Origin: an uncultured Bacilli bacterium | Lineage (GTDB): Bacteria > Bacillota_I > Bacilli_A > RF39 > UBA660 | Length of the DNA: 64,000 nucleotides | Direction: 5' to 3' | Assembly: GCA_947632415.1 (NCBI GenBank) | Contig: CANRPB010000001.1 | Location: 19,549 to 83,548, forward strand | Part shown: one piece after another, positions 1-64,000 of the stretch | Layout: the number at the start of each line of letters is the position of its first letter | Position numbering within the stretch: the first letter of the stretch is position 1 | Position numbers and translations under genes: made by a program | Notes under the pieces: model-generated | Told to the model about the DNA's origin: nothing | Seen by the model: the letters and a program-made list of their open reading frames with translations, nothing else | The model's database searches: none

Positions 1-1
1 G

Positions 2-3000
2 ATGAATAAGCAGTAGACCGACCCCAATGAGTTGATGAACACTCTAGAAGATAAGGAAACCGATGCTGTTGACAATCAGACAGATGAAGATACCGATAAT
101 ACTGAAGAGTATGAAGATGAAGTAGATGCTGAAGATGATAATGCTAGTCTGAACCTTGGATTCACCGAAGAGCGTGATTCATTGCAGCGTAACATGTGGA
201 ATAGTGCTGATATTACTACTAAAATACTATTTTGGGTGATACCACAAGATACTGTTACTGGTAATAAACTCAATTACATGGGTTTAACAGATTATGCTAA
301 CCCAGCTTAGATGTATATCAAGTTTACTGAGTTACTACAGGATTGTGCCAGTGAAGAGTAGATGATGGAGATACTGAAAGAGAATGCAGTTAAAGATAGT
401 TCAGTACAGGCTGTATATGAGTACCTTACTTAGGATGATGACCCTGAAGTAAATCAAGCATTACAGAACAAATTCTTCACTTCTACTTGTAGGTATAGAC
501 ATAGCTTTGAGAATACTACTTACGAACAGGAGTTTGATGAATACGGTAATGTAGTTGCTGTTACTGCTAGGAGTTATAATGGTAACATGAATGAAACTAC
601 TACTAAAGTCAGATATGCACTTATACGTCAAATAACTAGTGCTTTAATCAACCGTGCTACTAGACCTGATAATAATCAATATAAGAGTGCTAATGCTAAA
701 CAAGCCAAAGAAGCTATATCTAAACTGATAAATGCTTTAGCTGGCGTTAAGTACAATAAAGGCGAGTTAACTAAGCGATTAGCTGAATTACTTAAGTTAT
801 CCTATGAAGTAAATGGTTTCGGTATGCTTGTAGATGGTGACTATGACTTATCACAGTCTGTAGACATGATTATGAGTTATATCTGGGATGAGAATGGTGG
901 TGTATCTACTGGTTAGGTTGATAATACGGCACTCAGGAGTTTGATAAGTGTATTCAACATCATAAATAACAATGTTACTGGTATTACTGGTGAATCAGTT
1001 AAGAATGATGAAGTTAGTGTTAAGCAGCGTATAAGGAAGATAATTGATGAGAATGTAGAGTTATAGAACTTCTTAAAGAACATTAGTTCTTATGCACCTA
1101 GACAAGCTAGGATGATGTCTTAGAACGGTCCTAAAGGTGTTAGGATATACACTATTGGAGCATATAACTACATCACTAGGTTATTCCAATTATGGACTAA
1201 ACCTATACGTGGTGCATTATCCAATTGGCGAGATGCAATAGCTAAAAACCCATACGCTGGTCATTCAGTTTGGCTAAAGAGCGGTAGATTACCTAAAGCC
1301 AAATTGAATACTCGTCTACAGACTATGACTTCAGATAACTTTAATAGCGCACAATCAGATAAGTATGTTAGTCCTGATGTAGAGCTGATAAATCGTATGG
1401 TTACAGTACTTCAAGTAGACAATTCTGGTAAATGGTTAGGTGGCCATGCATTCCCAGTATTGGCTAATAAGAAGTTCTCTGCTGATTTAACTGGTTTGGT
1501 TATAGAAGCATTAGAAAGACCTGTTCATGCAGTAGCAACCGCAAGTGGTAAGTTTAGTTACGATATAAACATCGGTGCTAAATAGGTGTTTGCTGGTTAC
1601 TTCTTAGATGAAGTAGCTGCAATAAAGGATGCTAAAGCTGCTAGAGATAACTTCATTGAAGTTATTAATCGAGTAAATGGCACCAAACACACTGTTCAAA
1701 GTTTCTCTGAATTAAGTATACCTGAACAGACTAAGTTGCTTACTGCTAGTGAAGCGCAATCGGTTGAAGGCCTTCATGAGATAAACAATGCTCTAAATAA
1801 GTTAGTAGTAACATATCACTTTGAGTCTACTAAGAATGAACCGGTATATGACAAGCAAGGTCGCGTGGTATCATTCAATACTTCTCATATAGACTTACGT
1901 GAAGGAGCTGGTTATGGTCATAGACACTTTACTAATGTAGCAGCTAGGTTAAGTGCTAAAGGTATAGACTTCGATACGTTGGACATCAATAATCCAGATT
2001 TGTTGAATGCTATAGAAACTGAAGTATTACAACCGGGTATAGCTGATACTATAAAAGCAATGGAGTCTAGAGGTGTTAGTAGTTTAATACCTACTAACTT
2101 GGTTAGTGACTACGCTAAGATATACAAATCATCTGACGAATATACCACCGAATTACTAATGTTGGCTACATTTGCTATTAGGCACATGTCTGATATGCTC
2201 GAGTATGAGAAGTTGGTATAGGGTGATATGGCATACTTTGGTAAAGGTGGTAAGCGTTATCGTAAGACAATTGATGGTATGACTAAACGTTACTCAGGAC
2301 CTGTATCTACGTTTGGTTTGAATGCTTCGAAAGGTACTAGACCTATGTCTTTGACAGCTGATGACACATATGATTTGAGTAATAGTAATGTATACCAATC
2401 ACTTACTATATAGACTACTAAGTTGATAGACTACGATGTATTTGAAGGTTTGGTAAATAGGTCATTAGGCTTACCCGTATAGATAGATTATAGCGTAGAC
2501 ACAGAAGAAGGTGCAGTTACTCCATCATTCAGTCATGAGCAACTGTTAGGTGAAGATGGGTTACTTAAGAAAGAAGTACTCAATGGTGCATTTAAAGACT
2601 ATACTGTATTCAGGAAGTAGAATGAAGATGGTTCATACGATGCTAGTGTTGATACTGCAATCGCTAAAAGTATAGTTAAAGACGTATTAAATCGTTATAC
2701 TGGTTATCTGTCACAAAACTATACTGATGCTACCTCGTATATATCATCAACCATGTTTAGGGAATTAAGGCAGCGTAGTGATGATGGTTGGACAGACATT
2801 CAGGAAGCTTGCTGGTTGTTCATGGAACACTACGATAATCTATGGTAGATGTATAATAACCGTGAGCTGACTAATGACTGGAATGCTATGGTTTGGGCAG
2901 CTCATCAGTTAGGTATCGATGATGAGACATTAAATGGGTTTAGGATTGATAGTGATAGACTATATAATCCAGCACATAATTTTAATTCACCTGATAGGCT

Positions 3001-6000
3001 GAATAGCCCTAAACACAGGGAACAGCGTGCTAAGTACCGTGGTAAGATATTAGCTTACTTGGAGGATGAGAATGGCATACCTAAGATAGATACTACACCA
3101 ATGAAGTATCTATACTACGGTAATAAACCGTAGTTTGATACTGATACTCCACTATATATACCTATCTATGACAAGACTGCATTGGTACCAATGTTCAAGA
3201 TATTCACTGAAGATCATGACGCTGAACATCTATATCGATTGATGCATGACTCAAATACGCAATTCGTTAAGTTTGATAGTACTACTAAGACTGGCGGTGG
3301 GTTTAGTTATCAGTTATACGATGAGAATGGTAATTTCAATAGTAATTTGAACTTAGCACCTAGACAGTTACAGTACTTTGACCAGTTAGGTAAACAGCTC
3401 GATACTGATGCTCATACTAACCCGAATAGTACATTGTTGACCCAGCTAACTAAGATCTCAATGCTTAATACTGTCGGTAACATATATTCATTATCTGGTA
3501 AACAGTTAAATGGTAAGCAATTAAATGAGTTATATGCTGCTACGTTTAACTCACTCACTAGAGATGGGTTTGATCGGTTTAAGCGTACATTTGGGTTCAA
3601 TAGCGAAGGTCAACTTGACGAGGAAGGTAGGAGAAAACTGGTAGCTAAATTAAGGAAGATACTTGAAGATTCAGGTGCATCACAATCAGTTATAAACTCG
3701 TTTGATTTAGATGAGAACGGTGATTTTATAACTACACCAGCTCTATTACCTAATGGTAATCAAATATAGTCTAGGTTATTATCTCAAGTAGGTAAGATTA
3801 TAGTTGATACGCACATTAAAGGTTTACCTTTATATCAGGTTGTAAGTGTTGGATTTGATCAAGATCATCCGTTAAAGAAAGGTGTTTCCTTCGATAAGGA
3901 GCTGTTATCGCCTGGTGATATTGATGAGAATGGAAATACAGTCACTAGGATGCAAGCTAGAGTATCTATACTACTGTTCAACGATGTCATCAACGAAGCT
4001 AAGAAAAATGCTAAGTTAAGTAAGAAGTATAATGGTTTAACTAGTTTCTACGATAAACGTAGATTCTTACTTAACAATAAAGATAAGTTACCTTCATTAG
4101 TATATCGTGTGCCTACACAGAGTCAAAACTCTGTAATCCCAATTGACATAGTTGATGTTATGCCAGCATCGCAAGGTGCTGTTGCTCAATTACCTACTAC
4201 ACTTACTGCTTTAACTGGTGCAGACTTCGATATTGATAAACTGTATACTGCAGTATTTAATTATGATATAACTGATGATGGTATTGAGAAAGTAAACTAT
4301 ATGGACAAGTATAAGACATTTGATGACTTAGTTGCCCATATGGACGAACTTAATACTAAACAGAAAGAGAATCTGTTATTGGATATATTCCAATCAGTGT
4401 TGACTAGTGATAGTAATTTACTGCATACTACTGTTCCTCTAGACGTATGTACTGATCCAGTAAAATCGGTTATGACTAAAGAGGTTAAAGTTGAAGGTGA
4501 TAATACAAACCATGACGGATTCTCATTGACACCAGCGCATCAAGCACAAATGCGTGAGCAAAATGCTAATTCTGATACTACAATTGGTCCTATGGCGCTT
4601 AACTCTGTATTCCAATACTATTTGCAAACCACTGGATTAGACTTTATAACTGATCCGTAGTTAGAGAAATTAGGTATACACGGTTTAGGTCATTCATCAT
4701 TGACTGTCAAGGATACTATGCGTATAGCATATTTACTGGATGTTACTTCAGCAATGATTAATGCCTCTGTGGATGCTGCTAAAGACAATTACATTGGTAG
4801 AGCTAATATTAATAGTGGTACTTATGATGTACTTAACTTTTTAATTGCTAGTGGTTTCGATTTGGATACCTTTAGATTCATAGCTCAGCCAGGTGTAAAG
4901 TAGTATGTTTCTGAATAGCTGCGTGGTTCTAAAGATGCAATATTTAAAGTTAAAGCGGATACTGCCGGTGTAGGAAGTGGATTTAGTATTCAACCAGATC
5001 TATTTACTACAGAGAAACTTAAGGCTGAATTATAGAATCCTACTAGAGAGGCTCAACAGTGCTATGTTTCTGCATTTGCATATATTCAATCTATTGCGTC
5101 TAGGTATAGACAAGCTATATCAGTAGCTTAGGTAGATACTAAGAAATATGGTAAGAATGTAACTGAATTAATGGCATTCCTATAGAATGTAGATGATTAT
5201 GAATCAGATTATAACTTAATCTTCTCTAATCCAGATACTCTGTTTGAGAATTCATTCTTAAAAGAGAAGTTAAATGCTATTAGAGATGCTATGGGCATGT
5301 TTAGTGACATATTCTTAGAGAACTCATAGTTGTTTAAGGATGCTAGTACTAGGCTAAGTGATATATTCGGTAAGCGTGGCCCTTATAGTAAACAATTGTT
5401 ACGTAGAGCAGTGCCAAAGCTTAAACAAGCTATCTTTAAGATATTCTTTGATCAGTACATAGTTAATCGTTTCTCTTCTCCAGATGGACAGATAAATTAT
5501 AGTCCGTTATATACTCTATTCTGCGACCCGAAATTATCAGTAGTTGCTAGATATGACCACATAAAGGAACTATGCGAGAAAGAGCATAATATAGGTTCAG
5601 TATTCTTTGAGATAGTCAAATATGCTAGAGCTCGTAAGAACTCAAATGCGCCTAGGTTCTTTGTAGTTAACAATGCAATTACTACAGATCCAAACCTTAA
5701 ATAGGCTGTATAGGATAGTATAGCAGAATTATTCCATAGTGGTAATCCAGAAGTAAGACAATGGATAACTGATGCTGCTGTTATGTAGTTCTATCAGACA
5801 GGTGGTACTGATACCACATCAGGTACTGCAGTCAAATCATCGTTCTATGATATGCTTCCACCACAAGAATTAGGCAACATTGAAGCTAATATGGGTAATG
5901 GTAATACTACATTCAATGAGTTTGTCAAGTCTGGTGACTATTATGGTGACTTAGATCAGTTAGTCGATGAAGCTATACTTTAGCTGTCTATAAGTGATGA

Positions 6001-7507
6001 TGAGTTTGTGCCAGTAGTTAAGACTTACGGTAAAGCTAATTCATTTAACGTATAGTTAATTGGTGATAAGTCAGTAGCTATAGCTCGTAAAGCATCTAAT
6101 AAGCTCAGACGTGACTATATGGGTAGTAGGTATGCTAAATATATCAAAGTATAGACTAGCAGGGAGGAAACTCCTACATTATACGTACTCGGTAATGTGG
6201 TAAGGACTGAAACTACTGATCAAAAAACTGGTGAACTTAAGGTATATTATAATCCAATATACTTCAAGATGAATAAACTTGGGTATAGACAGTATGGTAA
6301 TATATCCAATAGTATACGTGTAGATGGTGCTGTATTCTATGATGAAAATGGTATTCCTTATCGTAGGTCATTATTCAATAAGCAGACTCAAGGCTTGATG
6401 AGTGATAACAGATACCATAGATTTACTGCTTAGAACTTGGCACAGCTTGAAACTGAGCAAGTACAATCTAATGGTGTTAAATTGGCTTACAAAGCTAAGG
6501 ATGAAGTAGTAAATGCATTAACTAAGAATGGTGCTAGATACCAGGTATTTGATGTAGACGAAGTTGGAAATGTGTTATTTGATGCAGATAATGATCCGTA
6601 CAGAGGATACTTTGAAACTGGTAACCATAGAGGTACCCAGTTAGTATTATCAAGGTTATCGTAGGCACCAACTGATACTAATGTTCTAATGGTTAACCAC
6701 GCTAAAGAAGTAGGCGCTACGTTCCAATAGTTAGTTAAAGTTGGTGATGAATATAAATTCATTGGTTCTGATACTGAACTTACTGGTACAGTAACCTTAT
6801 TGTTCAACAATCGAAGTGAAATTCAAGAAGCTGCTGATTAGATATTTAGTAAGTATCCTGGTGTAAATATTGTTAAATTATTTGATTCTACCAATCGAGA
6901 AATCATTTCATTGTCTCGTGGTGGTAAGGTTGGCTCAGCAGATAATAGTAGATTAAGATATAGTGCACAATTTACTAGAGAAGATGCTATAAATCATCCT
7001 AATTTACTATACATATTTACTGATAATACCGATAGAACATCTGGTGGTTAGGAATATGGTGAAGGTTGGTATAAAGACAAGTATGGCACTGGTGGGTTTG
7101 GTAGCAGGCGTAATCCAACTACTGCTGTAGTACGTGGTTTGCCTAATGCAGCTCCTATATCAACTATGAAGTGGTTCTATAAAAATCACGGTCTAAGCGA
7201 TTATAAAGCTGCAAGATGGACAGATGCAGATATGAATCAAGTAATGAATGTTGTTAGTGATGAAGTTAGAGATATATTGAATCTATGGGAATCTGGTAAG
7301 TTTGACGCTGTAGTATTCCCGAATGAAGACTTTTTATTAAATAGCTTGATCGCTGGCATAACTGAAACTCGTACGCCTCAATTGTATGCATATTTTAAAG
7401 CGGTGAAGGAATTTCTCAGTGACACTATAACCGGTAAGGTTGGCGATATGTTATCGGATATAAACAACAAGAAAGATTCTGAAGACCAAAAGAGTAAAGA
7501 GTGTTAA
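2..7507 (+). CDS. Giant virion-associated protein with RNA-polymerase-like DxDxD motif. Continuous only with TAG read as sense. May start at ATG 2 or upstream of the window.
   Basis: 13 track ORFs (32..310 through 7139..7507) all lie in frame 2. Gaps read codon by codon (310-587, 916-1304, 2413-2849, 3769-3950) contain only TAG stops. The frame closes at TAA 7505-7507. DFDID motif at 4223-4237. Confidence 0.8.
4223..4237 (+). other. DFDID (DxDxD) candidate metal-binding motif of the crAss-like virion RNA polymerase family
   Basis: Codons gac ttc gat att gat in context TALTGADFDIDKLY. The assignment to the phi14:2 gp66-type RNAP family is from memory of published work, not from a search. Confidence 0.6.
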
Positions 7508-7510
7508 TAT

Positions 7511-10500
7511 ATGTGCCCAAATGTGAATAATAATGAAGTTGTTGAACAGTTTAACTAGATTGTTCAACAACTCGGTGGGGAACCACTTAGTATTGAAGAG
7601 TTTAAGTCTTCAGAGCTGAGAAGTAAGAGAACTGGTAAAAACTACGCTGCTATGGAGGCTGCCTACCGTATATGGAATTATATGAACGGTGAAGTAACCG
7701 ATGCTAGTACAGCTATAAACCAGTATACACAATCATTAAATATACCAGTTAGATAGAAAGTAGCTGAGGTTAACCGTCGTAGTCCAATAACTAATGCTGC
7801 GGAACATGCAGCATCTACAAGGATTTCAAGCTTACTAGCTGATTTATACCCTGAATTATCAGTTGAGTATCGAAGATCATTAGAAGGTGGTAATTTAGGT
7901 GAAATAGACTTAGGAGCATTAAAAGTTTTAGTTGATTTCGTGAACGGTAGGGCTGATACCCTACCACACGAATATGCTCACTACTATTATGCTATGTTCT
8001 AGAACTCAAAGATAATGAAGGAAGGTATCAATGTCTTTGGTTCTGAAGAAGCATTAGTATCAGCTATAGGTAGTAGAGTTGCTGAGTTAGATGGTAAACA
8101 GCGTAGATGGTACCAAAAGTTTTTAGACTGGATTAAGTCATTCTTTAGTACTGAATTACGTAAGAAAGCATTATTAGGTGCTATAACTGATGCATTCCTT
8201 GAAAGACGTGATTTAGGTAATAGAATTTATGAATTATTTGGTGTAAGACATCAAGCCGCAAGTAACTTAAGCGTAGATGAAGCATAGTTAGCTTTAAGTA
8301 AAATGGCTAGCGATTTAGTATTTGATGAAGCATCACATACTTACTCGTTACGTGGTAGCAGCATAGCATTAACAGCAGTTAGTGATTTAAAGACTAAACT
8401 CGGCTATAATAATTACGATGATACGCTAGAAGATGCTGACTAGAAAAAACTATCAAATGACGCTAGAACACGTGGTACAATGATCCATGCTGTACTTGAG
8501 GATACTTTCAATGGTAAGTTTAATCTCAGTAGATACTCTAATATCAGTCAAAGAGCTGCTATCAAACTGAATCAGATAGCTGAGAAACTATTGGTAGACT
8601 ATGATTTCGTAGCATCAGAAGCAATGATGTACGATGAAAGTATTCAAGCTGCTGGTACCACTGACTTGATACTACGTGATAAGAAAACTGGTGAATATGT
8701 AGTACTTGACTATAAGACTAAACTAGTAAAGTATAATGGTAAAGAAGAAAAACCAAATGGTAAAAGATTTTGGGGATTCTCTTATGCTACTAGTAAGAAC
8801 AAAGGTCTTAAGTCTAGCTCAGATGCATATAATTTCCAGACTAAGCTGTACCAGAAAATGTTATAGAAGCTTGGTTTGAATGTTACTAAGCGGGGTATAA
8901 TACCTTTAGTGTATGAAGTAGATGAACGAGATGGTAGTTGGTAGATAACTGATATTAATACTAGCAAGATATTTGGCTCTGATATAGACGAGACTGGTGG
9001 ATGGTCTGGTATACCGATTAATGATAAGAAAGCAGGTGTACAGTGGATGTCTGAAGATACTACAGTTAATAGGGATATTAATGCTAAGTTATATGAAGAT
9101 TATTCTGATTTTGCTACACCTGAAGCAGGTAAGCGATTTGTAGCTGCTATGGATGATGCATTCAATATCATCGCCAAGATACGTAATAAACTAAATGCTC
9201 AGATTGCTATAGCTACACGTCGTGATCGTAAATCAGCTGCATATAGGGGTAGAGTTGCATTGGCTAGAGTAGATAGTTCATCAGAATTAGATGCTATGCT
9301 AGCTTATATGCAGTATACTCAAGATTAGCTTAATAGAATGGTAGAAGTCCTATAGGATTTATCCAAGCAAGGTGAGAATGCTCAGTGGTCATTAGCTAAA
9401 TTAGCTTAGTACTATCAGATAGCTGAATCAGTTAATGTGCTTAATAATATAAGTAGTTTCTTAGCTGGTAATGAAGACTTATTAAATAAGTCTGAAGTAT
9501 CACAGTTGACTAGAGCAGTAAATCAACTATAGACTTCAGTAAGTATCATTAAAGGTTACTATGATAACTAGGGTAAGAGACTATACTTGAATGTTATATC
9601 TAAAGGTGTAACTGCTTATAGGCAGCGATTGATTGAAAGGTAGGAAGCTAAGTATACTGAAGAACACCCACAGTAGAAAGGTGAGTCTGGTAAAGCATTC
9701 GTAGCTAGACGTAAGGCTTACATGGACTAGTGGATATAGGATAATGAAGATTATCTAACTAAAGAATAGAACAAGTGGTTAGAAGCTTAGACTAGGATAG
9801 CTGATAAGAGCTTTGAAGCTAATGCTATAGGTTAGTATTTCTCTTCAGTATATGAGTCAACAGACCCGTTTGTCCAATCAATGGTTAGGATGTACGATGA
9901 AGGTATGGAAGAAGTAAACCATAAGCGTATATTCATGATGAATAGACTTAATAAGTTAGTTAAGCAGTACTATAGTGATTACGGGTATAACTCATTATCT
10001 AACTTCCGTAAGATGTACGATGATTTCGTTGAGATAACTGAAGACGGTAAGTGCTATTTAGTTGGTAATGTTAGTGCTTAGTTTTTAAATGCTCGAGAAA
10101 AGTTTGAATATGAGCTAAAAGGTTAGACTACACTTACTGCAGAGGAACGTAGAAAGGCTAGAAGGGAATGGTATGACGAGAATAGCCCTGTGAGCGATTT
10201 AGAGGCTTATAGCGAGGACTTCTCTCATTAGCTGGAGGGTTACCTTACCGAGTTAATAGAGTCCGAAAATGAGCGTTAGAAGCTGTTTAGGAACATACTA
10301 GATAACTTCAATAAAGGTAAGCTGAAAGCGAGTTGGTAGAAGTTCATATTTGATAAGAATGGACCTGTAGCTAAGGATAATAAGATTAATCAATATGAAC
10401 TATGTGATTTCTTACTTGAGTTGTAGCGTACTCTAGATATTAATCACAGGAAACCTAGTGATAAGTATGCTAATGAGAAGTATGATAAGATGATGCAACT

Positions 10501-12355
10501 TGATGAGAATGACAGTAAGCGTAAACTATGGGAAGCATTATCAGAGATAAGTAATGATGAATATCAATAGTATAATCTACCATTACCACTGTAGTTACGT
10601 GGTAGACTACCGTCTATAGTTAAAGGTAAACTTGAATAGGCTGTAACCCATTCAGTTGGTTCTGCTGTTAAATTGGGTATATAGGATGCATTCTGTTTAA
10701 TGGAGGATGACTATGAACTGATACATGGTGAGTTCTATGATGAAAATGGCAATAAGATATATCAAGTACCTATGCCGTATACTGGCAAGCGTATAACTGA
10801 AGATAAATAGTCATTCAACTTACCTGATATATTCCTTAGATATTATGAAGCTGCTAACACTTATAAGGTTAAGCGTAACTTAGAAGAGTATATAAAATAT
10901 ACTTAGTCTATATTAGCTACTAGACGTACTTATGAGAATGATTAGGTTAACTACGGTAATCCTGAAGAAGGTACTAAGTATGTTGGTAATACTAAGAAGT
11001 TATTTGATGCTTGGGTAGATCAGGTGTTCTATAATGAGCGTATAAAAGGTAGGGGTTAGCTTAATATAGGTAAGTATAAGGTAGAGAAAGCATTGATTTT
11101 GAAGGCTATAGCTAAATTCTCATCAACTAAAGCGATGGCTGGTAATATTGTATCAGCGGTTAATAACATATTAGTTGGTGATGCCCACGGATGGGAAGAA
11201 GCTGTAGCAGGTAAATATATCGATCTTAAGAGTTATCGTAAGGCTCATAAGATGTTCATGAAAGCTATACCTTAGATAATATAGGATGCATTCAGAGTTA
11301 CGCCAGAAAATAAAGTTAATAAGCTGTGTTAGTGGTTCCACATATTTGATGGTAGTGAAGGTGTTAGTTTACGTGGTGCTATGTCTAATAGTCCTGGTAA
11401 CTATATCTATGCATTAACTGCTTTGGGTGAAAGATGGATATAGGGTAAGTTCGTTATAGCTTACTTCTTGAAAATGAGAGCTAAAGATAAGGATGGTAAT
11501 AACCTTGGTTCTATGTGGGATTTTGTTGATTTTGATGAGAATAACCAATTAACAGTTAATGATTAGAGAGTAGCTAATTTTGATGCTGGTACTCAAGCTA
11601 AGGTTTCATTAATGCTACGTAAAGTATCTATGGGACTTAATGGTAACTATGATGGTTAGAGGGCAGCTGTAGCAGTTGAAAGTAATGCTTTAGGCTGGTT
11701 TGGACTTGCTTTAAGACGATGGATAGAACCGTTTGTAGCTAGACGTTTAGGTCGTGAAACACATGATGATACACTAGGTACTGTCAATACTGGTATGTAT
11801 CGTACTTTCCGTAGATATATGTGGAATGATGCTAGGTTGGAATTGTTATAGCATATGCCTGAATTCTTAAAACATTTCTTTGGAGTATAGGCTAAAGATG
11901 TTAATGAACTTAAGCGTAACTTTAGGAAATGGGCTGAATTACATGACTGGGAGAAAGCTAACATTAAGCGTACTTCTGTTGAACTTGGTTTAGCTATGCT
12001 GGCATTGTTGATTTTTGCTGGACTTGGTGGTAGTGGTGGAGATGATGACCAGAATAATTTCACTAGGTTTGTCAAATATTAGTCATATAGACTTTATTCT
12101 GATTTGACTTTTGTTGCTAATCCTGTTTCCTTTACTAATATTTTCCGTGACCCATTCCCTGCACAGAAGCTTATTACTGATGTAGCTAGTGTGGTTAATT
12201 AGTTAACTGATCCTACCGAAGAGTATTAGAGTGGCAATCATCTATTTGATAATAAACTGATTAACAAGACAGTTAAGTTGATACCAGGATCTAATCAGAT
12301 TTATCGACTTCAAAATATTCAAAACGAAATTAATTACTTTACTAGAGGAAGATGA
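7511..12355 (+). CDS. Second giant protein (about 1614 codons) with HExxH, PD-(D/E)XK-like and C-terminal hydrophobic segments. TAG read as sense.
   Basis: ATG 7511 lies 3 nt after the upstream TAA. 5 track ORFs share frame 2. All gaps I read (7511-8015, 8287-8480, 8866-9047, 9328-9881, 10081-11093, 11275-12355) contain only TAG. Stop is TGA 12353-12355. HEYAH at 7967-7981. TDLIL...VLDYKT...FQTKLYQ in 8480-8866. Confidence 0.8.
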
Positions 12356-12371
12356 CGAAAGGATGAATTCG

Positions 12372-12920
12372 CTAGATTGGTTGCCATGTTCTAATGACAT
12401 ACAAGAAAGGGTGAGTAGTTATACTCACCCTTTTGTTTACTTTATTGAGATCTAATTGCACTTCATTAGGATCTATTCTCCTTAGTTTTTTATGTAATTT
12501 ATCATATCCTTTAAATAAGTCTGTACTATCTTTAGGGTATGAAATCCAATCTATTTTGCTTATAAAGATTGAAGATACTTTCGTAAACTCATTATTTAAA
12601 ACTAATTCTGTATCGGTTTTAAATTTATTAGGTATATGAAATGAATATATGTCATAACAATCACCGTCTATTTCTTCGTAGTAATTTGAATAAGCGTATT
12701 CATTGTTGTTATAGAATGTTTTAAAATTTTTCGGTGCTAAATTCTTGAATACTACGAATATTTTATTACCCCAAGCTGGTTTGTTTGTATCACCTATGTA
12801 TACACCTATAAATCTACTATGAAGTATTAAGTTGAAATCTTTCTTTTCTTTGCATACGATTGGAAATATATAGAATGCCATTAGATAACGAGTATCAGAT
12901 CTCTTCAGTTCCATCTCCAT
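12372..12920 (-). CDS. Hypothetical protein
   Basis: 182-aa ORF ending in TAG (cta at 12372-12374). The alternative start M14 (12881) would remove the 26-nt overlap with the upstream gene. Confidence 0.55.
   Translation of the reverse strand: MEMELKRSDTRYLMAFYIFPIVCKEKKDFNLILHSRFIGVYIGDTNKPAWGNKIFVVFKNLAPKNFKTFYNNNEYAYSNYYEEIDGDCYDIYSFHIPNKFKTDTELVLNNEFTKVSSIFISKIDWISYPKDSTDLFKGYDKLHKKLRRIDPNEVQLDLNKVNKRVSITTHPFLYVIRTWQPI
12406..12438. terminator. Bidirectional intrinsic terminator at the convergent junction
   Basis: 12-bp perfect stem AAAGGGTGAGTA/TACTCACCCTTT with loop GTTA, followed by TGTTT on the + strand. It lies 50 nt past the TGA of the giant gene. On the - strand it is followed by TTTCTTGT. 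Confidence 0.7.
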
Positions 12921-13872
12921 CGTAATATGCTTTTGGATGGTCCCAATTTCCTGTCTGATAATGGTATGATAATTCTGTTAATGTATTGATAATAAGGTCT
13001 TTGCGACTATCTAACTCAATTTCATTAAACATGTTAAATACTCTCACTTCATAGCTATCATTCGTTTGAATTGCAACTATATATGCTTCGCAATCATAAT
13101 CTGATATATCTATACCTAAGTCAGTCATATACCAAGTAATTGCGAGCAAGTAATAACATATCTGCCGATAGTAATCAAACTCTTCAACAGAATGCTTAAA
13201 GTTATATACGTCACTGGTTGTCTTTAAGTCAATCAGTGTTATTTTTTTATTTATATGGTCGAATATACATCTATCAAGTAATGACTTACACGGTGCTATC
13301 CAATTATTTACTTTAAATTTCCAGTTAATGTGGAATTCATTATGAGATTCCACTCCAGGTATATCTGTTAGCAATTCCTTTGCTTTCTTATGGTTATATA
13401 TATTATCCTTAATAGTATTTAATATATTCAAATCGGCAAAGCTAATTGCTTTTCTATTCTCTTTGTTATGTTTTAAAGCTTCTATATAGTCAGCATACTT
13501 CTCACATAGCTCTGTCGCTTCTTTTAAGGCGATTTCAGACGTTTTCTGGTTACTATATGAACTACGGTATGCCTGAAGCTTTTTCGTGTCTTCTATGAGC
13601 TCTAATGAGCTCGCATAAGCTTCACAGAAATCCTTTTGTTGTTTTACTTTAGGTACTTCATAATCAAGTATAATATAATCATGCCAGAATTCATCTGGTT
13701 GCAGTATATACTCATGTATCATAGTACCTCGTTCAAGTTGAGGTAGTTTTAATCCTTCCTCTTTCCCGTCTATCATATCCTTATAATACCGTGGTCCTTT
13801 CTTTAAGAACCACCCGATTGCTGAGTTTGATATTCGCGTGTTATCTTCATAATACGGAATCTCTATTTTCAT
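12895..13872 (-). CDS. PD-(D/E)XK (RecB/Cas4-like) exonuclease
   Basis: Motifs ERGTMIHEY, DHINKKITLIDLKTT (D...DxK) and YYRQICYY (QxxxY). 325 aa. TGA stop. Confidence 0.7.
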   Translation of the reverse strand: MKIEIPYYEDNTRISNSAIGWFLKKGPRYYKDMIDGKEEGLKLPQLERGTMIHEYILQPDEFWHDYIILDYEVPKVKQQKDFCEAYASSLELIEDTKKLQAYRSSYSNQKTSEIALKEATELCEKYADYIEALKHNKENRKAISFADLNILNTIKDNIYNHKKAKELLTDIPGVESHNEFHINWKFKVNNWIAPCKSLLDRCIFDHINKKITLIDLKTTSDVYNFKHSVEEFDYYRQICYYLLAITWYMTDLGIDISDYDCEAYIVAIQTNDSYEVRVFNMFNEIELDSRKDLIINTLTELSYHYQTGNWDHPKAYYDGDGTEEI

Positions 13873-13994
13873 GCTGCTAAATATAAATCGGTTTCAACTT
13901 CCATGTTTGTATTCCATGGGATCTCGTCTTCTATATCCTGACGGATATGTTTAGACATCTTGCATATGACTATCATTAGAAATAAAATCATGAT

Positions 13995-23063: not shown

Positions 23064-23591
23064 CTATACTGCTAAGGATAAAGCAGGAGATTCAATGTCA
23101 AGTTCTGCCTTTTCATTGAAGTCTGATATATCTTTATTCAGTTTATTTATTTCTAATTGTAACTTATTCTTCAAACCTGCAATATATGCAGAAGTAAGTT
23201 CTTCAGTTTTGTCTAGATTCTTTTTACCTTTAGAACGTTTTAATTTCGGATCTAAAGTCTTAATCTTACTTAAATGAAATAGTGCTTCAGACTTTTCGCA
23301 TAAAGTAAAGATGTTGAGATAATTATTATCTTTAGGTAACTCCGTAAACTTCTTATAACCCATATTAATACACTGCATATACAGTTTTAGAAGTATACGT
23401 TCATCAGACAATTCAGTGATTTTCTGTAACAATGCTTTTAAGTCATAGTTACGTTTCGCACCTTGCGGAATAACATTCTCTTCTTTAATTTTATTCCAAT
23501 AGAAAGTAATTTCATTAGAAATTTCCTTAATACGACCGATTTTACCTTTATTCTTATCTCCAAGTAAATATAATGATGTAATTGATTTCAT
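23064..23591 (-). CDS. Hypothetical protein
   Basis: The track ORF runs to 23711, but its first 40 codons cover a tRNA-like minihelix. M41 (MKSITSLY) is taken as the start. TAG stop. Confidence 0.55.
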   Translation of the reverse strand: MKSITSLYLLGDKNKGKIGRIKEISNEITFYWNKIKEENVIPQGAKRNYDLKALLQKITELSDERILLKLYMQCINMGYKKFTELPKDNNYLNIFTLCEKSEALFHLSKIKTLDPKLKRSKGKKNLDKTEELTSAYIAGLKNKLQLEINKLNKDISDFNEKAELDIESPALSLAV

Positions 23592-23641
23592 ACGCAATTT
23601 GATTTTTAAATTAATACTTGACCAAATTACATCTACCAGTG

Positions 23642-23683
23642 TATCCGGTATGGGAATCGAACCCATATTAACCATTACCGGAT
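23642..23683 (-). ncRNA. tRNA-like minihelix (acceptor stem plus T-arm only)
   Basis: - strand: ATCCGGT AATGGTTAAT ATGGG TTCGATT CCCAT ACCGGAT A. Confidence 0.45.
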
Positions 23684-23775
23684 GAATAATAGTAAAAACC
23701 CTATTCAGCAATTACTATTAAAACAGTACCCAGTTCAGTACTGTGAAATTATTTAGTTTTTAGATCGTACCCAAT

Positions 23776-24336
23776 TCAATACTCTCTGCTTTTTACCAAC
23801 CGGCCGAGTGTAATAGGGATTATCCGTCCACCAGTTTTTATACCGACTATAGCACTGAGCCCATCCACAGCAATGTTAGTATCGGTTATGTCCTTACTTT
23901 TTGCATATTTCTCAATATTCTTCTGATTAATCCATTTGGAATGGAGTTCTCCATCAGAACAATTCCGCATGCAATCAAATAGAATATCTACTATGCAATC
24001 ATAATCTTTTCTCTTCTTAGCTTCGTCAATGATACTTTTAGTAATCTCATCAAAAGCTAATTCATTTCTAGTTCCGTTAGAACCAGTAATTGCATCTGCA
24101 ACACTAATAGAGACATCTATAATACTCACCGATTCATAAGTATTAAATAATCTTTGCCACCATAACGGCCCACTTCCATAGTATAAGAAGACCCGTCCAT
24201 CCTCTTGAATACTTACTTTTTTAGGCGTTTCTTTACTTCCTCCGTTCCAGATCTGAACTTTGGACAATATGGTTGGTTCAGAACATATTAGAATTCGCAG
24301 AAGTTCTACTCTTGTTTTAGAAAGTCTGCCATCCAT
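23776..24336 (-). CDS. Hypothetical protein
   Basis: 186-aa ORF. TGA stop. Confidence 0.6.
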   Translation of the reverse strand: MDGRLSKTRVELLRILICSEPTILSKVQIWNGGSKETPKKVSIQEDGRVFLYYGSGPLWWQRLFNTYESVSIIDVSISVADAITGSNGTRNELAFDEITKSIIDEAKKRKDYDCIVDILFDCMRNCSDGELHSKWINQKNIEKYAKSKDITDTNIAVDGLSAIVGIKTGGRIIPITLGRLVKSREY

Positions 24337-24344
24337 AAACTCTA

Positions 24345-24974
24345 TTATTCGTTAGTTTCTGTTACAGTTGCTGTTACATGAATTTCGGTAGTATCATCAT
24401 TCAAACCACACTGTCGTAAATAATCTGACTGCAAACGCTGATTCATGTCAATATATCCACGAACCGTTTCAGCCAACTGCATACACTTCCGTGACATTTC
24501 TTCATAGAAGTTAAGAACATTCTGATTAGACAATTTAGTCAAATCATTCAACATCGGTAATTCTTCAGCAGTGAAAAACATCGGCTTTGAACCCGGTTTA
24601 TTCAACCGTTCAATACATTCAATAACGTTCTGGCGTGTTGCTTTAGTAAATTCAGGTGAAACCATTTCAAATACTAAAGACGGATCATTCTTCTTTTCGT
24701 TCAATACGATTTTCGGACGACCATCTACATCTTTCTCCAACAAAGATACTGATTCAACATCAATAGCTTTAAGGATATAAGCTTTTACTTCCTGACGGAA
24801 AGTATTCTTACCTGTAGCTACATCTTCCTTATACTTAAGATCTGGTGCTTGTGCTACGATTGTAAATATCTGCTGCCCAAAGAACGGGCCATATTTCTGC
24901 GCAGTCTGGCGATATCGTGCCATAACCTGTGCTGCTAAACTCGGTGCAGTTGCACTCTTTACTGAAACTTCCAT
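24345..24974 (-). CDS. Hypothetical protein
   Basis: 209-aa ORF immediately downstream (- sense) of the 2.1-kb ORF-free region. Confidence 0.65.
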   Translation of the reverse strand: MEVSVKSATAPSLAAQVMARYRQTAQKYGPFFGQQIFTIVAQAPDLKYKEDVATGKNTFRQEVKAYILKAIDVESVSLLEKDVDGRPKIVLNEKKNDPSLVFEMVSPEFTKATRQNVIECIERLNKPGSKPMFFTAEELPMLNDLTKLSNQNVLNFYEEMSRKCMQLAETVRGYIDMNQRLQSDYLRQCGLNDDTTEIHVTATVTETNE

Positions 24975-27116
24975 ATAATTGTTCCTTTTTGAGTCCGTAC
25001 TTGATATACCAATACGAACAAGTTATACACTATGTTAATAATCTCCTCACTGTTCGGTCATTTACTGGTTACTCAATTATGGAGTAAGTGAATTCAATCA
25101 CATAACCTACTAAGTTTCTATGCATGATAATAAACTGTTAGAGTAATTTGAAAATATCTACTGATAAATTCTTTGATAATAGTTTGTTAATATAATTTTA
25201 TCGTCCCGTTTCGACGGTTAAGATTCAATTTTTTCGATGCTTAACGCACCCCTCACCGTAATCTCATATCGCGATTAGATGCAATATGAAAAACTAAGTC
25301 AATGGCATCTTTTCAGCCTATTAGTGTTTCCGGGTATTACGACAATCTACGCGATTGAAGGTCGTTTATCTAACGTTACTAAACTCACAAGCTCATTGCA
25401 TATAGCATGACCCACTTGTACCATTTCCAGGATTTCTTTGTTTATACTGCACGAACATTAGGATTTCCACCTATCATCGTTCCCTTGTTTGCTCATGGAA
25501 TAATTTTCGACATGAGTGTACTATTAACCATATAGAGACAGTATATGAATTGACACAGGATGCTAACGAATCAGCGTTCTCTCACATCAGTAGTTGCGGC
25601 TACTAACTTTACGAGTGTCTTAACGGTCAGCAATGTCGGTTGGCAGTCGGGGTGGCTCGTACTCCTTAACTTCTATCTTACAACAATAGTTTGAAATCTC
25701 TGTACTACCATTGGACTTCCCATTTATTAATGATTAACAATCATGACACGCTTTGGAGTCGTGGCGGGTCAATTACTAGCCAAAACAACTTCTTAATCTT
25801 GTATTACATCTAATACCCAGTAAGTTATTGTACTCGATTTTTATTTTGTACGATGGTCCTTATCCAAAATCCTGGAATGGACTAGTCTAATTTCCAAAGG
25901 TATTTACATATCTTGAAATACTTAAGCTCTGCTTGTTTTTAAAGGAGTTTTCAAAGCATCTCCTAAATTCATTTTTACTACGTAATAACACTTGCTAAAG
26001 GTGTTCGCTTCTAAATTCAGGGTTAAAGCGCCCTCATAATCGCATTTTAGGCTTTTATTGTTTTTGCCTCGTCATTTCTCATTGTATTATACTCATCTAC
26101 ACGACTAAACTCATGAGTCACCTTAGACTTGAAAGACGGTATCAATCTCATATACCTCATCCCTTATACGTAAGTTCTTTTGCAGCACACTAGTTACGGT
26201 AATGCACAGGATTGGCTCCTGCTCCACGATAATCAGTCGTATTTCTACGGATCATTGCGTTTCCAGCTTTCATATCCTTACTTTGTATAAGTATGTACCA
26301 TAACACGGTTATCCTTACATTAGTATCAGTAATTTCCTCCCTTCATATATGCAAGTTCCAACATCCACAATTGCATGTTGCATCACAGCTGATGTGCATA
26401 GAACACTAGAGTTAGCCTATTTTCCTATCTGGACGTATAGTTGACGCTTTTGTTGACCGATTTTGGAGACCGGTTGTGCCTGTAATGGGCAGTATTTGGT
26501 ATGTTTCGGCTTCTCTTTCCAAAGGATTAGCCCAGGAACCGGATTGTCCCTGTTTCAGCATCGTGTTCATACTCCTGTTTGATTCTGCTTTTGATAAACT
26601 AATAACGAGTATAAGGATTTCGTTCCTATTTTGGAGATTGTGGATATTGTTACTAAGTAGTTTTATTTGTTTATTCTACTAACTATATCTCTCCGATTTG
26701 AATTAATTTATGACTAGGGTATCTTCTTGTAGCTCCTAAATCAAGGGTTCTTCACATTTAATATCGCCAGCCGGTTCTCATACTATTTGTGTGGGCTATT
26801 CACCCTCTCCCACTTTCCCTACCTTTTTCACCAGTATGGGCTATTATCCTACCTTTTGAGTATCTCACCGTTGTTGCGGCTATGGAGCATCTCATAACTA
26901 CTCCTGACATATTCTCGGATTCTGTATCTTTCGGGCTATAACTAATGAGTTAAACTCCCTGACGGGCGCGACCAGTACTATTGTGTACTTTACCGCATGA
27001 CTTCCCCGGAGTGATTTACGCTACAGTTTTACTCCTCTCGTACTATGATATAATTATAGATTTTTAAAGTGGTTATTATCATTAACTATTTACCACTAGG
27101 CATTTCTCGTCTGCCA
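24975..27116 (-). other. 2.1-kb ORF-free region. Candidate large structured non-coding RNA or other non-coding element. Strand is inferred from skew and neighbours.
   Basis: Only one ORF of 60 aa or more in six frames (26476..26682, low complexity). All three - frames near 27060 hit TAA. 26761-26880 counts A19 C37 G20 T44 (47.5% GC, 67.5% pyrimidine on +), versus 19/60 GC in the adjacent ORF (27121-27180). Confidence 0.4.
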
Positions 27117-27503
27117 TTAATTATTCTGTTCTGGTTCTAAACTGATAATTTTACCTGTTATTAGGTCGATTGTTGCAACAATCTTATTACCTTTACAAAT
27201 ATCTACGAATTTATTTCTTATATCATTACTACTGATATAATCAATAGGATCCATACTCTTCGCGTTAAAACCATCCAAACATTCACAAGCATTACTTACA
27301 GACAAATGTAAGTACTTCTCTGAATATAAACAATTTCTTATACTCGCACATGTACTATTATAAAGTGAATCAGAATTATCTCCATTTATAATAAAATAAT
27401 CTGTTTGAGCATTAACAGAGGTCAGTTTTGCTCTGGCCTCTTTAAGCTCCTTTATGATACGAGACAACCGTATCATTTGTTTAAGTATAACCTTATTGTT
27501 CAT
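27117..27503 (-). CDS. Hypothetical protein
   Basis: 128-aa ORF. TAA stop. Confidence 0.6.
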   Translation of the reverse strand: MNNKVILKQMIRLSRIIKELKEARAKLTSVNAQTDYFIINGDNSDSLYNSTCASIRNCLYSEKYLHLSVSNACECLDGFNAKSMDPIDYISSNDIRNKFVDICKGNKIVATIDLITGKIISLEPEQNN

Positions 27504-27894
27504 GATTCTTTACTAATTGTAATATAGATTGAGGTCGTTCGTCATCAGGTACCCTGCCTATAGACTTAACATATGGATACCCTGTTGAATTCTCTTTCTC
27601 TATTATTTTAGTTTTCCACTTAACTACTGGCTTTGGTTCGCCAGTAGTCTTTACATTCACAATTGCATCTGTTGTTCCTTTTACGGACACGTTTAATGTA
27701 GCTAAATCTATTTCTACATCAATTTGGTCTACAGATTTTTTCTCCTCTTTATTCACTATAGGGAACTTAGGTAGTTCCACAATTGAGGGAATTACAGGCT
27801 GTGCCTGTACAACTTCTGTAGTTGCAAATAATTGTCTGCCAATAAAGACACTAACAACGAACATTACCGCTACAGTTAATATTCTCCTATTCAT
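27493..27894 (-). CDS. Hypothetical secreted or membrane-anchored protein
   Basis: N-terminal hydrophobic segment ILTVAVMFVVSVFIG. 133 aa. Confidence 0.6.
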   Translation of the reverse strand: MNRRILTVAVMFVVSVFIGRQLFATTEVVQAQPVIPSIVELPKFPIVNKEEKKSVDQIDVEIDLATLNVSVKGTTDAIVNVKTTGEPKPVVKWKTKIIEKENSTGYPYVKSIGRVPDDERPQSILQLVKNHEQ

Positions 27895-27940
27895 TTGATT
27901 GATTAATTACTCAAGAATACCTATTTTTAGTAAAAGCTTC

Positions 27941-29428
27941 TTAAACCAGTTTATTTTTTTTCTCCGGTTCAGTAGCTGGATATTCTCCTTCTTTAGGAGC
28001 AATCAGTGTATCTTGACAGTATTCTGCAAGACGATCAGCAGGATCACGATACAGATTAATAATCTGCCCTACTACTAGGCGTAAATCATCTTCAGTGAAC
28101 TTTTTATTTGGTTTATCAAAGTAATTAGTTCTTACACTACCAAGAATCATGCGAGCAGCTTTACGATCACTTTCTATTTGAGCTTTCTTATTCTCTTCAA
28201 GTCCTTCAGTAGATATGTTATAATCGTTGAATAACTTAGAGATATATTCTTCACCAAGTATACCAGTAATTGCTTTCAACGCTTTATCTTCTTTGGGATC
28301 AAGCTTCTCGTTATCTTTCAGTTTATAACGGAATTTAGTTGTAAGCAATTCACGTAACGCCAATGCTACTTGCTCTTCAGACCAACCAAGTTTACTCATG
28401 TGATAGTGCAATATGGAATGCGCCATACACGGTGAACCGGTTAGTGATGTATAAGTATACATAGCCTGACCAAGGCCACTCATTAATGCGGTCGGCTCAA
28501 TAAGTTTAAATATTTCTTGAATCCAATAATCAACTCCTTTATCATCTAAAGCGAGTCTCTTATCAGTATCATTTTCTTTGCCCAAACAATAGACACGATA
28601 CCACTCAACAGTATTTACTATATTTGCGGCAGTGTTCTTTGTCTTAGTAATAAGATATTGAAGTGCTTCCTTCAATTCTTCTTCAGTAGTGATCTTCTTT
28701 GGATCAAGCTCGGGTACAACTGATACTACTTCACCTTCTTTCGGTTTCAAATCTTCAGGTATTTCAGATTTAGCGAAATCAAGTTTCATTTGACCGTCAT
28801 TACCCGGTAACGCTTTGGCAGGTGCTAGTTTAATACCTAACATGCTTGCCATGTTCTGCAAAGGTACAATTTGATCTTCACTTATGAGCAGATTCAATTC
28901 ACCTTTCTCATTCTTACTAAGCAATTCTTGACGGACATCGACTAATGCCAATAGAGTAACAACATCGATACTCTTCATCAAGTCACTATACAATTCCGGA
29001 TAGTTCTTAACGAGTTCTTCATTCTTACCATATTTTTCCCACATAACATGAGCAAGCATGGCTTTACCATCTATACTAGATGTTGGTGCACTCATGGGAA
29101 TACCCGTTGTTCCACCAATTAAAGAAGCTGCACGTTCCAATGCTTTCTTACCTCCTTTTAAGTCAGTATCAGCATTTTCTGGAATGATAGTAGGAATCTT
29201 TTCTGTCTTCTTTTTAGGCTTATCTGGAGCTTTCTGGGTGTCCTTCTTTGCCTCTACTTTTACTTCAGTAGCTGTAGGAGTAGTCTTTACTTCCTCTACT
29301 TTCACTTCTTCAACTTTTGGTGTTTCCACCACTTTAGTTTCTTCAGCTTTTTGCTTAGCTTCTAATTTTGCAGCTTTTTTTGCTGCTTTCAATGCTGCTT
29401 TTCTTTCAGCTTTTGTCATTTCTGCCAT
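27941..29428 (-). CDS. Hypothetical protein with a Lys/Ala/Glu-rich N-terminal region
   Basis: 495-aa ORF. N-terminus KAERKAALKAAKKAAKLEAKQKAEE, then VEEVKVEEVK repeats. Confidence 0.65.
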   Translation of the reverse strand: MAEMTKAERKAALKAAKKAAKLEAKQKAEETKVVETPKVEEVKVEEVKTTPTATEVKVEAKKDTQKAPDKPKKKTEKIPTIIPENADTDLKGGKKALERAASLIGGTTGIPMSAPTSSIDGKAMLAHVMWEKYGKNEELVKNYPELYSDLMKSIDVVTLLALVDVRQELLSKNEKGELNLLISEDQIVPLQNMASMLGIKLAPAKALPGNDGQMKLDFAKSEIPEDLKPKEGEVVSVVPELDPKKITTEEELKEALQYLITKTKNTAANIVNTVEWYRVYCLGKENDTDKRLALDDKGVDYWIQEIFKLIEPTALMSGLGQAMYTYTSLTGSPCMAHSILHYHMSKLGWSEEQVALALRELLTTKFRYKLKDNEKLDPKEDKALKAITGILGEEYISKLFNDYNISTEGLEENKKAQIESDRKAARMILGSVRTNYFDKPNKKFTEDDLRLVVGQIINLYRDPADRLAEYCQDTLIAPKEGEYPATEPEKKNKLV

Positions 29429-29490
29429 TTTGATAATAGTTTAAAATGTTAAATAAATTAGTTAAATACACATTAAAGATAGTTGAAATG

Positions 29491-29862
29491 TTAGCTATCA
29501 TTTTGAATTGCTGGTGGGTTTCTTCCATTAGTACCTGTATGTTTACTAATTAGTGCGTCAAACAATACCTCATCTTTAATGATGTGACCTGCAACCCCAG
29601 ATTGGCAAACGGTAGTACCTTCTGTCACTGTAGCTACTAAGCTTTGCATGCACATTAAAGGATCAGCATTATTTATGGTGCTAATCAGTTCAGTAACTGG
29701 TTTAACTGGGTGTTTAGACCCAGTTAACCCTTTACTTAACATACCTACTAATAGACCAGTCATAATAGCAAAGAGTAGTTTCCACCACATCTTTGTACTA
29801 CGAAACAATCTAGCAATAACAAATGCTGCCATTACTAGAACAATAATAATTGCTGGTGTCAT
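29491..29862 (-). CDS. Membrane protein downstream of the sigma factor. Anti-sigma role is speculative.
   Basis: Two N-terminal hydrophobic segments (AIIIVLVMAAFVIA, LLFAIMTGLLVGML). 123 aa. Its start is 14 nt after the sigma gene stop. Confidence 0.6.
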   Translation of the reverse strand: MTPAIIIVLVMAAFVIARLFRSTKMWWKLLFAIMTGLLVGMLSKGLTGSKHPVKPVTELISTINNADPLMCMQSLVATVTEGTTVCQSGVAGHIIKDEVLFDALISKHTGTNGRNPPAIQNDS

Positions 29863-29876
29863 AGTTAGTAATGTTT

Positions 29877-30437
29877 TTAGTTTAACAATTGTTTTAATCT
29901 CTCTCGCGCATTATTTAAACGCGCTTTAACTTGTGATTCTGTAATCCCAAGTTTATCACCTATCTCTTTATAAGATAGATTTTCAGTAGTACGTAACTCT
30001 ATTATAGTCCTATAATGAGGTCTAAGCATTTTTAATGCTTCAGTTAATCGTGAATTAGTTTCATGACCAATATATATTTCTTCAGGTGAATCGTCGGCCG
30101 AACTCCTCACTTGATAGAAATTTTCTTCATCATCTAATTCATAATCATACTTTTCCTTTTTAGTTCTACGAATATAGTCTATACTACTGTTTATAGCTAT
30201 TGTTTTTAACCACATTTCAAATGAAATATGATATGTGTACGTAGCTAATTTAAAATAGGCTTTAGTAAAAGTCACTGATACTAAATCATCAGTTACGTCT
30301 TTATTTCTCACTATGTCATATATGACATTATGAATGACGTGTACGTATTTATTATAAAGCATAGTGAAGGCATTCTGGTCGCCTTCTTTAGCCTTGTTGA
30401 TGAAGACTAAGAGCTGTTGTTTCTCTTCATCTGTCAT
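29877..30437 (-). CDS. ECF-type sigma-70 family RNA polymerase sigma factor
   Basis: Region 2: DLVSVTFTKAY...FEMWLKTIAINSSIDYIRR. Region 4 HTH: LSYKEIGDKLGITESQVKARLNNARERLK. Start taken at MTDEEK (30437), not the track start 30530. Confidence 0.85.
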   Translation of the reverse strand: MTDEEKQQLLVFINKAKEGDQNAFTMLYNKYVHVIHNVIYDIVRNKDVTDDLVSVTFTKAYFKLATYTYHISFEMWLKTIAINSSIDYIRRTKKEKYDYELDDEENFYQVRSSADDSPEEIYIGHETNSRLTEALKMLRPHYRTIIELRTTENLSYKEIGDKLGITESQVKARLNNARERLKQLLN

Positions 30438-30484
30438 AATATTAGGCTTGTTAGTGGTTATAACAATAACCAAACTGTTATAAC

Positions 30485-30868
30485 CTAGAATGGTAGCTCT
30501 AAAATGTATCGGTAATAGTATTCGTACCATTCATTCATGAATTTCTTATATATATCCCATATGCATTCCATGAATTCTCTTTTCATGGGTATAGTTAGTA
30601 TTTTCGGTGATGTATTGTTGATTAGTCCACAGACGATACGTATACGCACGTCTAATGTAACTCTGTGGTCTTTACCTATTCTCTGTAATATCATGTTATC
30701 AAAGAAGTAGATTATATGAGCAACATGTTTATACGATCCAAATGGTTTCTTTTTAATTTCTCTATTTTGAATACGTATAAAAGTGTACCATTCAGGACGC
30801 CAATTAAAATCACTATATTTAGCGCCCCAAACAGTATATATATGATTTGTTAAACTATGTATTACCAT
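30485..30868 (-). CDS. Hypothetical protein
   Basis: 127-aa ORF. TAG stop (cta 30485-30487). Confidence 0.55.
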   Translation of the reverse strand: MVIHSLTNHIYTVWGAKYSDFNWRPEWYTFIRIQNREIKKKPFGSYKHVAHIIYFFDNMILQRIGKDHRVTLDVRIRIVCGLINNTSPKILTIPMKREFMECIWDIYKKFMNEWYEYYYRYILELPF

Positions 30869-31313
30869 AATTTAATTGTTGCTTAGCTATTTTCATTAAT
30901 ACCACATTAATTTGAGCCAAAGACCAACCTGTTACTTCAAGCATATATGCTTTAGTGGCTGCAATACCTCTACCAAATACCGATACATCTTGGATATATC
31001 TATTAGTAAATGCTTCTAATTGTTCATTTGTAATATTAGGCATTTTAGTACCACGAATCGATTTACGATAAGATGGTAAGGAACATATTTCTGAGTATTC
31101 ATACTCTAGAAAGACAAATTTATCAGGGTTGGTTAATATTGCTTGTATTTCAACTGAATCTTCAGGCAATACAGTAAATTTACCCTTTTGCACTAAATCA
31201 TTGATTAATAGTGCATTAGTAATTCTTAAGCACGGAGCTTCACCAATTACATTTGCTAATAATTCAAATTGGTCACCTATTATTCTATAGATACCGGGGT
31301 GATTGAGTTTCAT
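30855..31313 (-). CDS. Hypothetical protein
   Basis: 152-aa ORF. TAG stop (cta 30855-30857). Confidence 0.6.
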   Translation of the reverse strand: MKLNHPGIYRIIGDQFELLANVIGEAPCLRITNALLINDLVQKGKFTVLPEDSVEIQAILTNPDKFVFLEYEYSEICSLPSYRKSIRGTKMPNITNEQLEAFTNRYIQDVSVFGRGIAATKAYMLEVTGWSLAQINVVLMKIAKQQLNYGNT

Positions 31314-31492
31314 TTGTTGATTTCTTTTTTAAAGTTATCGACTATTCCAGACACTTCAGATAATGATAGTTCTGGATACTTTTGCATCACTTTATTTATT
31401 GCATCTATATCAGACTTGGCTGAATTGAGCAATTTAATAAACTCTGTTCTTTCGTGCTTAGATTTAAACCAAGCAAAATACTTTACATACAT
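31310..31492 (-). CDS. Hypothetical protein
   Basis: 60-aa ORF with a 4-nt overlap to the downstream gene. Confidence 0.5.
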   Translation of the reverse strand: MYVKYFAWFKSKHERTEFIKLLNSAKSDIDAINKVMQKYPELSLSEVSGIVDNFKKEINK

Positions 31493-31770
31493 TGATACTC
31501 GTATTCTTTAATTTTGTTACTCAGTTCATTCCATTTAGTTAAATTAATATCAGTAGCATCAACTAAATGAATAATGTTACAATCTACTACGTTAGTATCA
31601 AATATTCTGTAAAGTATTTTAATTGCTTTTTTATAATGATACCTATTTTTATAGTACTGCGGTATTGCACCATAAAGACGCTCAACCAATTCTGTCCGCA
31701 TCTTCAATTCAGTAGCAGCTTTATCCCATGCTTCTGGAAGATTCTCTCTGATAAATTTTCTAACACTCAT
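31483..31770 (-). CDS. Hypothetical protein
   Basis: 95-aa ORF. Confidence 0.55.
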   Translation of the reverse strand: MSVRKFIRENLPEAWDKAATELKMRTELVERLYGAIPQYYKNRYHYKKAIKILYRIFDTNVVDCNIIHLVDATDINLTKWNELSNKIKEYEYQCM

Positions 31771-31799
31771 AATTTAATTGATTTAAATTGTTAATAATG

Positions 31800-31873
31800 T
31801 AGTGAGTAGGAGATTCGAACTCCTTATCTCTTGGTAAAATCCAAGGCTTCACTCCACGCAAAGCTTACTCACT
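31800..31873 (-). tRNA. tRNA-like cloverleaf with a 6-nt anticodon loop (AUUUUA). Isotype undetermined.
   Basis: - strand: AGTGAGT AA GCTT TGCGTGGAGTG AAGC CTTGG ATTTTA CCAAG AGATA AGGAG TTCGAAT CTCCT ACTCACT A. There is no position-26 nucleotide, and the loop is one nt short. Confidence 0.45.
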
Positions 31874-32100
31874 AATCCATCAAGTTCTAACATTTTACAG
31901 GGTCGAGAGCTTGCAACAACACCAAACCTATTTATTACTCGCGGGGATACGACGAGGCTCACCTCTGTTGCTAGACGGAGCTACCCCAGACTTTACTTAC
32001 GCTACTAAGCGGGTATAGTCAGTAACATAACTTGTATTGCCAGTTATTCGCATTATTGACCTATTCTATTTCACATTGTCGCCGTCAAATCCATTTTACC

Positions 32101-32214
32101 CCCGTAGAATGCGTTTTAAGGCTATTTTAAGGCGATTCTAGACACTTTTGAGGTTGACTGGATGATTTATATCAATTTGCATCTAAAATGTCTTAAAATG
32201 GCTTAAAACGCTTA
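32101..32214. repeat. Copy A of the three-copy element. It contains an internal inverted repeat.
   Basis: GCGTTTTAAG (32111-32120) is the reverse complement of CTTAAAACGC (32202-32211). 32120-32154 aligns to 37429-37462 with few mismatches. Confidence 0.6.
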
Positions 32215-32740
32215 ATTATGAAAAATTTAATTAGAATAGTGGAGGTAGAGATCTCCGACAATCTCGTCCGTACGACTGCTCCATAGACCTAACAGTCAAT
32301 TGTGGATATGTAGCCGACCAAAGCTACATACCCTATGGTCTTGTAAATGGTTAGTTCACTATATACTGATCTTGATGATATACGAATGATGACAGCTTTT
32401 ATCCTATACACTGTGATTCGAAGATTCACATCATTCAGTCTATGCTTGATACCACGACTAAAGCTTTTCTCTATTTCTAGAGGACAATCTTATTGTCGCG
32501 ATCTCAGACTTATGATCAGTAGTTCATTGTGGTCCCTCATAACTGATTCAAAGATACTGTATGAGACCTGTTAATTCAGGTCTGTAATGCGACTCAGGCC
32601 CTGTGCGCAATGCAACTTCCGACTCACGCATTAAAGTTATTGATTCAAAGATTCTAAACTTGGAACTTCTTTTTTTATGAAAGTCACTTCAGTGACTTGA
32701 GTAAATAAGCCACGCTAGTGGACTTTTATTTTTAATCGAA

Positions 32741-33211
32741 TTAGCGACGGTTAATACCCGGTACTAATTCATCGTATCTCCATTGCCATGAATCTGGGAA
32801 GAGTTCACGTAAATCATTCTGTGATTCATCGATACTCTTACCGATTTCAATTAAGTCTTTATCGTACTGCTTCTTCATCTCACGAGCTTCTTTATCCCAT
32901 GCAGACACAGGTTTCTTTCCACTCTTGATGTCTTCAGCAAGTGCTGATAATTCCTTCAGGTAAGTTTTGATACGTTGGTTTGTACGATTGGATCTACGAA
33001 CTTGCAATACCGCAGAGGATACTGTAAATTCACATTTCTGTACAACAGCAACTAACTCGTTCGTTAACTTCTCTTTGCGACGTTCAGCAATCTTTTCAGC
33101 TGCTTTGGTTGCAATATCTTCAGTTACTTTACTAGAGTTAGCGATAACATCTTGGATGTTTTCACCATCAATATCCTGCGTAAGGATATTCATCTTTTTG
33201 TCTTCTGCCAT
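32741..33211 (-). CDS. Hypothetical protein
   Basis: 156-aa ORF. TAA stop. Confidence 0.65.
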   Translation of the reverse strand: MAEDKKMNILTQDIDGENIQDVIANSSKVTEDIATKAAEKIAERRKEKLTNELVAVVQKCEFTVSSAVLQVRRSNRTNQRIKTYLKELSALAEDIKSGKKPVSAWDKEAREMKKQYDKDLIEIGKSIDESQNDLRELFPDSWQWRYDELVPGINRR

Positions 33212-33544
33212 TTTGATTAAGCTTTAATTGATTTAACAATAATTTATTTAACACTCTGTTAGTACCAAATTAAAAGACCTACCCTATTTATTTGTATTGC
33301 TTATTCATAGGAAACCCATTTCCTTCTTTCATAAACTGTTTATAAACAGGTTGACCGTTGTATAGTCCATTGTACTCTTGCATATAGCTTCCATTAGGGT
33401 TCTGGTTATTTGTAGGTCTTTATGTTGATTGGATTCACCACATTATTAAGTTTTAGTTAATAATATTATATAGTTTGGGTAGATACTCTGGCGGAATATC
33501 TACCTCTAACTATCATAGCAACAATAATGAGTATCACCTCAATA

Positions 33545-33649
33545 TTATTTAGTACTTGCCTTGCAACGGTTATAAGGCACCATTTTAGCATGTTTTGGCT
33601 GCTTCTTAGGATTCTTAGTAGCTTGCCAAGGTTTAACTTTTTGTGACAT
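33545..33649 (-). CDS. Small basic protein (34 aa), candidate
   Basis: MSQKVKPWQATKNPKKQPKHAKMVPYNRCKASTK. Its ATG overlaps the upstream TAA as TAATG. Confidence 0.4.
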   Translation of the reverse strand: MSQKVKPWQATKNPKKQPKHAKMVPYNRCKASTK

Positions 33650-34116
33650 TAGAATAGTTTGATTATTGGATTAATATCGCGAATTAATTCAGGCATATGT
33701 TCGAGACCGTAATTCTTCAATACTTCACGATGACGCGTATATGTCATATTACCATTTATTTTAGCTACTTTAGATAACAGCTCACTGTACTGATTTTTAG
33801 TAGAAATCAGGTAAGCAATCAAATCACTGTTATGAACAGCTAATGGTTTCAATGATGTTGCACCGATATGAGTAATTATATCTTTACAAAGAGATTCAAT
33901 CTGTTTCAAAATACTATCTTCTTTGTTTTCTTTGATATTTATTACTGTTGGTACTATTGACATACGTATTAATGCGGTAGTTACTTCTTCATCATTTAAT
34001 ATGGTAATATCTCCTTCTTCTGCAGAAGTATATTCACCGATCACGTCGCTCAACTTTGATGCTAATTTAGGTTCGTCTTTAATAGCACCTTCGAATTTAA
34101 TGACAATTGCTTTCAT
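33649..34116 (-). CDS. Hypothetical protein
   Basis: 155-aa ORF. Confidence 0.65.
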   Translation of the reverse strand: MKAIVIKFEGAIKDEPKLASKLSDVIGEYTSAEEGDITILNDEEVTTALIRMSIVPTVINIKENKEDSILKQIESLCKDIITHIGATSLKPLAVHNSDLIAYLISTKNQYSELLSKVAKINGNMTYTRHREVLKNYGLEHMPELIRDINPIIKLF

Positions 34117-34133
34117 AACTTGATATTATTAAG

Positions 34134-34400
34134 TTATTTACTAGATACAGTAACAGATATTACTATATCATATTCATCTAATTTGTCAAATATAATATCA
34201 GTATCTAAGTCACTGCTGATTTCTATAGGTGGATCAACAGCAATTTTGATGTCTGGATGTTTACAGAGTTTTTTAGCATTAGCTAAACTAAGACCGAGGT
34301 ATTTGGTAACGGCAAGTAAATTAGCTAAATAATGATTATTCTTAAACTCTATTTCAGTGAGTTTACGCTTATTTTTAGCACTATACACTGTCATTTCCAA
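34134..34400 (-). CDS. Hypothetical protein
   Basis: 88-aa ORF. Confidence 0.55.
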   Translation of the reverse strand: MEMTVYSAKNKRKLTEIEFKNNHYLANLLAVTKYLGLSLANAKKLCKHPDIKIAVDPPIEISSDLDTDIIFDKLDEYDIVISVTVSSK

Positions 34401-34615
34401 TCCTCCACTGCTTTAGAAAATGCAATTATATTTTCATCAGCATCGCCTGCAACAAATACCTCATTATCATAATCAATGGTTAGTATAAATGCTCTTTTAT
34501 CATATAGCATTTTAATGCTAAATCCTGTAATAAGACTTAATTGCACAGCACATGGTTCTTCAACACCGTTTTTATAAACCATGTTAAAAAATAAGAAATT
34601 TCCAATTCTTTTCAT
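34391..34615 (-). CDS. Hypothetical protein
   Basis: 74-aa ORF overlapping the next gene by 10 nt. Confidence 0.55.
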   Translation of the reverse strand: MKRIGNFLFFNMVYKNGVEEPCAVQLSLITGFSIKMLYDKRAFILTIDYDNEVFVAGDADENIIAFSKAVEDWK

Positions 34616-34968
34616 AATTTGATATTATTTGATTAACGGCGTGTGCAAGAGCATTTTGCACAATTTTACATTTGTTTCAGAATAAGTACTAGTAATGCTC
34701 ACTAGCGTTAGTGTAACAATAAACACCATAAAACACATTTACTTTAGTTCTTGATACTCACTAATTACGAATAGCAGGTATAGTAATCAGCTATACCTTA
34801 TCACGGCATGATTTTAACGCCTGCACTAATACTTATCTAAAAGGCTAGCACTTTTGATAAGATATGAGCCCCACATGTTTGTTACTGATTCTCACAGTGA
34901 AAGCGTGTATACTATTCTCACGAACCATATACACCATACGTAATTATGAACAAAAGCATTATTAAAGC

Positions 34969-35442
34969 TTATTTGTTTAACAACGAGTCGTTATTTGCAT
35001 CACGCTTGATGTTGTCTTCAACATACTGTTGGGCTTTAGCCCCTGACACAACTTTATTATAGTCTCTTGGATTTGCTTCATAAATATGAACTACATCTGC
35101 ATTAGACAATGATGTACCATGCTGAGTTAGTATATCAACTAATACTACTTCAGGTATGGATAAGAATACACTGTCTATGCGTCTTTCTTCACGCATTACT
35201 TCACGCATCTCAAGAAAGTCTTTAATTGTTAAATGCGCATCTTCAATGATAACAGGCTCATTTTCTTCAATTTGTACTTCAGTTTGGTTCTCACCAGTAA
35301 AGAAATCTGCAATTCTGTTTCTATCTAAATAGATTATACAACCTATTAAGATTACAACAATTGCCACTAGAATTGCCGTTAAACATGAATTGCTTTTACG
35401 ACAATTGCATTTAAATTCTGTTTCTTTTAATTCTTCATTCAT
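34969..35442 (-). CDS. Single-pass membrane protein
   Basis: TM segment LTAILVAIVVILIGCIIY after a short Cys-rich N-terminus. 157 aa. Confidence 0.6.
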   Translation of the reverse strand: MNEELKETEFKCNCRKSNSCLTAILVAIVVILIGCIIYLDRNRIADFFTGENQTEVQIEENEPVIIEDAHLTIKDFLEMREVMREERRIDSVFLSIPEVVLVDILTQHGTSLSNADVVHIYEANPRDYNKVVSGAKAQQYVEDNIKRDANNDSLLNK

Positions 35443-35470
35443 TTTGATAATGTTTTTAAGTTAATAATTA

Positions 35471-35836
35471 TTATTCACCCCAAAACCAATCTTGGATTAG
35501 TTCTGCAAAGTTATTTAAGATATATTGCCCATCTTCAAATTCCTTTATTTTCAAGGAATTACCGACACTAACATCGGAACAGTCTACCCCATAATACGAA
35601 TAAATGCCGAACGAGCCCGCAGTTTTATCATATCTCTTTTTATATAAGTAAGAATAGATATAGTAATAATCAAATTTAGGTTCCCATGGTTTATTGCAAT
35701 TACTAATGAAATTCAATGCAGCGATAATTGTACTAAGCTGTTCATATAGGTTCATGTGCTTATCTGCATAAGTTCTAGGCTTTCTACCTATTACTTTACA
35801 GGCGTCTTTGTAAGATTTGATGTCTTCTCGTTTCAT
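35471..35836 (-). CDS. Hypothetical protein
   Basis: 121-aa ORF. Confidence 0.6.
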   Translation of the reverse strand: MKREDIKSYKDACKVIGRKPRTYADKHMNLYEQLSTIIAALNFISNCNKPWEPKFDYYYIYSYLYKKRYDKTAGSFGIYSYYGVDCSDVSVGNSLKIKEFEDGQYILNNFAELIQDWFWGE

Positions 35837-35855
35837 ATTAGTTAAGAGTTAATAA

Positions 35856-36137
35856 TTATTTAATCGTGTCACCTACAAAATAGTTGCAGATGTATACATG
35901 GTCACGCACTTTAACTCTACGTGATTCTTTTGTTATTGGATTTAATAGGAGCATGACATAGTCATCACCTGCGAGAAATTTATTACTTACGATGTAGTTA
36001 CGGTAAGTAATACTAAGATCAACATAGCCTAATGGCTCACTACCCCGAATTGTTCTAGGTGAAGTAATTATTGCTGCGCATATCAAACTGATTATCAGTA
36101 TAATAGCTAAGATGTTAAGTATTTTCTTTATGAGCAT
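35856..36137 (-). CDS. Membrane-anchored protein
   Basis: N-terminal TM ILNILAIILIISLICAAII. 93 aa. Confidence 0.6.
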   Translation of the reverse strand: MLIKKILNILAIILIISLICAAIITSPRTIRGSEPLGYVDLSITYRNYIVSNKFLAGDDYVMLLLNPITKESRRVKVRDHVYICNYFVGDTIK

Positions 36138-36282
36138 AGGTAATATAGGATATAGATTAATATACCTGCTGCTATTGCAATAATCACATCATAACCTTTT
36201 GGGTTGTTACTATTATTTGCTAAGAATGTGATCATGTTTACAATGCCATATTCTATTATGTTTTAAGTAATGATACACTAGC

Positions 36283-36567
36283 TTATTCAGCTAGTATATC
36301 ATTTATTAGACTATTTTTAATTTCTTTTTGCTTCTGTTGATGATAGTTTTTGGCTTTAATACTTTGAATTCTCGTCTTCAACTTAGCCAGATCATCAACA
36401 GTTAGTCCTTCAGCATACTGTCTGAAATCGGCGAGGTATTTATCCTTTCGGTAGCCGGTTTCTAACTGTGCTTTTTGCCACAGTTCAAGTGCATCATCGA
36501 TATTTGGTCTCTGGTTGCATGATGCAAGCATTAGGCTGATTAAGCCTAAGAATAAAATCTTTTTCAT
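36283..36567 (-). CDS. Lipoprotein
   Basis: Signal peptide with lipobox: MKKILFLGLISLMLASC. Confidence 0.7.
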   Translation of the reverse strand: MKKILFLGLISLMLASCNQRPNIDDALELWQKAQLETGYRKDKYLADFRQYAEGLTVDDLAKLKTRIQSIKAKNYHQQKQKEIKNSLINDILAE

Positions 36568-36719
36568 TTTAGGTATAATTTATAGTAAATTGTTGATAAT
36601 GTTACTAATAGAATTACGATTATAAATCGCATAGGCAATGTTAAAATAGGGTAAATAGCTAATACTACAAGTAAGTAGATTATTATCGCAGCTATTATTG
36701 CTTTACTTGCTTTCTTCAT
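36564..36719 (-). CDS. Small two-TM membrane protein (51 aa)
   Basis: MKKASKAIIAAIIIYLLVVLAIYPILTLPMRFIIVILLVTLSTIYYKLYLK, read codon by codon. Its TGA overlaps the lipoprotein ATG as ATGA. Confidence 0.5.
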   Translation of the reverse strand: MKKASKAIIAAIIIYLLVVLAIYPILTLPMRFIIVILLVTLSTIYYKLYLK

Positions 36720-36819
36720 ACTTCTTAAGTTTATTGATTAAACGTTAATTGGTTCGGCCCTCTGGCTAGGTCTTTTATCTTGCTAGGTGCGACGGCCATT
36801 TATTGAGAACAGGTGAGGC

Positions 36820-37257
36820 TTATTCAGCCTCGCCCATTCTTTGCAGAAAATCTGCTCTGTCGATAAAATCGGCAAAGCAGCTGGTCTGCCGTGCAAACGC
36901 CAGTTGTCCAGCGTCTATTTTTACGGCGTTGTCGTAAAAATATGTTGCACTACGCGTAGCGTCTGCATACACATCTGACTCGGAACGAGACAGACCTTGT
37001 ATCGTACGGTACGTACGAAGTGTACCGTTTCTGTCCAACTGGACAGGAACAATTTGTGCTGACCATTTGGTCAATTGCAACTGATCGCCTTCAGCAATCT
37101 CTCCGTCTCTGTAAAAGAGACGTGAAATCTCTGTGACGCCAGTCTCGAGATTCTTGAATCTGGCCATGAAGCCAGTTTTACGTTCAGTCTCAGTAAGTTC
37201 TACGCACTCAGCTGATATTGTCTCTCTCTTGAGAGACCAGAAAATGTCTTTAGCCAT
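36820..37257 (-). CDS. Orphan protein on a GC-rich island
   Basis: Start taken at MAKDIFW (ATG 37257). The track start at 37365 is TTG. 36841-36900 is 30/60 GC, versus about one third in the flanks. Confidence 0.6.
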   Translation of the reverse strand: MAKDIFWSLKRETISAECVELTETERKTGFMARFKNLETGVTEISRLFYRDGEIAEGDQLQLTKWSAQIVPVQLDRNGTLRTYRTIQGLSRSESDVYADATRSATYFYDNAVKIDAGQLAFARQTSCFADFIDRADFLQRMGEAE

Positions 37258-37420
37258 GATAAAGCAGTTTTGATAACACAACACGAGGCGGGGGTCCTTC
37301 CCTCGCGAAGTGGGTCGGGGGCGTTTGATGTGATAATTCCACGCATTCACTTTTATACCAATCAAAAAATTTTTCAGAAATTTTTAAAATCCAGTCTAGT
37401 ATATGATAACCTGTTAGATG

Positions 37421-37524
37421 CCCATAGAGGCTATTTTAAAGCGATTTAAGACACTTTTAGGTACTGAGTAGTATAAGTGTAAGGTTGAATATAGATAATG
37501 GCTTAGAAAGCCTTAAAATGAGTC
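37421..37524. repeat. Copy B of the three-copy element, in the divergent intergenic region
   Basis: CCCATAGAGGCTATTTTAAAGCGATTTAAGACACTTTTAGGT, then AATGGCTTAGAAAGCCTTAAAATG. Matches copy A block for block. Confidence 0.6.
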
Positions 37525-37768
37525 AGCTTGGGGGAGAGAATGCTTTTATACACTAAAACCTTCGGTTTTAAATAAGAGGGGGTTCTCTTCTTTCTTTTTA
37601 TTTATTTTTCTTTCTTTAGGAAGTAGATTCTAAAGGAGAAACCCTTTCTTTCTTGTTCTTTCTTTTTCTTTCTTCTCTTGTAGTATTGACAGTTAAAATT
37701 TTATAATAGCAACTACAACTAAATGCGCTATTACGCGTTATATACCACACAATACCCAATTAAGTGAA

Positions 37769-37954
37769 ATGAGACGAATAGTAAAACCAGTAGTTTACAC
37801 CGGTAAACTAATTGAATACGAAGGTAAACAATACAGGTTATACCCTGAGAGAAGTATCTGTGGTTGCAATGGTTGTGACTTACTTGGTAAACAAAGTTGT
37901 GTAGCTGAATTGACTAAATACTGCACACAAGGTTATATCTTAAAGAAAGTATGA
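37769..37954 (+). CDS. Small Cys-rich protein, paralog 1 (no TAG)
   Basis: GKQYRLYPERSICGCNGCDLLGKQSC...KYC. TGA stop. Confidence 0.6.
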   Translation: MRRIVKPVVYTGKLIEYEGKQYRLYPERSICGCNGCDLLGKQSCVAELTKYCTQGYILKKV

Positions 37955-38163
37955 TGTTACATGACCCTGAACTAGCAGAGATTATCAAAAACCATTAGCC
38001 AGTCGAAATTGCAGGTAAACAGTACTACATTGAACCAAATCGTAGTGGTTCCTGTGATGGTTGCGCTTTTGAAGGCAAAAGTAAATGCCCATAGCGAGCA
38101 GTCACGTATTGTTGCTCAAATGGTGGAAATATATTAATTGCAGTTGATAATGGATAGAAATAA
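37951..38163 (+). CDS. Small Cys-rich protein, paralog 2 (three in-frame TAG)
   Basis: ATGA overlap with paralog 1. GKQYYIEPNRSGSCDGCAFEGKSKC...YCC. Reads through 3 TAG to TAA 38161-38163. Confidence 0.55.
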
Positions 38164-38458
38164 ATTGAATGAAGAGTGGTTGTCTCTTAAAAAACAACAG
38201 AATGAAATACAGGCTAAGTTACAACGTATTGACTACGCGTTACGTAGTGATGATGAATTAGCTGATGTCTTCATGAATGATAAGTTGAAATTAGATGTTG
38301 TACCTAATGATGTTCCTGCACTAGCTGGTGTATCAATGGTTGCCGTAATAGATGCCGATGCATACTTGATTGAAATCATAGATGGTTGGGTAGCTAAGCT
38401 GCAAATTAAAGAGAAGACAACAGTAGAGAAGTACTTAGAAATGTGTAAAGTTAAATAA
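38150..38458 (+). CDS. Hypothetical protein
   Basis: ATG at 38150 (MDRNKLNEEW) is preferred over the track TTG at 38138. Confidence 0.55.
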   Translation: MDRNKLNEEWLSLKKQQNEIQAKLQRIDYALRSDDELADVFMNDKLKLDVVPNDVPALAGVSMVAVIDADAYLIEIIDGWVAKLQIKEKTTVEKYLEMCKVK

Positions 38459-38459
38459 G

Positions 38460-38810
38460 ATGGAAGATAAGATATTAGAAACTGTACTCAACGACCTGCA
38501 ATACGTATGCGTAAAGGACGTACTGGTTAAACCATTGGAACCGATAATGGTTACCAAAGAAATCACTGAACAAGTACCTAATGGGGAAGTGGATGAACAA
38601 GGTTTTAACCTATATGACACTAAAACAGAAATTAAAGAAGTAGAATCTAATTGGGCTACTGGCGTAGTATTGACTGTACCTGCAAACGTGGAAGCAGCCT
38701 TCAAACCAGGTGATACAGTTGTGTACAACAAGAAGTTTGCAATGGATTTTGACCTATTTAGAGACAGTAAACTGATTAAACCGTACGACGTAATAGCAAT
38801 TAAGAAATAA
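38460..38810 (+). CDS. GroES/Cpn10-like co-chaperonin (candidate)
   Basis: Pattern VLVKPLE...(loop)...GVVLTVP...PGDTVVY...YDVIAI parallels GroES VIVKR...GEVLAVG...VGDIVIF...DILAI. Confidence 0.5.
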   Translation: MEDKILETVLNDLQYVCVKDVLVKPLEPIMVTKEITEQVPNGEVDEQGFNLYDTKTEIKEVESNWATGVVLTVPANVEAAFKPGDTVVYNKKFAMDFDLFRDSKLIKPYDVIAIKK

Positions 38811-38811
38811 G

Positions 38812-39219
38812 ATGGAATACAGAGTAATTAAAGAGTTCGGTTCAGCAAAGAAGGGTGACGTATTGGAAAGTGATAACTCCGGTTTTGTGTCGTTCGATGT
38901 AACTGAAAAAAGCGGTAGAAGTGAGTACACTAGGGCAATGACACTTGATGTGGATACTGCTGAATGCATGGTTGAAGATGGTTATCTTGAAAGAGTTACA
39001 GACGAATGTTGCTGTGAGGATTGCACTTGCAAGAAGATTGAAGACACAGTAGAACTGATCGATACCTTGATTGAACAGTACGACAAAGATCACAAAGATA
39101 CACTGGAAAAGGCTGAAAAAGGTGAGATACCGCCTTGTGTTAAAGTTGAAGCTGAGACCGTGTACTATAACTTAAATAAAGTACTCAACAAGATTAAAAA
39201 CGAGTTACTAGATGAATAA
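38812..39219 (+). CDS. Hypothetical Cys-rich acidic protein
   Basis: 135-aa ORF with DECCCEDCTC. Confidence 0.6.
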   Translation: MEYRVIKEFGSAKKGDVLESDNSGFVSFDVTEKSGRSEYTRAMTLDVDTAECMVEDGYLERVTDECCCEDCTCKKIEDTVELIDTLIEQYDKDHKDTLEKAEKGEIPPCVKVEAETVYYNLNKVLNKIKNELLDE

Positions 39220-39604
39220 ATTAGTGAAGACCTTAAGTAAAACCGATTTACTCAAGGAATTCCTAAAAAGCTTAAATGGGGTACTAAGTATAACTAACAA
39301 AGAATTAAGGATACTACAAGTATTGATTGATATACAGCTTGGTAATACTGAGTTAGATTAGACGACTGATATTACTGGTGGAGTACTGAATAAATATGCT
39401 AGAAAGTATATCATGAATAAGCTAAATGTTTCGCCAGAAAATTTAAGTAGATATTTCACTAAATTCAAGAAGTTAGGTATATTAGTACCCAGTAGGCAAT
39501 ATGTCGGGGAATACGTAGTCAATAAAGCATTGATACCTGAGATAATCGGTGATAGGGTGCAAATAGTAATAATACTGAAGATAGATGAAAGAAATGAAAA
39601 GTAA
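39212..39604 (+). CDS. Helix-turn-helix DNA-binding protein (candidate). One in-frame TAG.
   Basis: ATG 39212 is in frame with track ORF 39413..39604 across a single TAG. HTH-like NVSPENLSRYFTKFKKLGIL. Confidence 0.55.
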
Positions 39605-39986
39605 AGTGGTTGCGTTAAAGCCTGGCACAATATTGTGTTGGAAGGACTATAACATGTTTAAGACCGCTTGGAGTAAATTAACCGGTAAGCATTTAGATTA
39701 TAACCGTTTTGTGATATTGATTGAGCCAACTGATTTTATCACAAGTAGTGAATACAATAGTAATGCTTATGAACCGGTACGAGTATACAACCAGAAGGAA
39801 ATAGCTAAATTAGTGAAGCTAGTGAAAGCAAATAAGGACAACACTACTTTTGCAGACATTAAAGTGATTGTTAATGCTATCAGACCAAAAACATTTGATG
39901 CCGTACTTACTTTAGATGACTGCAAATACTATAAAAAATTGGATTTAAATGCGAACGCCATCGAGTATTTATACAAAGCTGAGTAA
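39585..39986 (+). CDS. Hypothetical protein
   Basis: 133-aa ORF. Confidence 0.6.
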   Translation: MKEMKSKVVALKPGTILCWKDYNMFKTAWSKLTGKHLDYNRFVILIEPTDFITSSEYNSNAYEPVRVYNQKEIAKLVKLVKANKDNTTFADIKVIVNAIRPKTFDAVLTLDDCKYYKKLDLNANAIEYLYKAE

Positions 39987-40123
39987 CCAGTATAATATAC
40001 CGTACCAAGTTATAGAAGTAATATGTAACAGTCCATTTAGGTTTGCTAGCGAAGCGATAAGTTAGTATGTCCAGAAGCCGATAAGATTTTAGTACTTGGG
40101 TAAATTTAAGTTAAAGAAGAGAT

Positions 40124-40567
40124 ATGAGTAGAAAGACAATACCGAGCAATGTGAAGGAGTTCAGTCCAGTGATATACCCGAGACTACTGTGGGTAGCTAA
40201 ATCATTGGATAACCTAGGTGATTACTTTGTATTCTTATCGAATAGCAACAGCGACAAAGAAGTAAGCTTTGAAGACATGGTTGATGATATAGATAATGGT
40301 GGTGGTATAATGGTGACTTGCAAGGTCATGCGGAAGTCTGATAATAAACTAGGTGTAATGGTCATATTCGTCGATTTAGATGACTTTAATCCGTCAGTGA
40401 TACCACATGAAGCAGTACATGTTGCAGATTATTACTATGAACAACTCGGTATGTATACTCAAAATTTCTGTGATGGCAATGAATCTTATGCCTATTTAGT
40501 TGGCTGGGCTGGTGGTTGCATTAGTAAAACGGTTAGTGAATTAAAAGCTGAAGAATATGACGATTGA
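40124..40567 (+). CDS. HExxH-motif protein (putative zinc metallopeptidase)
   Basis: IPHEAVHV (HEAVH at 40406-40420). Confidence 0.5.
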   Translation: MSRKTIPSNVKEFSPVIYPRLLWVAKSLDNLGDYFVFLSNSNSDKEVSFEDMVDDIDNGGGIMVTCKVMRKSDNKLGVMVIFVDLDDFNPSVIPHEAVHVADYYYEQLGMYTQNFCDGNESYAYLVGWAGGCISKTVSELKAEEYDD

Positions 40568-40877
40568 GGAAAGTAAGGCGATGTGGGAGTTAGAGAAAGA
40601 GAATACTGACTACACTAAACTTAGTAAAGAAATGAAGCAGTTATATGACAAAGTAGATGAGTTAATTAACGCTGGTGTCATTACTTATGAGGAATTCACT
40701 AGTGATACCATAGATGCAATGACTACCAATATTGTCAATAACGGCAAAGCAAATAAGAACCCAGATAGGTATGAACAAGTAAAAGTGATGTGTCTTGATT
40801 TACTTGAAAAGTATAATAACATAAAGACTGATAACAATGATAAAGGAGCAATCGACAATGAAGAAATTACTAATTGA
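40557..40877 (+). CDS. Hypothetical protein
   Basis: 106-aa ORF. Confidence 0.55.
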   Translation: MTIEESKAMWELEKENTDYTKLSKEMKQLYDKVDELINAGVITYEEFTSDTIDAMTTNIVNNGKANKNPDRYEQVKVMCLDLLEKYNNIKTDNNDKGAIDNEEITN

Positions 40878-41157
40878 TAAATACGCCAACTTAATACTGT
40901 TTGATGAATCTACTAACAGTATTGAAGAATTGCCTGAAGAGTGTGATATATCTACTGCTTTTGTAGCTGAAGAAGATGGTCAAGCGATTAGTAGAACTGA
41001 AGTAGTTAATTATAAAGCTGGTGACTTAGTGATAGTCTTTAGAGCATACAAGAAAGATAACTGGTTAAATAAGACTGTTGTTTGTAATGACGTGTTTGCC
41101 AAAGATGACGTGGTTGCTTGGTATAAATCATTAAAAACAGATAATGAAGCTATTTGA
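40837..41157 (+). CDS. Hypothetical protein. The start may be ATG 40858.
   Basis: 106-aa ORF. The internal MKKLLIDK start is preceded by AGGAG. Confidence 0.55.
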   Translation: MIKEQSTMKKLLIDKYANLILFDESTNSIEELPEECDISTAFVAEEDGQAISRTEVVNYKAGDLVIVFRAYKKDNWLNKTVVCNDVFAKDDVVAWYKSLKTDNEAI

Positions 41158-41674
41158 CATTCTAGCTGGCGAGGTTGTCATTCATTCTGATGCATTAGGA
41201 TTACCACCGTTTAAGAAGATATGGGATGCTAATAAGAAGAATAAGGAACACGTCACTAAAGTAATCAGTTACATAGTACTAATGCATAAATATGATAGTC
41301 CTTATGTGCAGAGTATGGATGATGCTAGTAGAGAGAGTAAGCTTAAGAGGGACATATTCGGTGATGAAAAGTATTAGCTTACACCTGATGAATTAGTCTG
41401 TGAACAGGAATATGAAGCATTACTGAATACTAGGACATTATAGATGCTCAATAACATGAGGCTTAAGTTGGATAGTATCAGTAACTATTACAAGGATTCC
41501 TTAGAAGTAGAATTGGATGAGAAGAAGATAAAGGATTTATTAGCAGGTATGACTTCAGTAGGTGGCGTACTAAAGAGTATAGATTCATTAGAGAATATGG
41601 TTAAAGCTGAAGAGTTATCAATGAGCAAAGTTAAAGGTGATGCTAAGGTTAACCCATATGAGCTTGCTAAGTAA
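41144..41674 (+). CDS. Hypothetical protein (two in-frame TAG). Small terminase is possible only from position.
   Basis: Track ORFs 41144..41377 and 41444..41674 share a frame. The gap contains only 2 TAG. TAA stop. Confidence 0.6.
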
Positions 41675-41721
41675 AATACAAGATTTGCAACTAAATAGAT
41701 TAATTACGTTATAGGACAAGT

Positions 41722-41847
41722 ATGAAGAAATTTAATATCACAATTGATTTAACAAAAGATGCTGAAGATGTTCTTGAACAGATTGAAGAAGCATCTAAGC
41801 AGTTAAAGAAGAAAACACTCTGGCAGAGAATTAAGAGTTGGTTTTAA
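41722..41847 (+). CDS. Small protein (41 aa), candidate
   Basis: MKKFNITIDLTKDAEDVLEQIEEASKQLKKKTLWQRIKSWF. Confidence 0.35.
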   Translation: MKKFNITIDLTKDAEDVLEQIEEASKQLKKKTLWQRIKSWF

Positions 41848-41930
41848 AGCTTAATCGGCTGTGTTAAGCTATATTGAAAGCAGCTGCTCCCTTACGTGGT
41901 GGGGAGGGTAAATGAGTACACCACGTGCAT

Positions 41931-42008
41931 TTCCGCTTGATGTATGATTGCTTAGCATAATTCCCTCTAAAGGAATAGGACCTGGAGCAGAACCGGGAGC
42001 GGGGACCA
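41931..42008 (+). tRNA. Candidate amber-suppressor tRNA (anticodon CTA) with a non-canonical T-loop and an encoded CCA
   Basis: TTCCGCT TG ATGT ATGATTGCTTA GCAT A ATTCC CTCTAAA GGAAT AGGA CCTGG AGCAGAA CCGGG AGCGGGG A CCA. All four stems pair (some G-U). U33 and A37 flank CTA. The T-loop lacks TTC. Confidence 0.45.
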
Positions 42009-42019
42009 ATTAAAATGTT

Positions 42020-42292
42020 ATGAAGTATAAGATTATAGGCGATCCGTTACCGTACAAGGAGGTGGGTGTTATATATGAAAATTCTAAACGTATCTGTGAT
42101 GCTGATGAAGGTTGGGCTTCTATAATTAAGTGCGATGATGAGTATTACAGACTAGACGAAGTTGACGGTTTGCATATTCACCCTGTTATGATAACTGATT
42201 CCAGTGCTGGACCAGCTGTAAATGAAGATGAACCAGAACACATTAGACGATTAAGACAGCACGGTTATTGGGATACTTCAGAAGATAATTAA
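42020..42292 (+). CDS. Hypothetical protein
   Basis: 90-aa ORF between the two tRNAs. Confidence 0.6.
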   Translation: MKYKIIGDPLPYKEVGVIYENSKRICDADEGWASIIKCDDEYYRLDEVDGLHIHPVMITDSSAGPAVNEDEPEHIRRLRQHGYWDTSEDN

Positions 42293-42427
42293 GATAGTGA
42301 AGCGTGGCGCGAACGTAACGTAACCTCCTAAGTCACTTACTGTTAATCAACAGTGAACACAGCTAATGATGGACCTAATCGTAAGTAGGCTAGTTTCCCG
42401 GTATCTAGGACACTAAAACCGGGTCAC

Positions 42428-42499
42428 TGCGGGGTGGAGAAGAGACATCTCGTCTGGCTCATAACCAGAAGATCGCAGGTTTGAATCCTGCCCCCGCAA
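42428..42499 (+). tRNA. tRNA with anticodon CAT (Met, or Ile2 if modified)
   Basis: TGCGGGG TG GAGA AGAGACA TCTC G TCTGG CTCATAA CCAGA AGATC GCAGG TTTGAAT CCTGC CCCCGCA A. Full cloverleaf. The D-loop lacks GG and the T-loop is TTTGAAT. Confidence 0.8.
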
Positions 42500-42517
42500 C
42501 AATCAAGATATTTTACC

Positions 42518-45500
42518 ATGGTAGACTTTAATAAGTAGATTAAACAAAGCGATAAATTTCGTTAGGCAGCCCTATAGTTCATAACTACAGGGCATTATTG
42601 TACGTACCCAGCTGGTTCATCAGAATACTTCAAATTCTGGGACTAGGAAAAGGATAGAAGTATTAATGGTTATACTGCTGATGATGGTGACTACATCACA
42701 GGGTATAACTATTTTTATTTAAATTATTGTCCTATTCAACGACTGGTATATACTAAGAATGAGAAGACAGGTAAGATAAAAAAGAGTCGTGAAGTATCAT
42801 TCCCTGATTTTTGGGATTATGACTATTACTTCTTTTAGGCTTTATAGGATGCAGAAGATTAGGGTAAACATATGTGCGCATTGAAAAGCCGTAGAAAGGG
42901 GTACTCGTACAAAAATGCCGCAATGGCTTGTCGTAATTATTATCTTATACCCAATAGTAAAACATATATTTATGCGTCTAATAAGCAGTATTTAACTGAA
43001 GATGGTATCCTTACTAAAGCATGGGACTATATGAACTTTATAGATAAGAATACTGCTTGGGGTAAGAAACGCTCGGTGAACACACAGATGCGTAAAAGAG
43101 CTGGTTTCTTTACTAGGGATGAGTATGGTAATGAAGTTGAATTAGGTTATAAGTCTGAAATAATTGGTGTTACATTGAAAGACAACCCAGACGTTGTTCG
43201 TGGTAAAGCCGGTAAGCTAATCATATTTGAGGAAGCTGGGTCGTTTAGCGAACTGGGTGCTGCTTGGCAAATAGCGAGACCATCAGTAGAGCAGGATGGT
43301 GTGGCATTCGGTACTATGATAGCGTTCGGGACAGGTGGCGATGATAACAGCCACTTCTTTACTTTGAAAGATATGTTCTATCACCCTGAAGGTTATAATT
43401 GCGTAGGGTTTAAGAATATATGGGACGAATCTGTTACCACTGAAGAGTGTGGGTTCTTTATACCGTAGTACACTAACATGGACTTCCGTGATACTGATGG
43501 TAACAGGATGTTCATGGATGACGATGGTAACACACTGCGTAAACGGTCCTTAGAGTATGTACTAGAAGAAAGACGTAAAGTAATAGAGAACGCGACTAGT
43601 AATGAAACTATTGACCGTTATGTGGCAGAGCACTGTTTAACCCCTAGTGAGGCATGTCTGGAGTTTAATGGGAATATCTTCCCAAAGAAGGAATTACAAG
43701 AGCAATTAAGTTTACTTAGGACTAACACTAGATTATAGAACCATAAATAGGTCGGTGATTTAGTATGGGAACCTACCGGGGAACTTAAATGGATTATTAA
43801 GAAAACAGGAGATATTAATCATTACCCATTACGATAGAATGAGGACCCAACTGGTTCTATAGTTATATGGGAACACCCAAATAAGGAAGCTAGCTTAGGT
43901 CTATACATTGCTGGTATCGACTCTTATGACTATGACGAGTCTAGTACTACTTCATTAGGTTCATGCTTCATTTATAAACGCATTCAAGGTATTGAAGCTT
44001 ACTCTGATATAATAGTAGCTGAATACACTGGTAGACCCAAGACTGCTGAGGATTTCTATGAGAATGTTAGAAAGTTGTTGATATACTATAATGCTAGGGC
44101 AATGTATGAGAACCAGAACAAAGGTATATTTGCTTACTTTACTAATAAGCATTGTGACTACTTACTTGCTGATACCCCAGATATAATTAGTGACATTATA
44201 AAGGATTCCAAAGTAAATCGTAAGAAAGGCTGTCATATGACCAAGTAGATTAAACAGTGGGGTCAAGGGTTGATTAAAGACTGGTTAAACGATGCTAATG
44301 CGGACGGTAAAAAGAATTTATATAACGTTATGTCAGAACCACTATTAGAGGAATTGATCTCATATAATGATGTAGGTAATTTCGATAGATGTTTATCGCG
44401 AGGAACGCTAATTACAACTAACAGAGGTGATATTCCAATTGAAGAGGTTAGCACTACCGATTTCGTGTTGACTGATAAAGGTAATTATAAGCAAGTCATA
44501 CTTACTGACAGGCATATACATTCGGGTAAAATGATCACGTTAGCTTATTCTGGAGATTATTAGAAGCTGATTTGTACAGACAATCATCCGATATTGGTAA
44601 AATACACCGATAAGCTATCACATAAATTTAGAAATGTCGAAACACTAGAAGAAACATTTTTAAGAGCAGATAGTTTAAATTACAAATATTAGTTTGCGCT
44701 ATTACCGAAGAGACATATAGAGGACAAGCCAAGAACGATAAATGATCGAATACTGTATGTACTTGGGTGGATAATGGGTGACGGATATTGCCATCCGAAT
44801 AGTAATGAGGTAAAGATAACGTATCAGTTAAACCAATTGAAATGCGCTGAGCAATGCAAATAGATAATTGAAGAATTTGATGGTTCTGTTCCGTGCAAGA
44901 TAATGAGAGACAAAACCAAGAATTGTTATCGATTAGTCGTATATTCTAAGAAATTGCATACTTTAGCTATGCAGTTCGGATGTGTTCCGAATAACAAAAA
45001 AATAAATTATACGGTATACAACAATCACAAAGATTTAATTCCGTTCATCTTAGGCTTACTAGAAGCAGATGGGCATTAGAAATATAATACCGCATATGAC
45101 GGCCACGCAAGAAACGCAATCGAGATAGCTACCATATACGAGGAGTTACTAAGACAATGCAGGTAGATATTATTGGATAACAATATATATTCAACTATCC
45201 GTGAAGTTAAAGCAAGAAACGGCAGACGTCAGGTAAATCTTTAGATAAGCGGTGAATACGTTAGTAAATTATTATCTTATTATACGCCAAACGATGGAAC
45301 CGCAACATGCCCAATATTTTCATATAAGTTTAAACAAGTCTATTGCAATCATACGAAGTCAATTGTCTTATAGGATAATCGAGGTTTTTGGGTTCCTATT
45401 AAGCTATTAGAAAGTAACGAAGCATCTGAAACTGTATATAATATTGTAGTGCAAGATGACCATACTTACGTTGCTAACGGTATTACTACCCATAATTGTA

Positions 45501-45661
45501 TGGCTCTCATGCAAGTGATGATATACCGTGAAGAATTGTATAATGTTAAGGTAAAAGAAATTAAAAAGGAAAATCGAGAAAGAGTACTCTTCGATGGACC
45601 TATATTCACACAAGAATGGTTCCGTGACGACGGAATTGATTAGCAAACATATATGTTTTAA
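42518..45661 (+). CDS. terL: Terminase large subunit, interrupted by an intein. TAG read as sense.
   Basis: ATG 42518 is in frame with track ORFs 42872.., 43478.., 44270.., 45449... FPDFWDYDYYFF, KSRRKGYSY (P-loop-like), LIIFEEAGS (Walker B), IAGIDSYD. Closes at TAA 45659-45661. Confidence 0.8.
44390..45496 (+). mobile_element. Intein (369 codons) with a LAGLIDADG homing-endonuclease domain in TerL
   Basis: Starts at Cys (CLSRGTLITT) and ends ...VANGITTHN followed by Cys. Block B is TDNHP. LAGLIDADG motifs are LGWIMGDGY and ILGLLEADGH. Contains 7 in-frame TAG. Confidence 0.8.
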
Positions 45662-45702
45662 CTATGAATAATATAAGTCAATTCCCATTATAGAAACTAC
45701 CG

Positions 45703-48180
45703 ATGAGTAAGAAGACTAAAGCTTGGCGCGAAGCAAATGTCGACTATATATCAGGTAAAAGTATGGGTGGTTCTAGAAATGGGAATAATAGAACATTTAA
45801 AGAAGAAATGAAGACATACTACGATCTTTATAATGGCATCTACAATGAAAAAGATCTAAAGTATGTTACTAACCCATTTAAGTAGTCAGATGGGTTCCCT
45901 GCTACAGCGTAGGATTATAATGTCATCAAACCTAAAATAGATTTATTGTTAGGTGAAGAAACTAAACGACCATTTAACTTTAAAGTAGGTCGAACTAGTG
46001 ATATAGCTGCAGGTGAAATGTAGGATAAGGCAAAGCAATTGCTGATTGACTACGTACAAGCAAATATAATGAGTAAATTGGGTCCTGAAGAACAACAGAG
46101 ATACCAAGAAGCATTGTAGTCAGGTGAAGTAATGACACCTGAACAAATATAGAAATACATGAGTAAGGACTATAAAGATATTGCTGAAATAACTGCATAT
46201 CATAGCCTTAATTACTTAAAAAGTAAGTTGAACATTACTCATGAATTCTTTAAGGGCTGGAAAGATGCACTGATTGGTGGCGAAGAAATCTATTACGTTG
46301 GTATACGTAATGGTGACCCTTGTTTAGAAAGAATTAACCCATTATATTTTGACTACGACACTGATACTTCAGACATCGAGTTCATTCATGAGGCATAGTG
46401 GTGTGTCTATGAGATGAGGTTGTCAGTAACAGAAATATACGACAGATACTACGATAAATTAAGTGAAAAGCAGTTAAACCAATTGCTTGACATGATGGAT
46501 GACGTTAGCAAAGGTATGATGAACCCAGAAGTACGTAAAACGTCATTGGATTACGCGCATATAAAAGCTAACGTCATAAATGGTTTCAATGCAAATCCGT
46601 TCGAATCAACTAATAACATTAGTGTATGGCATTGCTGTTGGAAGTCTTTTAAAAAGATAGGGTTTATAACCATACTTGACCCCGAAACTGGTGAACCTGA
46701 AGAATATACAGTAGATGAAACGTATAAAGTAGTTGGTACTGAATTGAATGTTGAATGGAAATGGATAGTTGAAGTATGGGAAGGATATAGAGCTGGTGAA
46801 GACCTTTACTTTGGTATAGAACCTATTGAATATCAATACGTATCAGCTGACAACCCTAACGCTTAGAGATTACCATACACTGGTGTAGTATATAATAACA
46901 CTAACAGTAAACCTAGGAGTTTAGTAAGTATAATGAAGCCACTATAGTACATGTATATCATACTCTGGTATAGGCTTGAATTAGCAATGGCTAGGGATAA
47001 AGGTAAAGTACTTAATATGGATATTACGTAGATACCAAAATCAATGGGTATCGATGTATCTAAGTGGATGCATTACTTATCAGCACTAGGTGTTAACCTA
47101 CTTAACCCATACGAGTCGGAGTGGGATATACCAGGTAGGGATGGCAGTCACGCAGCAACATTCAACCAAATAGCATCAGTAGACCTTAGTATGGCTAACG
47201 TAATTGACCAGTACATCAAGCTAATGGATAAGATTGAAGACATGTTATCTGAAGTTACCGGTGTTACTAGGCAAAGGGAAGGTGCTATATCTACTAGCGA
47301 GTTAGTTGGTAATGTTGAGAGAGCTGTAATACAGTCTGCTCATATCACTGAGCCTTGGTTCTGGACCCATAGTCAAATTAAACGTGAGTGTTTGACTATG
47401 CTATTGAATACAGCTCGATGGGCTTGGAAAGACAATAAAACTGCTTTATACTATACGTTAGATGATGCTACTAGAGCGTTTATAACTCTATCAGATTAGC
47501 TACTATATGAAGACTTCGACATCTTTGTAGAAGATACTACTAAGAATCAACAGAACATCGAAGCATTACGTAACTTAATGCAACCTGCTATGCAGAATGG
47601 TGCTAGCTTACTCGATATAGCTGAAATCATCACTATGGACAATGTCAGTATGATTAAACAGCGTCTAGAAGAGATTGAGCAGAAACGTATGGAACAGCAG
47701 CAATAGATGGAACAGGCTCAGGCTGAACGTGAACAACAAGCTATCCAAATGCAGAATGAGGTTAAGGAAGAGGAACTGATGATTAAGGAAGCTGAAATGG
47801 ATCTTAAGAAATATGAGATAGATCAGAATAATGCTACCAAGATTGCAGTTGCTGAACTAAGTGCTTACCGTGGTACTGAAGATATGGATCAGAATCGGAA
47901 TGGAATACCGGATGTCATGGAAATTGGTAAGCAAGCCTTAGAACAGCAGAAGATAGATTCTGATAGAGCTGGTAAACAGTTAGAACTCAACAATAAGCGT
48001 AGAGAGATAGAGATGAAACGTGATATTGAGTAGAAGAAGATACAGCTTGAAAAGGACAGAATGAAGCATGAGACTGAGTTACAACGTATGTCAGATAAAG
48101 CTGCAATGGAAAGGGAGAAGTTAAAGGCACGCACCGCACTCAAGAATCATGTCGTAGGTGAAGCTAAAAAGAGTAAGTAA
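45703..48180 (+). CDS. Portal protein (TAG read as sense)
   Basis: 5 track ORFs in frame 1. The gap 45885-46159, read in full, has only TAG. About 825 codons directly after TerL. TAA stop at 48178-48180. Confidence 0.7.
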
Positions 48181-48182
48181 TT

Positions 48183-48566
48183 ATGGAAAAGATCAAAAAG
48201 ATATTAAACTATTTGTGGCAATTACCGTAGAATTTACTTGGTTTAGCCACATTCAAATGTTACCCAGGATATACGATTAATGTTGGTGATAATGCAATAG
48301 CTAAAATATCTAGTAAAATGCATGGCGGTATCACATTGGGTAAGTATATCGTAATTAGTCATGCGAATTTAATAAAGCATGAATATGGGCATGCTGTTTA
48401 GAGTAAATACTTAGGTCCACTATACTTGTTAGTGATTGGTTTGCCTTCTATCTGTCATGCTTCAGTTCATAATTATTTGTGCAAGAACCCTGATTACTAT
48501 CACTTCTACACGGAGAAATGGGCTAACCAACTGAGCGATAAGTACTATAAGCAATGTGAGTCATGA
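48183..48566 (+). CDS. Small hydrophobic HExxH protein (two in-frame TAG)
   Basis: Absent from the ORF track because of fragmentation. HEYGH at 48378-48392. TGA at 48564-48566. Confidence 0.5.
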
Positions 48567-50734
48567 CACCTGAAGAGAGACAAGCATTCAAATAGAGAAT
48601 GAAAGACATAAAAGCCTACCGGGAGTAGAATCCCGGTAAGGGCTACTGGGATTGGAAGGAGTACGATAATGGTGGTACTGTTGGTGAATTAGTTGATGCG
48701 ATATATGCAACTAATCCAAAAGAAGAATTCCTAGGTGAGCCAGCACATCACTATGATTTTACTATATCTGAAGAAGAAGCAAATAGGCTTGGTTACTTTC
48801 CTGATAAGCGTGGTCATAGAGATGATAGAGTAAAGAAAGAATCCCATCCCTCACATCCCTCTAGAGGTACTTGGTCTGGTGACTATTTCTCACTTACAGA
48901 CAAAGGTATGGAAGATCCTAATTATACTTTATTTGGGTTAAATGATGGTGGCTAGGATCCGCAGGCAATACTAAGATATAAAGATAGTTATGTTCTACCT
49001 GAGATGACTATTACTCCTAAAGATAGCTACATATATAATTCTTATGATAATATCAAATTACATCTTCCTAAGAAATACGCTACTGGTGGTAAGACTGAGG
49101 ATGATAAAGTTTTATGGAATTGGGATAGCCAACTACCTGAAGTAATTGTGTTGGGTAAGAAAAAGGAATACAGCGATGAACGAACAGACCATCCTATAAA
49201 GAAACCAAAGGAATATCCTATCTATCGCCGTGACAATGGATATATTACATAGGGTAAAAGTGATGATTCTTGGAAGAAATGGGATAAAGACGGAGACGGA
49301 ACTCTTAGTCCTAAAGAGCGTTGGGAGCGATAGAAGTCAGAACGTAGATCAGAGGATTGGCGTAATCTTGGGAAAGGCATCAATAGAACATTTGGCACAG
49401 CTGCGGCAGCAGCCAGCACATTATATGGTGGTGGTTGGGCAGCAACCAGATCAATCAAGGGTAATAGAGCTAGTACATTAGGTGGAAAACTTGCTAAACA
49501 CGTATTATCTTCAAATGCCGTAGATACTGGATTTGATGCGGCGAATATGTTATTTGATCCGACTGATTCGTCCAATATTCTAGACTTATCAACAGGTTTA
49601 TTATTATCACGTTATAAGGATTTTTCCAAACCTGTAAGACAAATAGGCGAGTTAATAAATGCTGGAGTCAACACGTACAACACTGTGGACAATTATGAGT
49701 CTGGTGGTGAAACCGGAGATGATGATGAAGAACGTAAATAGAGATTCTATGAAGCTACAGGTAGAAATAAATACGGTGTACCTATAGAATAGGGTTTAAA
49801 ACCAGTATTTGATTTAGAGGATGCTGCTAATCTTACTCCAGCTGGAGATGTGTTATCTGCCAAAGATACTTATCAGGCAGTAAAAGATAGAGATTGGTTA
49901 GGTGCTGGATTAGCTGCTTTGGGAATGGTACCTATAGTCCCTAATATCGCACGTTATGTGAAACACGGTAAATTAAAACCACATGCCGTACCTACAGTTA
50001 ATCCAAATAAGGATCAAGCATTAATTGATGCGCAGTTAAAGATGCTACAAGAACTTGCTGAAAAGAAAGCAAAAATATCTAACGAATAGTATGGTGTTGT
50101 TGAACGAATGATGGATGACCCGGCATATTTACGTAGAGCTGAAGAAGTATAGAAATAGTTTGGTGATGATTATTCTATGCCGTATGCAGATGCATTTATA
50201 TCTTACAATGGAGACCCAGCTTCGTTACCACAGGTGGCCTTAAGCGATGATTATAGATCTTTTGGTAATATGGAGAGATTGTCTGATGGTAGTTTCTTGT
50301 ATCACCGTAGTCGTGTAATAGATCAGCCGTATAACGCAGAACACGAAGTTGGGCATTTCGTAGATATGCTGAAAGCTGGTGGTGGCGATGCCGATAAAGG
50401 TAACAACATGTTCAAAGAAATGAGCAAGGACTTAAAAGAAGGAATTGATAGACACGATAGATATTTCATGATGCCAACTGAATAGAAATCCCACATGAAT
50501 CAATTACGTGAATGGATGTTCTAGAATAATATGATACCAACTAGAGATACTAAAGTTGACGTAAATACTTTAAAGAAAGCATTGAAGGCAGTTGACGAAG
50601 TATCAGGAATGGAAGGTGTGGTACGAGCTAGTAAATAGTTCGGAGATATGAAATTATACAGAAAATGGTTTAATAGCATACCTTTAGTAGATGCTACTAC
50701 TAAAGTGGATGAATATGCTAAATAGTATGTTTAA
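48563..50734 (+). CDS. Virion or cargo-type protein with an EF-hand-like loop and an HExxH motif (TAG read as sense)
   Basis: ATG 48563 overlaps the upstream TGA. Track ORFs 49004.., 49547.., 49850.., 50177.. share frame 2. DKDGDGTLSPKE at 49283-49318. HEVGH at 50342-50356. TAA at 50732-50734. Confidence 0.65.
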
Positions 50735-50760
50735 AGAAATTAATCTAAATTATATAATTT

Positions 50761-51918
50761 ATGGATGGAATCACATTGAACGGCTTTGAGGTATTTGATG
50801 ACTTCATGCCTGGTGCAAGTGTAAAGAATAAAACTACCGGAACGGGAGAAGACACTAAAATCGATATTGAAGGTGTAGGAGAAGAGCTCACTGACGATGA
50901 GTTGGATAACATCAAGAATTAGAATAAACCAACTACAGAAGAAGTTAAAGAACTTGATGATGAACCAATTAAAGACGTTAAAGAGGAACCAAAGAAAACT
51001 AAAAAGCAAACTACTAGAGTAAAGGAGGAAATTAAGGATGATGTAGACGATATTGTGGATAACGATATATCTGGCACTGACGATCAAGGTGATCTCGTCA
51101 CTAATTTCTTTGACGCTATTTCTGAACAATTCGGCTGGGACGATGTTGAGGAAGATGAAAAACCGCAAACAGCAGAAGAGTTAGTTTAGTATTTTAGGGA
51201 CGTAATTGAAGAGAACTCTAAGCCAGAGTATGCTAGTAAAGAGATGGAAGATCTTGACAATTACGTTAGAAATGGTGGTGACCTTAGAAAGTATTTGTAG
51301 ATCGATGCTGAATTAGACTTGACAGATGTTGATATGGATGAAGAGTCTAATCAGAAATTAGTGTTGAAAGAGTTCCTTAAAGAAAAAGGGTATAATGCTA
51401 CACAAATAACTAAGAAGATTAGCAAGTATGAAGATGCTGGTATCTTAGAAGATGAAGCAGAAGACGCTTTAGAGGCCCTTAAAGACATTAAAGAAAATAA
51501 GAAACGCGAGCTATTGGATTACTAGGAAAAAGCCGCTAAACAAGCTTAGAAACAGCAACAGGACTATTTTAATAGCGTTGTTGCTGAATTAAAAGATATG
51601 CAAGATGTTCGGGGCATCAAAATACCTGAAAAAGATAAACGTCAATTACTCGAGTATATCTTTAGAGCTGACGCTAATGGCATGACTCAATATCAAAAAG
51701 ACTGGTCTAAGAGCGTCAGAAACTTATTAGAATCTGCTTACTTTACTATGAAGGGTGATACCCTACTTAAGACAGCCAAAATTGAAGGTTCTAACAATGC
51801 TATTAGTAAGTTTAAAGATAGTTTGAATAAGACTGGGGTAAGTAGAAAAACAAAGAGAATCGACGATACCACTAGTGAAGATATGTGGCAATCGTTCGTA
51901 TCGCGATTACGCGCGTAA
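50761..51918 (+). CDS. Acidic protein, candidate head scaffold (TAG read as sense)
   Basis: Frame 1 links ATG 50761 with track ORFs 51319.. and 51598... Asp/Glu-rich. Sits between the portal-proximal genes and the MCP. Confidence 0.55.
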
Positions 51919-51945
51919 TAACAAATACAAAATAACTGTTTAATA

Positions 51946-52944
51946 ATGGATAACGGAATTTTAAACAATCTTTAGCTGTACCGTGGAAAATGGTTCAGCG
52001 ATTTGATCGACACCAACAAGATCAGCGCTGCTTCACAACAGACTCCGTACCAAGTTGCAACAGTTTTGTCCTATGTTTTCGGTACTAAAGATGGTGGCTA
52101 TAGTACTTCTCTGGACATGCTTACTGGTGGTCTTGGTAACGTTATGACGATAGATCAGCCGAGCTGGGAATGGAATGTGCTCGTTGATCAGGACAGAGCA
52201 ATCACAATTAGAGATGCAAAATGGCAGGGCAAAAATGTAAGCAGTACCACATTAGCAGGTATTGCTAATACGCCGATTCAACTATGGCTTGAAGACGATT
52301 ACTTTGGACCTACTGCTGTGTTGGAACTGGATGATAAAGAATATCAAGTACGTGTATCTGGTGCACCGTATCAAGATGGAAACCTGTATGTATATACAGT
52401 ATTCATTGCTGATGGTAACCCTACGTCTTATATCCCTGGTGACCTGTTGCAGCCTGGTTGTCAAGTATCACGTCTTGCTTCTGCTGTAGAAGAATACAGT
52501 GAAGAGGGTGACATCCTGAACTACAACACTCATTTCAAGATGAGAAATTACCTGACTACTATTCGTATCAACTACGATATTACTGGTTCTGCTTACTCTA
52601 CGGTAATGGCAATTGCTATGCAGGATCCTAAAACAGGTAAGAAATCTTATCTCTGGGCTGATTACCAAGAATGGGTTGCACTGCGTGAATGGTACAAGCG
52701 AGTAGAGAGAATGTTGGTTTACATGAAAACTAACGTTAACAAAGATGGTAGCTGTAACCTCAAAGGTTCCAATGGCAGACCCGTTTTTATTGGGAGCGGT
52801 TTGTTGGAGCAGATTGCACCGTCTAATAAAAGATATTATACTCATTTGACTGCAGAAATACTTGAAGACTTCTTGTTCGATCTGTCTTATAACGTACTCG
52901 GTACGAATGAAAGAAAATTCGTTGGTTTTACTGGTGAAATGGGT
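51946..52944 (+). CDS. Major capsid protein, exon 1 (single in-frame TAG at codon 10)
   Basis: ATG 51946 is in frame with track ORF 52003... Only one TAG (51973-51975) in the whole gene. The exon end is inferred. Confidence 0.6.
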
Positions 52945-53935
52945 TAATTGATAGCTCCTTGTAACAGTGATGTTACAAGCAAATCTACTTAATTGCTGGA
53001 AAATCGTTAATAGATTTAAAAACATAGATTAACATTTAAATCATAGTTCATGGAAACTAATCGACAATCAGCAGCTAAAACACTGCACAGACCTGTAAAT
53101 GGATTTGAATATAGGTATTCCATCACAACTGATGGTGAAGTTTATGATAATCATAGAAAAATATATCTAAAACCGTTTGAAAATAGAGTTAACCTAATCG
53201 GGATTAATGATAAAGTCTATTCAATTAGAATCGAAAAGTTACTTGCAAGTACTTTTAAAGACATTAATCTGGTAGACTATGAAGAAGTAAAAGATCATCC
53301 TGGTTACTACATAAATAGATGCGGTTCACTCTACAACAGTAAGACAAAAAGATTTATAAAGACAACTGTTAAGAACGGTTACTTAAGGTATAACGTGGAT
53401 TGGAAAGTTAGACAAGTTCATAGAGTGTTAGCAATCCAATTCATACAAAATCCAATGAATTATAATTCAATCGACCATGTAGATTGCAATAAGCTAAACA
53501 ATAGTTTAGATAATCTAGAATGGGTAGATATAGAAGAAAATAAAAAGAGAGCTTACGATAATGGATTAACTAGAGTAGTAAAATCAATGGTTACATTCAT
53601 TAAAGATGAAGAAAGTTTCTCAATATTGGGTTTAGAAAATGCTAGTAAAATATTTGGGATAAAGAAATCAACCTTGTGTACAATGATAAAGCGATACGGT
53701 AATAAAGATATGGTAATCCCAAGTGGTTCTATGAAAGGTTACAAAATCATAACTAACAAGTGCAAATGTAAAGTTCAACGACTATCCGAAATGGAGTAGA
53801 GTTCAAGTGAACTCGAAATGGTAGATTACTCAATAGAGTAAAAGATATAGTCTAATCACTTAGGAAACTAAGTGGGGATTCTAGAACGATCACAGAATCC
53901 CAACTCAAACTAACGATTTGAGTTAAATGTAAATG
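52945..53935 (+). mobile_element. Group I-like intron carrying an HNH endonuclease gene. Boundaries are inferred.
   Basis: It splits the capsid ORF. Joining T52944 to T53936 gives in-frame ...TGEMG|LREFDRV.... G53935 could be the terminal G. Hairpins include CACTTAG GAAA CTAAGTG, GGGATTCT..AGAATCCC and CTTGTAAC..GTTACAAG. Long-range AATCTAC/GTAGATT pairing. I could not identify P1/IGS. Confidence 0.5.
53050..53841 (+). CDS. HNH homing endonuclease (NUMOD4/HNH_3-like)
   Basis: YSITTDGEVYD, then IDHVDCNKLNNSLDNLEWVDIEENKK. No internal TAG. The first stop is TAG 53797-53799. If that is read through, the ORF ends at TAA 53839-53841. Confidence 0.75.
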
Positions 53936-54406
53936 TTAAGAGAGTTCGATCGTGTATTGAAGGAAAAGATGGTTAACATGAACCTGATTGATACTGTATT
54001 TGTAACAGGTTCTGGTGAAAACCTGACTTTCGGTGGACAGTTCAAGACCTATAAGATGACCAATGGCATTGAACTTACTTTGAAGTATTTCCCGTTGTAT
54101 GATGATCTTACCTATAATCGTAAGTTGCATCCGGTTACTTTGAAACCGTTGGAATCCTACCGTATTACGTTCCTTGATCTGGGTAGACGTGATGGCGAAG
54201 CTAACGTGGTTAAAGTAGTTCGTAAAGATCGTGAATTTGTAACATGGACTACGGGTGGTTCTGTACTGCCGAGTGGTTATGCTCATTCAACGAACACGCT
54301 CAGAAGTAACGGTAAGGATGGGTACACGGTTTACTTTTTGGCAGAATGCGGGATAATGTTGAGGGATCCGCGTAGTTCTGGAGAGCTCATAATGGAAAGT
54401 GAGTAA
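53936..54406 (+). CDS. Major capsid protein, exon 2
   Basis: 157-codon ORF with no TAG. TAA stop. It is preceded in frame by TAA, so it cannot be a simple continuation. Confidence 0.55.
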   Translation, partial: LREFDRVLKEKMVNMNLIDTVFVTGSGENLTFGGQFKTYKMTNGIELTLKYFPLYDDLTYNRKLHPVTLKPLESYRITFLDLGRRDGEANVVKVVRKDREFVTWTTGGSVLPSGYAHSTNTLRSNGKDGYTVYFLAECGIMLRDPRSSGELIMESE

Positions 54407-54475
54407 CCATAATTAATTCAACTTTAATTGCAACTTTTCATGGATATTTATGTTATATGTATATATAACTAAAGT

Positions 54476-55177
54476 ATGAAAACTATGAAAAGTAATGAAG
54501 TTTATAAAATAACAAATAAGGTTACAAACAAAGTTTATATTGGGATAACGAACCAAGGGTCCGGTATTCGGTATCGGAAGCACTGGTCTGATGCTAGACA
54601 TGGGGACCCTTGCCCAATGCATCTTTCAATGGCGAAGTATGGCAAAGAAAATTTCACATTAGAGATAATTGATTTTGCTGAGACATACGATGAGTCGAAA
54701 GAAAAAGAAAAGTACTGGATTAAGTACTACGATTCCAGAAATCGTGAAAAAGGGTACAATCTCACTGAGGGTGGCGACGGAACTTTTGGACGTATGCATT
54801 CGGAGGAAACGAAAGAAAAAATACGACAGAGAGCCATTGGACGTAAAGCTTCCGAGGAGACTAAAAAGAAGATGTCTGAATCTAGAAGAGGAAAAACGTC
54901 GGATAAACGTAAAGCGCATCTCAAAGAAATAATAGATATGGGGAAACGAAGAGTAACTGCTGAATTCATGGTCGTGAATGAATCGCTGGGTGCGTTAATG
55001 GAAACTGTTAAGATTTTTAATTCCGTTAAAGAATGTGCAGAATATTTCAATCTTAACCGTAGTACAGTTACTAAATATTGTAATGCTGAATACGGATATT
55101 GCAAAAAGTGCGAAGCGTGGTTTTCGTTTACGGACGGTGAGCGGTACCAGAAACAACTAACTGAACAATCTAATTAA
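54476..55177 (+). CDS. GIY-YIG homing endonuclease (free-standing)
   Basis: VYKITNKVTNKVYIGIT, YGKENF, YWIKYYDSRNREKGYNLTEGG. NUMOD3-like repeats HSEETKEKI and ASEETKKKM. Confidence 0.8.
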   Translation: MKTMKSNEVYKITNKVTNKVYIGITNQGSGIRYRKHWSDARHGDPCPMHLSMAKYGKENFTLEIIDFAETYDESKEKEKYWIKYYDSRNREKGYNLTEGGDGTFGRMHSEETKEKIRQRAIGRKASEETKKKMSESRRGKTSDKRKAHLKEIIDMGKRRVTAEFMVVNESLGALMETVKIFNSVKECAEYFNLNRSTVTKYCNAEYGYCKKCEAWFSFTDGERYQKQLTEQSN

Positions 55178-55182
55178 TAATT

Positions 55183-55935
55183 ATGGAAGTAATCGTTAGA
55201 ATAATTAAAGCAAACCCTTGGTCAGGGATTACTAAATGGCCTACTTGTTTTGACTATGTAGGTTCATACTGGACTAGATCAGGTAACTTATACACTGGTT
55301 TAACTAAAGAAGATTCAACTAGACTTGAATAGGAATTAGGTTACCCTGAAGGTCAATTATCACCACACAGTTCGTTTTGGGATACATTTGCAGTTAAGGT
55401 TGGTAAGAAAGACGTAATACTCAATACTGACAAACCTGAAGATGAACTAAAATATCTATTCTTAAAGAATCACAAAAGAGTAGCCAACGGTTTAAATAAA
55501 ATTACACCAGGTACTGACTACGTACTGATTAATCAGGATAGTGAAGCTGAAGAAAAGAATAGGATTAACAAAGTTAAACGTGAAGCTTACAGAGAAATGG
55601 ATAAGATGTCCATTGAAGAAATGCGTAAGTGTTTACGTCTATATGGCATTAGATCTAATGAGATGTCTAATGAACTCATTGAATCTAAACTGTCTGAATT
55701 GATAGAGCAAGACCCGAATAAGTATTTAGAGAAATGGGTTAATAATGCTGACAAAGAAATTAACTACATGATCGAAGAAGCATTGGCTAAGAATATACTT
55801 AGAAAGAATAGAACTAACTATTACTTTGGTACTGATTTAATTGGCAATGGTCTTGATGATGTAATTGCATACTTTAAGAATAAAGCTAATTCAGAGATTA
55901 AAGCTACTATTCTAAATGAAATAAAGTCTAAATAA
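55183..55935 (+). CDS. Hypothetical structural-module protein (one in-frame TAG)
   Basis: ATG 55183 is in frame with track ORF 55597... The whole gap was read and contains a single TAG. Confidence 0.6.
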
Positions 55936-56720
55936 TGACAACTAGAGATCTACATATAGCATTTAAAGTACTACTGGATAAAAACGCTGAAACTGTAGCA
56001 TACGGTGGGTGTCCTGCTTTCTTAGATGAGGAAGTAGACATATTCCTTAATTAGGCTTACTTAGAGGTAATTAGTTAGAAATTCACCGGTTCAAATGTCT
56101 TAAAATAGGGATTTGAAGGTTCAGTTAAACGTACTGCAGATTTAGAAAGATTAGTTAAAACTGATCATCTAGTACCTGTGGTTCGTTCTTTTGCTAATGT
56201 ACTTGAGCTTAAAGGTGCATTCAGTAAAGAGTCTTATCATGAGGATGAACAAGGTGAAGACAATCAAAACAGTAAGCGTTTATTCTTTGTATCTGCTAGA
56301 TTATTGTGGGGTTTAGACTAGGATAACTTTGAAGAAAGTTTAGGTGATTTGATATTAGAGAAGATCGGTATTAAGACTGCACCAGTTAGGTTGGTAGATC
56401 ACAATATAGCATAGAACTTCCTAATGACTCATAATAACCACCCGTATATACCTATACCGGTAGCTACAATGGAAGACGATACCTTACTGATATATGTAGA
56501 TCCGTATAAGATGTTAACTACTGAAAATAAGTACTATTTAGATCTCACGTATATCAAAGTACCTAGTAAGATAGACTGTGATAAACCTGATGATACATTA
56601 GATAACCTACCTGATAGTGTTATGAATGAAGTAGTTAATCGAGCAGTACTTATAGCTTTAGATAATATAGAAGCTCCTAGGACACAATAGAAAGCACAAC
56701 TTAATGCATTACAAGAATAA
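55935..56720 (+). CDS. Connector/adaptor-like protein, paralog 1 (TAG read as sense)
   Basis: TAATG overlap with the upstream gene. In frame with 56424..56690 and continues past TAG to TAA 56718-56720. Confidence 0.55.
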
Positions 56721-56725
56721 TAGAT

Positions 56726-57508
56726 ATGGACGCTAGATCAATGCAAATTTCATTTGAAAACCGTTTATAGCAAATTAGTCCTAATTTGGCATTATCGGGT
56801 AAGCTGAGTTCAGATATTGTATTTGAATTCTTGAATGCAGCTATGTTAAGGTTCTGTAAGGACACGTATACGTTAGAAGATCAAACTGAAGATGGTTCTA
56901 GGGCATTTAGGGTAACTAATGATGCATTAAAAGGTTTATCTACTAGAGTAGTATTACCAGTTAATAAACCATCTGAAGATGAAAGTACATTGAGTAATTA
57001 TACAGTAAGGGTTAAGTTGCCTGATAACTTTATGTACTACATTAGATCAGCATCTAAAGTGACTCAATCATATAAATCAAAAGATCCAACTGAACCGTTT
57101 GTTACACCGAATAAAGTCATTAAAGCTGAACAAATAGGTTTAATACTAACTACATACTACAATAAACCAATACTGGTTAATCCATATGCAGTATTGACTG
57201 AATCACATATAGTAGCAGATAACTTAGAAGATCCTATAGTTAAAGACCCGGTAGATAGTAATTTGTACTTAAACATAGTGCATGACGCATATACTACTAT
57301 AACTGATGTAGATCTATATTACTATCGTAGGCCCCGTAAGTTTGATGTGATAGGTGTAGATGGTGAAACTATACTAGATCATTGTGAATTAGCACCGAAT
57401 GTTCATATGCAAATAGTTGAGCTAGCAATTCAAATGTATTTAGATGATTCTAGATCAAAGGTAGCTGAACAAGATGCTCCACAACAGCAACGAGTAAATA
57501 AAGAATAA
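56726..57508 (+). CDS. Connector/adaptor-like protein, paralog 2
   Basis: ATG 56726 is in frame with 56786..57508. Its C-terminal HMQIVELAIQMYLDDS resembles the neighbours. Confidence 0.55.
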
Positions 57509-57510
57509 CA

Positions 57511-58239
57511 ATGAAATATATAGAATTAGTAGAAAGTCTAGAATTAGAACTAAATAAGTGGGATGATGGGTTAACCAAACCTACTACTAATGAAGAAGAG
57601 TATTTCTTAAATGCTGCTGTTGAATAGTTCTATAAGACCAGGTATTCTGGTATGAATATCAAACAGAAAGGGTTTGAACAGGACTAGAAAAGGATAGATG
57701 ATCTGCGTAGATTAGTAGTAGATAAGATTTACACTTCAGATGAAATAACTGAAAGTGGTATTACTTATTCAGTTGATCTACCAGATAACTATATACTATA
57801 CTTAGGTAGTACAGCTGGTATAGTACCTGCTAATGATGAGGCAGCTAGGTGTTGGGATAAGGATGAAGATGGTAACTATATCGTACATAGATCAGATACA
57901 TTAGAAGGTACGGTATACACCCTAGATAGAATGCTAGAAAACTCATTATCAGAGCATAGACTACATTATACTGCAGCTAAACCAATTAGGTTAATGGCTG
58001 GTGATAAAATTAACTTATATACCGATGGTAATTACAAAGTAAGTGAGTATAGGCTAACTTACTTAAGGTTACCTGAAAAGATACAACTCCTTGACCGTGA
58101 AGACATGTTTGAGGAGTATACGGATTTACCTGAACATACGCACTTAGAAATAGTTAAGTTAGCGGCTTAGCTCTACATTGAGAATCAAGTAGATCCACGG
58201 GTTAGGACTTACCCACAACAAGTCCAAACTATGGAATAA
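57511..58239 (+). CDS. Connector/adaptor-like protein, paralog 3
   Basis: ATG 57511 is in frame with 57931..58170. Extends past TAG to TAA 58237-58239. C-terminus HLEIVKLAAQLYIENQ. Confidence 0.55.
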
Positions 58240-58330
58240 TTAAAGCGCTTACCGACGTGGAAATACCTGTGAGTAAAGTAGAAGGTAAGTGGGACTAAGC
58301 GCTAATGTCTAATTAAATTTAATTATAATA

Positions 58331-59317
58331 ATGATTACTAGAGTAAAAAGCGTACTTGTTGGTAACGAATTCAAGGCTACAGCTACATCTGCTGATGATC
58401 TGTCTATTGGTGACATCATCATGGTAGATCAGGATAGCAATATAATCGATGGTGAAAAGAAAGCTGCTGAAGCTAGTTCTATCCAGATTGGTGTAGTTAC
58501 CGGTAAGACTAAAGTAGCTGATACTGCAGGTGCATTGCAAGATATGAATACACTGGTTTGGTCAAATAGAATTGACAAATCAGGTCACCCAAGTGCAGTA
58601 ATTGGTTCTTATGAAGCACCTGTGGCAGAAAAGATTGAATTCGATTTTACAAATGCAACTATAACAGCTGGTCATAGATATGTATTAAGAATTGTCTATA
58701 AAGACATTACTGAAGCACCTGGTCAGTTTACTCACACATACGAAGTTGTTAGTGGTGATGACGAATCAGAAAATTTAGTTACAGCACTGGCTAACAAGGT
58801 TAATAAACATAAGAATCGTAGGGTTGAAGCTAAAGCTGAAACTAAAAAACTGATTTTGACTGCATTGGAAAAGGACGATAATGAAGGTGTTGATTCAATC
58901 AATGAGTACAGTGTAGTAACTATGGATGCTACTATTTATGAAACAGTACCTGGTGCATTACTTTCTAATCAGCCTAAAGCAGTTGAAAGTCTTACTAAGA
59001 CTAAAACAACTGGTAAACCGGGTAAAGGTTACTGGAAGCAAGTTAGAGATGCTGAGAGACGTAACATGGGTTACAAAGGTCATGTGTTTAGTGGTGCATA
59101 TCCTGCTGTAGAACAGGATCTGTTGGTTGATCCTAGTGCTGAGTACGATTATATCGTAATTGAAAATGATAACCTGTACTTGAGCAATGATAACCAGTAT
59201 ATCAAGTCTACTCCGTTGACTACTGAACTTTATATCAAAAAAGGTCAGAAAACAGAACTTGAAAAATGCGTTAAAGCATTCGTTACTGGTCAGGCTCCTG
59301 CATCTGAAGCAGTATAA
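58331..59317 (+). CDS. Abundant-type virion structural protein (no TAG). Exact role unknown.
   Basis: 328-codon ORF without any in-frame TAG, followed by a strong terminator. Confidence 0.65.
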   Translation: MITRVKSVLVGNEFKATATSADDLSIGDIIMVDQDSNIIDGEKKAAEASSIQIGVVTGKTKVADTAGALQDMNTLVWSNRIDKSGHPSAVIGSYEAPVAEKIEFDFTNATITAGHRYVLRIVYKDITEAPGQFTHTYEVVSGDDESENLVTALANKVNKHKNRRVEAKAETKKLILTALEKDDNEGVDSINEYSVVTMDATIYETVPGALLSNQPKAVESLTKTKTTGKPGKGYWKQVRDAERRNMGYKGHVFSGAYPAVEQDLLVDPSAEYDYIVIENDNLYLSNDNQYIKSTPLTTELYIKKGQKTELEKCVKAFVTGQAPASEAV

Positions 59318-59351
59318 TTAACTTCATAAAATAATTATCGACAAACTCACA

Positions 59352-59390
59352 AGTGGGGTGTGGGGTCTCCCCATATCCCACTTTCTTTTT
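59352..59390 (+). terminator. Intrinsic terminator
   Basis: AGTGGG..GGGGTCTCCCC..CCCACT nested stem, followed by TTCTTTTT. Confidence 0.75.
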
Positions 59391-59394
59391 ATAT

Positions 59395-59997
59395 ATGAAT
59401 AATCTAACTAATATAAAGATTGAAGCTAATACGCTAACATTTACTCTAGATTATACTGAAAGTCTCGATGAGTATACTAAAGTACTTTATGTTGATGAAG
59501 TATGGAATCTAAAGAATATACTTAATGACTGCCCAGCACATAACTATAAGTTCACTAATGTTGAAGGACCAACAGATGGACACACTTATACAGTTACAGA
59601 TGATTAGGTATTGAAGTTAGATGAGAATATGAAGTATTTCATACTTACCTGTACTAAAGAAGATGAATAGATTAGATTCTACGGTATATACTATAATCCT
59701 ACATTAATCTATCATGCTGAATTGAGGAAGCTACACAGTTACTGTCAGACGTGTTTAGATGATAGAACTATGCAAGATATTATGCTGGTAGTATTTAAGC
59801 GTTAGCTGTTAGAATATGCTATAGCTGGTGAGCATTATAAAGATGCTATGCAGTTATATGCAGATTTGTGTCGTTTACTAGATATATCTACTAGGAAAGA
59901 CTTAGAAATTAACTTATATAAGCAATATCATTGTGGTGATGACACTAAATGTGATAAATGTCATCAATGCAGCAACGGTGTTTGTAAACTAATTTAA
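59395..59997 (+). CDS. Hypothetical protein with a Cys-rich C-terminus (TAG read as sense)
   Basis: The start is moved to ATG 59395, because the track GTG start lies in the terminator. Read through TAGs to TAA 59995-59997. C-terminus CGDDTKCDKCHQCSNGVC. Confidence 0.55.
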
Positions 59998-60006
59998 TTG
60001 TATACT

Positions 60007-61884
60007 ATGACAGATGAAGAACTATTAAAAGTTGCAGACCTTGTTTACGCTAAATTGGAAGATAAATTCCATGCACTAGACGGTGTAGTAGGTGCTAGGG
60101 GTAGACGAGGTGAAGATGGTAAACAGGGTGAAAGAGGTTTGCCTGGTAGAGATGCAGATAGAGGTCCTGCTGGTCAAGATGGTTATAGTACTCGTATAGT
60201 AATAGTATACAAGTTAACTGAAGATGATGCTACACCTGCTCCACCTACAGGCGGATCATGGGACTTCATGACTAATAAAGTTACACCACCTGAGGGATGG
60301 ACTGAAGCAGCACCTAATCATGAAACTGGTTATCTATGGCAGTCATAGGCAATATTCAGTACTAATGGTGACTAGTTACAGGCATGGACACAACCATTTA
60401 GGTTAAACAGTAAAGACGGTTCTGATGGTGCAGATAGTTTCTTCATCGAGTATGTTTATAAGCTAACTGCTGATCAAACATCTATACCTACTACACCATC
60501 AAATAACCCAGATGTGGATGACTGGACAGGTGACTGGTCCGATAACCCAAAAGGTATTACTGAAGAATTACGTTGTGAATGGGTTTGTTCTAGGTAGCGT
60601 AATGCTGACGGTAAATGGGGTAATTGGATTGGACCAACTATATGGTCAGTATGGGGTAATGCTGGTAAAGATGGTGATGGTATGCAATATGTCTATAAGC
60701 TTACTGAAACTAAAGAGAAACCAGCAGATATAGTTGAAAGGGACCCATTAGATTAGTCAGAATGGATACCAACAGGCTGGACTGACGACCCTACTGGTGT
60801 TAGTGAAGAGATGCAGTTTGAATGGGTATCTCAACGTAAGTTTAACGGTGTTGATGGCAAATGGGGTGAATGGACATCTCCTAGGTTATGGGCAACATGG
60901 GGTTAGAAAGGTGACACTGGTTTGAGTGTAGCTGTACGTTATCAGGCAATGGTTAAAGATGCTGAAAAACCAGTTATTGAAGATCGTAAAAGACCTGAAC
61001 CAGGTGATCAATGGTCTAAATTAATACCAGAGTTAGAACCAGGTAAGGTTATTTGGTGCTGTCAAGCATTAGTCTATGAAAACGGTACTGTATACTGTGA
61101 CCCTACAATGCCTGAAGAGAAACAAGGCTGGCAAGGTCCGTGGATAATTAGTGGTGCTAATGGTGATAGAGGGAAGCGAGGTATAGAACCTGATTACCCA
61201 TGCATAGTATTCAAACAAGACTAGTACGTACCTGAGAAGCCAAATGGTACAGACCCAAAAACACCAGGCAATGGTTGGGCAACAACTATACCACAAAATT
61301 TAGGTACAGTACCATGGTGGGGTTGTTGGGGTCAAGTTACGCATTTAGCTAATCCGGCATATGATGAAACCCAAGATACTGAAGATGATGAGTACTTAAC
61401 TACTGTATCATGGGGTTCCCCAATACGTATAAACGGTGTTGTTGGTCAACCTTGCGTGTTAGCTTCTTTTCAAGCAACTTGTCCACGTGGCAATTCTTCT
61501 AATTGGACTATCTCAAGACATTCGTATGCGATTGGCGTTGAGAAAGCAACTGTGGTAGCACAGACTAAATTCCTAGGTAAAGTAAATTTTATACCATCAG
61601 CAGGGTATTCCATTGAAGTTACTTCCGTAGCATTTAATTGTGGAGAATGTATGTCTGAGGGAGCAATTGGTTCACGTTTTAAGTCCGGTGATGAGCATAG
61701 AACCCGTGGTACTTCTTTTATGTACGCCCCACACGCATACATTGATAATGACAATAGTGTTTACTTAATTGGGTTCTGCCAACGTGATAAAAACAACGAC
61801 AGCCTCTGGGCAGGTAACTGGGATGGTTCAGGATTAAATACTTTTACTCTAACTGTATTCGGTAAAGTAACAGCAACAGTATAA
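60007..61884 (+). CDS. Tail fibre protein with a collagen-like segment and Trp-rich repeats (TAG read as sense)
   Basis: G-X-Y run GARGRRGEDGKQGERGLPGRD..RGPAGQDG at 60091-60183. Repeated W(T/S)D.P.G(I/V).EE...EW...R....G.WG.W modules. Frame 1 links 59998.., 60922.. and 61456... Confidence 0.7.
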
Positions 61885-61886
61885 CT

Positions 61887-63281
61887 ATGCGTAAACATAA
61901 CACTTTTAATAGTAGAGTAATACCACCTACTACAACTATAGTTAGACCAAAGAAAGTATTTACTACACCAGTATAGGGTAACTTGGGCAAAGGTCTAACC
62001 TCAGAGTAGTATAACGGTATACTAGGTAATATAGGCGATCTATAGGAAAAAGCAGCTGTACAGCGTAGTGAATATGATGCTTATGTAGAGAAGAATGAAA
62101 AAGCTACAGTACGTTCAGACTATAACATTGCTGATATAACTGCACTAGCTAAATCATTAGAGTTACTTATCTACGACTTATAGAATAAACTAAAGAAACA
62201 GGATAAGTGGAATGCGTTATTTAATCAATAGATCTCACAAGCAAGTGATTCTAGTGGTGTACTCGAAATAGTTTAGTCTAGGATAGATCAACTTGATGAT
62301 AAGATTAAGCGGGTTACCGATGAATTAAAGTAGTCAGTAGAAGGTTTATCAGGGGTTACAAACTAGTTGAACGGGGATGCTTCAGGTTAGACTAAATAGA
62401 TAAAGAATCTAATTCGTATATTATAGGCATTACCTGGGTTTGTGACTAACATCGACAGTGTGTGCAATAAGGCAGACGGTGGATTTGAGATTAACTACAG
62501 TGCCGTCAAGTTCGATAATATTGACCTAGATGCCGAAATTCCTGGAGAAGACGAAAAAGGTGACATAATAGATCCAAATGAACCTGAAGAACCAGAACCA
62601 GGTGATAGTCGCGACCCTAGTGGCGATGACGAAGAGGAGCCTAATCCAGATGATCGTGAGGATGAACCAGAACCAGAGCCTAACACAAATCCTGTATCTT
62701 CAGCTGAAACTAAAGTAACAGTTACTTCACCAACAGATATAGCATTTGACAACGTATATGCTAATAATGTAATAACTCCTACCCCACCTAAAGAAGCTGC
62801 GATAGAAGTTATATATAGTGGGTATATATCATTGTGGTAGGATGGTGCTCAGTGGAGATTAGCACAATACGGTAAGTATGCGTACTAGGGAGAACCTACC
62901 GCAGAAGTAAATGATGTTAATCTATATCTACGTTTCCCTACTGGGCACAGTATAACTAGCGTATCAGTAACACCAAAACGTACAGCAAGAGGTGATACTT
63001 CTGGTAGAAATGCTGGTGGTCTAGTCACGGTATATGCAGATCTTGTCGATAGTAAGTCTGTACGCTTCTGGTAGATTAGTCAAAGTGATAGCAACAATGA
63101 CTCATGGGGTATTGATTAGTGGAAACCAGACGCAGGTATAACAGATATATGGGTAACCGTATTTGGTGCTACTACGAGTAGTAGCTCTAGTACTGAACCA
63201 ATACCAACATTAACACCCAGTTGTGGTGAGAGAATAGAAACACCCATAGAACCAGAACCAGAACCAGAACCAACTGTATAA
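61887..63281 (+). CDS. Tail fibre/spike-like protein with a TAG-dense N-terminal region and Pro/Glu-rich linkers
   Basis: ATG 61887 is in frame with 62442..62840 and on to TAA 63279-63281. EPEEPEPGD...EDEPEPEPN, and a terminal EPEPEPEP. Confidence 0.6.
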
Positions 63282-63282
63282 C

Positions 63283-63675
63283 ATGAAAGCATTAGATTAT
63301 ATAAATAAGAAGACTGACATGCTATTAAAGACTAGCATCAGTAACCATAACAGAACTGTAGTGGCAAATATAGTCATTAATGAGCTAATAGACTTAATTG
63401 ATAAGTGTTCTGGTGATGAAATGGTTGATGCGAGTGATATAAGCATGTTATATACTATGATAGATAGAGCTAAAACTCAACTATATAGTGACGTACCATT
63501 GAAGCTTAAACCATACTGTGTTGAGTGTTGTAACGGTAAACTCAAGAGTCTTGATGATCCGTATGTGTTTGCTCTATTAACAGCTAAGTCAGATCCTTGG
63601 GTATACGAAGATGACGGAATCATCTTATTAGAAATGCAAGGAAATAATAAATATATTACGTATGATAATCGCTAA
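63283..63675 (+). CDS. Hypothetical protein
   Basis: 130-aa ORF without TAG. Confidence 0.6.
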   Translation: MKALDYINKKTDMLLKTSISNHNRTVVANIVINELIDLIDKCSGDEMVDASDISMLYTMIDRAKTQLYSDVPLKLKPYCVECCNGKLKSLDDPYVFALLTAKSDPWVYEDDGIILLEMQGNNKYITYDNR

Positions 63676-64000
63676 GATAAAAGGTTTAAAGATAAGTCAA
63701 GCAGATGAACGTGTATCGTTTACTGGTGACGAAATGATTCCGTTCTAGGATAAGGATAAGAATGGCAAGATACGAATATCAGCTTTCAAGGATGTATCAT
63801 TGTATACCTTTAATCCAGCTAAACCTAACTATGAAGAGTTACTATAGACAATAAAAGACGGTAAAGTAATATTCATCCCAAATAGTGATAATACTGGTTT
63901 AAAGCTAGTAACTGAATTATCGTTATCAGATGGCACTATACACTTAGAATCACCAGACTATGTTTTAGAAGAAGGTACTGATAAAATATCTAAAGTATAT
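63662..64000 (+). CDS. Hypothetical protein, 3' partial (TAG read as sense)
   Basis: ATG 63662 overlaps the previous gene by 14 nt. The frame is open to the window end apart from 2 TAG. Confidence 0.45.

Follow-up and report, generated by a model that had tools for sequence, protein, structure and literature searches.

TAG is very probably read as glutamine in the late genes of a gut crAss-like phage, including two giant genes at the end of its late block

The analysed window, a stretch of 64,000 nucleotides, lies on a phage contig of 98.6 kb with a terminal overlap of 77 bp, and the contig is therefore circular. The following features were located, with positions counted from the first letter of the window:

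1..7507, plus strand: C-terminal 2501 codons of gene 1, with the stop TAA at 7505-7507; 33 of its 86 in-frame TAG codons lie in the window
3074..5197, plus strand: region of gene 1 homologous to the virion RNA polymerase gp66 of phi14:2 (PDB 6VR4; E 6.5e-19)
6956..7393, plus strand: DUF7831, the C-terminal domain of gene 1 (PF25176, 27.3 bits, at the cut-off of 27)
7511..12355, plus strand: gene 2, the second giant late gene (1614 aa), with the stop TGA at 12353-12355 and 44 TAG codons
7967-7981, plus strand: HExxH motif in the N-terminal part of gene 2
about 8318-8899, plus strand: PD-(D/E)XK-type exonuclease domain of gene 2
12372..37365, minus strand: early/replication block with 25 ORFs of at least 100 aa (5772 codons) and no internal sense TAG
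41931..42008, plus strand: atypical tRNA(CUA), a candidate amber suppressor (ARAGORN), with encoded CCA, at the head of the late block
42428..42500, plus strand: canonical tRNA-Met(CAU) (61.9 bits; also called by ARAGORN), directly upstream of TerL
42518..64000, plus strand: rest of the late block in the window, encoding TerL, portal, a split major capsid protein (MCP), tail proteins and unknown genes

Following the circle, the late block goes on with the muzzle gene and ends with the two giant genes. TerL, portal and MCP gave crAss-type matches (phrog_6681, phrog_6547 and phrog_11589), and the muzzle protein encoded upstream of the giants matched PF25731 with 902 bits. Very probably, the window is part of the complete circular genome of a gut crAss-like phage (Crassvirales, Suoliviridae/Loutivirinae-like) in which late genes use TAG for glutamine; the Loutivirinae-like placement was derived from marker matches, synteny and portal identity. 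A link to a host through the MAG bin was sought, and no spacer-like match was found; in the bin, TAG serves as an ordinary stop, and the GC content of the bin is different.

The initial annotation had claimed that 18 ORFs between 32 and 11275 share a single frame, and that the gaps read codon by codon contain TAG and neither TAA nor TGA. Indeed, all 18 table-11 ORFs on the plus strand start there at positions congruent to 2 modulo 3, and with TAG as a sense codon they fuse into 2..7507 with 33 TAG and 7511..12355 with 44 TAG. Over 2-12355 this frame contained 77 TAG, one TAA and one TGA, the latter two being exactly the codons (7505 and 12353) at which the genes had been said to close cleanly. 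The other two frames contained 329 TAA and 285 TGA, and 114 TAA and 70 TGA, respectively. At the lower of these rates, approximately 184 TAA and TGA would be expected in 4118 codons, and the probability of finding two or fewer is about 1e-76. Both giant genes thus exist with TAG as sense, as proposed, but gene 1 encodes 5511 aa and not 2501 aa: its apparent start at position 2 is an artefact of the window edge, and the ORF extends 3010 codons further upstream (C1:10520-27055 on the phage contig; 5511 codons with 86 in-frame TAG).

The same stretch could be read as many short genes or decayed pseudogene fragments, with TAG as a real stop and the long frames not corresponding to single proteins; the 18 table-11 ORFs of 60-236 aa do have possible ATG, GTG or TTG starts. 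This reading is at odds with the lack of any TAA or TGA besides the two gene ends, and also with homology. A tblastn search with gene 1 gave a single HSP to MT835645, a relative from another sample, which covered residues 8-5319 in 5406 columns with 50% identity, and the frame of the relative itself holds 57 TAG and no TAA or TGA in this region. Independent short genes after each TAG, the scenario named beforehand as contradicting the long frames, are excluded by this unbroken segment together with the TAG-only frame of the relative. Further, relatives have CAA or CAG in place of many of the TAG codons, and stops at TAG would cut up the catalytic region of the polymerase described below. The alignments already refute the reading as short genes, and we give it practically no credence. 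Frame statistics and homolog alignment agree that TAG is used heavily as a sense codon, which is also the case in recoded crAss-like phages.

Gene 1 is, as judged by its homologies, a giant virion or cargo protein predicted to contain a virion RNA polymerase. A DFDID metal-binding motif at 4223-4237 aligned with the DFDID of chain A of 6VR4, and thus the catalytic DxDxD motif is present. The N-terminal 3010 aa gave no match in a PDB sequence search. Orthologs annotated as single proteins are gp26 of cr4_1 (4491 aa) and gp27 of cr60_1 (4494 aa), and the giant ORFs are conserved. Gene 2 likewise has an ortholog in cr4_1, gp27 (1803 aa, 'exonuclease'), with 18 TAG, and its C-terminal third is homologous to genes of crAss001-like phages annotated as 'RNA-polymerase subunit'. 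It would be the next cargo-type protein, with putative metalloprotease-like and nuclease-like domains. A PDB sequence search with gene 2 gave no match, and no close relative of gene 2 was found in the viral contig collection. A megablast search with 1-12400 returned nothing but one 290-bp match; because the fast evolution of the giants defeats searches at the DNA level, the proteins were compared by tblastn.

The use of TAG as sense is not confined to the giant genes. The comparison of coding density under alternative codes, which had been suggested as a check, gave 0.66 for the whole contig with table 11, and reading TAG as sense raised it to 0.94; with TGA or TAA as sense it was 0.71 and 0.79, respectively. 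The median ORF length increased from 94 to 177 aa once TAG was read as sense. In the plus-strand late genes, 360 in-frame TAG were counted in 21,936 codons. TerL contained 20, the portal 13 and the MCP 1 (among 15 Gln codons), and each of these proteins matched its PHROG family lengthwise. In-frame TAG codons were also found in TerL and portal of all 80 relatives from IMG/VR. At the rate of the late genes, about 95 TAG would be expected in the early ORFs; only 7 were found in the 5772 codons, all near ORF ends, and at least four early ORFs (at 12372, about 14864, about 23061 and about 30852) apparently end at TAG. The recoding described for the giant genes stands, and its scope is wider than proposed, since it extends genome-wide over the late genes; it has already been published for such phages. 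Because CAG becomes TAG by one C-to-T change and the plus strand is poor in C (GC skew up to 0.31), we considered whether the TAG codons could stem from mistakes in sequencing or assembly, or from a modified base that is read as T within CAG. No support for this was found. TAG is limited to a single functional class of genes and missing from the early ones; curated RefSeq genomes and the 80 relatives, each assembled independently, show the same pattern; and a dedicated tRNA(CUA) gene is present. An artefact is accordingly exceedingly improbable.

TAG had also been described as locally the commonest of the putative Gln codons. A recount of 9326-9881 gave 12 TAG, 3 CAA and 5 CAG in 185 codons, identical to the earlier count of 12 against 8. 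The description holds for gene 2 as a whole (44 TAG, 19 CAA and 19 CAG) but not for gene 1, neither in the full ORF (86 TAG, 125 CAA and 99 CAG) nor in its part in the window (33 TAG, 51 CAA and 36 CAG). All late genes together contained 360 TAG, 388 CAA and 254 CAG. Of the Gln codons, TAG thus makes up 36% across the late genes; the figure is 54% for gene 2 and reaches 75% in some of the small ones. Frequent use of TAG is a general trait of the late genes and not peculiar to this region; the idea that the TAG richness of gene 2 is special was rejected, as many late genes have a share of 0.45-0.75. Among late genes, TAG/(TAG+CAG) correlated moderately with the use of T-ending synonymous codons (rho 0.50, p 0.018), and no correlation with GC skew was found.

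The amino acid had been left open in the initial annotation, which suggested tabulating the residues that homologs place opposite TAG. To this end, the codons opposite TAG were tabulated in the 80 IMG/VR relatives. For the 246 TAG sites at which relatives have an aligned sense codon, Gln was the commonest residue (65.5, site-weighted), followed by Lys (30). In a likelihood comparison, Gln was ahead of Glu, the next best residue, by 131 nats, and by 62 nats with the two giants alone. At conserved TAG sites (at least 80% consensus in the relatives), Gln was found at 18 of 29, Lys at 3 and Glu at 1; with the same threshold, the controls gave Gln at 64 of 90 true Gln sites and at 5 of 246 Glu sites. 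The codons most often opposite TAG, out of 3733, were CAA (744), TAG (717) and CAG (407). Together with the other features of the two-regime genome, these results leave little doubt that TAG would be read as Gln in the late genes. The evidence for Gln is evolutionary, and a minority of other insertions would escape detection. Might TAG encode another amino acid, such as Glu, Lys, Trp, pyrrolysine or, with a class-II tRNA, Ser, Leu or Tyr? The tRNA(CUA) is atypical, and its D stem matches that of a 91-nt tRNA(CUA) with a long variable arm found in six relatives; ARAGORN labelled it 'Pyl', which is owed solely to the CUA anticodon. Against this stand the margins and the votes at conserved sites given above, the exchange of TAG with both CAA and CAG among relatives, and the observation that the TAG sites of relatives align to Gln of the window regardless of the tRNA class of the relative. 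No match to PylS was found in the assembly, phage contig included, which argues against pyrrolysine decoding. Another amino acid is thus very improbable, and Gln is the preferred assignment.

A tRNA-like gene with a CUA anticodon is present at the head of the late block, but it is unusual. It is without canonical T-loop and D-loop, the Rfam tRNA model did not detect it even at E<=10, and its single-sequence fold was no better than that of shuffled sequences (z = 0.53). A homolog in the same slot of one relative (L078:6313-6391) keeps 21 of 21 pairs, 8 of which are changed on both sides, and this relative was the only one returned by a scan of the collection with the pattern from anticodon to T-arm. 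The candidate was retained on two grounds only, the conservation of its slot and the covariation seen with this single relative. A tRNA(CUA) occupies the same slot in 60 of the 80 IMG/VR relatives.

These findings suggest the following model. The minus-strand early and replication genes would be readable with the standard code of the host, TAG being absent or a stop. In the plus-strand late genes (TerL, portal, capsid, tail, lysis, muzzle and injected cargo), TAG would stand for Gln ('code 15'). Decoding would depend on the phage tRNA(CUA) just upstream of TerL, presumably charged with Gln and made at the onset of late transcription; if it is made only from then on, late proteins cannot be finished earlier. 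Competition by RF1 would have to be overcome somehow, by means not visible in the sequence; a search of the phage contig for a release factor or a GlnRS was negative. What the model says on tRNA charging, on when the switch occurs and on how RF1 is dealt with is inferred. With 86 TAG in one ORF, decoding per codon must be nearly complete: at an efficiency of 97% per TAG, 7% of the ribosomes would finish gene 1. Going further, we put forward only tentatively, and as an unlikely proposal, that of the natural cases seen within its lineage this 5511-codon polymerase ORF makes the hardest demands on amber decoding, and that its completion, which would demand at least 97-99% read-through per TAG with a tRNA(CUA) of remodelled elbow and no phage release factor or GlnRS, implies an unrecognised phage function defeating RF1 or an unusually efficient suppressor. 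If true, the phage would encode a function that switches off or outcompetes the RF1 of the host, or an exceptional suppressor design. This proposal would also predict the scarcity of TAG observed in the MCP, the most highly expressed late gene. Long TAG-rich ORFs of this kind are good reporters for how recoded phages neutralise RF1.

In sum, the phenomenon is real but already documented and annotated for the family of crAss-like phages. Recoding of amber to glutamine in late genes was described for the delta group/Suoliviridae of crAss-like phages (Yutin 2021, PMC7886860), recoding in crAss-like phages was also described by Borges 2021 (bioRxiv 10.1101/2021.08.26.457843), and it was both described and validated by Peters 2022 (PMC9523058), with peptide evidence for TAG as Gln in two crAss-like phages other than the one studied here. 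Knowledge of phage recoding is unchanged by the present phage, and the main value lies in correct annotation. Table 11 gives about 180 short ORFs and loses the largest proteins, i.e. the virion RNA polymerase polyprotein, muzzle, TerL and portal; with TAG as Gln, an ordinary, densely coded crAss-like genome is obtained. The phage is an additional, divergent Loutivirinae-like member whose giant gene is longer (5511 aa) and whose suppressor tRNA is non-canonical.

With the published code-15 crAss-like phages, the phage shares several features: in-frame TAG occurs throughout the late genes, TerL and portal included; the early block is compatible with the standard code; the late block is headed by a suppressor tRNA(CUA); TAG aligns with Gln; and code 15 restores the coding density. 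There is no difference in principle; the tRNA is distinguished by its non-canonical elbow, missed by Rfam, and the TAG share is high. The RefSeq genomes cr4_1 (NC_055893.1, Buorbuivirus hominis) and cr60_1 (NC_055891.1, Buchavirus hominis), both Suoliviridae, Loutivirinae, have the same gene order: muzzle, two mid-size genes, the giant, a second large gene and a convergent minus-strand block with exonuclease, MRE11 and primase. Their giants and the following CDS (1803 and 1473 aa) are annotated through the TAG codons, the cr4_1 ortholog of gene 1 containing 38. The portal is 78-79% identical (aa) to those of Loutivirinae genomes, whereas the giants are only about 25-30% identical to those of cr4_1 and cr60_1, and gene 1 exceeds its counterparts there by about 1000 aa. 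Closest to the giants is MT835645.1, an unannotated fragment of 23 kb with 50-60% aa identity. As in PhiCrAss001-like phages, where the cargo or 'RNAP subunit' genes lie downstream of the muzzle gene, the giants follow the muzzle gene. The homology of gene 1 to phi14:2 gp66 extends over about 700 residues including DFDID. phi14:2 gp66, which is assumed to use the standard code, is a solved chain of 2194 residues, whereas the polymerase of the present phage would lie inside an ORF of 5511 aa with 4000 further aa and 86 TAG.

Under table 11, the standard bacterial code, positions 1-12400 contain 18 plus-strand ORFs (60-236 aa), each with a start position congruent to 2 mod 3, i.e. in one frame, as stated in the initial annotation. 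When TAG was read as a sense codon, they merged into two giant genes, 2..7507 (gene 1, 33 TAG) and 7511..12355 (gene 2, 44 TAG). The shared frame has 77 TAG and only one TAA (7505) and one TGA (12353), which are the clean closures described before, vs. 614 and 184 TAA+TGA in the other two frames; at the lower off-frame rate (184), the probability of finding two or fewer TAA+TGA in the shared frame is ~1e-76. A recount of 9326-9881 (185 codons; 12 TAG, 3 CAA, 5 CAG) reproduced the earlier local count exactly. These findings confirm the observation that TAG is a sense codon and support its first interpretation.

Both genes stood as single TAG-read frames, but the start of gene 1 at position 2 is an artefact of the window edge. 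The frame extends a further 3010 codons upstream on the phage contig C1 and the full ORF (C1:10520-27055) has 5511 codons, with 86 TAG, 125 CAA and 99 CAG, and terminates at TAA. On C1, five large late genes of 1415, 992, 728, 5511 and 1614 aa lie in a row, followed by a convergent minus-strand block. The RefSeq crAss-like phage cr4_1 (NC_055893.1; Suoliviridae, Loutivirinae, Buorbuivirus) has a matching gene order (1376, 744, 594, 4491 and 1803 aa, then a minus-strand exonuclease/MRE11 block), and its five annotated CDS contain 30, 7, 7, 38 and 18 in-frame TAG and zero TAA or TGA. The counterparts in cr60_1 (NC_055891.1; Buchavirus) have 1370, 732, 556, 4494 and 1473 aa. The closest relative of the giants is MT835645.1, a fragment without annotation from a Mexican faecal sample, which tblastn aligned with the 5511-aa protein over residues 8-5319 in a single segment (50% identity). 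The fragment itself has an open frame of 5337 codons that contains 57 TAG but neither TAA nor TGA; TAA closes it, and the second gene comes next, arranged as it is here. Independent short genes after each TAG, the alternative to two giant genes, are excluded by the long CDS of cr4_1 and cr60_1 and by the uninterrupted alignment and open frame of MT835645.1; the homologs read across the TAGs.

Coding density was then determined on C1 as greedy ORF cover.

Coding density of C1 under four readings
Table 11: density 0.66, median ORF 94 aa
TAG as sense: density 0.94, median ORF 177 aa
TGA as sense: density 0.71
TAA as sense: density 0.79

Late plus-strand ORFs of 100 aa or more (36 in number) contain 360 TAG, 388 CAA and 254 CAG in 21,936 codons and every one ends with TAA or TGA, in line with the earlier view that TAG is heavily used and not a rare leak site. 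On the minus strand, 25 ORFs reach this length and have only 7 TAG in 5772 codons, vs. ~95 expected at the late rate. All 7 are at ORF edges, four of them 1-12 codons before the next TAA/TGA (ends near 12372, 14864, 23061 and 30852), which fits TAG being a real stop of early genes. The TAG use of gene 2 is not special among late genes: TAG accounts for 0.54 of its Gln codons, within a late-gene range of 0-0.75 in which several genes exceed gene 2, and the capsid gene has the lowest share among the large genes (1/15 Gln codons). TAG/(TAG+CAG) of late genes showed no correlation with GC skew and a moderate one with the use of T-ending synonymous codons (rho 0.50, p 0.018). Late ORFs had somewhat more TAG in their first fifth than expected (98/355 vs. 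71), a weak signal from a count that ignores the distribution of Gln. Under either code, 24975-27116 holds just short, TAG-interrupted ORFs.

To assign the amino acid, every C1 protein, with X in place of each TAG, was compared by tblastn with 82 related loci, i.e. 80 IMG/VR relatives found via the portal, cr4_1 and MT835645. Among 3733 codons facing TAG, CAA (744), TAG (717) and CAG (407) were the most frequent. In a Codetta-style comparison, for which site-weighted partner profiles were derived from these alignments, Q scored best over 246 TAG sites (-632.9), ahead of E (-764.3), S (-791.4) and K (-792.2), also in the two giants alone (121 sites; Q -319.7 vs. E -382.1). Where the relatives had at least 80% consensus, Q was found at 18/29 TAG sites, 64/90 true Q sites and 5/246 E sites; therefore, TAG sites resemble true Q sites, unlike E sites. 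Conversely, TAG codons of the relatives face Gln (32-36%) or TAG (22-26%) of the window, regardless of their tRNA(CUA) class. PylS was absent from the assembly. Judged from these alignments, TAG means glutamine in the late genes. Resolving the amino acid as Gln and redefining gene 1 as 5511 aa is what is gained over the first reading.

A candidate decoding tRNA was found by ARAGORN:

41931-42008, plus strand: tRNA with anticodon CUA, 510 bp upstream of TerL

A canonical tRNA-Met follows next (ARAGORN). The Rfam tRNA model did not detect the tRNA(CUA) at 41931-42008, and its loops, read from the sequence, are non-canonical (T-loop AGCAGAA, D-loop without GG). TerL and portal contain in-frame TAG in all 80 relatives; in 60 relatives the corresponding slot is occupied by a canonical tRNA(CUA), which lies 2.3-5.6 kb ahead of the portal. 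The relative L078 gave no ARAGORN call, yet has a homolog of the atypical tRNA at 6313-6391 with identical T-arm hairpin and anticodon loop; 21/21 cloverleaf pairs are kept, 8 of them changed on both sides (slid controls, ≤1). This covariation between only two sequences lends partial support to the predicted cloverleaf. Genes for a release factor or GlnRS were not found on C1. Six relatives (L001, L015, L029, L030, L031 and L049) have a 91-nt tRNA(CUA) with a long, class-II-like variable arm in the suppressor slot (2.7-5.0 kb ahead of the portal gene). This tRNA shares the D stem ATGT/GCAT with the atypical tRNA, and in these six, too, TAG sites align with Gln.

Within the window, gene 1 resembles gp66, the virion RNA polymerase of Cellulophaga phage phi14:2 (PDB 6VR4; E 6.5e-19, ~700 residues), and its DFDID (4223-4237) was aligned to the DFDID of 6VR4. 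Its C-terminus has a borderline match to DUF7831, and for the N-terminal part, which lies outside the window, the matches are all short (50-90 aa) and are to families including tape-measure and endolysin proteins. In gene 2, an HExxH motif and a PD-(D/E)XK-type exonuclease domain (phrog_298, E 1.4e-14) were found, and the C-terminal third is similar to genes labelled "RNA-polymerase subunit" in crAss001-like phages. The 1415-aa gene upstream of the giants encodes the crassvirus muzzle protein (PF25731, 902 bits). From what is established for PhiCrAss001 and phi14:2, we take the products of this block to be carried in the virion and delivered into the host, which would explain its place in the late, recoded class.

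TerL (42518-45661, plus strand) has 1047 aa; the terminase profile stops at residue 639 and the C-terminal ~400 aa, which match solely a PHROG of unknown function, could be a fusion or insertion. The major capsid gene is split (51946-54406, plus strand) into ORFs 51946-52947 and 53933-54406, similar to positions 5-334 and 335-492 of phrog_11589 (495 positions), with an HNH endonuclease ORF (53050-53841) in between and a GIY-YIG homing endonuclease gene (54476-55177) thereafter. The split looks like an intron-type insertion; Rfam gave no group I intron match there at gathering score.

The ORF counts show the codon use and its partition by gene class. Following Borges et al. 2021 and Yutin et al. 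2021, the host code would serve for early genes, and transcription of the suppressor tRNA would accompany that of the late block; virion and lysis proteins would then be completed only late in infection. For an ORF with 86 TAG the computed yield is 42% at 0.99 per codon, 7% at 0.97 and 0.01% at 0.90. Such an ORF needs very high per-codon efficiency and, therefore, RF1 competition must be nearly abolished.

C1, of which the window covers bases 19549-83548, has 98,653 bp and is a circular assembly, since both ends share identical 77 bp. Its GC content is 35.8%, vs. 27-32% in the other large contigs of the bin, the rest of which is a 1.39-Mb genome (est. 93% complete) of a bacterium with roughly 30% GC that has both release-factor genes on contigs other than C1. 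Because this genome uses TAG as ordinary stop (190/770 long ORFs), differs in GC and shares no spacer-like sequence with C1, binning is uninformative on the phage host, and the placement of C1 is probably a binning artefact. Two RNAs were found in intergenic space of the early block:

33272-33432, minus strand: RAGATH-9 RNA (140.5 bits)
34806-34904, minus strand: Hatchet ribozyme (83.1 bits)

TAG recoding is a known phenomenon. Yutin et al. 2021 (PMC7886860) noted suppressor tRNAs and raised "extremely divergent" suppressors as possible, Borges et al. 2021 (10.1101/2021.08.26.457843) already analysed TAG preference per family in crAss-like phages, and Peters et al. 2022 (PMC9523058) detected, in two crAss-like phages, peptides that have Gln where TAG is encoded, and none of these in code-11 regions. 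The phage described here adds a new and divergent member. Its portal shares 78-79% identity with several Loutivirinae genera, and for the giants no sequence compared exceeds 50-60% identity. It has an atypical suppressor tRNA and a giant ORF that, with 5511 aa, is longer than those of cr4_1 (4491 aa) and cr60_1 (4494 aa).

Follow-up and report, generated by a model that had tools for sequence, protein, structure and literature searches.

What occupies the locus 24975-27116, a 2142-nt gap between two genes of a tightly packed phage genome? The window, the 64,000-nucleotide stretch of DNA analysed here, belongs to a delta crAss-like phage (Suoliviridae, Loutivirinae). The locus is directly bordered by the genes 27117-27503 and 24345-24974, both on the (-) strand, a co-directional placement that had been correctly given in a preliminary description of the window. 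That description proposed a giant structured RNA of the (-) strand, and offered a very long leader and a degraded gene block as other readings. In current annotations of these phages, the locus is either empty or carries spurious small ORFs, and it is undescribed in the literature on crAss-like phages, ncRNA, and ornate RNAs that we surveyed, including Yutin 2021 and the 2023 Crassvirales review.

Coding potential and composition of the locus

The longest ORF within 24975-27116 is 68 amino acids long, in agreement with the preliminary description. All three stop codons occur in six of the six frames, at about one per 11-15 codons, so that recoding of TAG or TGA restores no coding, as had been stated for TAG. 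The region shows no codon-phase signal (p=0.86), which is strong in five genes around it (p values of 1e-9 to 1e-31), and codon periodicity is absent from each third of the region. Indels among homologous gaps have lengths other than multiples of three. Both flanking ORFs are complete, with their own starts and stops, and are conserved as separate genes; therefore the region is not an insertion within a gene. A decayed, recoded, or intron-interrupted protein gene could be imagined here, since the phage recodes TAG elsewhere in its genome and carries an amber-suppressor tRNA, and delta crAss-like phages can contain group I introns (PMC7886860). Nevertheless, stops in every frame, the missing codon phase, the non-triplet indels, the complete neighbors, the lack of an intron family match at E≤10, and the conservation of the region, which is not decaying, make such a gene extremely improbable and exclude the degraded gene block.

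The base composition of the locus is inconspicuous. The GC content is 37.6% across 24975-27116 and 35.3% in the window, which places the region at the 86th percentile of 2142-nt windows, and homologous gaps in other subfamilies have the GC content of their flanks. The GC enrichment described previously is exact for segment 26761-26880 (47.5%), but weak for the region as a whole. The same segment contains 67.5% pyrimidines on the + strand, as reported, but the proposed strand skew does not distinguish the region from its surroundings: the + strand pyrimidine content is 57% both in the locus and in the flanking (-) genes, and thus reflects the direction of transcription rather than a special feature.

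Searches of 24975-27116 identified no meaningful tandem or dispersed repeats, no tRNA, and no iterons, in line with the earlier claim, and also no AT-rich unwinding region. The cumulative GC skew passes through the locus without inflection. These results bear on the possibility that the locus acts at the level of DNA, for example as an origin of replication, as a site for packaging, or through a structure in single-stranded DNA. Its position in the middle (replication) gene module, with the DNA polymerase gene a few kilobases away in relatives, is compatible with such a role. However, the missing origin-like features, the unbroken skew, and the approximately 240 strand-specific, G-U-tolerant pairs distributed over 2.1 kb, which are unexpected in duplex DNA, render a DNA element highly improbable.

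Folded as a single sequence, the region is no more stable than its shuffled versions (z between -1.7 and +0.6). The case for an RNA rests on conservation and covariation rather than on composition or stability.

Conservation of the locus in Suoliviridae

A gene-free gap of 2.0-2.5 kb in an identical gene order is present in Loutivirinae, Boorivirinae, Oafivirinae, and further unclassified lineages. The gaps of 80 additional loci, representing at least 11 deep lineages, have a median length of 2129 nt, with an interquartile range of 2096-2147 nt. Two conserved cores follow each other in constant order and at similar spacing across at least 11 deep lineages. In relatives whose flanking proteins have diverged to 50-55% identity, the region keeps a nucleotide identity of 68-81%, and the RNA one of 73-76%; it is still detectable by profiles at flanking-protein identities of 23-27%. 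Variable ungapped columns make up 38-40% of the region, compared with 56-66% in the neighboring genes. The conservation is modular, as invariant blocks alternate with indel-rich blocks along the region. The predicted RNA is kept in every sampled branch of Suoliviridae, which is among the commonest phage families of the human gut, with conserved position, length (2.0-2.5 kb), and domain order. When bacterial genomes were searched with an invariant 17-mer, only three mis-binned crAss-like contigs and eight chance matches were found. The three copies of AUAGCCC listed in the preliminary description are present in 26940-26790; their recurrence is specific to the lineage of the window and is not conserved in relatives, and the repeat was rejected as a conserved motif.

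Covariation points to a structured RNA of the (-) strand

Approximately 50 helices could be aligned on the (-) strand, from 27115 down to 24994. The RNAalifold consensus has an energy of -168 kcal and comprises 238 pairs, 107 of them compensatory, whereas 12 column-shuffled controls reach -1.5 to -18.5 kcal, with 6-51 pairs and 0-8 compensatory. In the 32-sequence alignment, 117 pairs exhibit compensatory changes. Counting of pairs in four sub-regions gives 96-99.6% paired (99.6%, 98.0%, and 95.9%), compared with 14-58% in slid registers, and none of 500 shuffles attains the observed value. Near-invariant loops sit atop freely covarying stems. The comparison of homologous regions in related phages, which the preliminary description had suggested, thus reveals conserved gaps and compensatory changes far above those in shuffles. 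We conclude that 24975-27116 almost certainly encodes a functional structured RNA; the giant (-) strand RNA proposed previously is supported by about 117 compensatory pairs and by conservation above that of the flanking genes.

The fold of the sense strand is superior to that of the antisense strand. The predicted pairs include 617 G-U cells and 51 A-C cells, a count skewed by the use of the sense strand in predicting the structure. From the G-U pairs, together with the direction of the flanking genes, we infer that the RNA is transcribed from the (-) strand.

Predicted structure of the 5′ half

The putative RNA is about 2.12 kb long (24994-27116, - strand). Its 5′ end lies 1-2 nt past the stop codon of 27117-27503, and its 3′ end leaves about 20 nt to the downstream ATG (24974). 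The RNA would fold locally, into successive multi-helix domains, namely a hairpin with an H-type pseudoknot at the 5′ end, two deeply conserved cores, and a junction domain. Peripheral hairpins appear to vary in length or to be swapped between lineages.

The 5′-terminal hairpin P1 (27099-27115) has a GGCA...UGCC stem, in which four of four pairs are changed on both sides, and a conserved GAAGAUAAA-type loop. The distant lineage L191 also has this hairpin, on a stem of another sequence. Hairpin P2 (27097-27093/27072-27068, within 27045-27097; four of five pairs changed on both sides) is combined with an H-type pseudoknot, in which AUGAUA of the loop (27082-27077) pairs with UAUCAU (27050-27045). 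Five of the six pseudoknot pairs are changed on both sides, and 99.2% of the cells are paired. The adjacent block (G)UNCGAGAGGAGUAAAAC...ACUCC (27008-27044) is invariant within Loutivirinae. It contains a short helix (27044-27042/27027-25) and a putative P3 (27035-27031/27012-27008), the sequence of which never varies.

Conserved core 1 (26750-26925) is profile-detectable in all subfamilies, with nhmmer E values from 1e-11 to 1e-19 in Boorivirinae, Oafivirinae, L191, and L221. It is composed of a helix with four of four pairs compensatory (26920-26917/26849-26846) and hairpins at 26880-26867, 26839-26817 (UGAAAA-type loop), and 26813-26791, followed by the near-invariant loop UGAGAACCGGCUGGCGA with its closing stem (26780-26764). 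In 39 contexts this stem has at least ten different sequences, so the loop motif UGAGAACCG..YUGGNGA is carried on at least ten different stems. Core 1 is followed by a gap-rich, hypervariable or cassette segment (26620-26749), which has a sliding identity of about 27% to most relatives. The next domain (26400-26612) consists of local hairpins at 26612-26569, 26599-26587, 26552-26533, 26532-26508, 26474-26456, and 26447-26433, each with 2-4 compensatory pairs.

A multi-helix junction domain of 240 nt (26091-26330) is closed by helices 26319-26311/26137-26130 and 26295-26288/26166-26158. It encloses a 27-nt invariant block, AAGGAUAACCGUGUUAUGGUACAUACU (26316-26290), and hairpins at 26222-26206, 26205-26187, 26156-26138, and 26118-26091. 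Its 48 pairs are 99.6% paired, compared with 33-48% in slid registers; 16 pairs are changed on both sides, none of 500 shuffles attains the observed value, and several G-U pairs are invariant or tolerated. The domain also contains an insertion hairpin of variable length (26249-26238). This hairpin is GNRA-capped in the window (CGUAGAAAUACG), as noted in the preliminary description, and its stem covaries. A palindrome swap from GAUC to GGCC at 26253-26250 is the sole hint of self-association, and probably reflects one evolutionary event.

Predicted structure of the 3′ half

The 3′ half begins with a chain of hairpins (25860-26040) at 26040-26013, 26005-25987, 25964-25943, 25921-25900, and 25882-25869. 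With the exception of 26040-26013, each has 2-4 compensatory pairs.

Conserved core 2 (25446-25647) is a junction domain closed by a long-range helix between ACUGCC (25647-25642) and GUGCAGU (25452-25446). Within it are a hairpin with a GCAA-type loop (25607-25586), a hairpin (25545-25531) with the invariant loop CUGUCUC (25541-25535), and a hairpin with a UGGAAAU loop (25473-25459), and it ends in the invariant tail UUCGUGCAGUAUAAAC (25455-25440). In an alignment of seven deep lineages and eight Loutivirinae, core 2 is 95.9% paired, compared with 14-58% in slid registers, both sides are changed in 15 of 21 pairs, and none of 500 shuffles attains the observed value. An RNAalifold pairing of GACUGCC, 25648-25642/25720-25714, lacks covariation and was rejected, as the deeper alignment favors 25452-25446 as the partner.

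The 3′ domains (24994-25419) comprise hairpins at 25419-25387 and 25375-25363, a 9-bp hairpin (25291-25262; seven of nine pairs compensatory), a 13-bp hairpin (25250-25213; eight of 13 compensatory), and a nested set (25115-25049) that includes a helix at 25087-25069 with six of six pairs compensatory. The terminal hairpin (25018-24994) is located just upstream of the start region of the downstream gene.

Genomic context and transcription

The upstream gene (27117-27503, - strand) encodes a protein of 128 amino acids and has a constant position in all lineages. The downstream syntenic gene (24345-24974, - strand) encodes 209 amino acids. Neither product has a known domain. Comparison of nine neighbors with Pfam and PHROGs provided a single match, an ECF sigma factor at 29877-30530. 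An upstream protein of 495 amino acids has 89 homologs and no domain; its AlphaFold model is all-alpha with a pLDDT of 71, and a Foldseek search of the PDB with this model found no fold match (best E 0.13). Charge and pI of the neighbors are unremarkable, apart from one protein of 261 amino acids with a pI of 10. The proteins encoded nearby thus offer no pointer to a function of the RNA.

No terminator-like sites of the (-) strand were found in the region, and promoter-like sites are not above chance (13 found, 15 expected). The structure occupies the entire gap from stop codon to start codon, without spacers. We infer that the RNA is cotranscribed with the early/middle genes on either side of it, downstream of the ECF-type sigma factor gene. 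Our best guess is that it would be made early or in the middle of infection, and would act in trans as a folded particle or RNP.

Alternatively, the region could be a long cis-acting leader or intercistronic element governing the translation, stability, or termination of 24345-24974, or operon polarity. Both neighbors are co-directional with the region, no terminator separates it from 24345-24974, and the final hairpin lies about 20 nt ahead of the downstream start codon. However, a length of 2.1 kb is about ten times that of known bacterial leaders and riboswitches, which are compact (<~300 nt). The region is better conserved than its would-be target gene, its conserved cores are 500-1900 nt from the downstream start, and it has neither a terminator/anti-terminator nor an Rfam cis-regulatory match. 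We regard a leader as very unlikely. Overall, the locus is probably best explained as a cotranscribed gene for a structured (-) strand RNA of about 2.1 kb, which would act in trans as a compact folded particle.

Comparison with known RNA families

A search of the whole window with Rfam 15 (4227 families, including GOLLD, ROOL, OLE, HEARO, raiA, introns, and rRNA) at the gathering threshold produced no match in the region, consistent with the fact that the preliminary description could not assign it to an RNA class. At E≤10, three noise matches of 12-16 bits, far below gathering scores, were obtained in 24500-27600. In the distant homologs L191 and L221, no GOLLD, ROOL, or other match to the region was found at E≤0.1. 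The predicted RNA represents a new class, unmatched by any Rfam 15 family. The reverse-transcriptase ncRNA UG27 was dropped as a candidate because no RT gene is among the neighbors.

GOLLD is a giant ornate RNA of phages and prophages, more than 800 nt long, which forms a 14-mer nanocage (PMC12286853). The RNA described here resembles GOLLD in being phage-encoded, non-coding, and very large, in having many covarying helices and pseudoknots as well as a conserved and a variable part, and in its location in a genome region that also holds tRNA and tmRNA genes. However, the two do not match in sequence or structure, and the predicted RNA is about 2.5 times longer. GOLLD occurs in tRNA islands of Lactobacillales and Mycobacterium phages, whereas the RNA described here lies between protein genes of Crassvirales of Bacteroidota-type gut hosts. 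ROOL, a phage and prophage RNA of about 580 nt that forms an 8-mer nanocage (PMC12286853), is likewise an ornate RNA carried by phages; it has multiple pseudoknots and lacks a known protein partner. It differs in taxonomic range and genomic context, Rfam provides no match to it in the region, and our RNA is about four times longer.

The predicted RNA shares with ribosomal RNA its size class, many local domains, invariant loops on covarying stems, expansion hairpins of variable length, and a purine-rich composition. The 16S and 23S rRNAs are about 1.5 and 2.9 kb long. An rRNA or a fragment thereof was rejected, as there is no SSU or LSU match in Rfam. Exact matches to the 16S or 23S rRNA of E. 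coli do not exceed 13 nt, the longest being a 13-mer of the 23S sarcin-ricin loop in block 27008-27044. About 7% of shuffles reach this length and the match is not conserved in relatives, so rRNA mimicry was dismissed as within chance.

Group I and group II introns are likewise large structured RNAs and are present in delta crAss-like phages; they were rejected because the region has no Rfam intron match at E≤10 and no intron-encoded ORF. Separate small RNAs near the locus in these phages, namely a permuted tmRNA, RAGATH-9, and the hatchet ribozyme, occupy the same strand and the same early/middle region, and are conserved across the same phage family. They differ in being 100-400 nt long and members of described Rfam families, to none of which the 2.1-kb RNA belongs.

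One long RNA or a processed array

The well-supported helices all span no more than about 330 nt. In a mutual information and diagonal-run scan, helices spanning more than 500 nt gave five runs, compared with seven in the parallel-register control, and a single global fold is therefore not established by covariation. Two candidate long-range pairings of 8 bp, 26917-26909/25458-25450 and 26408-26401/25579-25572, are both invariant. The locality of the helices and the modular conservation described above are also what would be expected of a tandem array of about ten modules of 100-300 nt, transcribed as a common precursor from which independent RNAs with roles of their own would be released. A 225-nt module is 96% identical between L073 and L191, the RNAs of which are otherwise unalignable, which indicates that modules can move independently. 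The profile positions that the module matches (264-473) overlap segment 26620-26749 only in part. Similarly, the position of a sub-hairpin within domain 26330-26091 shifts between lineages, and the nearby tmRNA, RAGATH-9, and hatchet are examples of separate small RNAs. Against an array, the length (interquartile range 2096-2147 nt), module order, and core spacing are constant in at least 11 deep lineages, and the structure is contiguous from end to end, with no spacers. Internal promoters and terminators were not found, nor were matches to self-cleaving ribozymes in the region (Rfam, E≤10). Furthermore, rRNA and GOLLD, which are single large RNAs, also consist mainly of local domains. We moderately favor one long functional RNA, and consider a processed array possible but rather unlikely.

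Implications for Suoliviridae

The conserved loops may make contacts within the tertiary structure, with further copies of the RNA, or with proteins of the phage or the host. By analogy with the proposals for GOLLD and ROOL, and without relatedness to either, the RNA might be a scaffold or a sequestering RNA; a scaffold, cage, or RNP-type role is, however, a speculative assignment that we hold to be doubtful.

The RNA would belong to the size class of rRNA and be about 2.5-4 times as long as GOLLD and ROOL, phage RNAs that form RNA-only nanocages (PMC12286853). If it is one molecule, it would be the largest structured ncRNA known outside the ribosome in any bacterium or bacterial virus. Its size makes it an obvious target for cryo-EM, RNA-structure benchmarks, and the discovery of ribozymes and RNPs. 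The near-invariant motifs UGAGAACCG..YUGGNGA, the CUGUCUC loop, and UUCGUGCA(G/C)UAUAAAC are a specific marker of the phage family.

Within the crAss virome of the human gut, delta crAss-like phages (Suoliviridae) form the largest group (PMC7886860), and none of them has been cultured to date (PMC10136315). The RNA takes about 2% of each of their tightly packed genomes and is conserved above the neighboring proteins, which implies an important and wholly unknown step of the infection cycle. We tentatively propose, at somewhat less than an even prospect, that a single molecule of 2.0-2.5 kb constitutes a new RNA machine that every member of Suoliviridae would need to infect its gut host, whether as a ribozyme, as an assembly of RNA alone, or as an RNP specific to phages.

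The intergenic region is non-coding and under selection

The 2142-nt region at window positions 24975-27116 is flanked on the - strand by an upstream gene (27117-27503; 128 aa) and a downstream gene (24345-24974; 209 aa). The preliminary description called the region ORF-free, and its longest ORF is indeed only 68 aa. Each of the six frames contains TAA, TAG and TGA stops, so that neither TAG nor TGA reassignment opens the region, and the earlier dismissal of recoding as a rescue holds. Excess variation at third positions is marked in five flanking genes (p = 1e-9 to 1e-31) and absent from the region, both overall (p = 0.86) and in each third. Variable ungapped columns make up 38-40% of the region versus 56-66% of the flanking genes, and relatives whose flanking proteins share 50-55% identity retain 73-76% nucleotide identity in the region. 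Conservation is patchy, with invariant blocks, such as a 27-mer at 26316-26290, alternating with indel-rich ones. The region is non-coding, yet under selection. In the homologous region of the collected loci L002 (4270-4707, + strand), L003 (1770-2207, + strand) and L202 (2685-3239, - strand), "hypothetical protein" ORFs of 145-184 aa come from deposited annotations and gene callers; they lack conservation among relatives and are probably spurious.

The local composition figures reported previously are exact. The proposed GC enrichment is weak: the region as a whole has 37.6% GC and the window 35.3%, which puts the region at the 86th percentile, and in other subfamilies the homologous gaps do not differ from their flanks in GC content. 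The strand skew is also weak, with a + strand pyrimidine excess equal to that of the flanking - strand genes. As described before, the region contains no meaningful repeats and no tRNA.

Distribution in Suoliviridae

Among deposited phage genomes, BLAST matches to the region are restricted to crAss-like phages of the Suoliviridae, subfamily Loutivirinae (cr53_1, cr109_1, cr113_1, cr56_1, cr60_1, cr52_1 and cr4_1), with 68-80% identity across 74-92% of the 2142 nt. In every matched genome, the match sits inside a ~2.1-kb gap without a real gene. Two co-oriented genes of ~140 and ~210 aa border this gap; an ECF-type sigma factor is encoded upstream of it, and the DNA polymerase block lies downstream. 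The neighbors of the region offer no pointer to its role; except for the sigma factor, they have no Pfam or PHROG match. A conserved 495-aa protein, encoded two genes upstream of the RNA (27941-29428, - strand), is composed of a low-confidence Lys/Ala/Glu-rich N-terminal tail and an all-α body. Neither Pfam, PHROG nor PDB-fold searches match it, and every lineage keeps it in synteny with the RNA, even where its identity is down to 23-27%.

Core 1 (~26925-26750) and core 2 (25647-25446) are deeply conserved. Fragmentary MT839577 and eleven IMG/VR contigs, in which the flanking protein is just 26% identical, contain a 2.29-kb gap with profile matches to the two collinear cores. The gap and collinear cores likewise occur in a third lineage, L221, with a 24% identical flanking protein. 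Boorivirinae cr50_1 (2514-nt gap) and Oafivirinae cr272_1 (2223 nt) and cr131_1 (2037 nt) share the synteny and both cores, matched at E-values of 1e-5 to 1e-19. A pattern of two core 1 motifs retrieves at least 64 contigs in IMG/VR and over 120 from metagenomes, most of them 95-106 kb long. With the gap defined as the stretch free of open frames of 100 codons or more, the 80 loci with both borders among the matches listed have a median gap length of 2129 nt (IQR 2096-2147). They represent at least 11 lineages, any two of which score below 50% for identity multiplied by coverage. Since gap, cores and length are shared across lineages, the RNA is a Suoliviridae-wide feature of constant length. 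A search of 185,579 species genomes of bacteria and archaea returned only mis-binned phage contigs.

Covariation supports a structured RNA

The homologues include 144 full-length sequences from IMG/VR; contigs in Logan and ENA supplied others. An alignment of 25 sequences below 97% identity was folded with RNAalifold at -168 kcal/mol into 238 pairs, 107 of them with compensatory double changes. Twelve column-shuffled alignments gave 6-51 pairs, with 0-8 compensatory pairs, at -1.5 to -18.5 kcal/mol. A 32-sequence alignment yielded 117 compensatory pairs and ~50 helices tiling the entire interval 27115-24994. An independent pair-counting tool was applied to three sub-regions alongside slid-register controls. 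The 48 pairs of the domain 26335-26085 are 99.6% paired (33-48% in slid registers), and 16 changed on both sides, a value reached by none of 500 shuffles. The 5' end is 98.0% paired (26-48%) and includes an H-type pseudoknot between 27082-27077 and 27050-27045, five of whose six pairs are compensatory. Core 2 is 95.9% paired across subfamilies (14-58%), and both sides have changed in 15 of its 21 pairs; its closing helix (25647-25642 with 25452-25446, - strand) spans ~200 nt. The loop UGAGAACCG(N1-3)YUGGNGA at 26780-26764 hardly varies among 39 distinct sequence contexts, and its closing stem has at least 10 different sequences. The GNRA-capped hairpin at 26249-26238 from the preliminary description is real and covaries; the AUAGCCC recurrence reported with it is specific to the window's lineage. 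Single-sequence folding energy is unexceptional (z -1.7 to +0.6), so the evidence for RNA structure comes from evolution rather than from thermodynamics.

Several pairs are either G-U throughout or switch from G-U to A-U or G-C, and the G-U pairs would be mismatches if the + strand were read. Predicted pairs contain 617 G-U versus 51 A-C cells, a count biased by prediction of the fold on the sense strand. The antisense fold is poorer than the sense fold. The G-U pairs, the sense fold and the direction of both neighbors point to the - strand as the transcribed one.

One RNA or several modules

Instead of one RNA, the region could encode a tandem array of modules cut from one precursor. The supported helices are all local, spanning at most ~330 nt, as separate RNAs would have them, and, over spans above 500 nt, runs are as infrequent as in the parallel-register control. 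L191, a distant lineage (6579-6773), and L073 have a 225-nt module in common at 96% identity, whereas their remaining RNA is not BLAST-alignable. Modules can therefore be swapped, and the identity suggests recent recombinational exchange of one module between distant phages, which also suits an array. The window segment ~26750-26620 has ~27% identity to most relatives. However, the overall length, the order of modules and the spacing of the cores are all kept, spacers are absent, and no internal promoter, terminator or ribozyme match was found. On balance, we lean towards a single long RNA.

RNA-rich genome neighborhood

Further RNA elements lie nearby, and the early region of the genome has an unusual wealth of RNA genes. 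A permuted tmRNA-like gene (31997-32299, - strand) matches RF04321 with 34 bits (E = 2e-4; gathering score 47), and its syntenic counterparts exceed the threshold in L221 (57.5 bits) and L191 (49 bits). In cr50_1 and cr131_1 the syntenic gene carries a tmRNA annotation. On this evidence, Suoliviridae seem to have a two-piece tmRNA of their own. Also on the - strand are a RAGATH-9 RNA (33272-33432; 140 bits), present in L191 as well, a sub-threshold RAGATH-20-like element (32500-32581) and a hatchet self-cleaving ribozyme (34806-34904; 83 bits). ARAGORN places an unusual tRNA, whose anticodon has 2 nt, next to the tmRNA-like gene (31799-31873, - strand) and a tRNA-Pro(AGG) ~3 kb downstream of the big RNA (21922-21994, - strand). 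TAG recoding is present elsewhere in the phage, together with an amber suppressor tRNA with a CTA anticodon (41931-42008, + strand; labeled Pyl by ARAGORN). Many standard-code gaps, including 1574 nt at 10082-11655, close if TAG is sense, which together with this tRNA fits TAG recoding of late genes.

The start of the gene-free gap in L221 (~6885-6905) contains the T-arm-like sequence GGGGUUCGAUUCCCCUC, not called a tRNA by ARAGORN; in that lineage the RNA may begin with a tRNA-like element. In the window, UAGUACGAGAGGA (27045-27033, - strand) equals 13 nt of the E. coli 23S rRNA sarcin-ricin loop (2653-2665). It lies in a Loutivirinae-invariant block, and most relatives read AGUUCGAGAGGA. About 7% of shuffles reach a 13-mer match anywhere in 16S or 23S rRNA; this identity is within chance and not conserved, a weak lead at most.

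Novelty and possible function

No Rfam 15 family matches the region or its distant homologues, in line with the preliminary description, which could place the region in no RNA class. The full-text literature searched, including key crAss papers, does not describe the locus; a description elsewhere is possible. The big RNA is a class without a detectable relative. To our knowledge, it is larger than every described bacterial or phage structured non-coding RNA except rRNA.

The loop tetranucleotide at 26253-26250 (- strand) is the palindrome GAUC in 22 sequences and GGCC in 4. Swaps of this type have served as evidence for kissing-loop dimers in OLE and GOLLD. The swap straddles a stem boundary and is probably a single event; it hints at self-association of the big RNA and is the only pointer to it. 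GOLLD and ROOL are phage-borne ornate RNAs of unknown function that contain many pseudoknots and form RNA-only nanocages (PMC12286853). By analogy with them, we speculate that the big RNA of Suoliviridae would act in trans as a folded particle or RNP.

Follow-up and report, generated by a model that had tools for sequence, protein, structure and literature searches.

The block 31771-32740 of the window (by which we mean the whole stretch of 64,000 nucleotides that was analysed) is real, non-coding and belongs to the minus strand. We consider it probable that this block is a single cassette of RNA genes on the minus strand of a crAss-like phage of the human gut (Suoliviridae) that recodes TAG. 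Its members would be an RNA resembling RAGATH-20/22, a two-piece tmRNA gene of the circularly permuted kind and a tRNA-like element, the cloverleaf of which would act as a t-element-like punctuation mark for RNase P and RNase Z. The block is flanked by the minus-strand genes 31483..31770 and 32741..33211, and its four parts succeed one another on the minus strand as follows: the RAGATH-20/22-like RNA (32585..32500), the permuted tmRNA gene (32301..31997), a trailer (31996..31874) and the cloverleaf (31873..31801). An initial annotation, made from the letters alone, had described a defective cloverleaf and nested hairpins in this place. Five of its points hold and two proved weak (an outer 7-bp stem and a hairpin at 32681-32698), while the main content of the block, namely the permuted tmRNA gene and the RAGATH-20-like RNA upstream of it, had been overlooked.

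The tmRNA gene of the window

The Rfam model tmRNA_permuted aligns with 32299..31997 (E = 7.9e-5, 34.1 bits against a cut-off of 47), and ARAGORN detects no tmRNA in the window. The low score and the ARAGORN miss are both due to the T-loop, which is a non-canonical 8-mer. From this alignment and from our parse and covariation tables, we delimited an acceptor piece at 32239..32301 (this and the other parts of the block described below are on the minus strand, unless stated otherwise). It contains the 5' strands of P2 (UUGAC, UCUAU and GUCG), the T arm GAGAU-UGUCGGAG-AUCUC (32248-32265), the 3' acceptor strand UACCUCC (32241-32247), the discriminator A73 (32240) and C74 (32239); the CCA end is incompletely encoded. 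The 5' part of the coding piece, which includes the leader before the resume codon, was placed at 32042..32103 with the help of the Rfam alignment, the minimum-energy fold and the parses of relatives. In this part are found the 5' acceptor strand GGGGGUA (32097-32103), a D-loop analogue AAAAUGGAUUUGAC and the 3' strands of P2 (CGAC, AUAGA and GUCAA).

The upstream UACCUCC-A and the downstream GGGGGUA, which are 136 nt apart, form a 7-bp acceptor stem of the alanine type adjoining the T-arm hairpin, with the pairs G1-C72, G2-C71 and G3.U70 and the discriminator A of a permuted tmRNA. P2 joins the two pieces, again as in permuted tmRNAs, by UUGAC/GUCAA, UCUAU/AUAGA and GUCG/CGAC. The T stem GAGAU/AUCUC is fully paired; its loop of 8 nt does not follow UUCRANY, and a U-A pair closes it in place of the G53-C61 of a canonical T-loop. 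The minimum-energy fold of the 551-nt region recovers the acceptor stem, the T arm, the spacer hairpin and the cloverleaf (z = -3.9).

The tag frame lies at 31997..32041 and reads GGC AAU ACA AGU UAU GUU ACU GAC UAU ACC CGC UUA GUA GCG UAA, that is, a resume codon, 13 further codons ending in a hydrophobic C-terminal degron, and a stop: the 14-codon tag GNTSYVTDYTRLVA followed by UAA. Five codons differ from the commonest tag allele, all of them synonymously. Among relatives, the variation of the frame touches 6/6 of the third codon positions examined, as against two first and two second positions, and the tag stops are TAA or TGA, never TAG. This shows, as far as comparison of sequences goes, that the tag frame evolves as translated sequence does.

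The tmRNA family among related phages

We sampled 119 stretches carrying the tag motif from IMG/VR, RefSeq and the window, 108 of which parse into the permuted tmRNA architecture. These 108 loci display eight different acceptor stem sequences, all with G1-C72, G2-C71 and G3.U70, and ten different versions of the T stem, all fully paired. The P2a helix covaries between five forms: GUCG/CGAC, GUUG/CAAC, AUUG/CAAU, AUCG/CGAU and UUCA/UGAA. The T-loop is canonical in 83 of the parsed loci, and 24 loci other than that of the window carry non-canonical T-loops (UAUCGUAU, UAUCGUAA, GGCAGUG, GGCAGUA) while keeping their stems and tags intact. At the same syntenic place, the genomes cr60_1 and cr52_1 have tmRNA features in RefSeq, which ARAGORN detects as permuted tmRNAs with the tags GNTSYVMDYTRLAA and GNTSYVTDYTRLVA respectively; the latter is identical to the tag peptide of the window. 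The tmRNA of cr53_1 obtains 50.3 bits in Rfam, above the cut-off of 47, yet bears no annotation. In the present sample, ARAGORN detected 57 of the 98 tmRNA genes of this phage group. As regards tmRNA or tRNA-like elements of crAss-like phages, our literature search yielded software citations and an unrelated mention of tRNA pseudogenes, and nothing else.

One may ask if the family is real and the copy of the window a decaying one, deprived of the canonical T-loop and of the pseudoknot following the tag, and hence inactive in trans-translation. The 8-nt loop without its G53-C61 closing pair, the ARAGORN miss, the Rfam score below the cut-off and the divergent trailer would all fit such a decay. 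So would the isolation of the allele: two exact-match scans found the exact tRNA-like domain in no other viral or metagenome contig. (A viral match to the T arm and acceptor, L119, was discarded as a chance match within a protein-coding region.) However, the acceptor stem (7/7), the T stem (5/5) and P2 are intact even though both strands differ from those of every relative, and stems would not be preserved in this way under decay. Moreover, G3.U70 is kept and the tag frame is unbroken, with synonymous differences only. The 24 other loci with unusual loops mean that loop variation seems to be tolerated in the family. Hence we regard decay as unlikely, while granting it some weight.

The intervening spacer

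Between the two pieces, a spacer at 32104..32238 is predicted to be excised. It holds an imperfect hairpin of 101 nt (32111-32211), which appears in the minimum-energy fold and is the element listed as Repeat copy A by the initial annotation. This repeat is genuine, with partial copies at 37428-37458 and 15619-15651. Repeat copy A is thus the filling of the spacer of the tmRNA precursor, a spacer whose removal is a prediction. In relatives, the spacer measures from 15 to 603 nt and the sequences are unrelated. Across the family its contents can be a hairpin repeat, a tRNA gene (a real tRNA-His in cr114_1) or a homing-endonuclease gene; the ORF found in the 603-nt spacer of relatives has matches in PHROGs and none in our Pfam scan.

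The trailer and the tRNA-like element

The tag is followed by a trailer of 123 nt (31874..31996), richer in G+C than its surroundings, which takes the place of the short pseudoknot CGGCUAAGCUAAUGUCGUAGAAAGCUGG found in most relatives. It contains a block, CGUAUCCCCG.G.GUAAUAAAUAGGUU, common to the L133/L137 group, and the fold of its 3' 95 nt is no better than that of shuffled sequences (z = -0.1).

Next comes the cloverleaf (31799..31873); 29 nt separate its end from the ATG of gene 31770..31483. Its arms are the acceptor AGUGAGU/ACUCACU, the D arm GCUU/AAGC, the anticodon stem CUUGG/CCAAG and the T arm AGGAG-UUCGAAU-CUCCU, and its 3' tail is A-C. The existence of this cloverleaf and its unfitness as a clean decoder, both pointed out by the initial annotation, are confirmed: ARAGORN reports a 'tRNA-???' at 31799-31873 on the minus strand with a two-base anticodon (tt), which results from the 6-nt anticodon loop AUUUUA (31835-31840), in which no three-base anticodon can be read. 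Position 8 is an A instead of U8, nucleotide 26, which would link the D and anticodon stems, is missing, and the Rfam tRNA model gives no match to the cloverleaf even at E <= 10. The short loop had been taken for a defect. It is real, but it is not a one-off defect, as it is fixed in 42/42 related copies, where it always has 6 nt and follows the pattern RUNUUA. A variable-gap pattern used to look for versions with a 7-nt loop gave only two unrelated G+C-rich matches, which we rejected.

The four arms covary clearly: over 10 distinct relatives, 210/210 pair cells are standard and 8/21 pairs show two-sided changes, and neither the paired fraction nor the covariation score observed was matched by any of 500 shuffles. 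A relaxed search recovered an element made of an acceptor and a T arm 3' of the tag in 94/105 relatives, starting 35-41 nt past the tag stop in 81 of the 94 and ending in ACA in 82, but since this search matches 18% of shuffled sequences, only the positional clustering and the strict matches (63/108) carry weight. The body of the element varies from a minihelix of 43 nt, the form seen in a second subfamily, Uncouvirinae, to a full cloverleaf, and these forms all retain the acceptor and the T arm with its canonical T-loop UUCGANU. The terminator scan found no terminator-like site between the element and the next ATG. A conserved minihelix of acceptor and T arm, with a dispensable body and placed at a transcript boundary, is what one finds in t-elements. 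We therefore concluded from these comparisons that the cloverleaf is most likely a t-element-like processing signal for RNase P and RNase Z, and not a decoder.

Two other explanations of the element were weighed. It could be without function and carried along beside the tmRNA, either as the remains of a tRNA gene or as a piece of a host tRNA of the attP type. Phage tRNA genes often decay, and the identities assigned by ARAGORN to the elements of relatives are inconsistent (Leu, Ile, undetermined). A relic, however, would have to account for the same distance from the tag stop being retained in two subfamilies and for the standard pairing and the compensatory changes in eight pairs described above; as to an attP copy, it needs only the 3' part of a tRNA, whereas both acceptor strands are present here. 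We find a relic very unlikely. The other explanation is that of a working, non-standard adaptor: either a tRNA of the Lys/Asn type (NUU) escaping host anticodon nucleases thanks to its shortened loop, or a decoder of the doublet UU promoting -1 frameshifting. There are known cases of phage tRNAs which, with an altered anticodon loop, withstand defences directed at tRNAs. In other respects the cloverleaf is complete: its D-loop has GG, its T-loop is canonical and its variable loop measures 5 nt. In the pattern RUNUUA, bases resembling U33 and A37 are preserved, and variation is confined to the wobble-like position (U, C, A, G). This variation is also an argument against an adaptor, as it would swap the Lys/Asn identity among close relatives. 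In sister phages, the same slot holds minihelices without any anticodon arm or bodies with unpaired anticodon stems, and neither the A8 in place of the near-universal U8, nor the missing nucleotide 26, nor the failure of the Rfam tRNA model is expected of an adaptor. Such a function appears highly improbable to us. If it were true, the cloverleaf and the phage tmRNA would be expressed together and form a module of translation takeover.

The phage of the window has three more tRNA-like elements with defective anticodons, each a short way upstream of a gene of the minus strand. In one of the three, compensatory changes are seen with respect to cr53_1, and its stems occur in 19 variants in a set of 65 viral loci. 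Like the tRNA-His in the spacer of cr114_1, these elements speak for tRNA-type processing as a recurrent theme.

The RNAs upstream of the tmRNA gene

A short-form RAGATH-20/22-like RNA is found at 32500..32585, with a hairpin GACCUG-AAUUAA-CAGGUC and a conserved tail ACUACUGAUCAUAAGUCUGAGAUC. It scores 35.4 bits with the Rfam RAGATH-20 model (E = 0.0019), far from the cut-off of 101.4, and RAGATH-22 gives a weak overlapping match. The full two-hairpin architecture of RAGATH-20 is not present: the window retains the first hairpin and the 3' tail, with a shortened middle hairpin. A RAGATH motif lies upstream of the tmRNA in 79 of the 100 relatives with enough flanking sequence, mostly as a short form of 85-86 nt. 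A covarying helix GUUCC/GGGAC suggests that the RAGATH-like element may start near 32660.

Between this RNA and the tmRNA lies a pseudoknot module (32304..32340). The initial annotation had proposed an inner hairpin UAUGUAGC/GCUACAUA enclosed by an outer 7-bp stem CCATAGG/TCTATGG. The inner hairpin is borne out: it extends to 12 bp (GGGUAUGUAGCU/GGCUACAUAUCC, 32304-32333), and two-sided changes occur in 11 of its 12 pairs. Its loop UUUGGUC can pair in the window with the upstream GACCAUA (32334-32340), and in several relatives the complementarity GACCAAA/UUUGGUC is complete. The outer stem, in contrast, does not rise above chance. Its 3' half UCUAU belongs to P2 of the tmRNA, and in relatives the corresponding GACCAAA pairs with the loop; we rejected this stem in favour of the P2 helix and the pseudoknot. 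This means that the supposed nested hairpins are in fact a pseudoknot hairpin adjoining the P2 helix. As some relatives lack this module, the tmRNA can do without it.

Coding content and signals of the block

Two circumstances which the initial annotation held to be fatal to its description, lack of conservation among relatives and a small-protein gene cluster, were examined: the block is conserved in relatives, and no such cluster is conserved in it. Its reading of the block as free of protein genes agrees with the homologous stretches of relatives, where we found no conserved small-protein gene. It is true that two ORFs exist, one of 75 aa (32347..32574, plus strand) and one of 46 aa (32289..32429, minus strand), which might conceal small protein genes. 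The first, already suspected to be spurious, is interrupted by in-frame stops in 67/67 homologous stretches; the second is matched by relatives only over the pseudoknot hairpin, which is conserved as nucleotides, and with indels. We rejected both, and hidden small proteins have next to no plausibility.

Our terminator and promoter scan found nothing above chance in the block, be it intrinsic terminators or sigma-70 promoters. Reading the sequence directly, one can notice a small hairpin CCAC-UAGC-GUGG followed by UUAUUU (32710..32721), just 3' of the place where gene 33211..32741 stops. A role as a weak terminator or attenuator is possible for this hairpin, which the terminator scan does not call and which has no counterpart in relatives. 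The hairpin AAGUCAC-UGAA-GUGACUU (32681..32698), which had been singled out earlier, does exist in the window, to which it is specific, but it is absent from the aligned relatives and has no support beyond chance.

Discussion

The closest known systems are the permuted tmRNA genes annotated in RefSeq in cr60_1 (NC_055891.1, 12121-12567) and cr52_1 (NC_055888.1, 81171-81551), both Suoliviridae of the Loutivirinae. The window shares with them the slot downstream of RAGATH-20 and RAGATH-9 RNAs and upstream of a sigma-factor module, the P2 sequences, the G3.U70 acceptor stem and the tRNA-like element 3' of the gene; as to the tag, it is identical to that of cr52_1 and nearly the same as that of cr60_1. 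What sets the window apart from them is a unique acceptor stem (GGGGGUA/UACCUCC) and T stem, the 8-nt non-canonical T-loop, a spacer filled with a repeat and a trailer of 123 nt instead of about 40 nt, and its copy escapes both ARAGORN and the Rfam cut-off. The upstream slot is filled in cr60_1 and cr52_1 by a canonical RAGATH-20 (about 120 bits). Like the candidate structured RNAs RAGATH-20 (RF03048) and RAGATH-22 (RF03098), the RNA of the window has the hairpin loop GAAUUAAC and the tail ACUGAUCA...GAUC; its middle part is shorter than that of the canonical form, and this short form is the commoner one among the relatives sampled. Our literature search on RAGATH-20 found no paper.

Two-piece permuted tmRNAs occur in Alphaproteobacteria, some Betaproteobacteria and Cyanobacteria, and their Rfam families RF01849-RF01851 have been merged as RF04321 (PMC11915505). 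The phage form has the same gene order (acceptor piece, spacer, coding piece) and a tRNA-like domain built from two strands, and in both forms processing by the enzymes of tRNA maturation is presumed. Compared with the bacterial ones it is pared down, as no pseudoknot precedes its resume codon. It also has a tag family of its own and a tRNA-like element 3' of the gene, and its spacer can carry a repeat that forms a hairpin, a gene for a tRNA or one for a homing endonuclease. As for the cloverleaf, it may be compared to the t-elements of plant mitochondria (Forner et al. 2007, PMC1920247), which are associated with the 5' and 3' ends of mRNAs and most likely direct cleavage by RNase P and RNase Z. 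As in t-elements and in the tRNA punctuation of polycistronic transcripts, it is tRNA-shaped, non-decoding and located at the boundary of transcript parts, and only the features recognized by RNase P and RNase Z (acceptor stem, T arm) are conserved. Unlike t-elements, it belongs to a phage genome and adjoins a tmRNA gene, to the 3' end of which it is coupled, and its cleavage is a prediction.

The tmRNA gene looks built for tRNA-type processing, and transcription, cleavage sites, charging and tagging can be pictured as follows. The precursor would fold into the two-strand tRNA-like domain; host RNase P would cleave before G1, and a 3' nuclease and the CCA-adding enzyme would finish the end after A73, so that the spacer with Repeat copy A would be discarded. 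The two-piece RNA would then be charged by alanyl-tRNA synthetase and delivered to stalled ribosomes by host SmpB and EF-Tu; the host protein would be needed, as no SmpB gene is found on the phage contig. Stalled proteins would receive a tag ending in LVA and be degraded. The cloverleaf would be the 3' module of the cassette: RNase P acting at its 5' end would free the 3' end of the coding piece, and RNase Z acting after its discriminator would make the short 5' leader of the next gene.

These results show that, in one of the commonest phage groups of the human gut, a sizeable share of the tmRNA genes escapes standard tools. The non-canonical T-loops accompanied by intact stems and tags bear on what SmpB and EF-Tu need at the elbow of tmRNA. 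The cassette also lets the use of host RNase P and RNase Z by a virulent phage, for the release of a rescue RNA and for mRNA ends, be tested directly. Finally, a phage tmRNA could help where an amber suppressor drives ribosomes through TAG stops, and the fact that TAG recoding and an amber suppressor go together here with a phage tmRNA suggests that the phage manages the ribosome stalling caused by its own recoding.

The non-coding block and its tmRNA gene

The window derives from a crAss-like phage, and the block at 31771-32740 matches Suoliviridae genomes, namely cr53_1 (80% identity, with 78% of the query covered) and, more weakly, cr60_1, cr52_1 and others. A tRNA(CUA) of the amber-suppressor type is also found in the window. 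All the genes surrounding the block, and every feature of the block described here, are on the minus strand. The initial annotation took the block for a long non-coding gap and its ORF for a spurious one. The gap is real, with 970 nt between the genes 31483..31770 and 32741..33211, and since the 75-codon plus-strand frame is interrupted by in-frame stops in 67 of 67 homologous stretches from relatives, the ORF is indeed spurious.

The core of the block is a permuted tmRNA gene, in which the acceptor piece comes first, followed by a spacer and by the coding piece. The Rfam model tmRNA_permuted aligns to 32299..31997 with E = 7.9e-5 (34.1 bits, under the cut-off of 47). The RefSeq records of cr60_1 and cr52_1 show a "transfer-messenger RNA, SsrA" at the syntenic position; both genes are permuted according to ARAGORN, with the tags GNTSYVMDYTRLAA and GNTSYVTDYTRLVA. 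Read in the register of these two genomes, the frame at 31997-32041 (minus strand) gives GNTSYVTDYTRLVA and then UAA. The minimum-energy fold of 31795-32345 reproduces the acceptor stem and T arm, along with the spacer hairpin and the tRNA-like cloverleaf (z = -3.9). The closest published relative, cr53_1 (NC_055889.1, about 93093-93328), has the same permuted tmRNA at 50.3 bits, above the Rfam cut-off; it carries no RefSeq tmRNA feature and was missed by ARAGORN.

We scanned IMG/VR with the first 23 nt around the resume codon, and more than 115 crAss-like contigs matched. As the relatives were gathered by this tag-anchored search, the first six codons of the tag are uninformative. One common architecture could be parsed in 108 of 119 stretches: an acceptor piece (5' strands of P2, the helix joining both pieces, then the T arm and a 3' acceptor strand with a UCC-A-C end), a spacer of 15 to 603 nt, and a coding piece (5' acceptor strand starting with GGG, D-loop analogue, 3' strands of P2, tag). 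The acceptor stem exists in eight sequence versions, each fully paired and all keeping G1-C72, G2-C71 and G3.U70; the T stem exists in ten, also fully paired, and P2a in five covarying forms. Outside the part fixed by the search, variation in the tag frame affects third codon positions (6/6), two first positions and two second positions, and the five codons by which the window differs from the commonest tag allele are all synonymous. The tag stops at TAA or TGA and never at TAG, as expected for a phage which recodes TAG. At L133, L137 and three other loci the tag is one codon shorter (GNFYVTDYTRLVA), and the post-tag insert of this allele has one block in common with the window trailer. The tag of the Uncouvirinae cr114_1 and cr125_1 is GNFYVTDYTRIAA.

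Gene-finding tools miss the tmRNA of the window because its T-loop, UGUCGGAG, is 8 nt long and closed by a U-A pair. Non-canonical T-loops (UAUCGUAU, UAUCGUAA, GGCAGUG and GGCAGUA) are present at 24 further loci of the 108, and of 98 full-length regions only 57 had the gene recovered by ARAGORN. Searches of viral and metagenome contigs gave no second instance of the acceptor and T arm combined as in the window; each strand of the two stems is unlike that of all relatives, with complementarity kept. Because both stems differ on both strands and yet pair, we lean towards a working allele, and a decaying copy appears unlikely. What goes beyond the gene architecture, processing and tmRNA action included, we infer from the sequence.

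The 98.7-kb phage contig was placed in a bin of 1.39 Mb and 93% completeness (the window's assembly, G000). Contig C6 of this bin carries a separate tmRNA, of the standard kind and with the unrelated tag GNKIKNAFASMFKGNVVAYA, as well as an smpB gene. The phage contig may be mis-binned, or its host may be unexpected.

The spacer

The spacer of the window (136 nt) is mostly a 101-nt imperfect hairpin at 32111-32211. This is the repeat copy A reported initially, and the repeat is real: the phage has further, partial copies (37428-37458, 15619-15651 and 13516-13546), copy A being the only one of the family in the tmRNA spacer. The repeat might represent a mobile element, a promoter or a binding site. 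Spacer sequences are unrelated among relatives. At L098 (also L005, L088, L016 and L025) the spacer measures 601-603 nt and contains an opposite-strand ORF of 176 aa, for which PHROG gave hits to endonuclease, endonuclease VII and HNH families, the best at 1e-25 (Pfam gave no match for this ORF). All the alleles with this endonuclease-gene insert have the T-loop UAUCGUAU, which points to homing-endonuclease traffic and co-conversion as forces that shape the T arm of the tmRNA. In cr114_1 (NC_055897.1), ARAGORN reports a regular tRNA-His(GTG) inside the spacer, and the excision of this tRNA alone would release both ends of the tmRNA. Unrelated spacers, with an endonuclease gene or a tRNA-His inside, point to a permissive insertion site which predicted processing would remove.

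The upstream region

Upstream of the tmRNA gene, at 32585..32500 (minus strand), lies a short form of RAGATH-20 overlapping RAGATH-22 (Rfam 35 bits vs a cut-off of 101), which retains the GAAUUAAC hairpin and the ACUGAUCA...GAUC tail. The same slot holds a canonical RAGATH-20 in cr60_1 and cr52_1, and of 100 relatives 79 carry a motif of this type, mostly in its 85-86-nt short form, ahead of the tmRNA by 190-530 nt. In the consensus fold an extra covarying helix lengthens the element to about 32660. Two minus-strand RNAs occupy intergenic gaps further upstream, a RAGATH-9 RNA (33272-33432, 140 bits) and a hatchet self-cleaving ribozyme (34806-34904, 83 bits); the region is therefore rich in RNA genes, and together with the block the two make up an RNA-element cluster within one minus-strand module.

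Two nested hairpins had been proposed at 32281-32340. The inner one is genuine, with 12 bp and two-sided changes at 11 of the 12 pairs. The outer 7-bp stem finds no support: in the tmRNA model the partner of its 3' half, UCUAU, is a downstream AUAGA, and the 5' half, GACCAAA in relatives, complements the hairpin loop UUUGGUC to give a pseudoknot. The hairpin noted at 32681-32698 does exist, and it is specific to the window.

The tRNA-like element

The cloverleaf with a 6-nt anticodon loop was correctly recognised: ARAGORN reports a "tRNA-???" with a two-base anticodon at 31799-31873 (minus strand). Position 8 is an A, nucleotide 26 is absent, and the Rfam tRNA model gives no match at E <= 10. 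In an unambiguous alignment of ten distinct versions, 210 of 210 pair cells hold standard pairs, and both sides are changed in 8 of 21 pairs; neither the paired fraction nor the covariation score was reached by any of 500 shuffles (0/500), and slid registers collapse. The loop has 6 nt in 42 of 42 related copies (AUAUUA, AUUUUA, GUAUUA, GUUUUA, GUCUUA or AUGUUA), and a search permitting loops of 4 to 10 nt gave no further true copy.

In sister phages this position is taken by quite different bodies, which usually begin 35-41 nt past the tag stop: minihelices of 43-48 nt, 58-nt forms that have an additional hairpin, forms of 78-79 nt whose "anticodon" arm is unpaired, and 122-nt forms. All keep a paired acceptor stem and a T arm with UUCGANU, and the tail is mostly ACA (the relaxed scan for tRNA-like elements had 18% of false hits on shuffled sequence). 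As the acceptor and T arm are kept while the bodies vary, conservation follows the features recognised by RNase P, RNase Z and the CCA-adding enzyme, and not the needs of decoding.

The setting of the cloverleaf also fits a putative role in processing. Its end and the next start codon are 29 nt apart, with no terminator-like site in between. Three more anticodon-defective tRNA-like elements of the same phage, all on the minus strand, each lie just upstream of minus-strand genes. The first is at 16445-16490. The second (21924-21994) is probably no decoder, because it is called tRNA-Pro(agg) by ARAGORN while its homologue in cr53_1 is annotated tRNA-His(atg), and because the Rfam tRNA model stays below its cut-off. 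The third is a 41-nt minihelix (23643-23683) made of an acceptor stem, the linker AAUGGUUAAU and a T arm; its design recurs upstream of the primase gene of cr53_1, with both stems changed, and at 65 viral loci in 19 stem combinations, non-gut samples included.

The closest described analogue of the cloverleaf is the plant-mitochondrial t-element (PMC1920247), cleavage of the phage element being putative. Our literature searches found no paper discussing crAss-like tmRNAs or their tRNA-like tail. The new point is the coupling of a permuted tmRNA to a tRNA-like element, together with the existence of a full-cloverleaf form with a fixed 6-nt loop.

Follow-up and report, generated by a model that had tools for sequence, protein, structure and literature searches.

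A promoter-like palindromic cassette in the spacer of a permuted two-piece tmRNA gene of a Suoliviridae phage

Permuted two-piece tmRNAs with an intervening segment (IVS) are known in Alpha- and Betaproteobacteria and Cyanobacteria; their precursors must shed the spacer, and in one published permuted tmRNA a repetitive element is reported within the intervening sequence (PMC11915505). The locus described here shares with permuted tmRNAs (RF04321; PMC11915505; RefSeq Suoliviridae) the gene order, the G3-U pair and a tag ending in ..LVA before the stop, and it is syntenic with, and 76-88% identical to, the annotated tmRNAs of Suoliviridae. It differs from known permuted tmRNAs in its spacer, which is a promoter-like palindromic cassette with paralogs elsewhere in the genome, and in having an atypical T-loop (8 nt, UGUCGGAG), an unencoded CCA, a score of 34 bits and no ARAGORN call.

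Two other described systems resemble the cassette itself. The class I and class II intergenic repeats of halovirus HF2 carry promoters (PMC8707807), and the crAss-like phage phi14:2 and its relatives have a tripartite middle/late promoter motif (bioRxiv 10.1101/2020.03.07.982082). Like these repeats, the cassette is a short, conserved, multi-block intergenic sequence that runs along downstream genes and sometimes lies upstream of tRNA genes, the likeness to the phi14:2 motif being one of description. It differs from both in its three non-coding copies per genome and its palindromic two-arm architecture.

Neisseria has Correia repeat-enclosed elements and T4-like phages have promoter-early stem-loop (PeSL) repeats, both of them ~100-nt intergenic palindromes with conserved inverted ends and a variable centre, which can bring promoters, form hairpins in transcripts and act as recombination points between modules. 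The cassette is likewise a ~100-nt intergenic palindrome with inverted ends, but its copy number is very low, no target duplication, full-length conservation or transposase was found for it, and one copy is stably orthologous across phage subfamilies. In parC of plasmid R1, 11-bp iteron arrays bound by the ribbon-helix-helix protein ParR flank a promoter. The cassette similarly has 11-bp-phased repeats on either side of a ~40-50-bp core that would hold the promoter; unlike those of parC, its repeat sets are mutually inverted, partition genes are absent and its binding protein is putative. With moderate confidence, the element is read here as a cassette that acts in cis at the level of DNA, probably as a promoter flanked by operator sites.

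A permuted two-piece tmRNA gene around copy A

The window, that is, the whole 64,000-nt stretch analysed, corresponds to positions 19549-83548 of contig C1 (98,653 bp) in a 1.39-Mb assembly. C1 is complete and circularly assembled, because its first 77 nt are the same as its last 77 nt. The window belongs to a crAss-like phage of the family Suoliviridae, with nucleotide matches that include cr53_1, cr52_1, cr60_1, cr4_1 and cr56_1. Minus-strand genes, among them those for an exonuclease, a primase and an ECF sigma factor, span ~12 kb to 37.3 kb, and plus-strand genes start right of 37.8 kb; in many of the latter, TAG must be translated as an amino acid. The features of the tmRNA locus and its neighbourhood are as follows.

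32239-32300, minus strand: core of the tmRNA acceptor piece, ATTGACTGTTAGGTC...T-arm...UACCUCC-A
32104-32238, minus strand: tmRNA IVS, 135 nt, of which cassette A takes up ~100 nt
31900-32103, minus strand: tmRNA coding piece, with 5′ end GGGGGUAAAAUGGAUUUGACGG and an approximate 3′ limit
32041-31997, minus strand: tmRNA tag frame, encoding GNTSYVTDYTRLVA and a stop
31799-31873, minus strand: tRNA-like module 3′ of the tmRNA locus, reported by ARAGORN as 'tRNA-???'
29877-30530, minus strand: phage-encoded ECF-type sigma factor ORF, ~1.5 kb downstream of the tmRNA
41931-42008: tRNA with anticodon CUA
15436-16425, minus strand: DNA primase ORF (phrog_12622, E 1.5e-35)

The first-pass annotation, which described copy A as one of three direct copies of a ~100-nt element, overlooked its context: it fills the IVS of a two-piece, circularly permuted tmRNA gene that runs on the opposite, minus strand. 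The Rfam model tmRNA_permuted (RF04321) matches 31997-32299 on that strand with 34.1 bits (E 4e-4), below its 47-bit cut-off, and cassette A falls exactly within the unaligned insert of this match, between the two halves of the tRNA-like domain. ARAGORN calls no tmRNA in the window. Along the minus strand, the acceptor (3′) piece is followed by the spacer and then by the coding (5′) piece, as a permuted tmRNA requires, and cassette A stops 7 nt short of GGGGG, the mature 5′ end of the coding piece.

The acceptor stem pairs 5′-GGGGGUA with UACCUCC-3′ (G1-C, G2-C, G3-U, G4-C, G5-C, U6-A, A7-U) and has A as discriminator; direct reading of the sequence thus gives the alanine identity pair G3-U70. 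The 3′ strand of the stem ends at ~32240, the acceptor piece encodes CUA where CCA is expected, and an upstream conserved hairpin stretches this piece to ~32335. The T-arm reads GAGAU-UGUCGGAG-AUCUC with its 8-nt loop, as compared with GAGGG-UUCGACU-CCCUC in relatives. The tag, GNTSYVTDYTRLVA, has the hydrophobic ending ..LVA before the stop and is the same as the tag given by ARAGORN for cr52_1.

Comparison with relatives separates the two pieces from what lies between them. The acceptor piece is 76-81% identical to those of cr60_1, cr52_1 and cr53_1 and the coding piece 80-88% identical to relatives, while the 135-nt spacer reaches only 41-52% and is not alignable. Syntenic loci are annotated 'transfer-messenger RNA' in cr60_1, cr52_1, cr130_1, cr114_1, cr115_1 and cr125_1. 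For the first two, ARAGORN reports permuted tmRNAs with the tags GNTSYVMDYTRLAA (followed by one stop) and GNTSYVTDYTRLVA (followed by two), and the cr130_1 tmRNA scores 54.4 bits, above the Rfam cut-off. A tRNA or tRNA-like tail occupies the position of the tRNA-like module in relatives as well. Spacers are diverse throughout the clade, with 25 distinct sequences of 24 to ~600 nt among 61 loci; the one in cr56_1 holds an endonuclease ORF, and the cr4_1 tmRNA has a group I intron in its T-loop (75 bits). An A-like spacer is found in none of the 80 IMG/VR loci with the tmRNA, and no paralog of the cr60_1, cr52_1 or cr53_1 spacer turned up in the respective genome.

Copies, anatomy and folding of the cassette

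Every instance of the cassette consists of two inverted arms about an AT-rich core of ~45-55 nt. Two or three helically phased units of ~11 nt (GCnTTTTAAG) make up an arm, and with a length of 20-30 nt and inverted orientation, the arms constitute terminal inverted repeats. The proximal arm, toward the downstream gene, has the form AAAGTG-N12-(C/T)TTAAAAT-N5-7-TA(Y)GG. The parts of the two copies in the window are listed below.

32111-32211, minus strand: cassette A, arms and core, with one 11-nt unit more than B
32111-32149, minus sense: proximal arm of A, units GCGTTTTAAG / GCTATTTTAAG / GCGATTCTAG-ACAC, with Box 1 at 32119-32149
32150-32180: AT-rich core of A
32181-32211: distal arm of A
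37428-37519, minus strand: cassette B, whose proximal arm is Box 1 (37428-37458), followed by TCTATGGG (37428-37421)
37497-37519: arm of B toward the plus-strand genes

Copies A (32101-32214) and B (37421-37524) are real paralogs, as first proposed. They have in common a 31-nt block, Box 1, that is identical at 28/31 positions, and their gapped local alignment extends over ~95 nt with a score of 55, against 21.2 +/- 2.3 (maximum 28) for 300 shuffles. With A as query, B is recovered at E 6.8e-6 in the whole 1.39-Mb assembly. The nhmmer profile finds the proximal arm of A on the minus strand (E 3.7e-5) and its opposite arm on the plus strand (E 0.056), with corresponding values of 2e-7 and 0.29 for B. 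TTTTAAG occurs 14 + 13 times in the window, with 13.6 + 12.2 expected, and A is its sole cluster. B lies inside the divergent intergenic region 37258-37769, in agreement with its first placement. A blastn search with the B region gave no match in relatives, and the protein adjoining B has no relative in IMG/VR.

The initial claim of a third direct copy ~17 kb away (15560-15656) does not hold, since this sequence sits within the DNA primase ORF, which aligns with its orthologs from residue 1 to ~325 free of insertions. The resemblance is due to conserved codons for ..KKRFKR.. and ..RKISLK.., which flank the FDRD Toprim motif; the same peptides and codons are present in cr53_1, cr60_1 and cr114_1, phages that lack A and B. 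A match at 13516-13546 is also rejected as a copy, being coding sequence inside the exonuclease ORF that is conserved in orthologs. The profile also hits coding sequence twice, at C1:18268 and in a reverse-transcriptase ORF, which counts against a promoter.

A real third copy, E3, lies outside the window at C1:97545-97647, in inverted orientation and upstream of a virion structural gene. It came to light in a search with an nhmmer profile that was built, without E3, from the sequences in other replicons described below. The full-strength match is at C1:97607-97635 (E 2.9e-8) and the partner arm at 97548-97566. The non-coding copies in the phage genome are therefore three, namely A, B and E3 (nhmmer E 4e-5, 2e-7 and 8e-10, respectively). 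Of the original set of copies, A and B stand and the third does not, nor does the fold ascribed to B (see below).

E3 is the ancestral copy. Its orthologous site is kept in five other Suoliviridae genomes (cr53_1, cr56_1, cr4_1, cr125_1 and cr115_1) from two subfamilies, with a flanking identity of ~70%. In these, the cassette is always directly 3′ of an intrinsic terminator and 25-45 nt ahead of the start codon of a 'virion structural protein'. The AAAGTG and TTAAAAT blocks are invariant among the orthologs, and an ATTGTA spacer block exactly 12 nt before AAAGT is also conserved. Copies of the A and B type are absent from the close relatives cr60_1, cr52_1 and cr53_1. At their ends, the three proximal arms read AAAAGTGTCTAGAATCGCCTTAAAATAGCCTTAAAACGCATTCTAC followed by GGGGG in A, AAAAGTGTCTTAAATCGCTTTAAAATAGCCTCTAT followed by GGGC in B, and GAAAGTGGCTTAAAACGCCTTAAAATGCGTTCTA followed by GGGC in E3. 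That of A ends ...TTAAAACGCATTCTAC, directly ahead of the GGGGG with which the mature coding piece begins.

The long-range pairing noted at the outset is present in both sequences. In A, the 10-mer GCGTTTTAAG (32111-32120) has its perfect complement CTTAAAACGC at 32202-32211, with a spacing of 81 nt; in B, ATTTTAAAGC (37433-37442) pairs with GCCTTAAAAT (37510-37519) with one mismatch. Folding backs the inverted repeat of A, whose spacer attains a hairpin of ~28 bp on the minus strand (-29.3 kcal/mol, z -6.3) that 0/200 shuffles match; the plus-strand fold has a z of -4.5. For B, the strings pair as described but the fold does not follow, with a z of about -0.5 on either strand.

These folds bear on a reading at the RNA level, in which the hairpin of minus-strand transcripts would be an RNase III-type processing site that parts the tmRNA pieces at A and trims or stabilises mRNA ends at B and E3. 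Such a hairpin would stack beside the tmRNA acceptor stem and could serve the spacer removal that two-piece tmRNA precursors need (PMC11915505), and besides the strong fold of A, it is favored by the B mismatch, which is a G-U wobble on the minus strand and A-C on the plus strand. This role is nevertheless decidedly unlikely. B folds no better than shuffled sequence, and over 20 distinct relatives spacer structure is not significant (median z -1.06; only 5% below -2), so a hairpin is not required by these tmRNA genes. The arms, moreover, show no covariation among nine sequences. In the alignment of these, 71.6% of cells pair in register compared with 30-53% with a slid register, but column shuffles reach the observed pairing in 316 of 500 cases, and the covariation score is 0.149 against a shuffled mean of 0.154. 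Because shuffles pair equally well, the inverted repeat reflects a single conserved motif placed in two orientations, as expected of protein sites, rather than a helix under selection. Conservation of the arms' primary sequence across unrelated replicons is likewise more than a plain helix would call for.

Membership in a known RNA family is rejected, as Rfam at E<=5 is empty for A and B save for the tmRNA match that spans A. The 'small structured RNA' among the five roles first listed for the element finds no support in this lack of arm covariation, unfolded B and missing Rfam family, while 'regulator-binding site' and 'promoter-associated element' are the best supported of the five. For 'origin-like element' and 'recombination substrate', the findings weigh neither way.

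Occurrence of the box in other replicons

Exact-pattern scans with the cassette core were used to find the box outside this phage. In the HK97-like phage contigs L132, L133, L135 and L136, it lies between a gene of unknown function and that of the Terminase_3 large subunit; in L130 and L134, it belongs to a plasmid that encodes a Rep3 initiator and carries a NikA/MobC-like gene. In 3.4 Mb, the Bacteroidota chromosome L137 has it just once, in the gap between mnmG and the gene of a Big_5 lipoprotein. Short blastn gives marginal matches that are strikingly enriched in Bacteroidota-linked replicons (cr130_1, cr6_1, cr115_1, cr118_1, Tenacibaculum and Parabacteroides phages, rodent-gut microviruses and a rat-gut plasmid) and that have the same unit structure on inspection. 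Further occurrences are in pT24, a Tenacibaculum jumbo phage, and in four Suoliviridae subfamilies, at sites that are not orthologous.

Box 1 of B agrees at 29/31 positions with the boxes of L137 and G188 (Bacteroidota chromosomes) and of L132 (HK97-like phage), but at only 23/31 with E3. On sequence comparison, the closer relation of A and B to boxes of unrelated replicons than to E3 suggests horizontal capture or a shared trans-acting factor. Conservation between unrelated contexts is limited to ~30 nt.

A common host regulatory motif is rejected, with 8 matches (<=3 mismatches) in 401 Bacteroidota genomes versus 7 for the reversed control; the 1-mismatch matches (G001, G188) and the 2-mismatch match (G223) look real. 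A dif/Xer site is rejected as well, since Box 1 consists of direct, not inverted, repeats and is missing from most Bacteroidota genomes.

The wide but sparse distribution of the box can be read as that of a portable or recombinogenic intergenic palindrome, akin to a MITE, to the Correia element known from Neisseria or to T4-like phage promoter-stem-loop repeats. A and B would then be secondary insertions or captures, any promoter activity would be carried along with the element, and as direct repeats the two could mediate loss or exchange of the intervening 5.3-kb ncRNA-rich segment. The terminal inverted repeats, the absence of A and B from relatives, their greater closeness to boxes of unrelated replicons than to their paralog E3, and the presence of the box in the Rep3/NikA plasmid, the rat-gut plasmid, a microvirus, pT24 and non-orthologous Suoliviridae sites all speak for mobility. 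The tmRNA spacers of the clade are, in addition, insertion hot spots (the endonuclease ORF of cr56_1, the intron of cr4_1), and a repetitive element is reported in the IVS of a published permuted tmRNA (PMC11915505). What renders this reading unlikely is that ~30 nt and not a full-length element are conserved between unrelated contexts, that genomes hold 1-3 copies (1 in the 3.4-Mb Bacteroidota genome), that no transposase is associated, and that E3 is stably orthologous across subfamilies. Neither a target duplication at A, B or E3 nor a precise empty site is seen, the flanks of relatives being too diverged to define one.

The same contexts bring to mind an iteron-type replication origin or a packaging-recognition site, with phased repeats bound by an initiator or the small terminase subunit. 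The 11-nt-phased repeats flanking an AT-rich core match the anatomy expected of such a site, tandem units like those of Box 1 occur in small plasmids, one of them with a Rep3 initiator gene, and in the L132-L136 phages the element is just upstream of the large terminase gene. B, too, is at the cumulative GC skew minimum, where transcription diverges, but because GC skew in phages follows transcription, this minimum is not independent evidence. The plasmid box is ~1.9 kb from rep and adjoins the nikA-like gene, A and B are absent from close relatives with the same replication and packaging genes, and three dispersed copies, one of them within a tmRNA gene, would be unusual for either function, which is thus very improbable.

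Promoter and operator function

The reading as a DNA-level promoter with operator sites is preferred because the arms show no compensatory change. The regulatory roles proposed at first are further backed by the intergenic position of the cassette, by the orientation of its copies along local genes, and by the place of E3, which follows a terminator and precedes a start codon in six Suoliviridae genomes. A, B and E3 each have their strong arm on the strand of the downstream gene or RNA (minus, minus and plus, respectively). In cr130_1, a cassette lies ~35 nt upstream of the whole tmRNA gene, and in cr6_1, an annotated ATG lies 5 nt after TTAAAAT, at the predicted start site, an arrangement that would give a leaderless mRNA. 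The second, weaker arm of B faces the plus-strand module, which fits a divergent control region.

In the mechanism proposed, TTAAAAT would act as a -10-like element, with transcription starting ~6-8 nt downstream, at TA(Y)GG, and the TTTTAAG units on both sides would be bound by a sequence-specific protein, be it a sigma-associated factor or a regulator of phage or host; the activity, the start site and this protein are all inferred. Copy B is found where the minus-strand module begins, within the divergent region. From copy A, the tmRNA coding piece, together with the downstream tRNA-like module and genes, could be transcribed from within the tmRNA gene. In a read-through precursor, the spacer would also fold into the ~28-bp hairpin because the cassette DNA is palindromic. 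A candidate trans-acting factor, by inference only, is the phage ECF sigma factor (29877-30530), which has the domains Sigma70_r2 (3.5e-10), Sigma70_r4_2 (1.8e-13) and Sigma70_ECF (1.3e-6). The phage also encodes a DUF7399 protein (38812-39219) that is annotated in relatives as a transcriptional regulator.

Against a promoter stands the fact that the blocks of the cassette fit no known promoter class. For sigma-70, with TTGACA-like and TATAAT-like hexamers 16-18 nt apart, matches are no commoner than in shuffles, and TTAAAAT has no -35 hexamer at the right distance. For the Bacteroidota primary sigma factor (TTTG at -33 and TAnnTTTG at -7, both motifs 19-21 nt apart), there are 6-7/8 matches that by eye are not conserved between copies. 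The ECF consensus with AAC-N16-CGT spacing is not matched on our own reading of the sequence, and the sigma-54 consensus does not fit. The cassette is in any case not a general promoter class, because only three non-coding copies are found in 98.6 kb and the A and B types are absent from close relatives. Also against a promoter is the orientation seen in the L132-L136 phages, where the arm with the better conservation faces back toward the gene upstream and into it. The extra 11-nt unit of A shifts AAAGTG by one helical turn from the proximal TTAAAAC and may weaken A as a promoter.

An extended version of the promoter reading makes the tmRNA spacer an internal promoter, so that the two pieces would be separate primary transcripts and initiation, in place of RNase P, would fix where the coding piece has its 5′ end. 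The ~30-nt box would, under the same proposal, be a portable regulatory and recombination module with its own putative binding protein, circulating among Bacteroidota phages, plasmids, microviruses and chromosomes. This combination is unlikely.

Suoliviridae are abundant gut phages, and no literature was found on their promoters or on two-piece tmRNA expression. The cassette is upstream of the structural gene in every genome examined, and in one lineage it has also been duplicated into the spacer of the tmRNA gene and to where the replication module begins. Should it prove to be no more than an ordinary promoter duplicated in one lineage, the finding is a modest one. If the spacer copy is an active promoter, a split RNA would be made from two transcription units, which would be unusual and would agree with permuted genes arising from tandem duplicates that keep the promoter between the copies. 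The near-identical 30-nt box in unrelated replicons points either to a trans-acting factor common to them or to an exchange of modules among the mobile elements of Bacteroidota. The cassette thereby offers a concrete, testable handle on transcription control in the Suoliviridae.

Inserts and neighbors of the tmRNA gene

The tmRNA gene whose spacer holds cassette A in the window carries inserts in two Suoliviridae relatives. In cr4_1, a group I intron (75 bits; L011 1525-1814, minus strand) interrupts the acceptor piece at its T-loop, and an ORF lies on the opposite strand. In cr56_1, a free-standing endonuclease gene (L012 1204-1785, plus strand) is located within the intervening segment. These inserts in the orthologous tmRNA gene are mobile. 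Two features follow the gene in the phage genome studied here.

Features downstream of the tmRNA gene (window coordinates)
31799-31873, minus strand: tRNA-like module whose anticodon loop is aberrant, reported by ARAGORN as 'tRNA-???'
29877-30530, minus strand: phage-encoded ECF-type sigma factor with Sigma70_r2, r4_2, and ECF domains

The tRNA-like module comes immediately after the tmRNA coding piece, and its position in relatives is taken either by tRNA-Leu or by a minimal hairpin of the acceptor/T-arm type. The sigma factor gene lies ~1.5 kb downstream of the tmRNA. The 2.1-kb stretch at 24975-27116 contains no ORFs on either strand, also when TAG is read as Gln.

Sequences around cassette B

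On the minus-strand side, a 162-nt leader separates cassette B, the paralog of cassette A, from the first gene (ORF 36820-37258). This leader includes a GC-rich stretch, CGAGGCGGGGGTCCTTCCCTCGCGAAGTGGGTCGGGGGCG (37283-37330), which displays pseudoknot-like complementarity and has no match in Rfam. Toward the first plus-strand gene, two 29-nt polypyrimidine repeats (TTCTTTCTT...), 58 nt apart, are placed in the divergent region between cassette B and that gene (37588-37674), on either side of a short GGAG-containing stretch. Two small Cys-rich paralogs with the pattern GKQY...C.GC...C are found side by side on the plus strand at 37769-37954 and 37951-38163. The second harbors three in-frame TAG codons, which is consistent with TAG recoding in the plus-strand genes.

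An arm match and E3 outside the window

The cassette arm profile matches the sense strand of an ORF on the phage contig (C1:93100-93450; E 3.6e-5), within coding sequence; this ORF bears a YADD reverse-transcriptase motif (..FFRYADDMVLL..). The match may be an internal cassette site or may arise by chance from the codons. Directly 5′ of E3, the third genuine cassette copy, is an additional GC-rich segment of ~75 nt with repeated CTCGCT motifs (C1:97500-97545), closed by TTTTCC...GGAAAA. It is missing from the orthologous region in five relatives.

Noncoding RNAs between cassettes A and B

Three RNA motifs fall within the interval between the two cassettes.

RNA motifs in the A-B interval (window coordinates)
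34806-34904, minus strand: hatchet ribozyme, 83 bits
33272-33432, minus strand: RAGATH-9 RNA, 140 bits
32500-32581, minus strand: RAGATH-20-like motif, 35 bits, below threshold

The cr56_1 ortholog of the RAGATH-20-like motif scores 101.8 bits, versus 35 bits in the window. Together, the three motifs make this 5.3-kb minus-strand segment a dense ncRNA block.

Follow-up and report, generated by a model that had tools for sequence, protein, structure and literature searches.

A candidate amber-suppressor tRNA with an atypical, conserved elbow in a TAG-recoded crAss-like phage

The gene at positions 41931-42008 (plus strand) of the 64-kb stretch of phage DNA analyzed here (the window) is very likely a functional amber suppressor tRNA, which would translate TAG as glutamine with a conserved, remodelled elbow. 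Transcription of the tRNA would take place close to the beginning of the plus-strand (late) gene block. Charged by the host, most likely with glutamine, the tRNA would decode in-frame TAG in the late genes, including those for TerL and the portal protein. The first-pass annotation had proposed this gene as the decoder that TAG-sense translation requires; the proposal is supported by the recoding of the phage, the genomic slot of the gene, a conserved family of similar genes and the absence of a competitor in the window. Transcription, processing, glutaminylation, use by the ribosome and the geometry of the elbow are features that we infer from sequence comparison.

The tRNA gene and its genomic context

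The gene is 78 nt long, including A73 and an encoded CCA. Each feature of the cloverleaf drawn in the first-pass annotation (anticodon loop, stems, acceptor G-U pairs, discriminator A and CCA) is present in the sequence. Read 5' to 3', the acceptor strand TTCCGCT and the bases TG are followed by the candidate 4-bp D stem ATGT/GCAT, which encloses the 11-nt D loop ATGATTGCTTA (41944-41954), and by a single A. The 5-bp anticodon stem ATTCC/GGAAT encloses the loop CTCTAAA (41965-41971) with the anticodon CTA at 41967-41969. The variable region AGGA leads to the candidate 5-bp T stem CCTGG/CCGGG with the T loop AGCAGAA (41986-41992), and the second acceptor strand AGCGGGG is followed by the discriminator A (42005) and directly thereafter by CCA (42006-42008). 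The candidate acceptor stem has 7 bp, with U1•G72 and U2•G71 at its terminus.

These four stem lengths are those of the canonical tRNA secondary structure. The 7-nt anticodon loop has U33 and a purine at position 37, and the core nucleotides U8, A14 and A21 are in place. Across the family of atypical genes described below, CTCTAA of the anticodon loop, T8, A14 and the final A of the D loop are invariant. The elbow is noncanonical. The D loop is without G18-G19, and the T loop agrees with the consensus T54-Psi55-C56-R57-A58 at C56 and R57 only, T54, Psi55 and A58 being replaced by A54, G55 and G58. The missing D-loop GG and TPsiC signature, already pointed out in the first-pass annotation, were confirmed in the sequence. 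A GC dinucleotide within the D-loop UGC and G55-C56 of the T loop are invariant in the family.

The window belongs to a crAss-like, Suoliviridae-like phage with a GC content of 35%, and its TerL gene shares about 75% DNA identity with those of cr4_1, cr52_1 and cr115_1 (Crassvirales, Suoliviridae, Loutivirinae). TAG is a sense codon in this phage. The plus-strand genes (1-12355 and 42518-64000) contain up to 44 in-frame TAG codons per gene, and the longest open reading frame (ORF) extends from 645 to 2501 aa once TAG is read through. In the minus-strand replication block (12.3-38 kb), in-frame TAG is almost absent. In alignments with relatives that covered four late proteins, among them TerL and the portal protein, the window TAG positions are matched by Q in 191 cases, by TAG in 99, by E in 51 and by K in 39. 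Since these positions align mainly with glutamine, TAG is read as sense and most likely encodes glutamine. Published metaproteomics (PMC9523058) has shown TAG as glutamine in crAss-like phages, which is consistent with the window alignment.

The intein-containing TerL gene (42518-45661, plus strand) has 20 in-frame TAG codons and is the first heavily recoded gene downstream of the tRNA; it would be a client of the candidate suppressor. Its start lies 510 nt downstream of the tRNA, in agreement with the earlier description of the candidate as located just before TerL. The candidate thus has the CUA anticodon of a phage Sup-CTA, which is invariant in the family, and stands near the 5' end of a late gene block in which in-frame TAG is concentrated. 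Placement of the suppressor near the 5' end of the recoded block is a pattern described from 303 genomes (Mgcod preprint) and is matched here.

In every relative, the gene order is a 176-aa ORF, a 41-45-aa ORF, a hairpin, a tRNA and TerL, often with a tRNA-Met between the slot tRNA and TerL. The slot tRNA ends in ACCA, after which the sequence is usually rich in A and T (for example, ATTAAAA). In the relatives, it is a canonical Sup-CTA, in which the D loop contains GG and the T loop GTTCGA; in cr4_1, cr52_1 and cr60_1 it is annotated as tRNA-Gln. The candidate occupies this same slot. The synteny marker in the window is a conserved 41-aa ORF (41722-41847, plus strand), which in relatives precedes the hairpin and the tRNA. 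A 9-bp hairpin (TACGTGGTG...CACCACGTG; 41893-41927, plus strand) ends 3 nt before the 5' end of the tRNA. A hairpin of 6-9 bp was found 1-8 nt upstream of the tRNA in 17/17 loci, canonical and atypical, and its sequence covaries; it probably belongs to the precursor of the tRNA or to a signal for its expression. An additional, interleaved helix, which together with this hairpin would give a pseudoknot, was not significant in per-sequence shuffles and was rejected. Conserved structured RNA other than the hairpin also flanks the candidate tRNA.

The neighboring tRNA(CAU)/tRNA-Met (42428-42500) scored 61.9 bits with the Rfam tRNA model. Its D loop without GG and its T loop UUUGAAU, noted previously, were both confirmed, and its elbow looks like a compensated change from G19-C56 to A19-U56. 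No protein partner specific to the atypical tRNA was found: the neighbors tested are shared with canonical loci, except for a 90-aa ORF (42020-42292) that is unique to this window. Searches of the neighboring genes against Pfam and PHROGs gave nothing informative, and no aminoacyl-tRNA synthetase (aaRS), release factor or amidotransferase was found among the four large standard-code proteins tested.

Sister genomes with flanks that are 91-98% identical carry either the canonical or the atypical form, which shows that the tRNA has been exchanged as a cassette. Between the atypical locus L001 and the canonical cr60_1, the flanks are 91.5% and 94.9% identical and the tRNAs 72.9%; between L001 and L016, the upstream flank is 98% identical and the tRNAs 71%. 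For the window and L034, both atypical, the relation is reversed, with 88.5% identity in the tRNA versus about 74% in the flanks, that is, the tRNA is the better conserved part.

No second tRNA with a CTA anticodon was found in the 64-kb window with ARAGORN, a permissive Rfam search or a model of the atypical family. A canonical Sup-CTA elsewhere, which the first-pass annotation had considered as another explanation of the decoding, is therefore missing from about two-thirds of the genome; about one-third (roughly 35 kb) lies outside the window. None of the atypical loci examined also holds a canonical Sup-CTA. The complete 100-kb genome of cr60_1 has a single Sup-CTA, located in the same slot, and the cr60_1 region that matches the genome part outside the window contains no tRNA. 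When cr60_1 gp30 was used as an anchor for the late region of genomes with the atypical tRNA, only cr60_1-like contigs were returned. Two Sup-CTA genes occur in only 8 of 303 complete code-11/15 phage genomes (Mgcod preprint). A second suppressor in the third of the genome outside the window is unlikely.

Detection and the atypical family

ARAGORN, one of the predictors that the first-pass annotation had named, called exactly 41931-42008 as a tRNA with a CTA anticodon. The call is more than chance, because 2.56 Mb of shuffled window sequence (40 shuffles that preserved dinucleotides) yielded no call. The search with the Rfam tRNA model (RF00005), likewise suggested earlier, left the candidate unmatched even at E<=10, both on 1.1 kb and on 98 nt, and the candidate does not reach the Rfam gathering threshold of 29 bits. 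For comparison, the canonical suppressor of cr60_1 scored 53.8 bits with the same model. In 11 loci covering the variants, the Rfam model at its gathering threshold reported none of the atypical genes, while it did report the neighboring tRNA-Met and a tRNA-like element. ARAGORN detected 2 of the 11 subtype-1 variants, namely, the window/L034 type only. The earlier expectation that standard predictors can overlook such a gene was borne out by these results. tRNAscan-SE would probably miss the atypical family too, since it is also based on covariance models.

The minimum free energy (MFE) of the single candidate sequence was not better than that of shuffled sequences (z=+0.53), and the cloverleaf, at -17.7 kcal/mol, lies 0.2 kcal/mol above the MFE structure (-17.9 kcal/mol). 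With an unremarkable fold and no Rfam match, the single sequence left the question undecided, and comparative data were therefore needed.

The atypical form was found as 12 distinct sequences in about 30 human-gut contigs, comprising 11 subtype-1 sequences and subtype 2. Contigs with the atypical gene include IMGVR_UViG_3300012983_000004, 3300045988_056974, 3300029906_000004 and 3300045988_023458 in IMG/VR and OWZM01000042.1 and OOYV01000027.1 in ENA. Copies with the same odd T arm and different stems are present in loci where ARAGORN found nothing. A scan for the T arm that left the anticodon free gave 10 genuine matches, all with CTA, and 8 chance matches in GC-rich coding DNA. A scan for the D arm that left the T arm free returned the odd T arm in 13/13 matches. 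When only the loops were specified, a scan of a metagenome collection gave 9 matches, all in crAss-like contigs, and the stated sources were all human gut. The TerL-anchored census described below yielded subtype 2 (L133 and L136), which has the same D arm and the T arm CCCGU-GGCCGAU-GCGGG.

In a MAFFT alignment of the 11 subtype-1 sequences, all 231 of 231 pair cells are standard pairs, and 12 of 21 pairs are doubly compensated. The covariation score of these 11 sequences was 0.629 compared to 0.214 after shuffling, and none of 500 shuffles reached the observed value. When the 3' partners were slid by 1-3 columns, at most 50% of the cells were paired. RNAalifold independently predicted the same cloverleaf for the family. 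When subtype 2 (12 sequences in all) is taken into account along with three tertiary pairs that are proposed, 286/286 cells are paired and 14/24 pairs are compensated. Invariant or nearly invariant in the family are U1•G72, U8, A14, the D-loop pattern ..GC.UA, the anticodon loop CUCUAA, the variable region A-R-G-A, the T-loop pattern N-G-C and A73. CCA is encoded in 10 of the 12 variants, with CTA in L032 and CAA in L049. Such covariation and conservation, unlike what decay leaves behind, indicate that a tRNA-shaped RNA with the anticodon CUA is under purifying selection and that the atypical elbow is a conserved, selected feature. The possibility of a false positive, raised in the first-pass annotation, was removed by the family covariation, the synteny and the shuffle test.

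A covariance model was built from the atypical sequences. The window copy, which is itself in the training set, scored 94.5 bits with this model (R1) and was the sole match in the window. The model found exactly one copy per atypical locus, and canonical suppressors scored 35-49 bits with it. An exact search of IMG/VR with a 26-mer of the candidate gave no match, nor did blastn of the window tRNA and its flanks against GenBank phages. With an L001-type query, blastn against GenBank phages matched the flanks and the canonical cr60_1 gene only. None of the deposited annotated phage records searched in this way matches the atypical tRNA itself.

The prevalence of the atypical form was estimated from the best 80 TerL-related loci in IMG/VR, all of which are TAG recoded, with 4-9 TAG codons in the first 440 aa of TerL; 76 of these 80 had enough upstream sequence to judge the slot. 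The counts are not independent, because many of the contigs come from one large study. ARAGORN detected a Sup-CTA in the slot of 62/76 loci. Of these 62, 53 combine GG in the D loop with TTCRA in the T loop; 8 are of a 91-nt type with a long variable arm, the T loop UUUGACU and no GG, and 1 has the T loop AUCGAUA. In the 14/76 loci where ARAGORN found no suppressor, the slot is occupied by the atypical subtype 1 (6 loci) or subtype 2 (2 loci), by other elbow variants (4 loci; the L139 type and L146, the latter with the T loop UGCAAUU) or by a gene split in the anticodon loop by an insert of about 270 nt (1 locus), and 1 locus has no candidate. Hence, 13 of these 14 slots hold a member of the atypical family or another noncanonical Sup-CTA. 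The insert in the split gene gave a weak match to group I introns (21 bits).

Origin of the elbow and relation to known tRNAs

In one canonical Sup-CTA of the census, the D stem and the anticodon arm (GUGU..GCAC and CAACU CUCUAAA AGUUG) are identical to those of atypical members. When the two forms are aligned jointly, UGG of the canonical D loop corresponds to UGC and UUCGA of the canonical T loop to AGCAG of the atypical genes. UGC is found in 10 of the 12 variants and GGC in L014, L015 and subtype 2; the T loops of the family are AGCAGAA, AGCGAA and GGCCGAU, compared to the canonical UUCGAAU. Because the D stem and anticodon arm are common to both forms and the D and T loops align, the atypical family derives from an ordinary Gln-type crAss suppressor that was altered only in its elbow. 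U8, A14, A21, A73 and CCA are kept from the canonical form, as are the four stems, the anticodon loop and the weak 1-72 pair; in the rebuilt elbow, the D loop has UGC in place of UGG and the T loop AGCAGAA in place of UUCGAAU.

The changes in the two loops always co-occur, and together they may form a replacement loop-loop contact. Since a G-C dinucleotide is invariant in both loops, some loop-loop pair is probably kept. Such a contact could consist of three Watson-Crick pairs between the D-loop UGC and the T-loop G55-C56-A57. In subtype 2, GGC would be combined with G55-C56-C57, which is a switch from U-A to G-C. The proposed helix includes two invariant pairs and one compensatory event only, and the two members whose T loop is 6 nt long (AGCGAA) are at odds with its third pair. 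A D-loop/T-loop kissing helix in place of the canonical contact is accordingly put forward as a hypothesis suggested by these loop sequences.

The canonical elbow is the stack A58-G18-R57-G19-C56, of which the exposed G19-C56 pair is recognized by RNase P and the CCA-adding enzyme and, in the ribosome, by ribosomal protein L5, the L1 stalk and the A-site finger (PMC4810234). It is conceivable, if rather doubtful, that the new elbow was selected as an adaptation in which a kissing helix replaces G18•Psi55, G19-C56 and T54•A58 on an ordinary bacterial ribosome. If so, it could evade host elbow readers or modifiers (TruB or TrmA, tRNA-directed defense nucleases and quality control are examples); the benefit could instead lie in tuning the timing of the code switch.

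The closest known system is the canonical crAss Sup-CTA (cr60_1 KNV49_gt02, cr52_1 KNV46_gt01 and cr4_1 KNV51_gt03), with which the atypical family shares the slot and the flanking hairpin. The two are also alike in the CUA anticodon, the weak or mismatched 1-72 pair, A73, the encoded CCA and the position ahead of TAG-rich late genes. They differ in the UGG D loop and UUCGAAU T loop of the canonical form, compared to UGC and no GG in the atypical family, and in detection: canonical copies reach the Rfam score given above, whereas the atypical genes go unreported by Rfam and are mostly missed by ARAGORN. E. coli supE is a tRNAGln with a CUA anticodon that reads UAG and is charged by the host glutamine system. 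The atypical tRNA resembles it in the weak first base pair typical of tRNAGln and in its Gln-type amber reading, for which glutamine charging is presumed here. supE has a fully canonical elbow and G73; in the atypical family, position 73 is A, the 2-71 and 3-70 pairs differ from those of supE and the elbow is remodelled.

In metazoan mitochondrial tRNAs with noncanonical D-loop/T-loop interactions (PMC4810234; PMC2777451), G18G19 and T-Psi-C are likewise absent and the tRNAs nevertheless decode. Those tRNAs work with coevolved mitoribosomes and RNase P without elbow-reading motifs, and their arms are often truncated. The atypical tRNA, in contrast, would require the standard bacterial ribosome and RNase P, and it has full-length arms and an otherwise canonical core. 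Assignment to the elbow-less or armless mitochondrial type was rejected, because both arms are full length; the invariant GC in each loop, moreover, allows pairing.

Competing explanations and implications

Several observations weigh against a functional suppressor. The near-universal T54, Psi55, A58 and G19 (or G18, depending on the numbering) are absent from an elbow that is read by the ribosome, RNase P and the CCA-adding enzyme (PMC4810234), Rfam gives no match, the fold is not beyond that of shuffled sequences, and CCA is mutated in 2 of the 12 variants. The loss of the canonical elbow nucleotides, the lack of an Rfam match and the ordinary MFE would also be expected of a decaying relic of a canonical suppressor, with TAG decoded by a suppressor in the approximately 35 kb outside the window or by a host factor. 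The window holds an incomplete genome, and L010 has a different odd-elbow Sup-CTA in a genome that scarcely uses TAG. A relic is nonetheless unlikely given that all 286 cells are paired by way of 14 compensated pairs, that the anticodon loop and the two novel loops are invariant and that the tRNA is better conserved than its flanks within the family. Genomes with the atypical gene are also as TAG rich as canonical ones (5-7 TAG per 440 aa of TerL), and a second Sup-CTA is absent from the window and from every atypical locus, as it is from cr60_1, whose single copy sits in the slot. Selection on a tRNA-shaped RNA for a nondecoding role, as a nuclease decoy, a processing or regulatory element or a primer, would account for the noncanonical state of an elbow recognized by the ribosome and RNase P; the conserved hairpin and structured RNA that flank the candidate also fit such a role. 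It is quite improbable, considering that the invariant features include CUA in a 7-nt loop with U33 and A37, the weak 1-72 pair and A73, along with CCA in most variants, that the gene takes the place of a canonical suppressor, at the same slot, in genomes dependent on TAG decoding, and that the T-arm scan never found the scaffold with another anticodon.

The ARAGORN output labels the candidate tRNA-Pyl, and the CUA anticodon without G18G19 and the T54-Psi55-C56 consensus is found in tRNAPyl as well, the missing consensus being the sole hallmark shared (PMC1851642). In tRNAPyl, the anticodon stem has 6 bp, the variable loop 3 nt and the D loop 5 nt, a single base separates the acceptor stem from the D stem, the identity elements are G73 and G1-C72, and U54-A58 is kept (PMC1851642). 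The atypical family, in contrast, has a 5-bp anticodon stem, a 4-nt variable loop, two bases between the acceptor and D stems, a D loop of 10-14 nt, invariant A73 and U1•G72 and no U54-A58. Identity with tRNAPyl was rejected on five structural and identity features and on the alignment of TAG with glutamine; judged by these features, the gene is not a tRNAPyl and the label reflects the anticodon only. A pyrrolysine-type tRNA, or insertion of an amino acid other than glutamine at TAG, is very improbable, also because none of the four large standard-code proteins tested is aaRS-like and the crAss-like metaproteomics cited above has TAG as glutamine. As for a chance cloverleaf falsely called by ARAGORN, the unmatched Rfam model and the z value of +0.53 are what it would predict, and it is refuted, to the point of being practically negligible, by the comparative data, that is, the synteny, the family and its covariation, together with the absence of calls in 2.56 Mb of shuffled sequence. 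A functional amber suppressor with a conserved, remodelled elbow is the reading that the evidence favors.

Yutin et al. (2021, PMC7886860) report that in many TAG-recoded phages a suppressor tRNA could not be detected. A suppressor tRNA was found in only 40% of TAG-recoded genomes by Borges et al. (2021), 78 of 303 recoded genomes lack one in the Mgcod preprint, and a 2026 Crassvirales preprint also describes recoded phages without a detectable suppressor. All four sources suggest noncanonical tRNAs that escape prediction as one explanation; a 2023 review states the same incongruence and does not propose this explanation. No published description of such a noncanonical suppressor tRNA was found in the literature searched, the coverage of which was incomplete. 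The gene described here would be a concrete, conserved case of the proposed undetectable suppressor, and it comes with a covariance model that finds such genes. It would help to explain the apparent lack of suppressor tRNAs in some TAG-recoded gut phages. The atypical tRNA may be a useful scaffold for orthogonal suppressors, and it would offer a natural test of the extent to which a tRNA can dispense with the universal elbow and yet serve bacterial translation.

Sequence between the suppressor and TerL

Directly downstream of the atypical suppressor tRNA gene of the window lies an ORF of 90 aa without TAG codons (42020-42292, +). It had no match in Pfam or PHROG, and no homologue of it was present at the equivalent position in any of the loci compared. 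The ORF is followed by a conserved noncoding element of about 131 nt (42297-42427, +), located between the suppressor and a tRNA-Met(CAU) gene. RNAalifold analysis of five loci gave five helices for this element, with 12 of the 27 pairs compensated. The helices are separated by invariant single-stranded blocks, namely, AACGUAA, CCUAAGUCACUUA, ACAGCU, and AUCGUAAG, and the element had no match in Rfam.

The tRNA-Met(CAU) gene (42428-42500, +) is itself altered at the elbow. Its T loop is UUUGAAU, with C56 changed to U, and its D loop is AGAGACA, with G19 changed to A; the tRNA-Met genes of relatives have the canonical D-loop GG and the T loop UUCAAAU. Despite the changes at positions 19 and 56, the gene scored 61.9 bits with Rfam, and the two changes together suggest compensation within a tertiary pair, A19-U56. 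An intein, which has Hint and LAGLIDADG homing-endonuclease motifs, lies in the TerL gene (42518-45661, +) and extends it by about 1.2 kb relative to the TerL gene of the complete crAss-like genome cr60_1.

Other structured RNAs and possible introns

A gene called Pro(AGG) by ARAGORN (21923-21994, -; 44.7 bits in a permissive Rfam search) is tRNA-like and runs at its 3' end into the start codon of the gene for DNA polymerase (20070-21929). The equivalent place in cr60_1 has a 58-nt tRNA match (L051 2302-2359). An ARAGORN "tRNA-???" with a two-base anticodon (31799-31873, -) adjoins a permuted tmRNA match (31997-32299, -), which is subthreshold at 34.1 bits versus the gathering score of 47. At the place in cr60_1 equivalent to 31799-32299, a tmRNA and a tRNA-Leu are annotated.

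The early region contains a RAGATH-9 RNA (33272-33432, -; 140.5 bits) and a Hatchet ribozyme (34806-34904, -; 83.1 bits), with a weak RAGATH-20-like match (32500-32581, -) near them. In cr60_1, this region contains Hatchet together with RAGATH-7, -9, and -20. In the late gene block, the ORF at 53050-53841 is surrounded by two group I intron matches (52939-53104, +, 27.9 bits; 53705-53874, +, 44.4 bits), both below the gathering score of 50.

Suppressor forms in relatives

In several relatives, the site ahead of TerL holds Sup-CTA genes with other noncanonical elbows. The D-loop GG is missing in those of L139/L145/L149 (e.g., L139 3072-3148), L146 (3370-3444), and L010 (776-849), and their T loops are GUUGGCA, UGCAAUU, and GGAGGCA, respectively. 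A further type is 91 nt long, with a long variable arm and the T loop UUUGACU. Remodeling of the elbow seems to be recurrent within this group of crAss-like phages. In L143 (about 3400-3750), some 270 nt of inserted sequence seem to interrupt the Sup-CTA gene in its anticodon loop, after CUCU. The group I intron model matched this insert weakly (21.3 bits; E = 0.0035 on 551 nt), and the suppressor tRNA gene of L143 may contain an intron.

In some relatives, the upstream side of the suppressor site is adjoined by a 103-nt tRNA-like element with a large internal insert (L051 24065-24167 in cr60_1, L001 5552-5654, and L139 2960-3063; Rfam tRNA, 34 to 35 bits). The element was not called by ARAGORN and is not present in the window.

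Within the family of atypical suppressors that share the remodeled elbow, the 3' end ACCA is altered in two variants, to ACTA in L032/L048 and to ACAA in L049. If these variants are functional, the remodeled elbow must be accepted by the host CCA-adding enzyme.

What the first reader, a model, noticed from the sequence alone, without database searches (positions are those of the whole stretch)
51973..51975. Single TAG at codon 10 of an otherwise TAG-free major capsid gene
The capsid ORF has no ATG after the TAG for many codons, but an in-frame ATG at 51946 gives MDNGILNNL-TAG-LYRGKWFSDLIDTNK. The remaining ~470 codons (both exons) contain no TAG, unlike neighbouring genes, which use it often. 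A lone early TAG would make capsid synthesis strictly dependent on the suppressor while sparing the bulk of this highly expressed mRNA from suppression inefficiency. The alternative is initiation at TTG 52003.
Basis: partly seen in the sequence, partly recalled or inferred. Interest (0 to 1): 0.6.

Follow-up and report, generated by a model that had tools for sequence, protein, structure and literature searches.

The report
Lone early amber codon in capsid gene
In this gut crAss-like phage, which reads the stop codon TAG as glutamine in its late genes, the major capsid gene starts at the upstream ATG and has one TAG, at codon 10; relatives show that capsid genes of this phage family keep TAG only near the start or lose it altogether, which looks more like cost avoidance than a required switch.

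Summary
[quoted passage not shown] The other 488 codons, across both exons, contain no TAG.

The start is ATG 51946, not TTG 52003. All 120 homologues begin MDNxILNNL[V/Q/T]LY. In 11 TAG10 sequences from relatives plus the window, codons 1-9 vary only synonymously, apart from family-variable codon 4. Close relatives have Gln at position 10, so TAG10 is read as Gln.

The window is a TAG-recoded Suoliviridae (Loutivirinae-like) phage with a tRNA(CUA) ahead of the late operon.

TAG scarcity in the MCP exceeds chance: 1 of 16 Gln sites against 0.37 in other late genes (P=0.007). On an MCP tree, the only TAGs carried by more than one representative are at codons 10 and 32. Later TAGs occur only in single sequences.

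At least 41 recoded contigs and four named genera have TAG-free MCPs, and TAG32 turns over no more slowly than other Gln codons. Four genomes show a within-gene 5'-to-3' decline in TAG use.

Best reading: failed suppression costs more in abundant proteins and at later codons, so only an early TAG survives. An adaptive gate is possible but unproven.

The scan noted single or early TAGs in virion genes of other phages before.

The parts
51946..52944 (+). MCP exon 1 (333 codons), true start ATG 51946
   Evidence: Pfam PF23898 Crass_capsid: residues 3-333 match profile 1-333, 480.8 bits. All 120 homologues share the N-terminus. The junction with exon 2 was defined against the intronless L081.
51973..51975 (+). 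Lone in-frame TAG, codon 10 of the MCP, read as Gln
   Evidence: Sequence. Other relatives have sense CAA/CAG, or V/T codons, at this position. The closest relatives L081 and L082 also have TAG there. Codons 1-9 upstream are conserved, with synonymous changes, in the 11 TAG10 sequences compared.
52003..52005 (+). TTG proposed as an alternative start; actually internal Leu20
   Evidence: Leu20 is invariant in a 38-sequence alignment. The 19 residues before it are conserved in every homologue.
52945..53935 (+). Group I intron interrupting the MCP, carrying an HNH endonuclease ORF (53050-53799, or to 53841 if its TAG is read through)
   Evidence: Rfam RF00028 matches both halves, E 9e-10 and 7.8e-5, below the gathering score. 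HNH families in PHROGs and Pfam. Intronless homologues join ...GEMG directly to (M/L)REFDR.
53936..54406 (+). MCP exon 2 (156 codons plus TAA), no TAG
   Evidence: Pfam PF23898 profile 335-495. tblastn to P0001 residues 338-493, 93.6% identity.
41931..42008 (+). Candidate amber-suppressor tRNA(CUA) at the head of the late operon
   Evidence: ARAGORN. Not detected by Rfam RF00005 even at E<=1. ARAGORN finds a tRNA(CUA) at the syntenic place in cr53_1, an IMG/VR relative and cr6_1.
58331..59317 (+). Second TAG-free late gene, probably the auxiliary capsid protein
   Evidence: 0 TAG in 10 Gln sites, and 0-1 TAG in 33 recoded relatives. The AF2 model matches crAss001 vertex chains 7qoi_Be and 7qoh_e, E 3e-7. 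It sits a few genes downstream of the MCP, as gp36 does in crAss001.

Best explanation
The window is a TAG-to-Gln recoded crAss-like phage (Suoliviridae, close to Blohavirus and Buchavirus). Its MCP mRNA is translated from ATG 51946. UAG at codon 10 is decoded as glutamine by the phage amber-suppressor tRNA, in competition with host release factor 1.

The MCP and the probable auxiliary capsid protein are the two most abundant shell proteins, about nine copies each per asymmetric unit in crAss001. They are under strong purifying selection against TAG, because every failed suppression event wastes ribosome time and produces a truncated capsid protein.

That cost grows with the distance of the TAG from the start. 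In the MCP, TAG therefore persists only in the first 35 or so codons (codon 10 here, codon 32 in the sister clade), where an aborted product is a harmless 9-31-residue peptide. The lone TAG is thus mainly a tolerated, cheap-position synonymous codon.

As a consequence, capsid synthesis in this lineage depends on the suppressor, but that dependence is probably a by-product rather than the selected function.

Shown: the start site, TAG = Gln, depletion of TAG in the gene body, the 5' bias, and TAG-free MCPs in recoded relatives. Inferred: the cost mechanism and the competition with RF1.
For: Start and decoding:
- Pfam profile matched from position 1.
- 120 of 120 homologues share MDNxILNNLxLY.
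- Only synonymous variation at codons 3, 6, 7, 8 and 9 upstream of TAG10 in the 11 TAG10 sequences compared.
- TAG10 aligns with CAA/CAG, and TAG32 with a nearly invariant Gln.
- crAss001 gp32 (PDB 7QOF) aligns from residue 9.

Recoding context:
- 170 in-frame TAGs in late genes and almost none in the early minus-strand genes.
- tRNA(CUA) found in the window and at the syntenic place in three relatives.

Selection against TAG in abundant shell proteins:
- MCP 1 of 16 Gln sites, P=0.007. Gene 58331-59317 0 of 10, P=0.011.
- The same holds in relatives: MCP 0-3 TAGs, gene 58331-59317 0-1.
- The 58331-59317 product is only 52-57% identical among relatives yet stays TAG-free, so slow evolution is not the cause.
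- MCP Gln sites flipped CAA/CAG 1-8 times in the derived clade, so the mutational opportunity existed.

Position effect:
- On a 64-representative MCP tree, TAGs carried by more than one representative occur only at codons 10 and 32. TAGs at 71, 138, 162, 230, 245, 372 and 400 are each carried by single representative sequences (138 by two unrelated ones).
- Ten parsimony changes fall on 3.25 early Gln-site equivalents against 8 on 8.23 later ones, P=0.014.
- In four recoded genomes, TAG is over-represented among Gln sites of the first 100 codons of the same gene: 209 observed, 171.6 expected, P<0.0003. For the first 50 codons: 122 against 101, P=0.0003.
Against: - Two daughter lineages of a TAG10+TAG32 ancestor each kept exactly one early TAG. 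The window clade kept TAG10 and reverted codon 32 to CAG. The V10 clade kept TAG32. Neither lost both. This hints at retention by selection.
- TAG10 and TAG32 each arose more than once (L216/L084 in a distant background).
- TerL keeps TAG at codon 16 in four genomes from three subfamilies.
- In the window, 8 of 17 late genes have a TAG within 16-20 codons of the start, against about 5 expected (P=0.002-0.004).
- The cost gradient is inferred. No suppression efficiency was measured.
- N-terminal regions may simply evolve faster in other genes, which could produce part of the gradient.
Confidence: 0.55

Rival explanations
1. Adaptive fail-fast gate or throttle. One TAG near the 5' end is positively selected, so that MCP translation aborts after about 10-30 codons until the phage suppressor tRNA is available. 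It could also act as a slow-codon ramp in the most heavily translated mRNA. The rest of the gene stays TAG-free for efficiency.
For: - A lone early TAG is the commonest state in the derived clade: 82 recoded contigs with TAG32 alone, and 5 full-length lineages with TAG10 alone.
- There is an apparent hand-over from TAG32, through TAG10+TAG32, to TAG10, with neither daughter clade losing both.
- Recurrent origins of TAG10 and TAG32.
- TerL TAG16 is conserved in four genomes from three subfamilies.
- Window-level excess of genes with a TAG in the first 16-20 codons.
- TAG10 is followed by C in 12 of 12 loci, whereas codon 11 is TTA/TTG in 30 of 56 non-TAG10 representatives.
- The published model of late-gene gating by recoding (bioRxiv 10.1101/2021.08.26.457843).
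Against: - At least 41 recoded contigs and four recoded named genera have no TAG in the MCP.
- TAG32 shows 1 change against 1-8 at other Gln sites, so conservation is not in excess.
- The gene-level early-TAG test does not replicate in four genomes when genes with at least 2 TAGs are used (P=0.2-0.9).
- Columns that are TAG in every compared genome lie at TerL 16, portal 456, and codons 641 and 137 of two other genes, so they are not N-terminal as a rule.
- TerL, portal and tail genes already carry many TAGs, so virion production is suppressor-dependent without the MCP.
- The suppressor gene sits at the head of the same late block.
Confidence: 0.25
2. Neutral history. The MCP has few TAGs only because it evolves slowly and recoding is recent. 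The single TAG sits at codon 10 by chance and is shared by descent.
For: - Genes with in-frame TAG are reported to be the faster-evolving ones (bioRxiv 10.1101/2023.08.07.552389).
- The MCP is 86-90% identical among relatives.
- The turnover of TAG32 is not distinguishable from that of other Gln codons.
Against: - Synonymous CAA/CAG flips are frequent at MCP Gln sites, and CAG, the precursor of TAG, makes up 0.87-0.92 of codons at sites 245, 293 and 372 (0.19-0.57 at other later sites). Even so, no TAG beyond codon 36 is carried by more than one representative.
- The fast-evolving probable auxiliary capsid gene is also TAG-free.
- Early-against-late events give P=0.014.
- The within-gene gradient is seen in four genomes.
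Confidence: 0.15
3. The TAG is a genuine stop of a short upstream ORF, and the MCP initiates downstream at TTG 52003 (or CTG 51976), giving a protein without the first 10-19 residues.
For: - TTG can serve as a bacterial start.
- Table-11 ORF calling gives 52003-52947.
Against: - Residues 1-19 are conserved in all 120 homologues, and in standard-code relatives where position 10 is CAA/CAG.
- Codons 1-9 show only synonymous change in TAG10 lineages.
- The Pfam profile starts at residue 3.
- RefSeq annotates relatives' MCPs from the same ATG.
- There is no significant RNA structure near the TAG (z=-1.48).
Confidence: 0.03

Closest known systems
TAG-to-Gln ('genetic code 15') recoding of late genes in crAss-like phages (Yutin et al. 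2021, PMC7886860; Borges et al., bioRxiv 10.1101/2021.08.26.457843; Peters et al. 2022, PMC9523058)
   Same: In-frame TAG only in late structural genes. TAG aligns with Gln. A phage tRNA(CUA) is present. The MCP carries a group I intron and TerL an intein, as described for the Delta group (Suoliviridae). Gating of late genes by the suppressor is the published hypothesis.
   Different: The papers I could search do not mention three points. The MCP and the probable auxiliary capsid protein are almost TAG-free. The surviving MCP TAGs sit in the first 35 or so codons. TAG use declines from 5' to 3' within genes. The word 'capsid' does not occur in the Borges preprint.
Blohavirus americanus cr53_1 and Buchavirus cr113_1 / cr56_1 (Suoliviridae, Loutivirinae; NC_055889, NC_055896, NC_055890)
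   Same: MCP 86.6-88.2% identical to P0001, the window's closest homologue. Same gene order. Recoded late genes. The MCP is annotated from the same ATG. One lone early TAG in the MCP.
   Different: Their lone TAG is at codon 32 and codon 10 is Val. The window has TAG at codon 10 and CAG at codon 32. Their MCPs lack the intron.
Position-dependent cost of nonsense errors (stated from my own knowledge: codon quality is expected to increase along highly expressed genes because late aborts waste more)
   Same: It predicts what is seen: the costly codon is tolerated at the 5' end, avoided later, and avoided most strongly in the most abundant proteins.
   Different: That model concerns rare processivity errors at sense codons. 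Here the 'error' is RF1 winning at a reassigned stop codon. No efficiency was measured.
Programmed stop-codon readthrough stimulated by downstream RNA structure
   Same: An in-frame stop is decoded as an amino acid.
   Different: There is no significant structure after the TAG (z=-1.48). TAG is read genome-wide in late genes through a tRNA, not at one special site.

Membership tests
Crassvirales major capsid protein (Pfam PF23898 Crass_capsid, HK97 fold) | Full-length match to the family profile above the curated cut-off | tested here: met
   Exon 1 scores 480.8 bits (profile 1-333) and exon 2 scores 218.3 bits (profile 335-495); the cut-off is 27.
Crassvirales major capsid protein (Pfam PF23898 Crass_capsid, HK97 fold) | Sequence similarity to the solved crAss001 MCP gp32 | tested here: met
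   P0001, 90% identical to the window's exon 1, matches 7QOF chain A at E 2.1e-33: residues 10-488 against 9-497.
TAG-to-Gln recoded late genes with a phage suppressor tRNA (code 15 type) | Many in-frame TAGs in conserved late genes and few or none in early genes | tested here: met
   170 TAGs in 17 late genes. Most minus-strand early genes have none.
TAG-to-Gln recoded late genes with a phage suppressor tRNA (code 15 type) | TAG positions align with Gln in homologues | tested here: met
   Codon 10 is CAA/CAG in at least 118 viral contigs. Codon 32 is Gln in at least 90% of 38 aligned MCPs.
TAG-to-Gln recoded late genes with a phage suppressor tRNA (code 15 type) | A tRNA with anticodon CUA encoded by the phage | tested here: inconclusive
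   ARAGORN calls a 78-nt tRNA(CUA) with a non-canonical T-loop. The Rfam tRNA model does not find it. Relatives carry canonical tRNA(CUA) genes at the syntenic place.
TAG-to-Gln recoded late genes with a phage suppressor tRNA (code 15 type) | Gln shown at TAG positions in the protein | not testable with these tools
   Shown by metaproteomics for two other crAss-like phages (PMC9523058), not for this phage.
Regulatory amber gate on a late gene (Borges model applied to the MCP) | No functional product without suppression | tested here: met
   The TAG lies upstream of all conserved sequence except residues 1-9. The next in-frame ATG is codon 58. A TTG20 start would remove conserved N-terminal residues. 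That such a product would be non-functional is inferred.
Regulatory amber gate on a late gene (Borges model applied to the MCP) | The gate is conserved among recoded relatives | tested here: not met
   41 recoded contigs and the recoded phages cr6_1, cr7_1, cr131_1 and Bohxovirus have TAG-free MCPs. TAG32 turnover is not slower than at other Gln sites.
Regulatory amber gate on a late gene (Borges model applied to the MCP) | The suppressor is expressed later than, or separately from, the gated mRNA | not testable with these tools
   The tRNA gene lies at the head of the late block, 41931-42008.
Group I intron with a homing endonuclease (the part splitting the MCP) | Match to the group I covariance model | tested here: inconclusive
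   RF00028 scores 44.4 and 27.9 bits against a gathering score of 50, with E 9e-10 and 7.8e-5. The match is split by the HNH ORF.
Group I intron with a homing endonuclease (the part splitting the MCP) | Precise, in-frame removal restores the uninterrupted protein seen in intronless relatives | tested here: met
   Joining 52944 to 53936 gives ...FTGEMG-LREFDR, against ...LTGEMG-MREFDR in L081. The last exon-1 base is U and the last intron base is G.

The most novel reading that the evidence does not exclude
A single amber codon in the first 10-32 codons of the capsid gene is a selected minimal 'fail-fast' gate or ramp. It ties synthesis of the most abundant virion protein to the phage's own suppressor tRNA at almost no cost. 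It was handed over from codon 32 to codon 10 in this lineage, and it is one case of a wider habit of late genes to carry an early TAG (TerL codon 16, portal codon 10).
Probability: 0.22. Interest if true: 0.6.

Novelty: new member of a known kind. Interest (0 to 1): 0.38.

Why it matters
The result settles the annotation. The MCP of this phage and its relatives starts at the upstream ATG and must be translated with TAG = Gln. Table-11 callers truncate it at the N-terminus.

It also adds a measurable detail to the picture of stop-codon recoding in gut phages. Reassigned TAG is not used uniformly. It is nearly excluded from the two most abundant shell proteins, it declines along genes, and where it survives in the MCP it sits at the very start.

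This gives a handle on the real cost of competition between suppressor tRNA and RF1. It also offers a simple natural test case for whether recoding regulates late genes or is only tolerated: one codon, at 10 or 32 or absent, in otherwise 80-90% identical capsid genes.

Tried and rejected
1. TTG 52003 start: rejected on N-terminal conservation.

2. Readthrough stimulated by RNA structure in cis: folding 51925-52045 gives z=-1.48, and 17 of 200 shuffles fold as well.

3. Sequencing or assembly error: rejected, because independent assemblies carry TAG10.

4. BLAST of the window's tRNA(CUA) against five relatives found nothing. ARAGORN on the syntenic regions did find tRNA(CUA) genes. So the sequence is divergent, not absent.

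5. Genome-wide 'early TAG in every late gene'. This was significant in the window's 17 late genes (P=0.002-0.004). It did not replicate as a gene-level test in four whole genomes (P=0.2-0.9). Only a broad 5'-to-3' gradient holds. Part of the window signal could come from longest-ORF start calls, although the N-termini of TerL, portal, 48563, the MCP, 56726 and others were confirmed by orthologues.

6. Conserved N-terminal TAG gates: Gln columns that are TAG in every compared genome lie at TerL 16, portal 456, and codons 641 and 137 of two other genes.

7. Excess conservation of TAG32: 1 change against 1-8 at other Gln sites, not significant.

8. phmmer of 58331-59317 and 55183-55935 against the PDB gave nothing. 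Only the fold search linked 58331-59317 to a crAss001 capsid chain.

9. The TAG10 pattern found only 4 further contigs in metagenome contigs and none in genome contigs.

11. The AF2 model of the MCP has low confidence over the first 80 or so residues. The structural role of residues 10 and 32 could not be read from it.

Full report
**What is there**

The window is part of a 98.7-kb contig (C1 of a 119-contig bin). It is a crAss-like phage. Read with TAG = Gln, the plus strand resolves into long late genes, while the minus-strand block 12.3-37.4 kb is almost TAG-free.

- The late genes include TerL with an intein, a portal-size gene, the MCP, ring-protein paralogues, tail fibres and giant RNAP-like proteins.
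- The closest named phages are cr53_1 (Blohavirus americanus) and cr113_1 / cr56_1 (Buchavirus), in Suoliviridae, Loutivirinae. Their MCPs are 86.6-88.2% identical to P0001, the window's closest homologue.
- This matches the Delta group of Yutin et al. (PMC7886860): TAG reassignment in late genes, group I introns in the MCP, and an intein in TerL.

**Checking the observation**

The next in-frame ATG is codon 58.
- The gene is split by a 991-nt group I intron, 52945-53935, which carries an HNH ORF. Rfam RF00028 matches both halves at E 9e-10 and 7.8e-5, below the gathering score.
- The junction is fixed by intronless homologues. Exon 1 ends ...FTGEMG at 52944 and exon 2 starts LREFDR at 53936. 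The MCP is 489 aa.
- It has one TAG and 15 sense Gln codons.
- Other late genes use TAG at 170 of 465 Gln sites. P(<=1 of 16) = 0.007.

Gene 58331-59317 is also TAG-free (0 of 10), and 56726-57508 has 1 TAG in 12.

**Where translation starts, and what the TAG means**

- The Pfam Crass_capsid profile aligns from profile position 1 to residue 3 of the ATG-initiated protein.
- All 120 best homologues begin MDN[NGS]ILNNL[V/Q/T]LY[KR]GK.FSDL. The protein database calls these genes with TAG = Q.
- The 11 TAG10 sequences compared are the window plus ten loci from relatives: L081, L082, L215, L217, L219, L218, L085, L083, L214 and L216. In them, codons 3, 6, 7, 8 and 9 upstream of the TAG vary only synonymously. 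Codon 4 varies G/N/S, as it does across the family. The peptide upstream of the TAG is therefore under purifying selection, so the ribosome starts at the ATG and reads through.
- Position 10 is CAA/CAG in at least 118 other viral contigs, including standard-code relatives. Position 32, where sister lineages have TAG, is a nearly invariant Gln. So TAG = Gln.
- crAss001 gp32 (7QOF) aligns from its residue 9.
- No RNA structure follows the TAG.
- ARAGORN finds a tRNA(CUA) at 41931-42008, just before the late block. Rfam misses it. Canonical tRNA(CUA) genes lie at the syntenic place in cr53_1, an IMG/VR relative and cr6_1. An earlier scan note on this tRNA reached the same view.

**The comparative picture for the MCP**

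I mapped every codon of 183 full-length MCP genes onto P0001 coordinates. Each contig was classed as recoded or standard from TAG density in its flanking long ORFs. I then built a tree of 64 representatives with the TAG codons masked.

- Standard-code relatives form the outgroup.
- The earliest recoded branches have no TAG in the MCP: 41 recoded contigs, plus the named cr6_1 (Bearivirinae), and cr7_1, cr131_1 and Bohxovirus (Oafivirinae).
- A derived clade carries TAG at codon 32. This includes L221, then cr53_1, cr113_1, cr56_1 and 82 IMG/VR contigs.
- Inside that clade, L218 and L085 have TAG10+TAG32.
- The window's own clade (window, L081, L082, L215, L219; 81-90% aa identity) has TAG10 with CAG at codon 32.
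- The large V10 clade has Val at codon 10 and TAG32.
- L216/L084 carry TAG10+TAG32 in a distant background.
- All other MCP TAGs (16, 31, 36, 71, 138, 162, 230, 245, 372, 400) are each carried by single representative sequences, with 138 in two unrelated ones.
- By parsimony, 10 changes fall on 3.25 early Gln-site equivalents and 8 on 8.23 later ones (P=0.014). The later sites are mostly CAG at 245, 293 and 372, the one-step precursor of TAG.
- MCP Gln codons flipped between CAA and CAG 1-8 times per site in the derived clade, so mutational opportunity was ample. TAG32 changed once, which is not exceptional.

**Beyond the MCP**

- The other TAG-free late gene, 58331-59317, has 0-1 TAG in 33 recoded relatives, although it is only 52-57% identical among them.
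- Its AF2 model (pLDDT 70.7) matches chains 7qoi_Be and 7qoh_e of the crAss001 portal-vertex reconstructions at E 3e-7. Lower-case chain names are used for the auxiliary capsid protein gp36 in those entries. In crAss001, gp36 likewise lies a few genes downstream of the MCP. In crAss001 the MCP and gp36 are each present nine times per asymmetric unit (PMC10172136).
- So the two most abundant shell proteins are the two genes that avoid TAG.
- In four recoded genomes (own, cr53_1, cr6_1, cr7_1), I shuffled TAG labels among the Gln sites of each gene. TAG is in excess in the first 100 codons (209 against 171.6, P<0.0003) and the first 50 (122 against 101, P=0.0003). It is only marginally in excess in the first 20 (41 against 34.5, P=0.07).
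- A gene-level test for 'at least one TAG in the first 16-20 codons' was significant in the window's 17 late genes but did not replicate in whole genomes.
- Gln columns that are TAG in every compared genome are not N-terminal in general. TerL codon 16 is a striking exception.

**Interpretation**

The data fit position- and abundance-dependent purifying selection against a codon at which termination competes with decoding.

- In most late genes TAG is nearly neutral, with a share of about 0.37.
- In the MCP and the probable auxiliary protein it is selected against.
- Within genes it is tolerated better near the start. There an abort costs 9-31 codons and leaves no truncated HK97-fold protein.

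But the evidence does not require that it was selected for that purpose. Recoded relatives do without it, and its persistence is not longer than that of neutral Gln codons.

Some hints keep the gate reading alive, at roughly one chance in four:
- the apparent hand-over from codon 32 to codon 10;
- recurrent origins of the early TAGs;
- TerL TAG16;
- C after TAG10 in 12 of 12 loci, where other lineages often have T.

Note also that one TAG lowers full-length yield equally wherever it sits. An early position saves waste, not yield.

**Comparison with what is known**

Late-gene TAG-to-Gln recoding, suppressor tRNAs and the gating hypothesis are published (PMC7886860; bioRxiv 10.1101/2021.08.26.457843; PMC9523058). 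Gene families that prefer TAG have been listed there, and the MCP is not among them.

In the papers I could search, I found no statement that the MCP and auxiliary capsid genes are nearly TAG-free, that MCP TAGs are confined to the 5' end, or that TAG use declines along genes. Earlier notes of this scan recorded single or early TAGs in virion genes of other phages. I did not check those notes.

The finding is a real and correctly read instance of a known system, with a modest new quantitative twist.

**Limits**

- Recoded or standard status was inferred from flanking TAG density.
- The tree comes from one gene, and recombination could blur the order of events.
- Event counts are small.

Noticed in passing
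window 42563-42565 (TerL codon 16): TAG at TerL codon 16 (motif KFR-q-AAL) is kept in all four compared genomes from three subfamilies (own, cr53_1, cr6_1, cr7_1; TerL 50-78% identical). Further TAGs lie at codons 5-7 and 20 in some of them. It is the only N-terminal Gln column that is TAG in every compared genome.
   Followed up: partly
window 58331-59317: This TAG-free 328-aa late gene has no Pfam or PDB sequence hit. Its AF2 model matches crAss001 vertex chains 7qoi_Be and 7qoh_e (E 3e-7), and like gp36 it lies a few genes downstream of the MCP, so it is probably the auxiliary capsid protein. It is much more divergent among relatives (52-57% identity) than the MCP.
   Followed up: partly
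whole late block of the window, plus genomes of cr53_1, cr6_1 and cr7_1: There is a within-gene 5'-to-3' decline of TAG among Gln codons: 209 observed against 171.6 expected in the first 100 codons (P<0.0003). It is strong in the window's genome and in cr6_1, and weak in cr53_1 and cr7_1.
   Followed up: yes
all in-frame TAGs of the window's late genes: The base after an in-frame TAG is enriched for A (72 of 171) and depleted for C (15 of 171) compared with CAA/CAG codons (chi-square P=5e-4). MCP TAG10 is followed by C in all 12 TAG10 loci, whereas codon 11 is TTA/TTG in 30 of 56 non-TAG10 representatives.
   Followed up: partly
window 41931-42008, L234:6664-6738, L235:8759-8836, L236:7505-7578: The window's tRNA(CUA) has a non-canonical T-loop and G-U pairs at the top of the acceptor stem, and the Rfam tRNA model misses it. 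Relatives carry canonical-looking tRNA(CUA) genes at the same place before TerL, but their sequences are too different for BLAST to link them.
   Followed up: partly
L227 (cr55_1), L226, L228, L231 and several IMG/VR loci: The MCP is interrupted at several different places in relatives: after about codon 20 (cr55_1, with an HNH gene between), about 123-125, about 289-291, and 333-337 (the window). Many close relatives have no intron.
   Followed up: no
window 53797-53799: The intron's HNH ORF ends at a TAG (249 aa). If that TAG is read as Gln, the ORF runs 14 codons further to TAA 53839-53841. Whether this TAG is a stop or a sense codon is open.
   Followed up: no
window 45691-45693 (portal-size gene 45664-48180, codon 10) and 48593-48595 (gene 48563-50734, codon 11): The early TAGs in these two late genes are shared with cr53_1 at the aligned positions. 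In cr6_1 and cr7_1 the portal position is a sense Gln codon.
   Followed up: partly
genome G000: The 'genome' holding the window is a 1.39-Mb, 119-contig bin. The phage is contig C1 (98,653 bp) and is probably binned with unrelated bacterial contigs.
   Followed up: no
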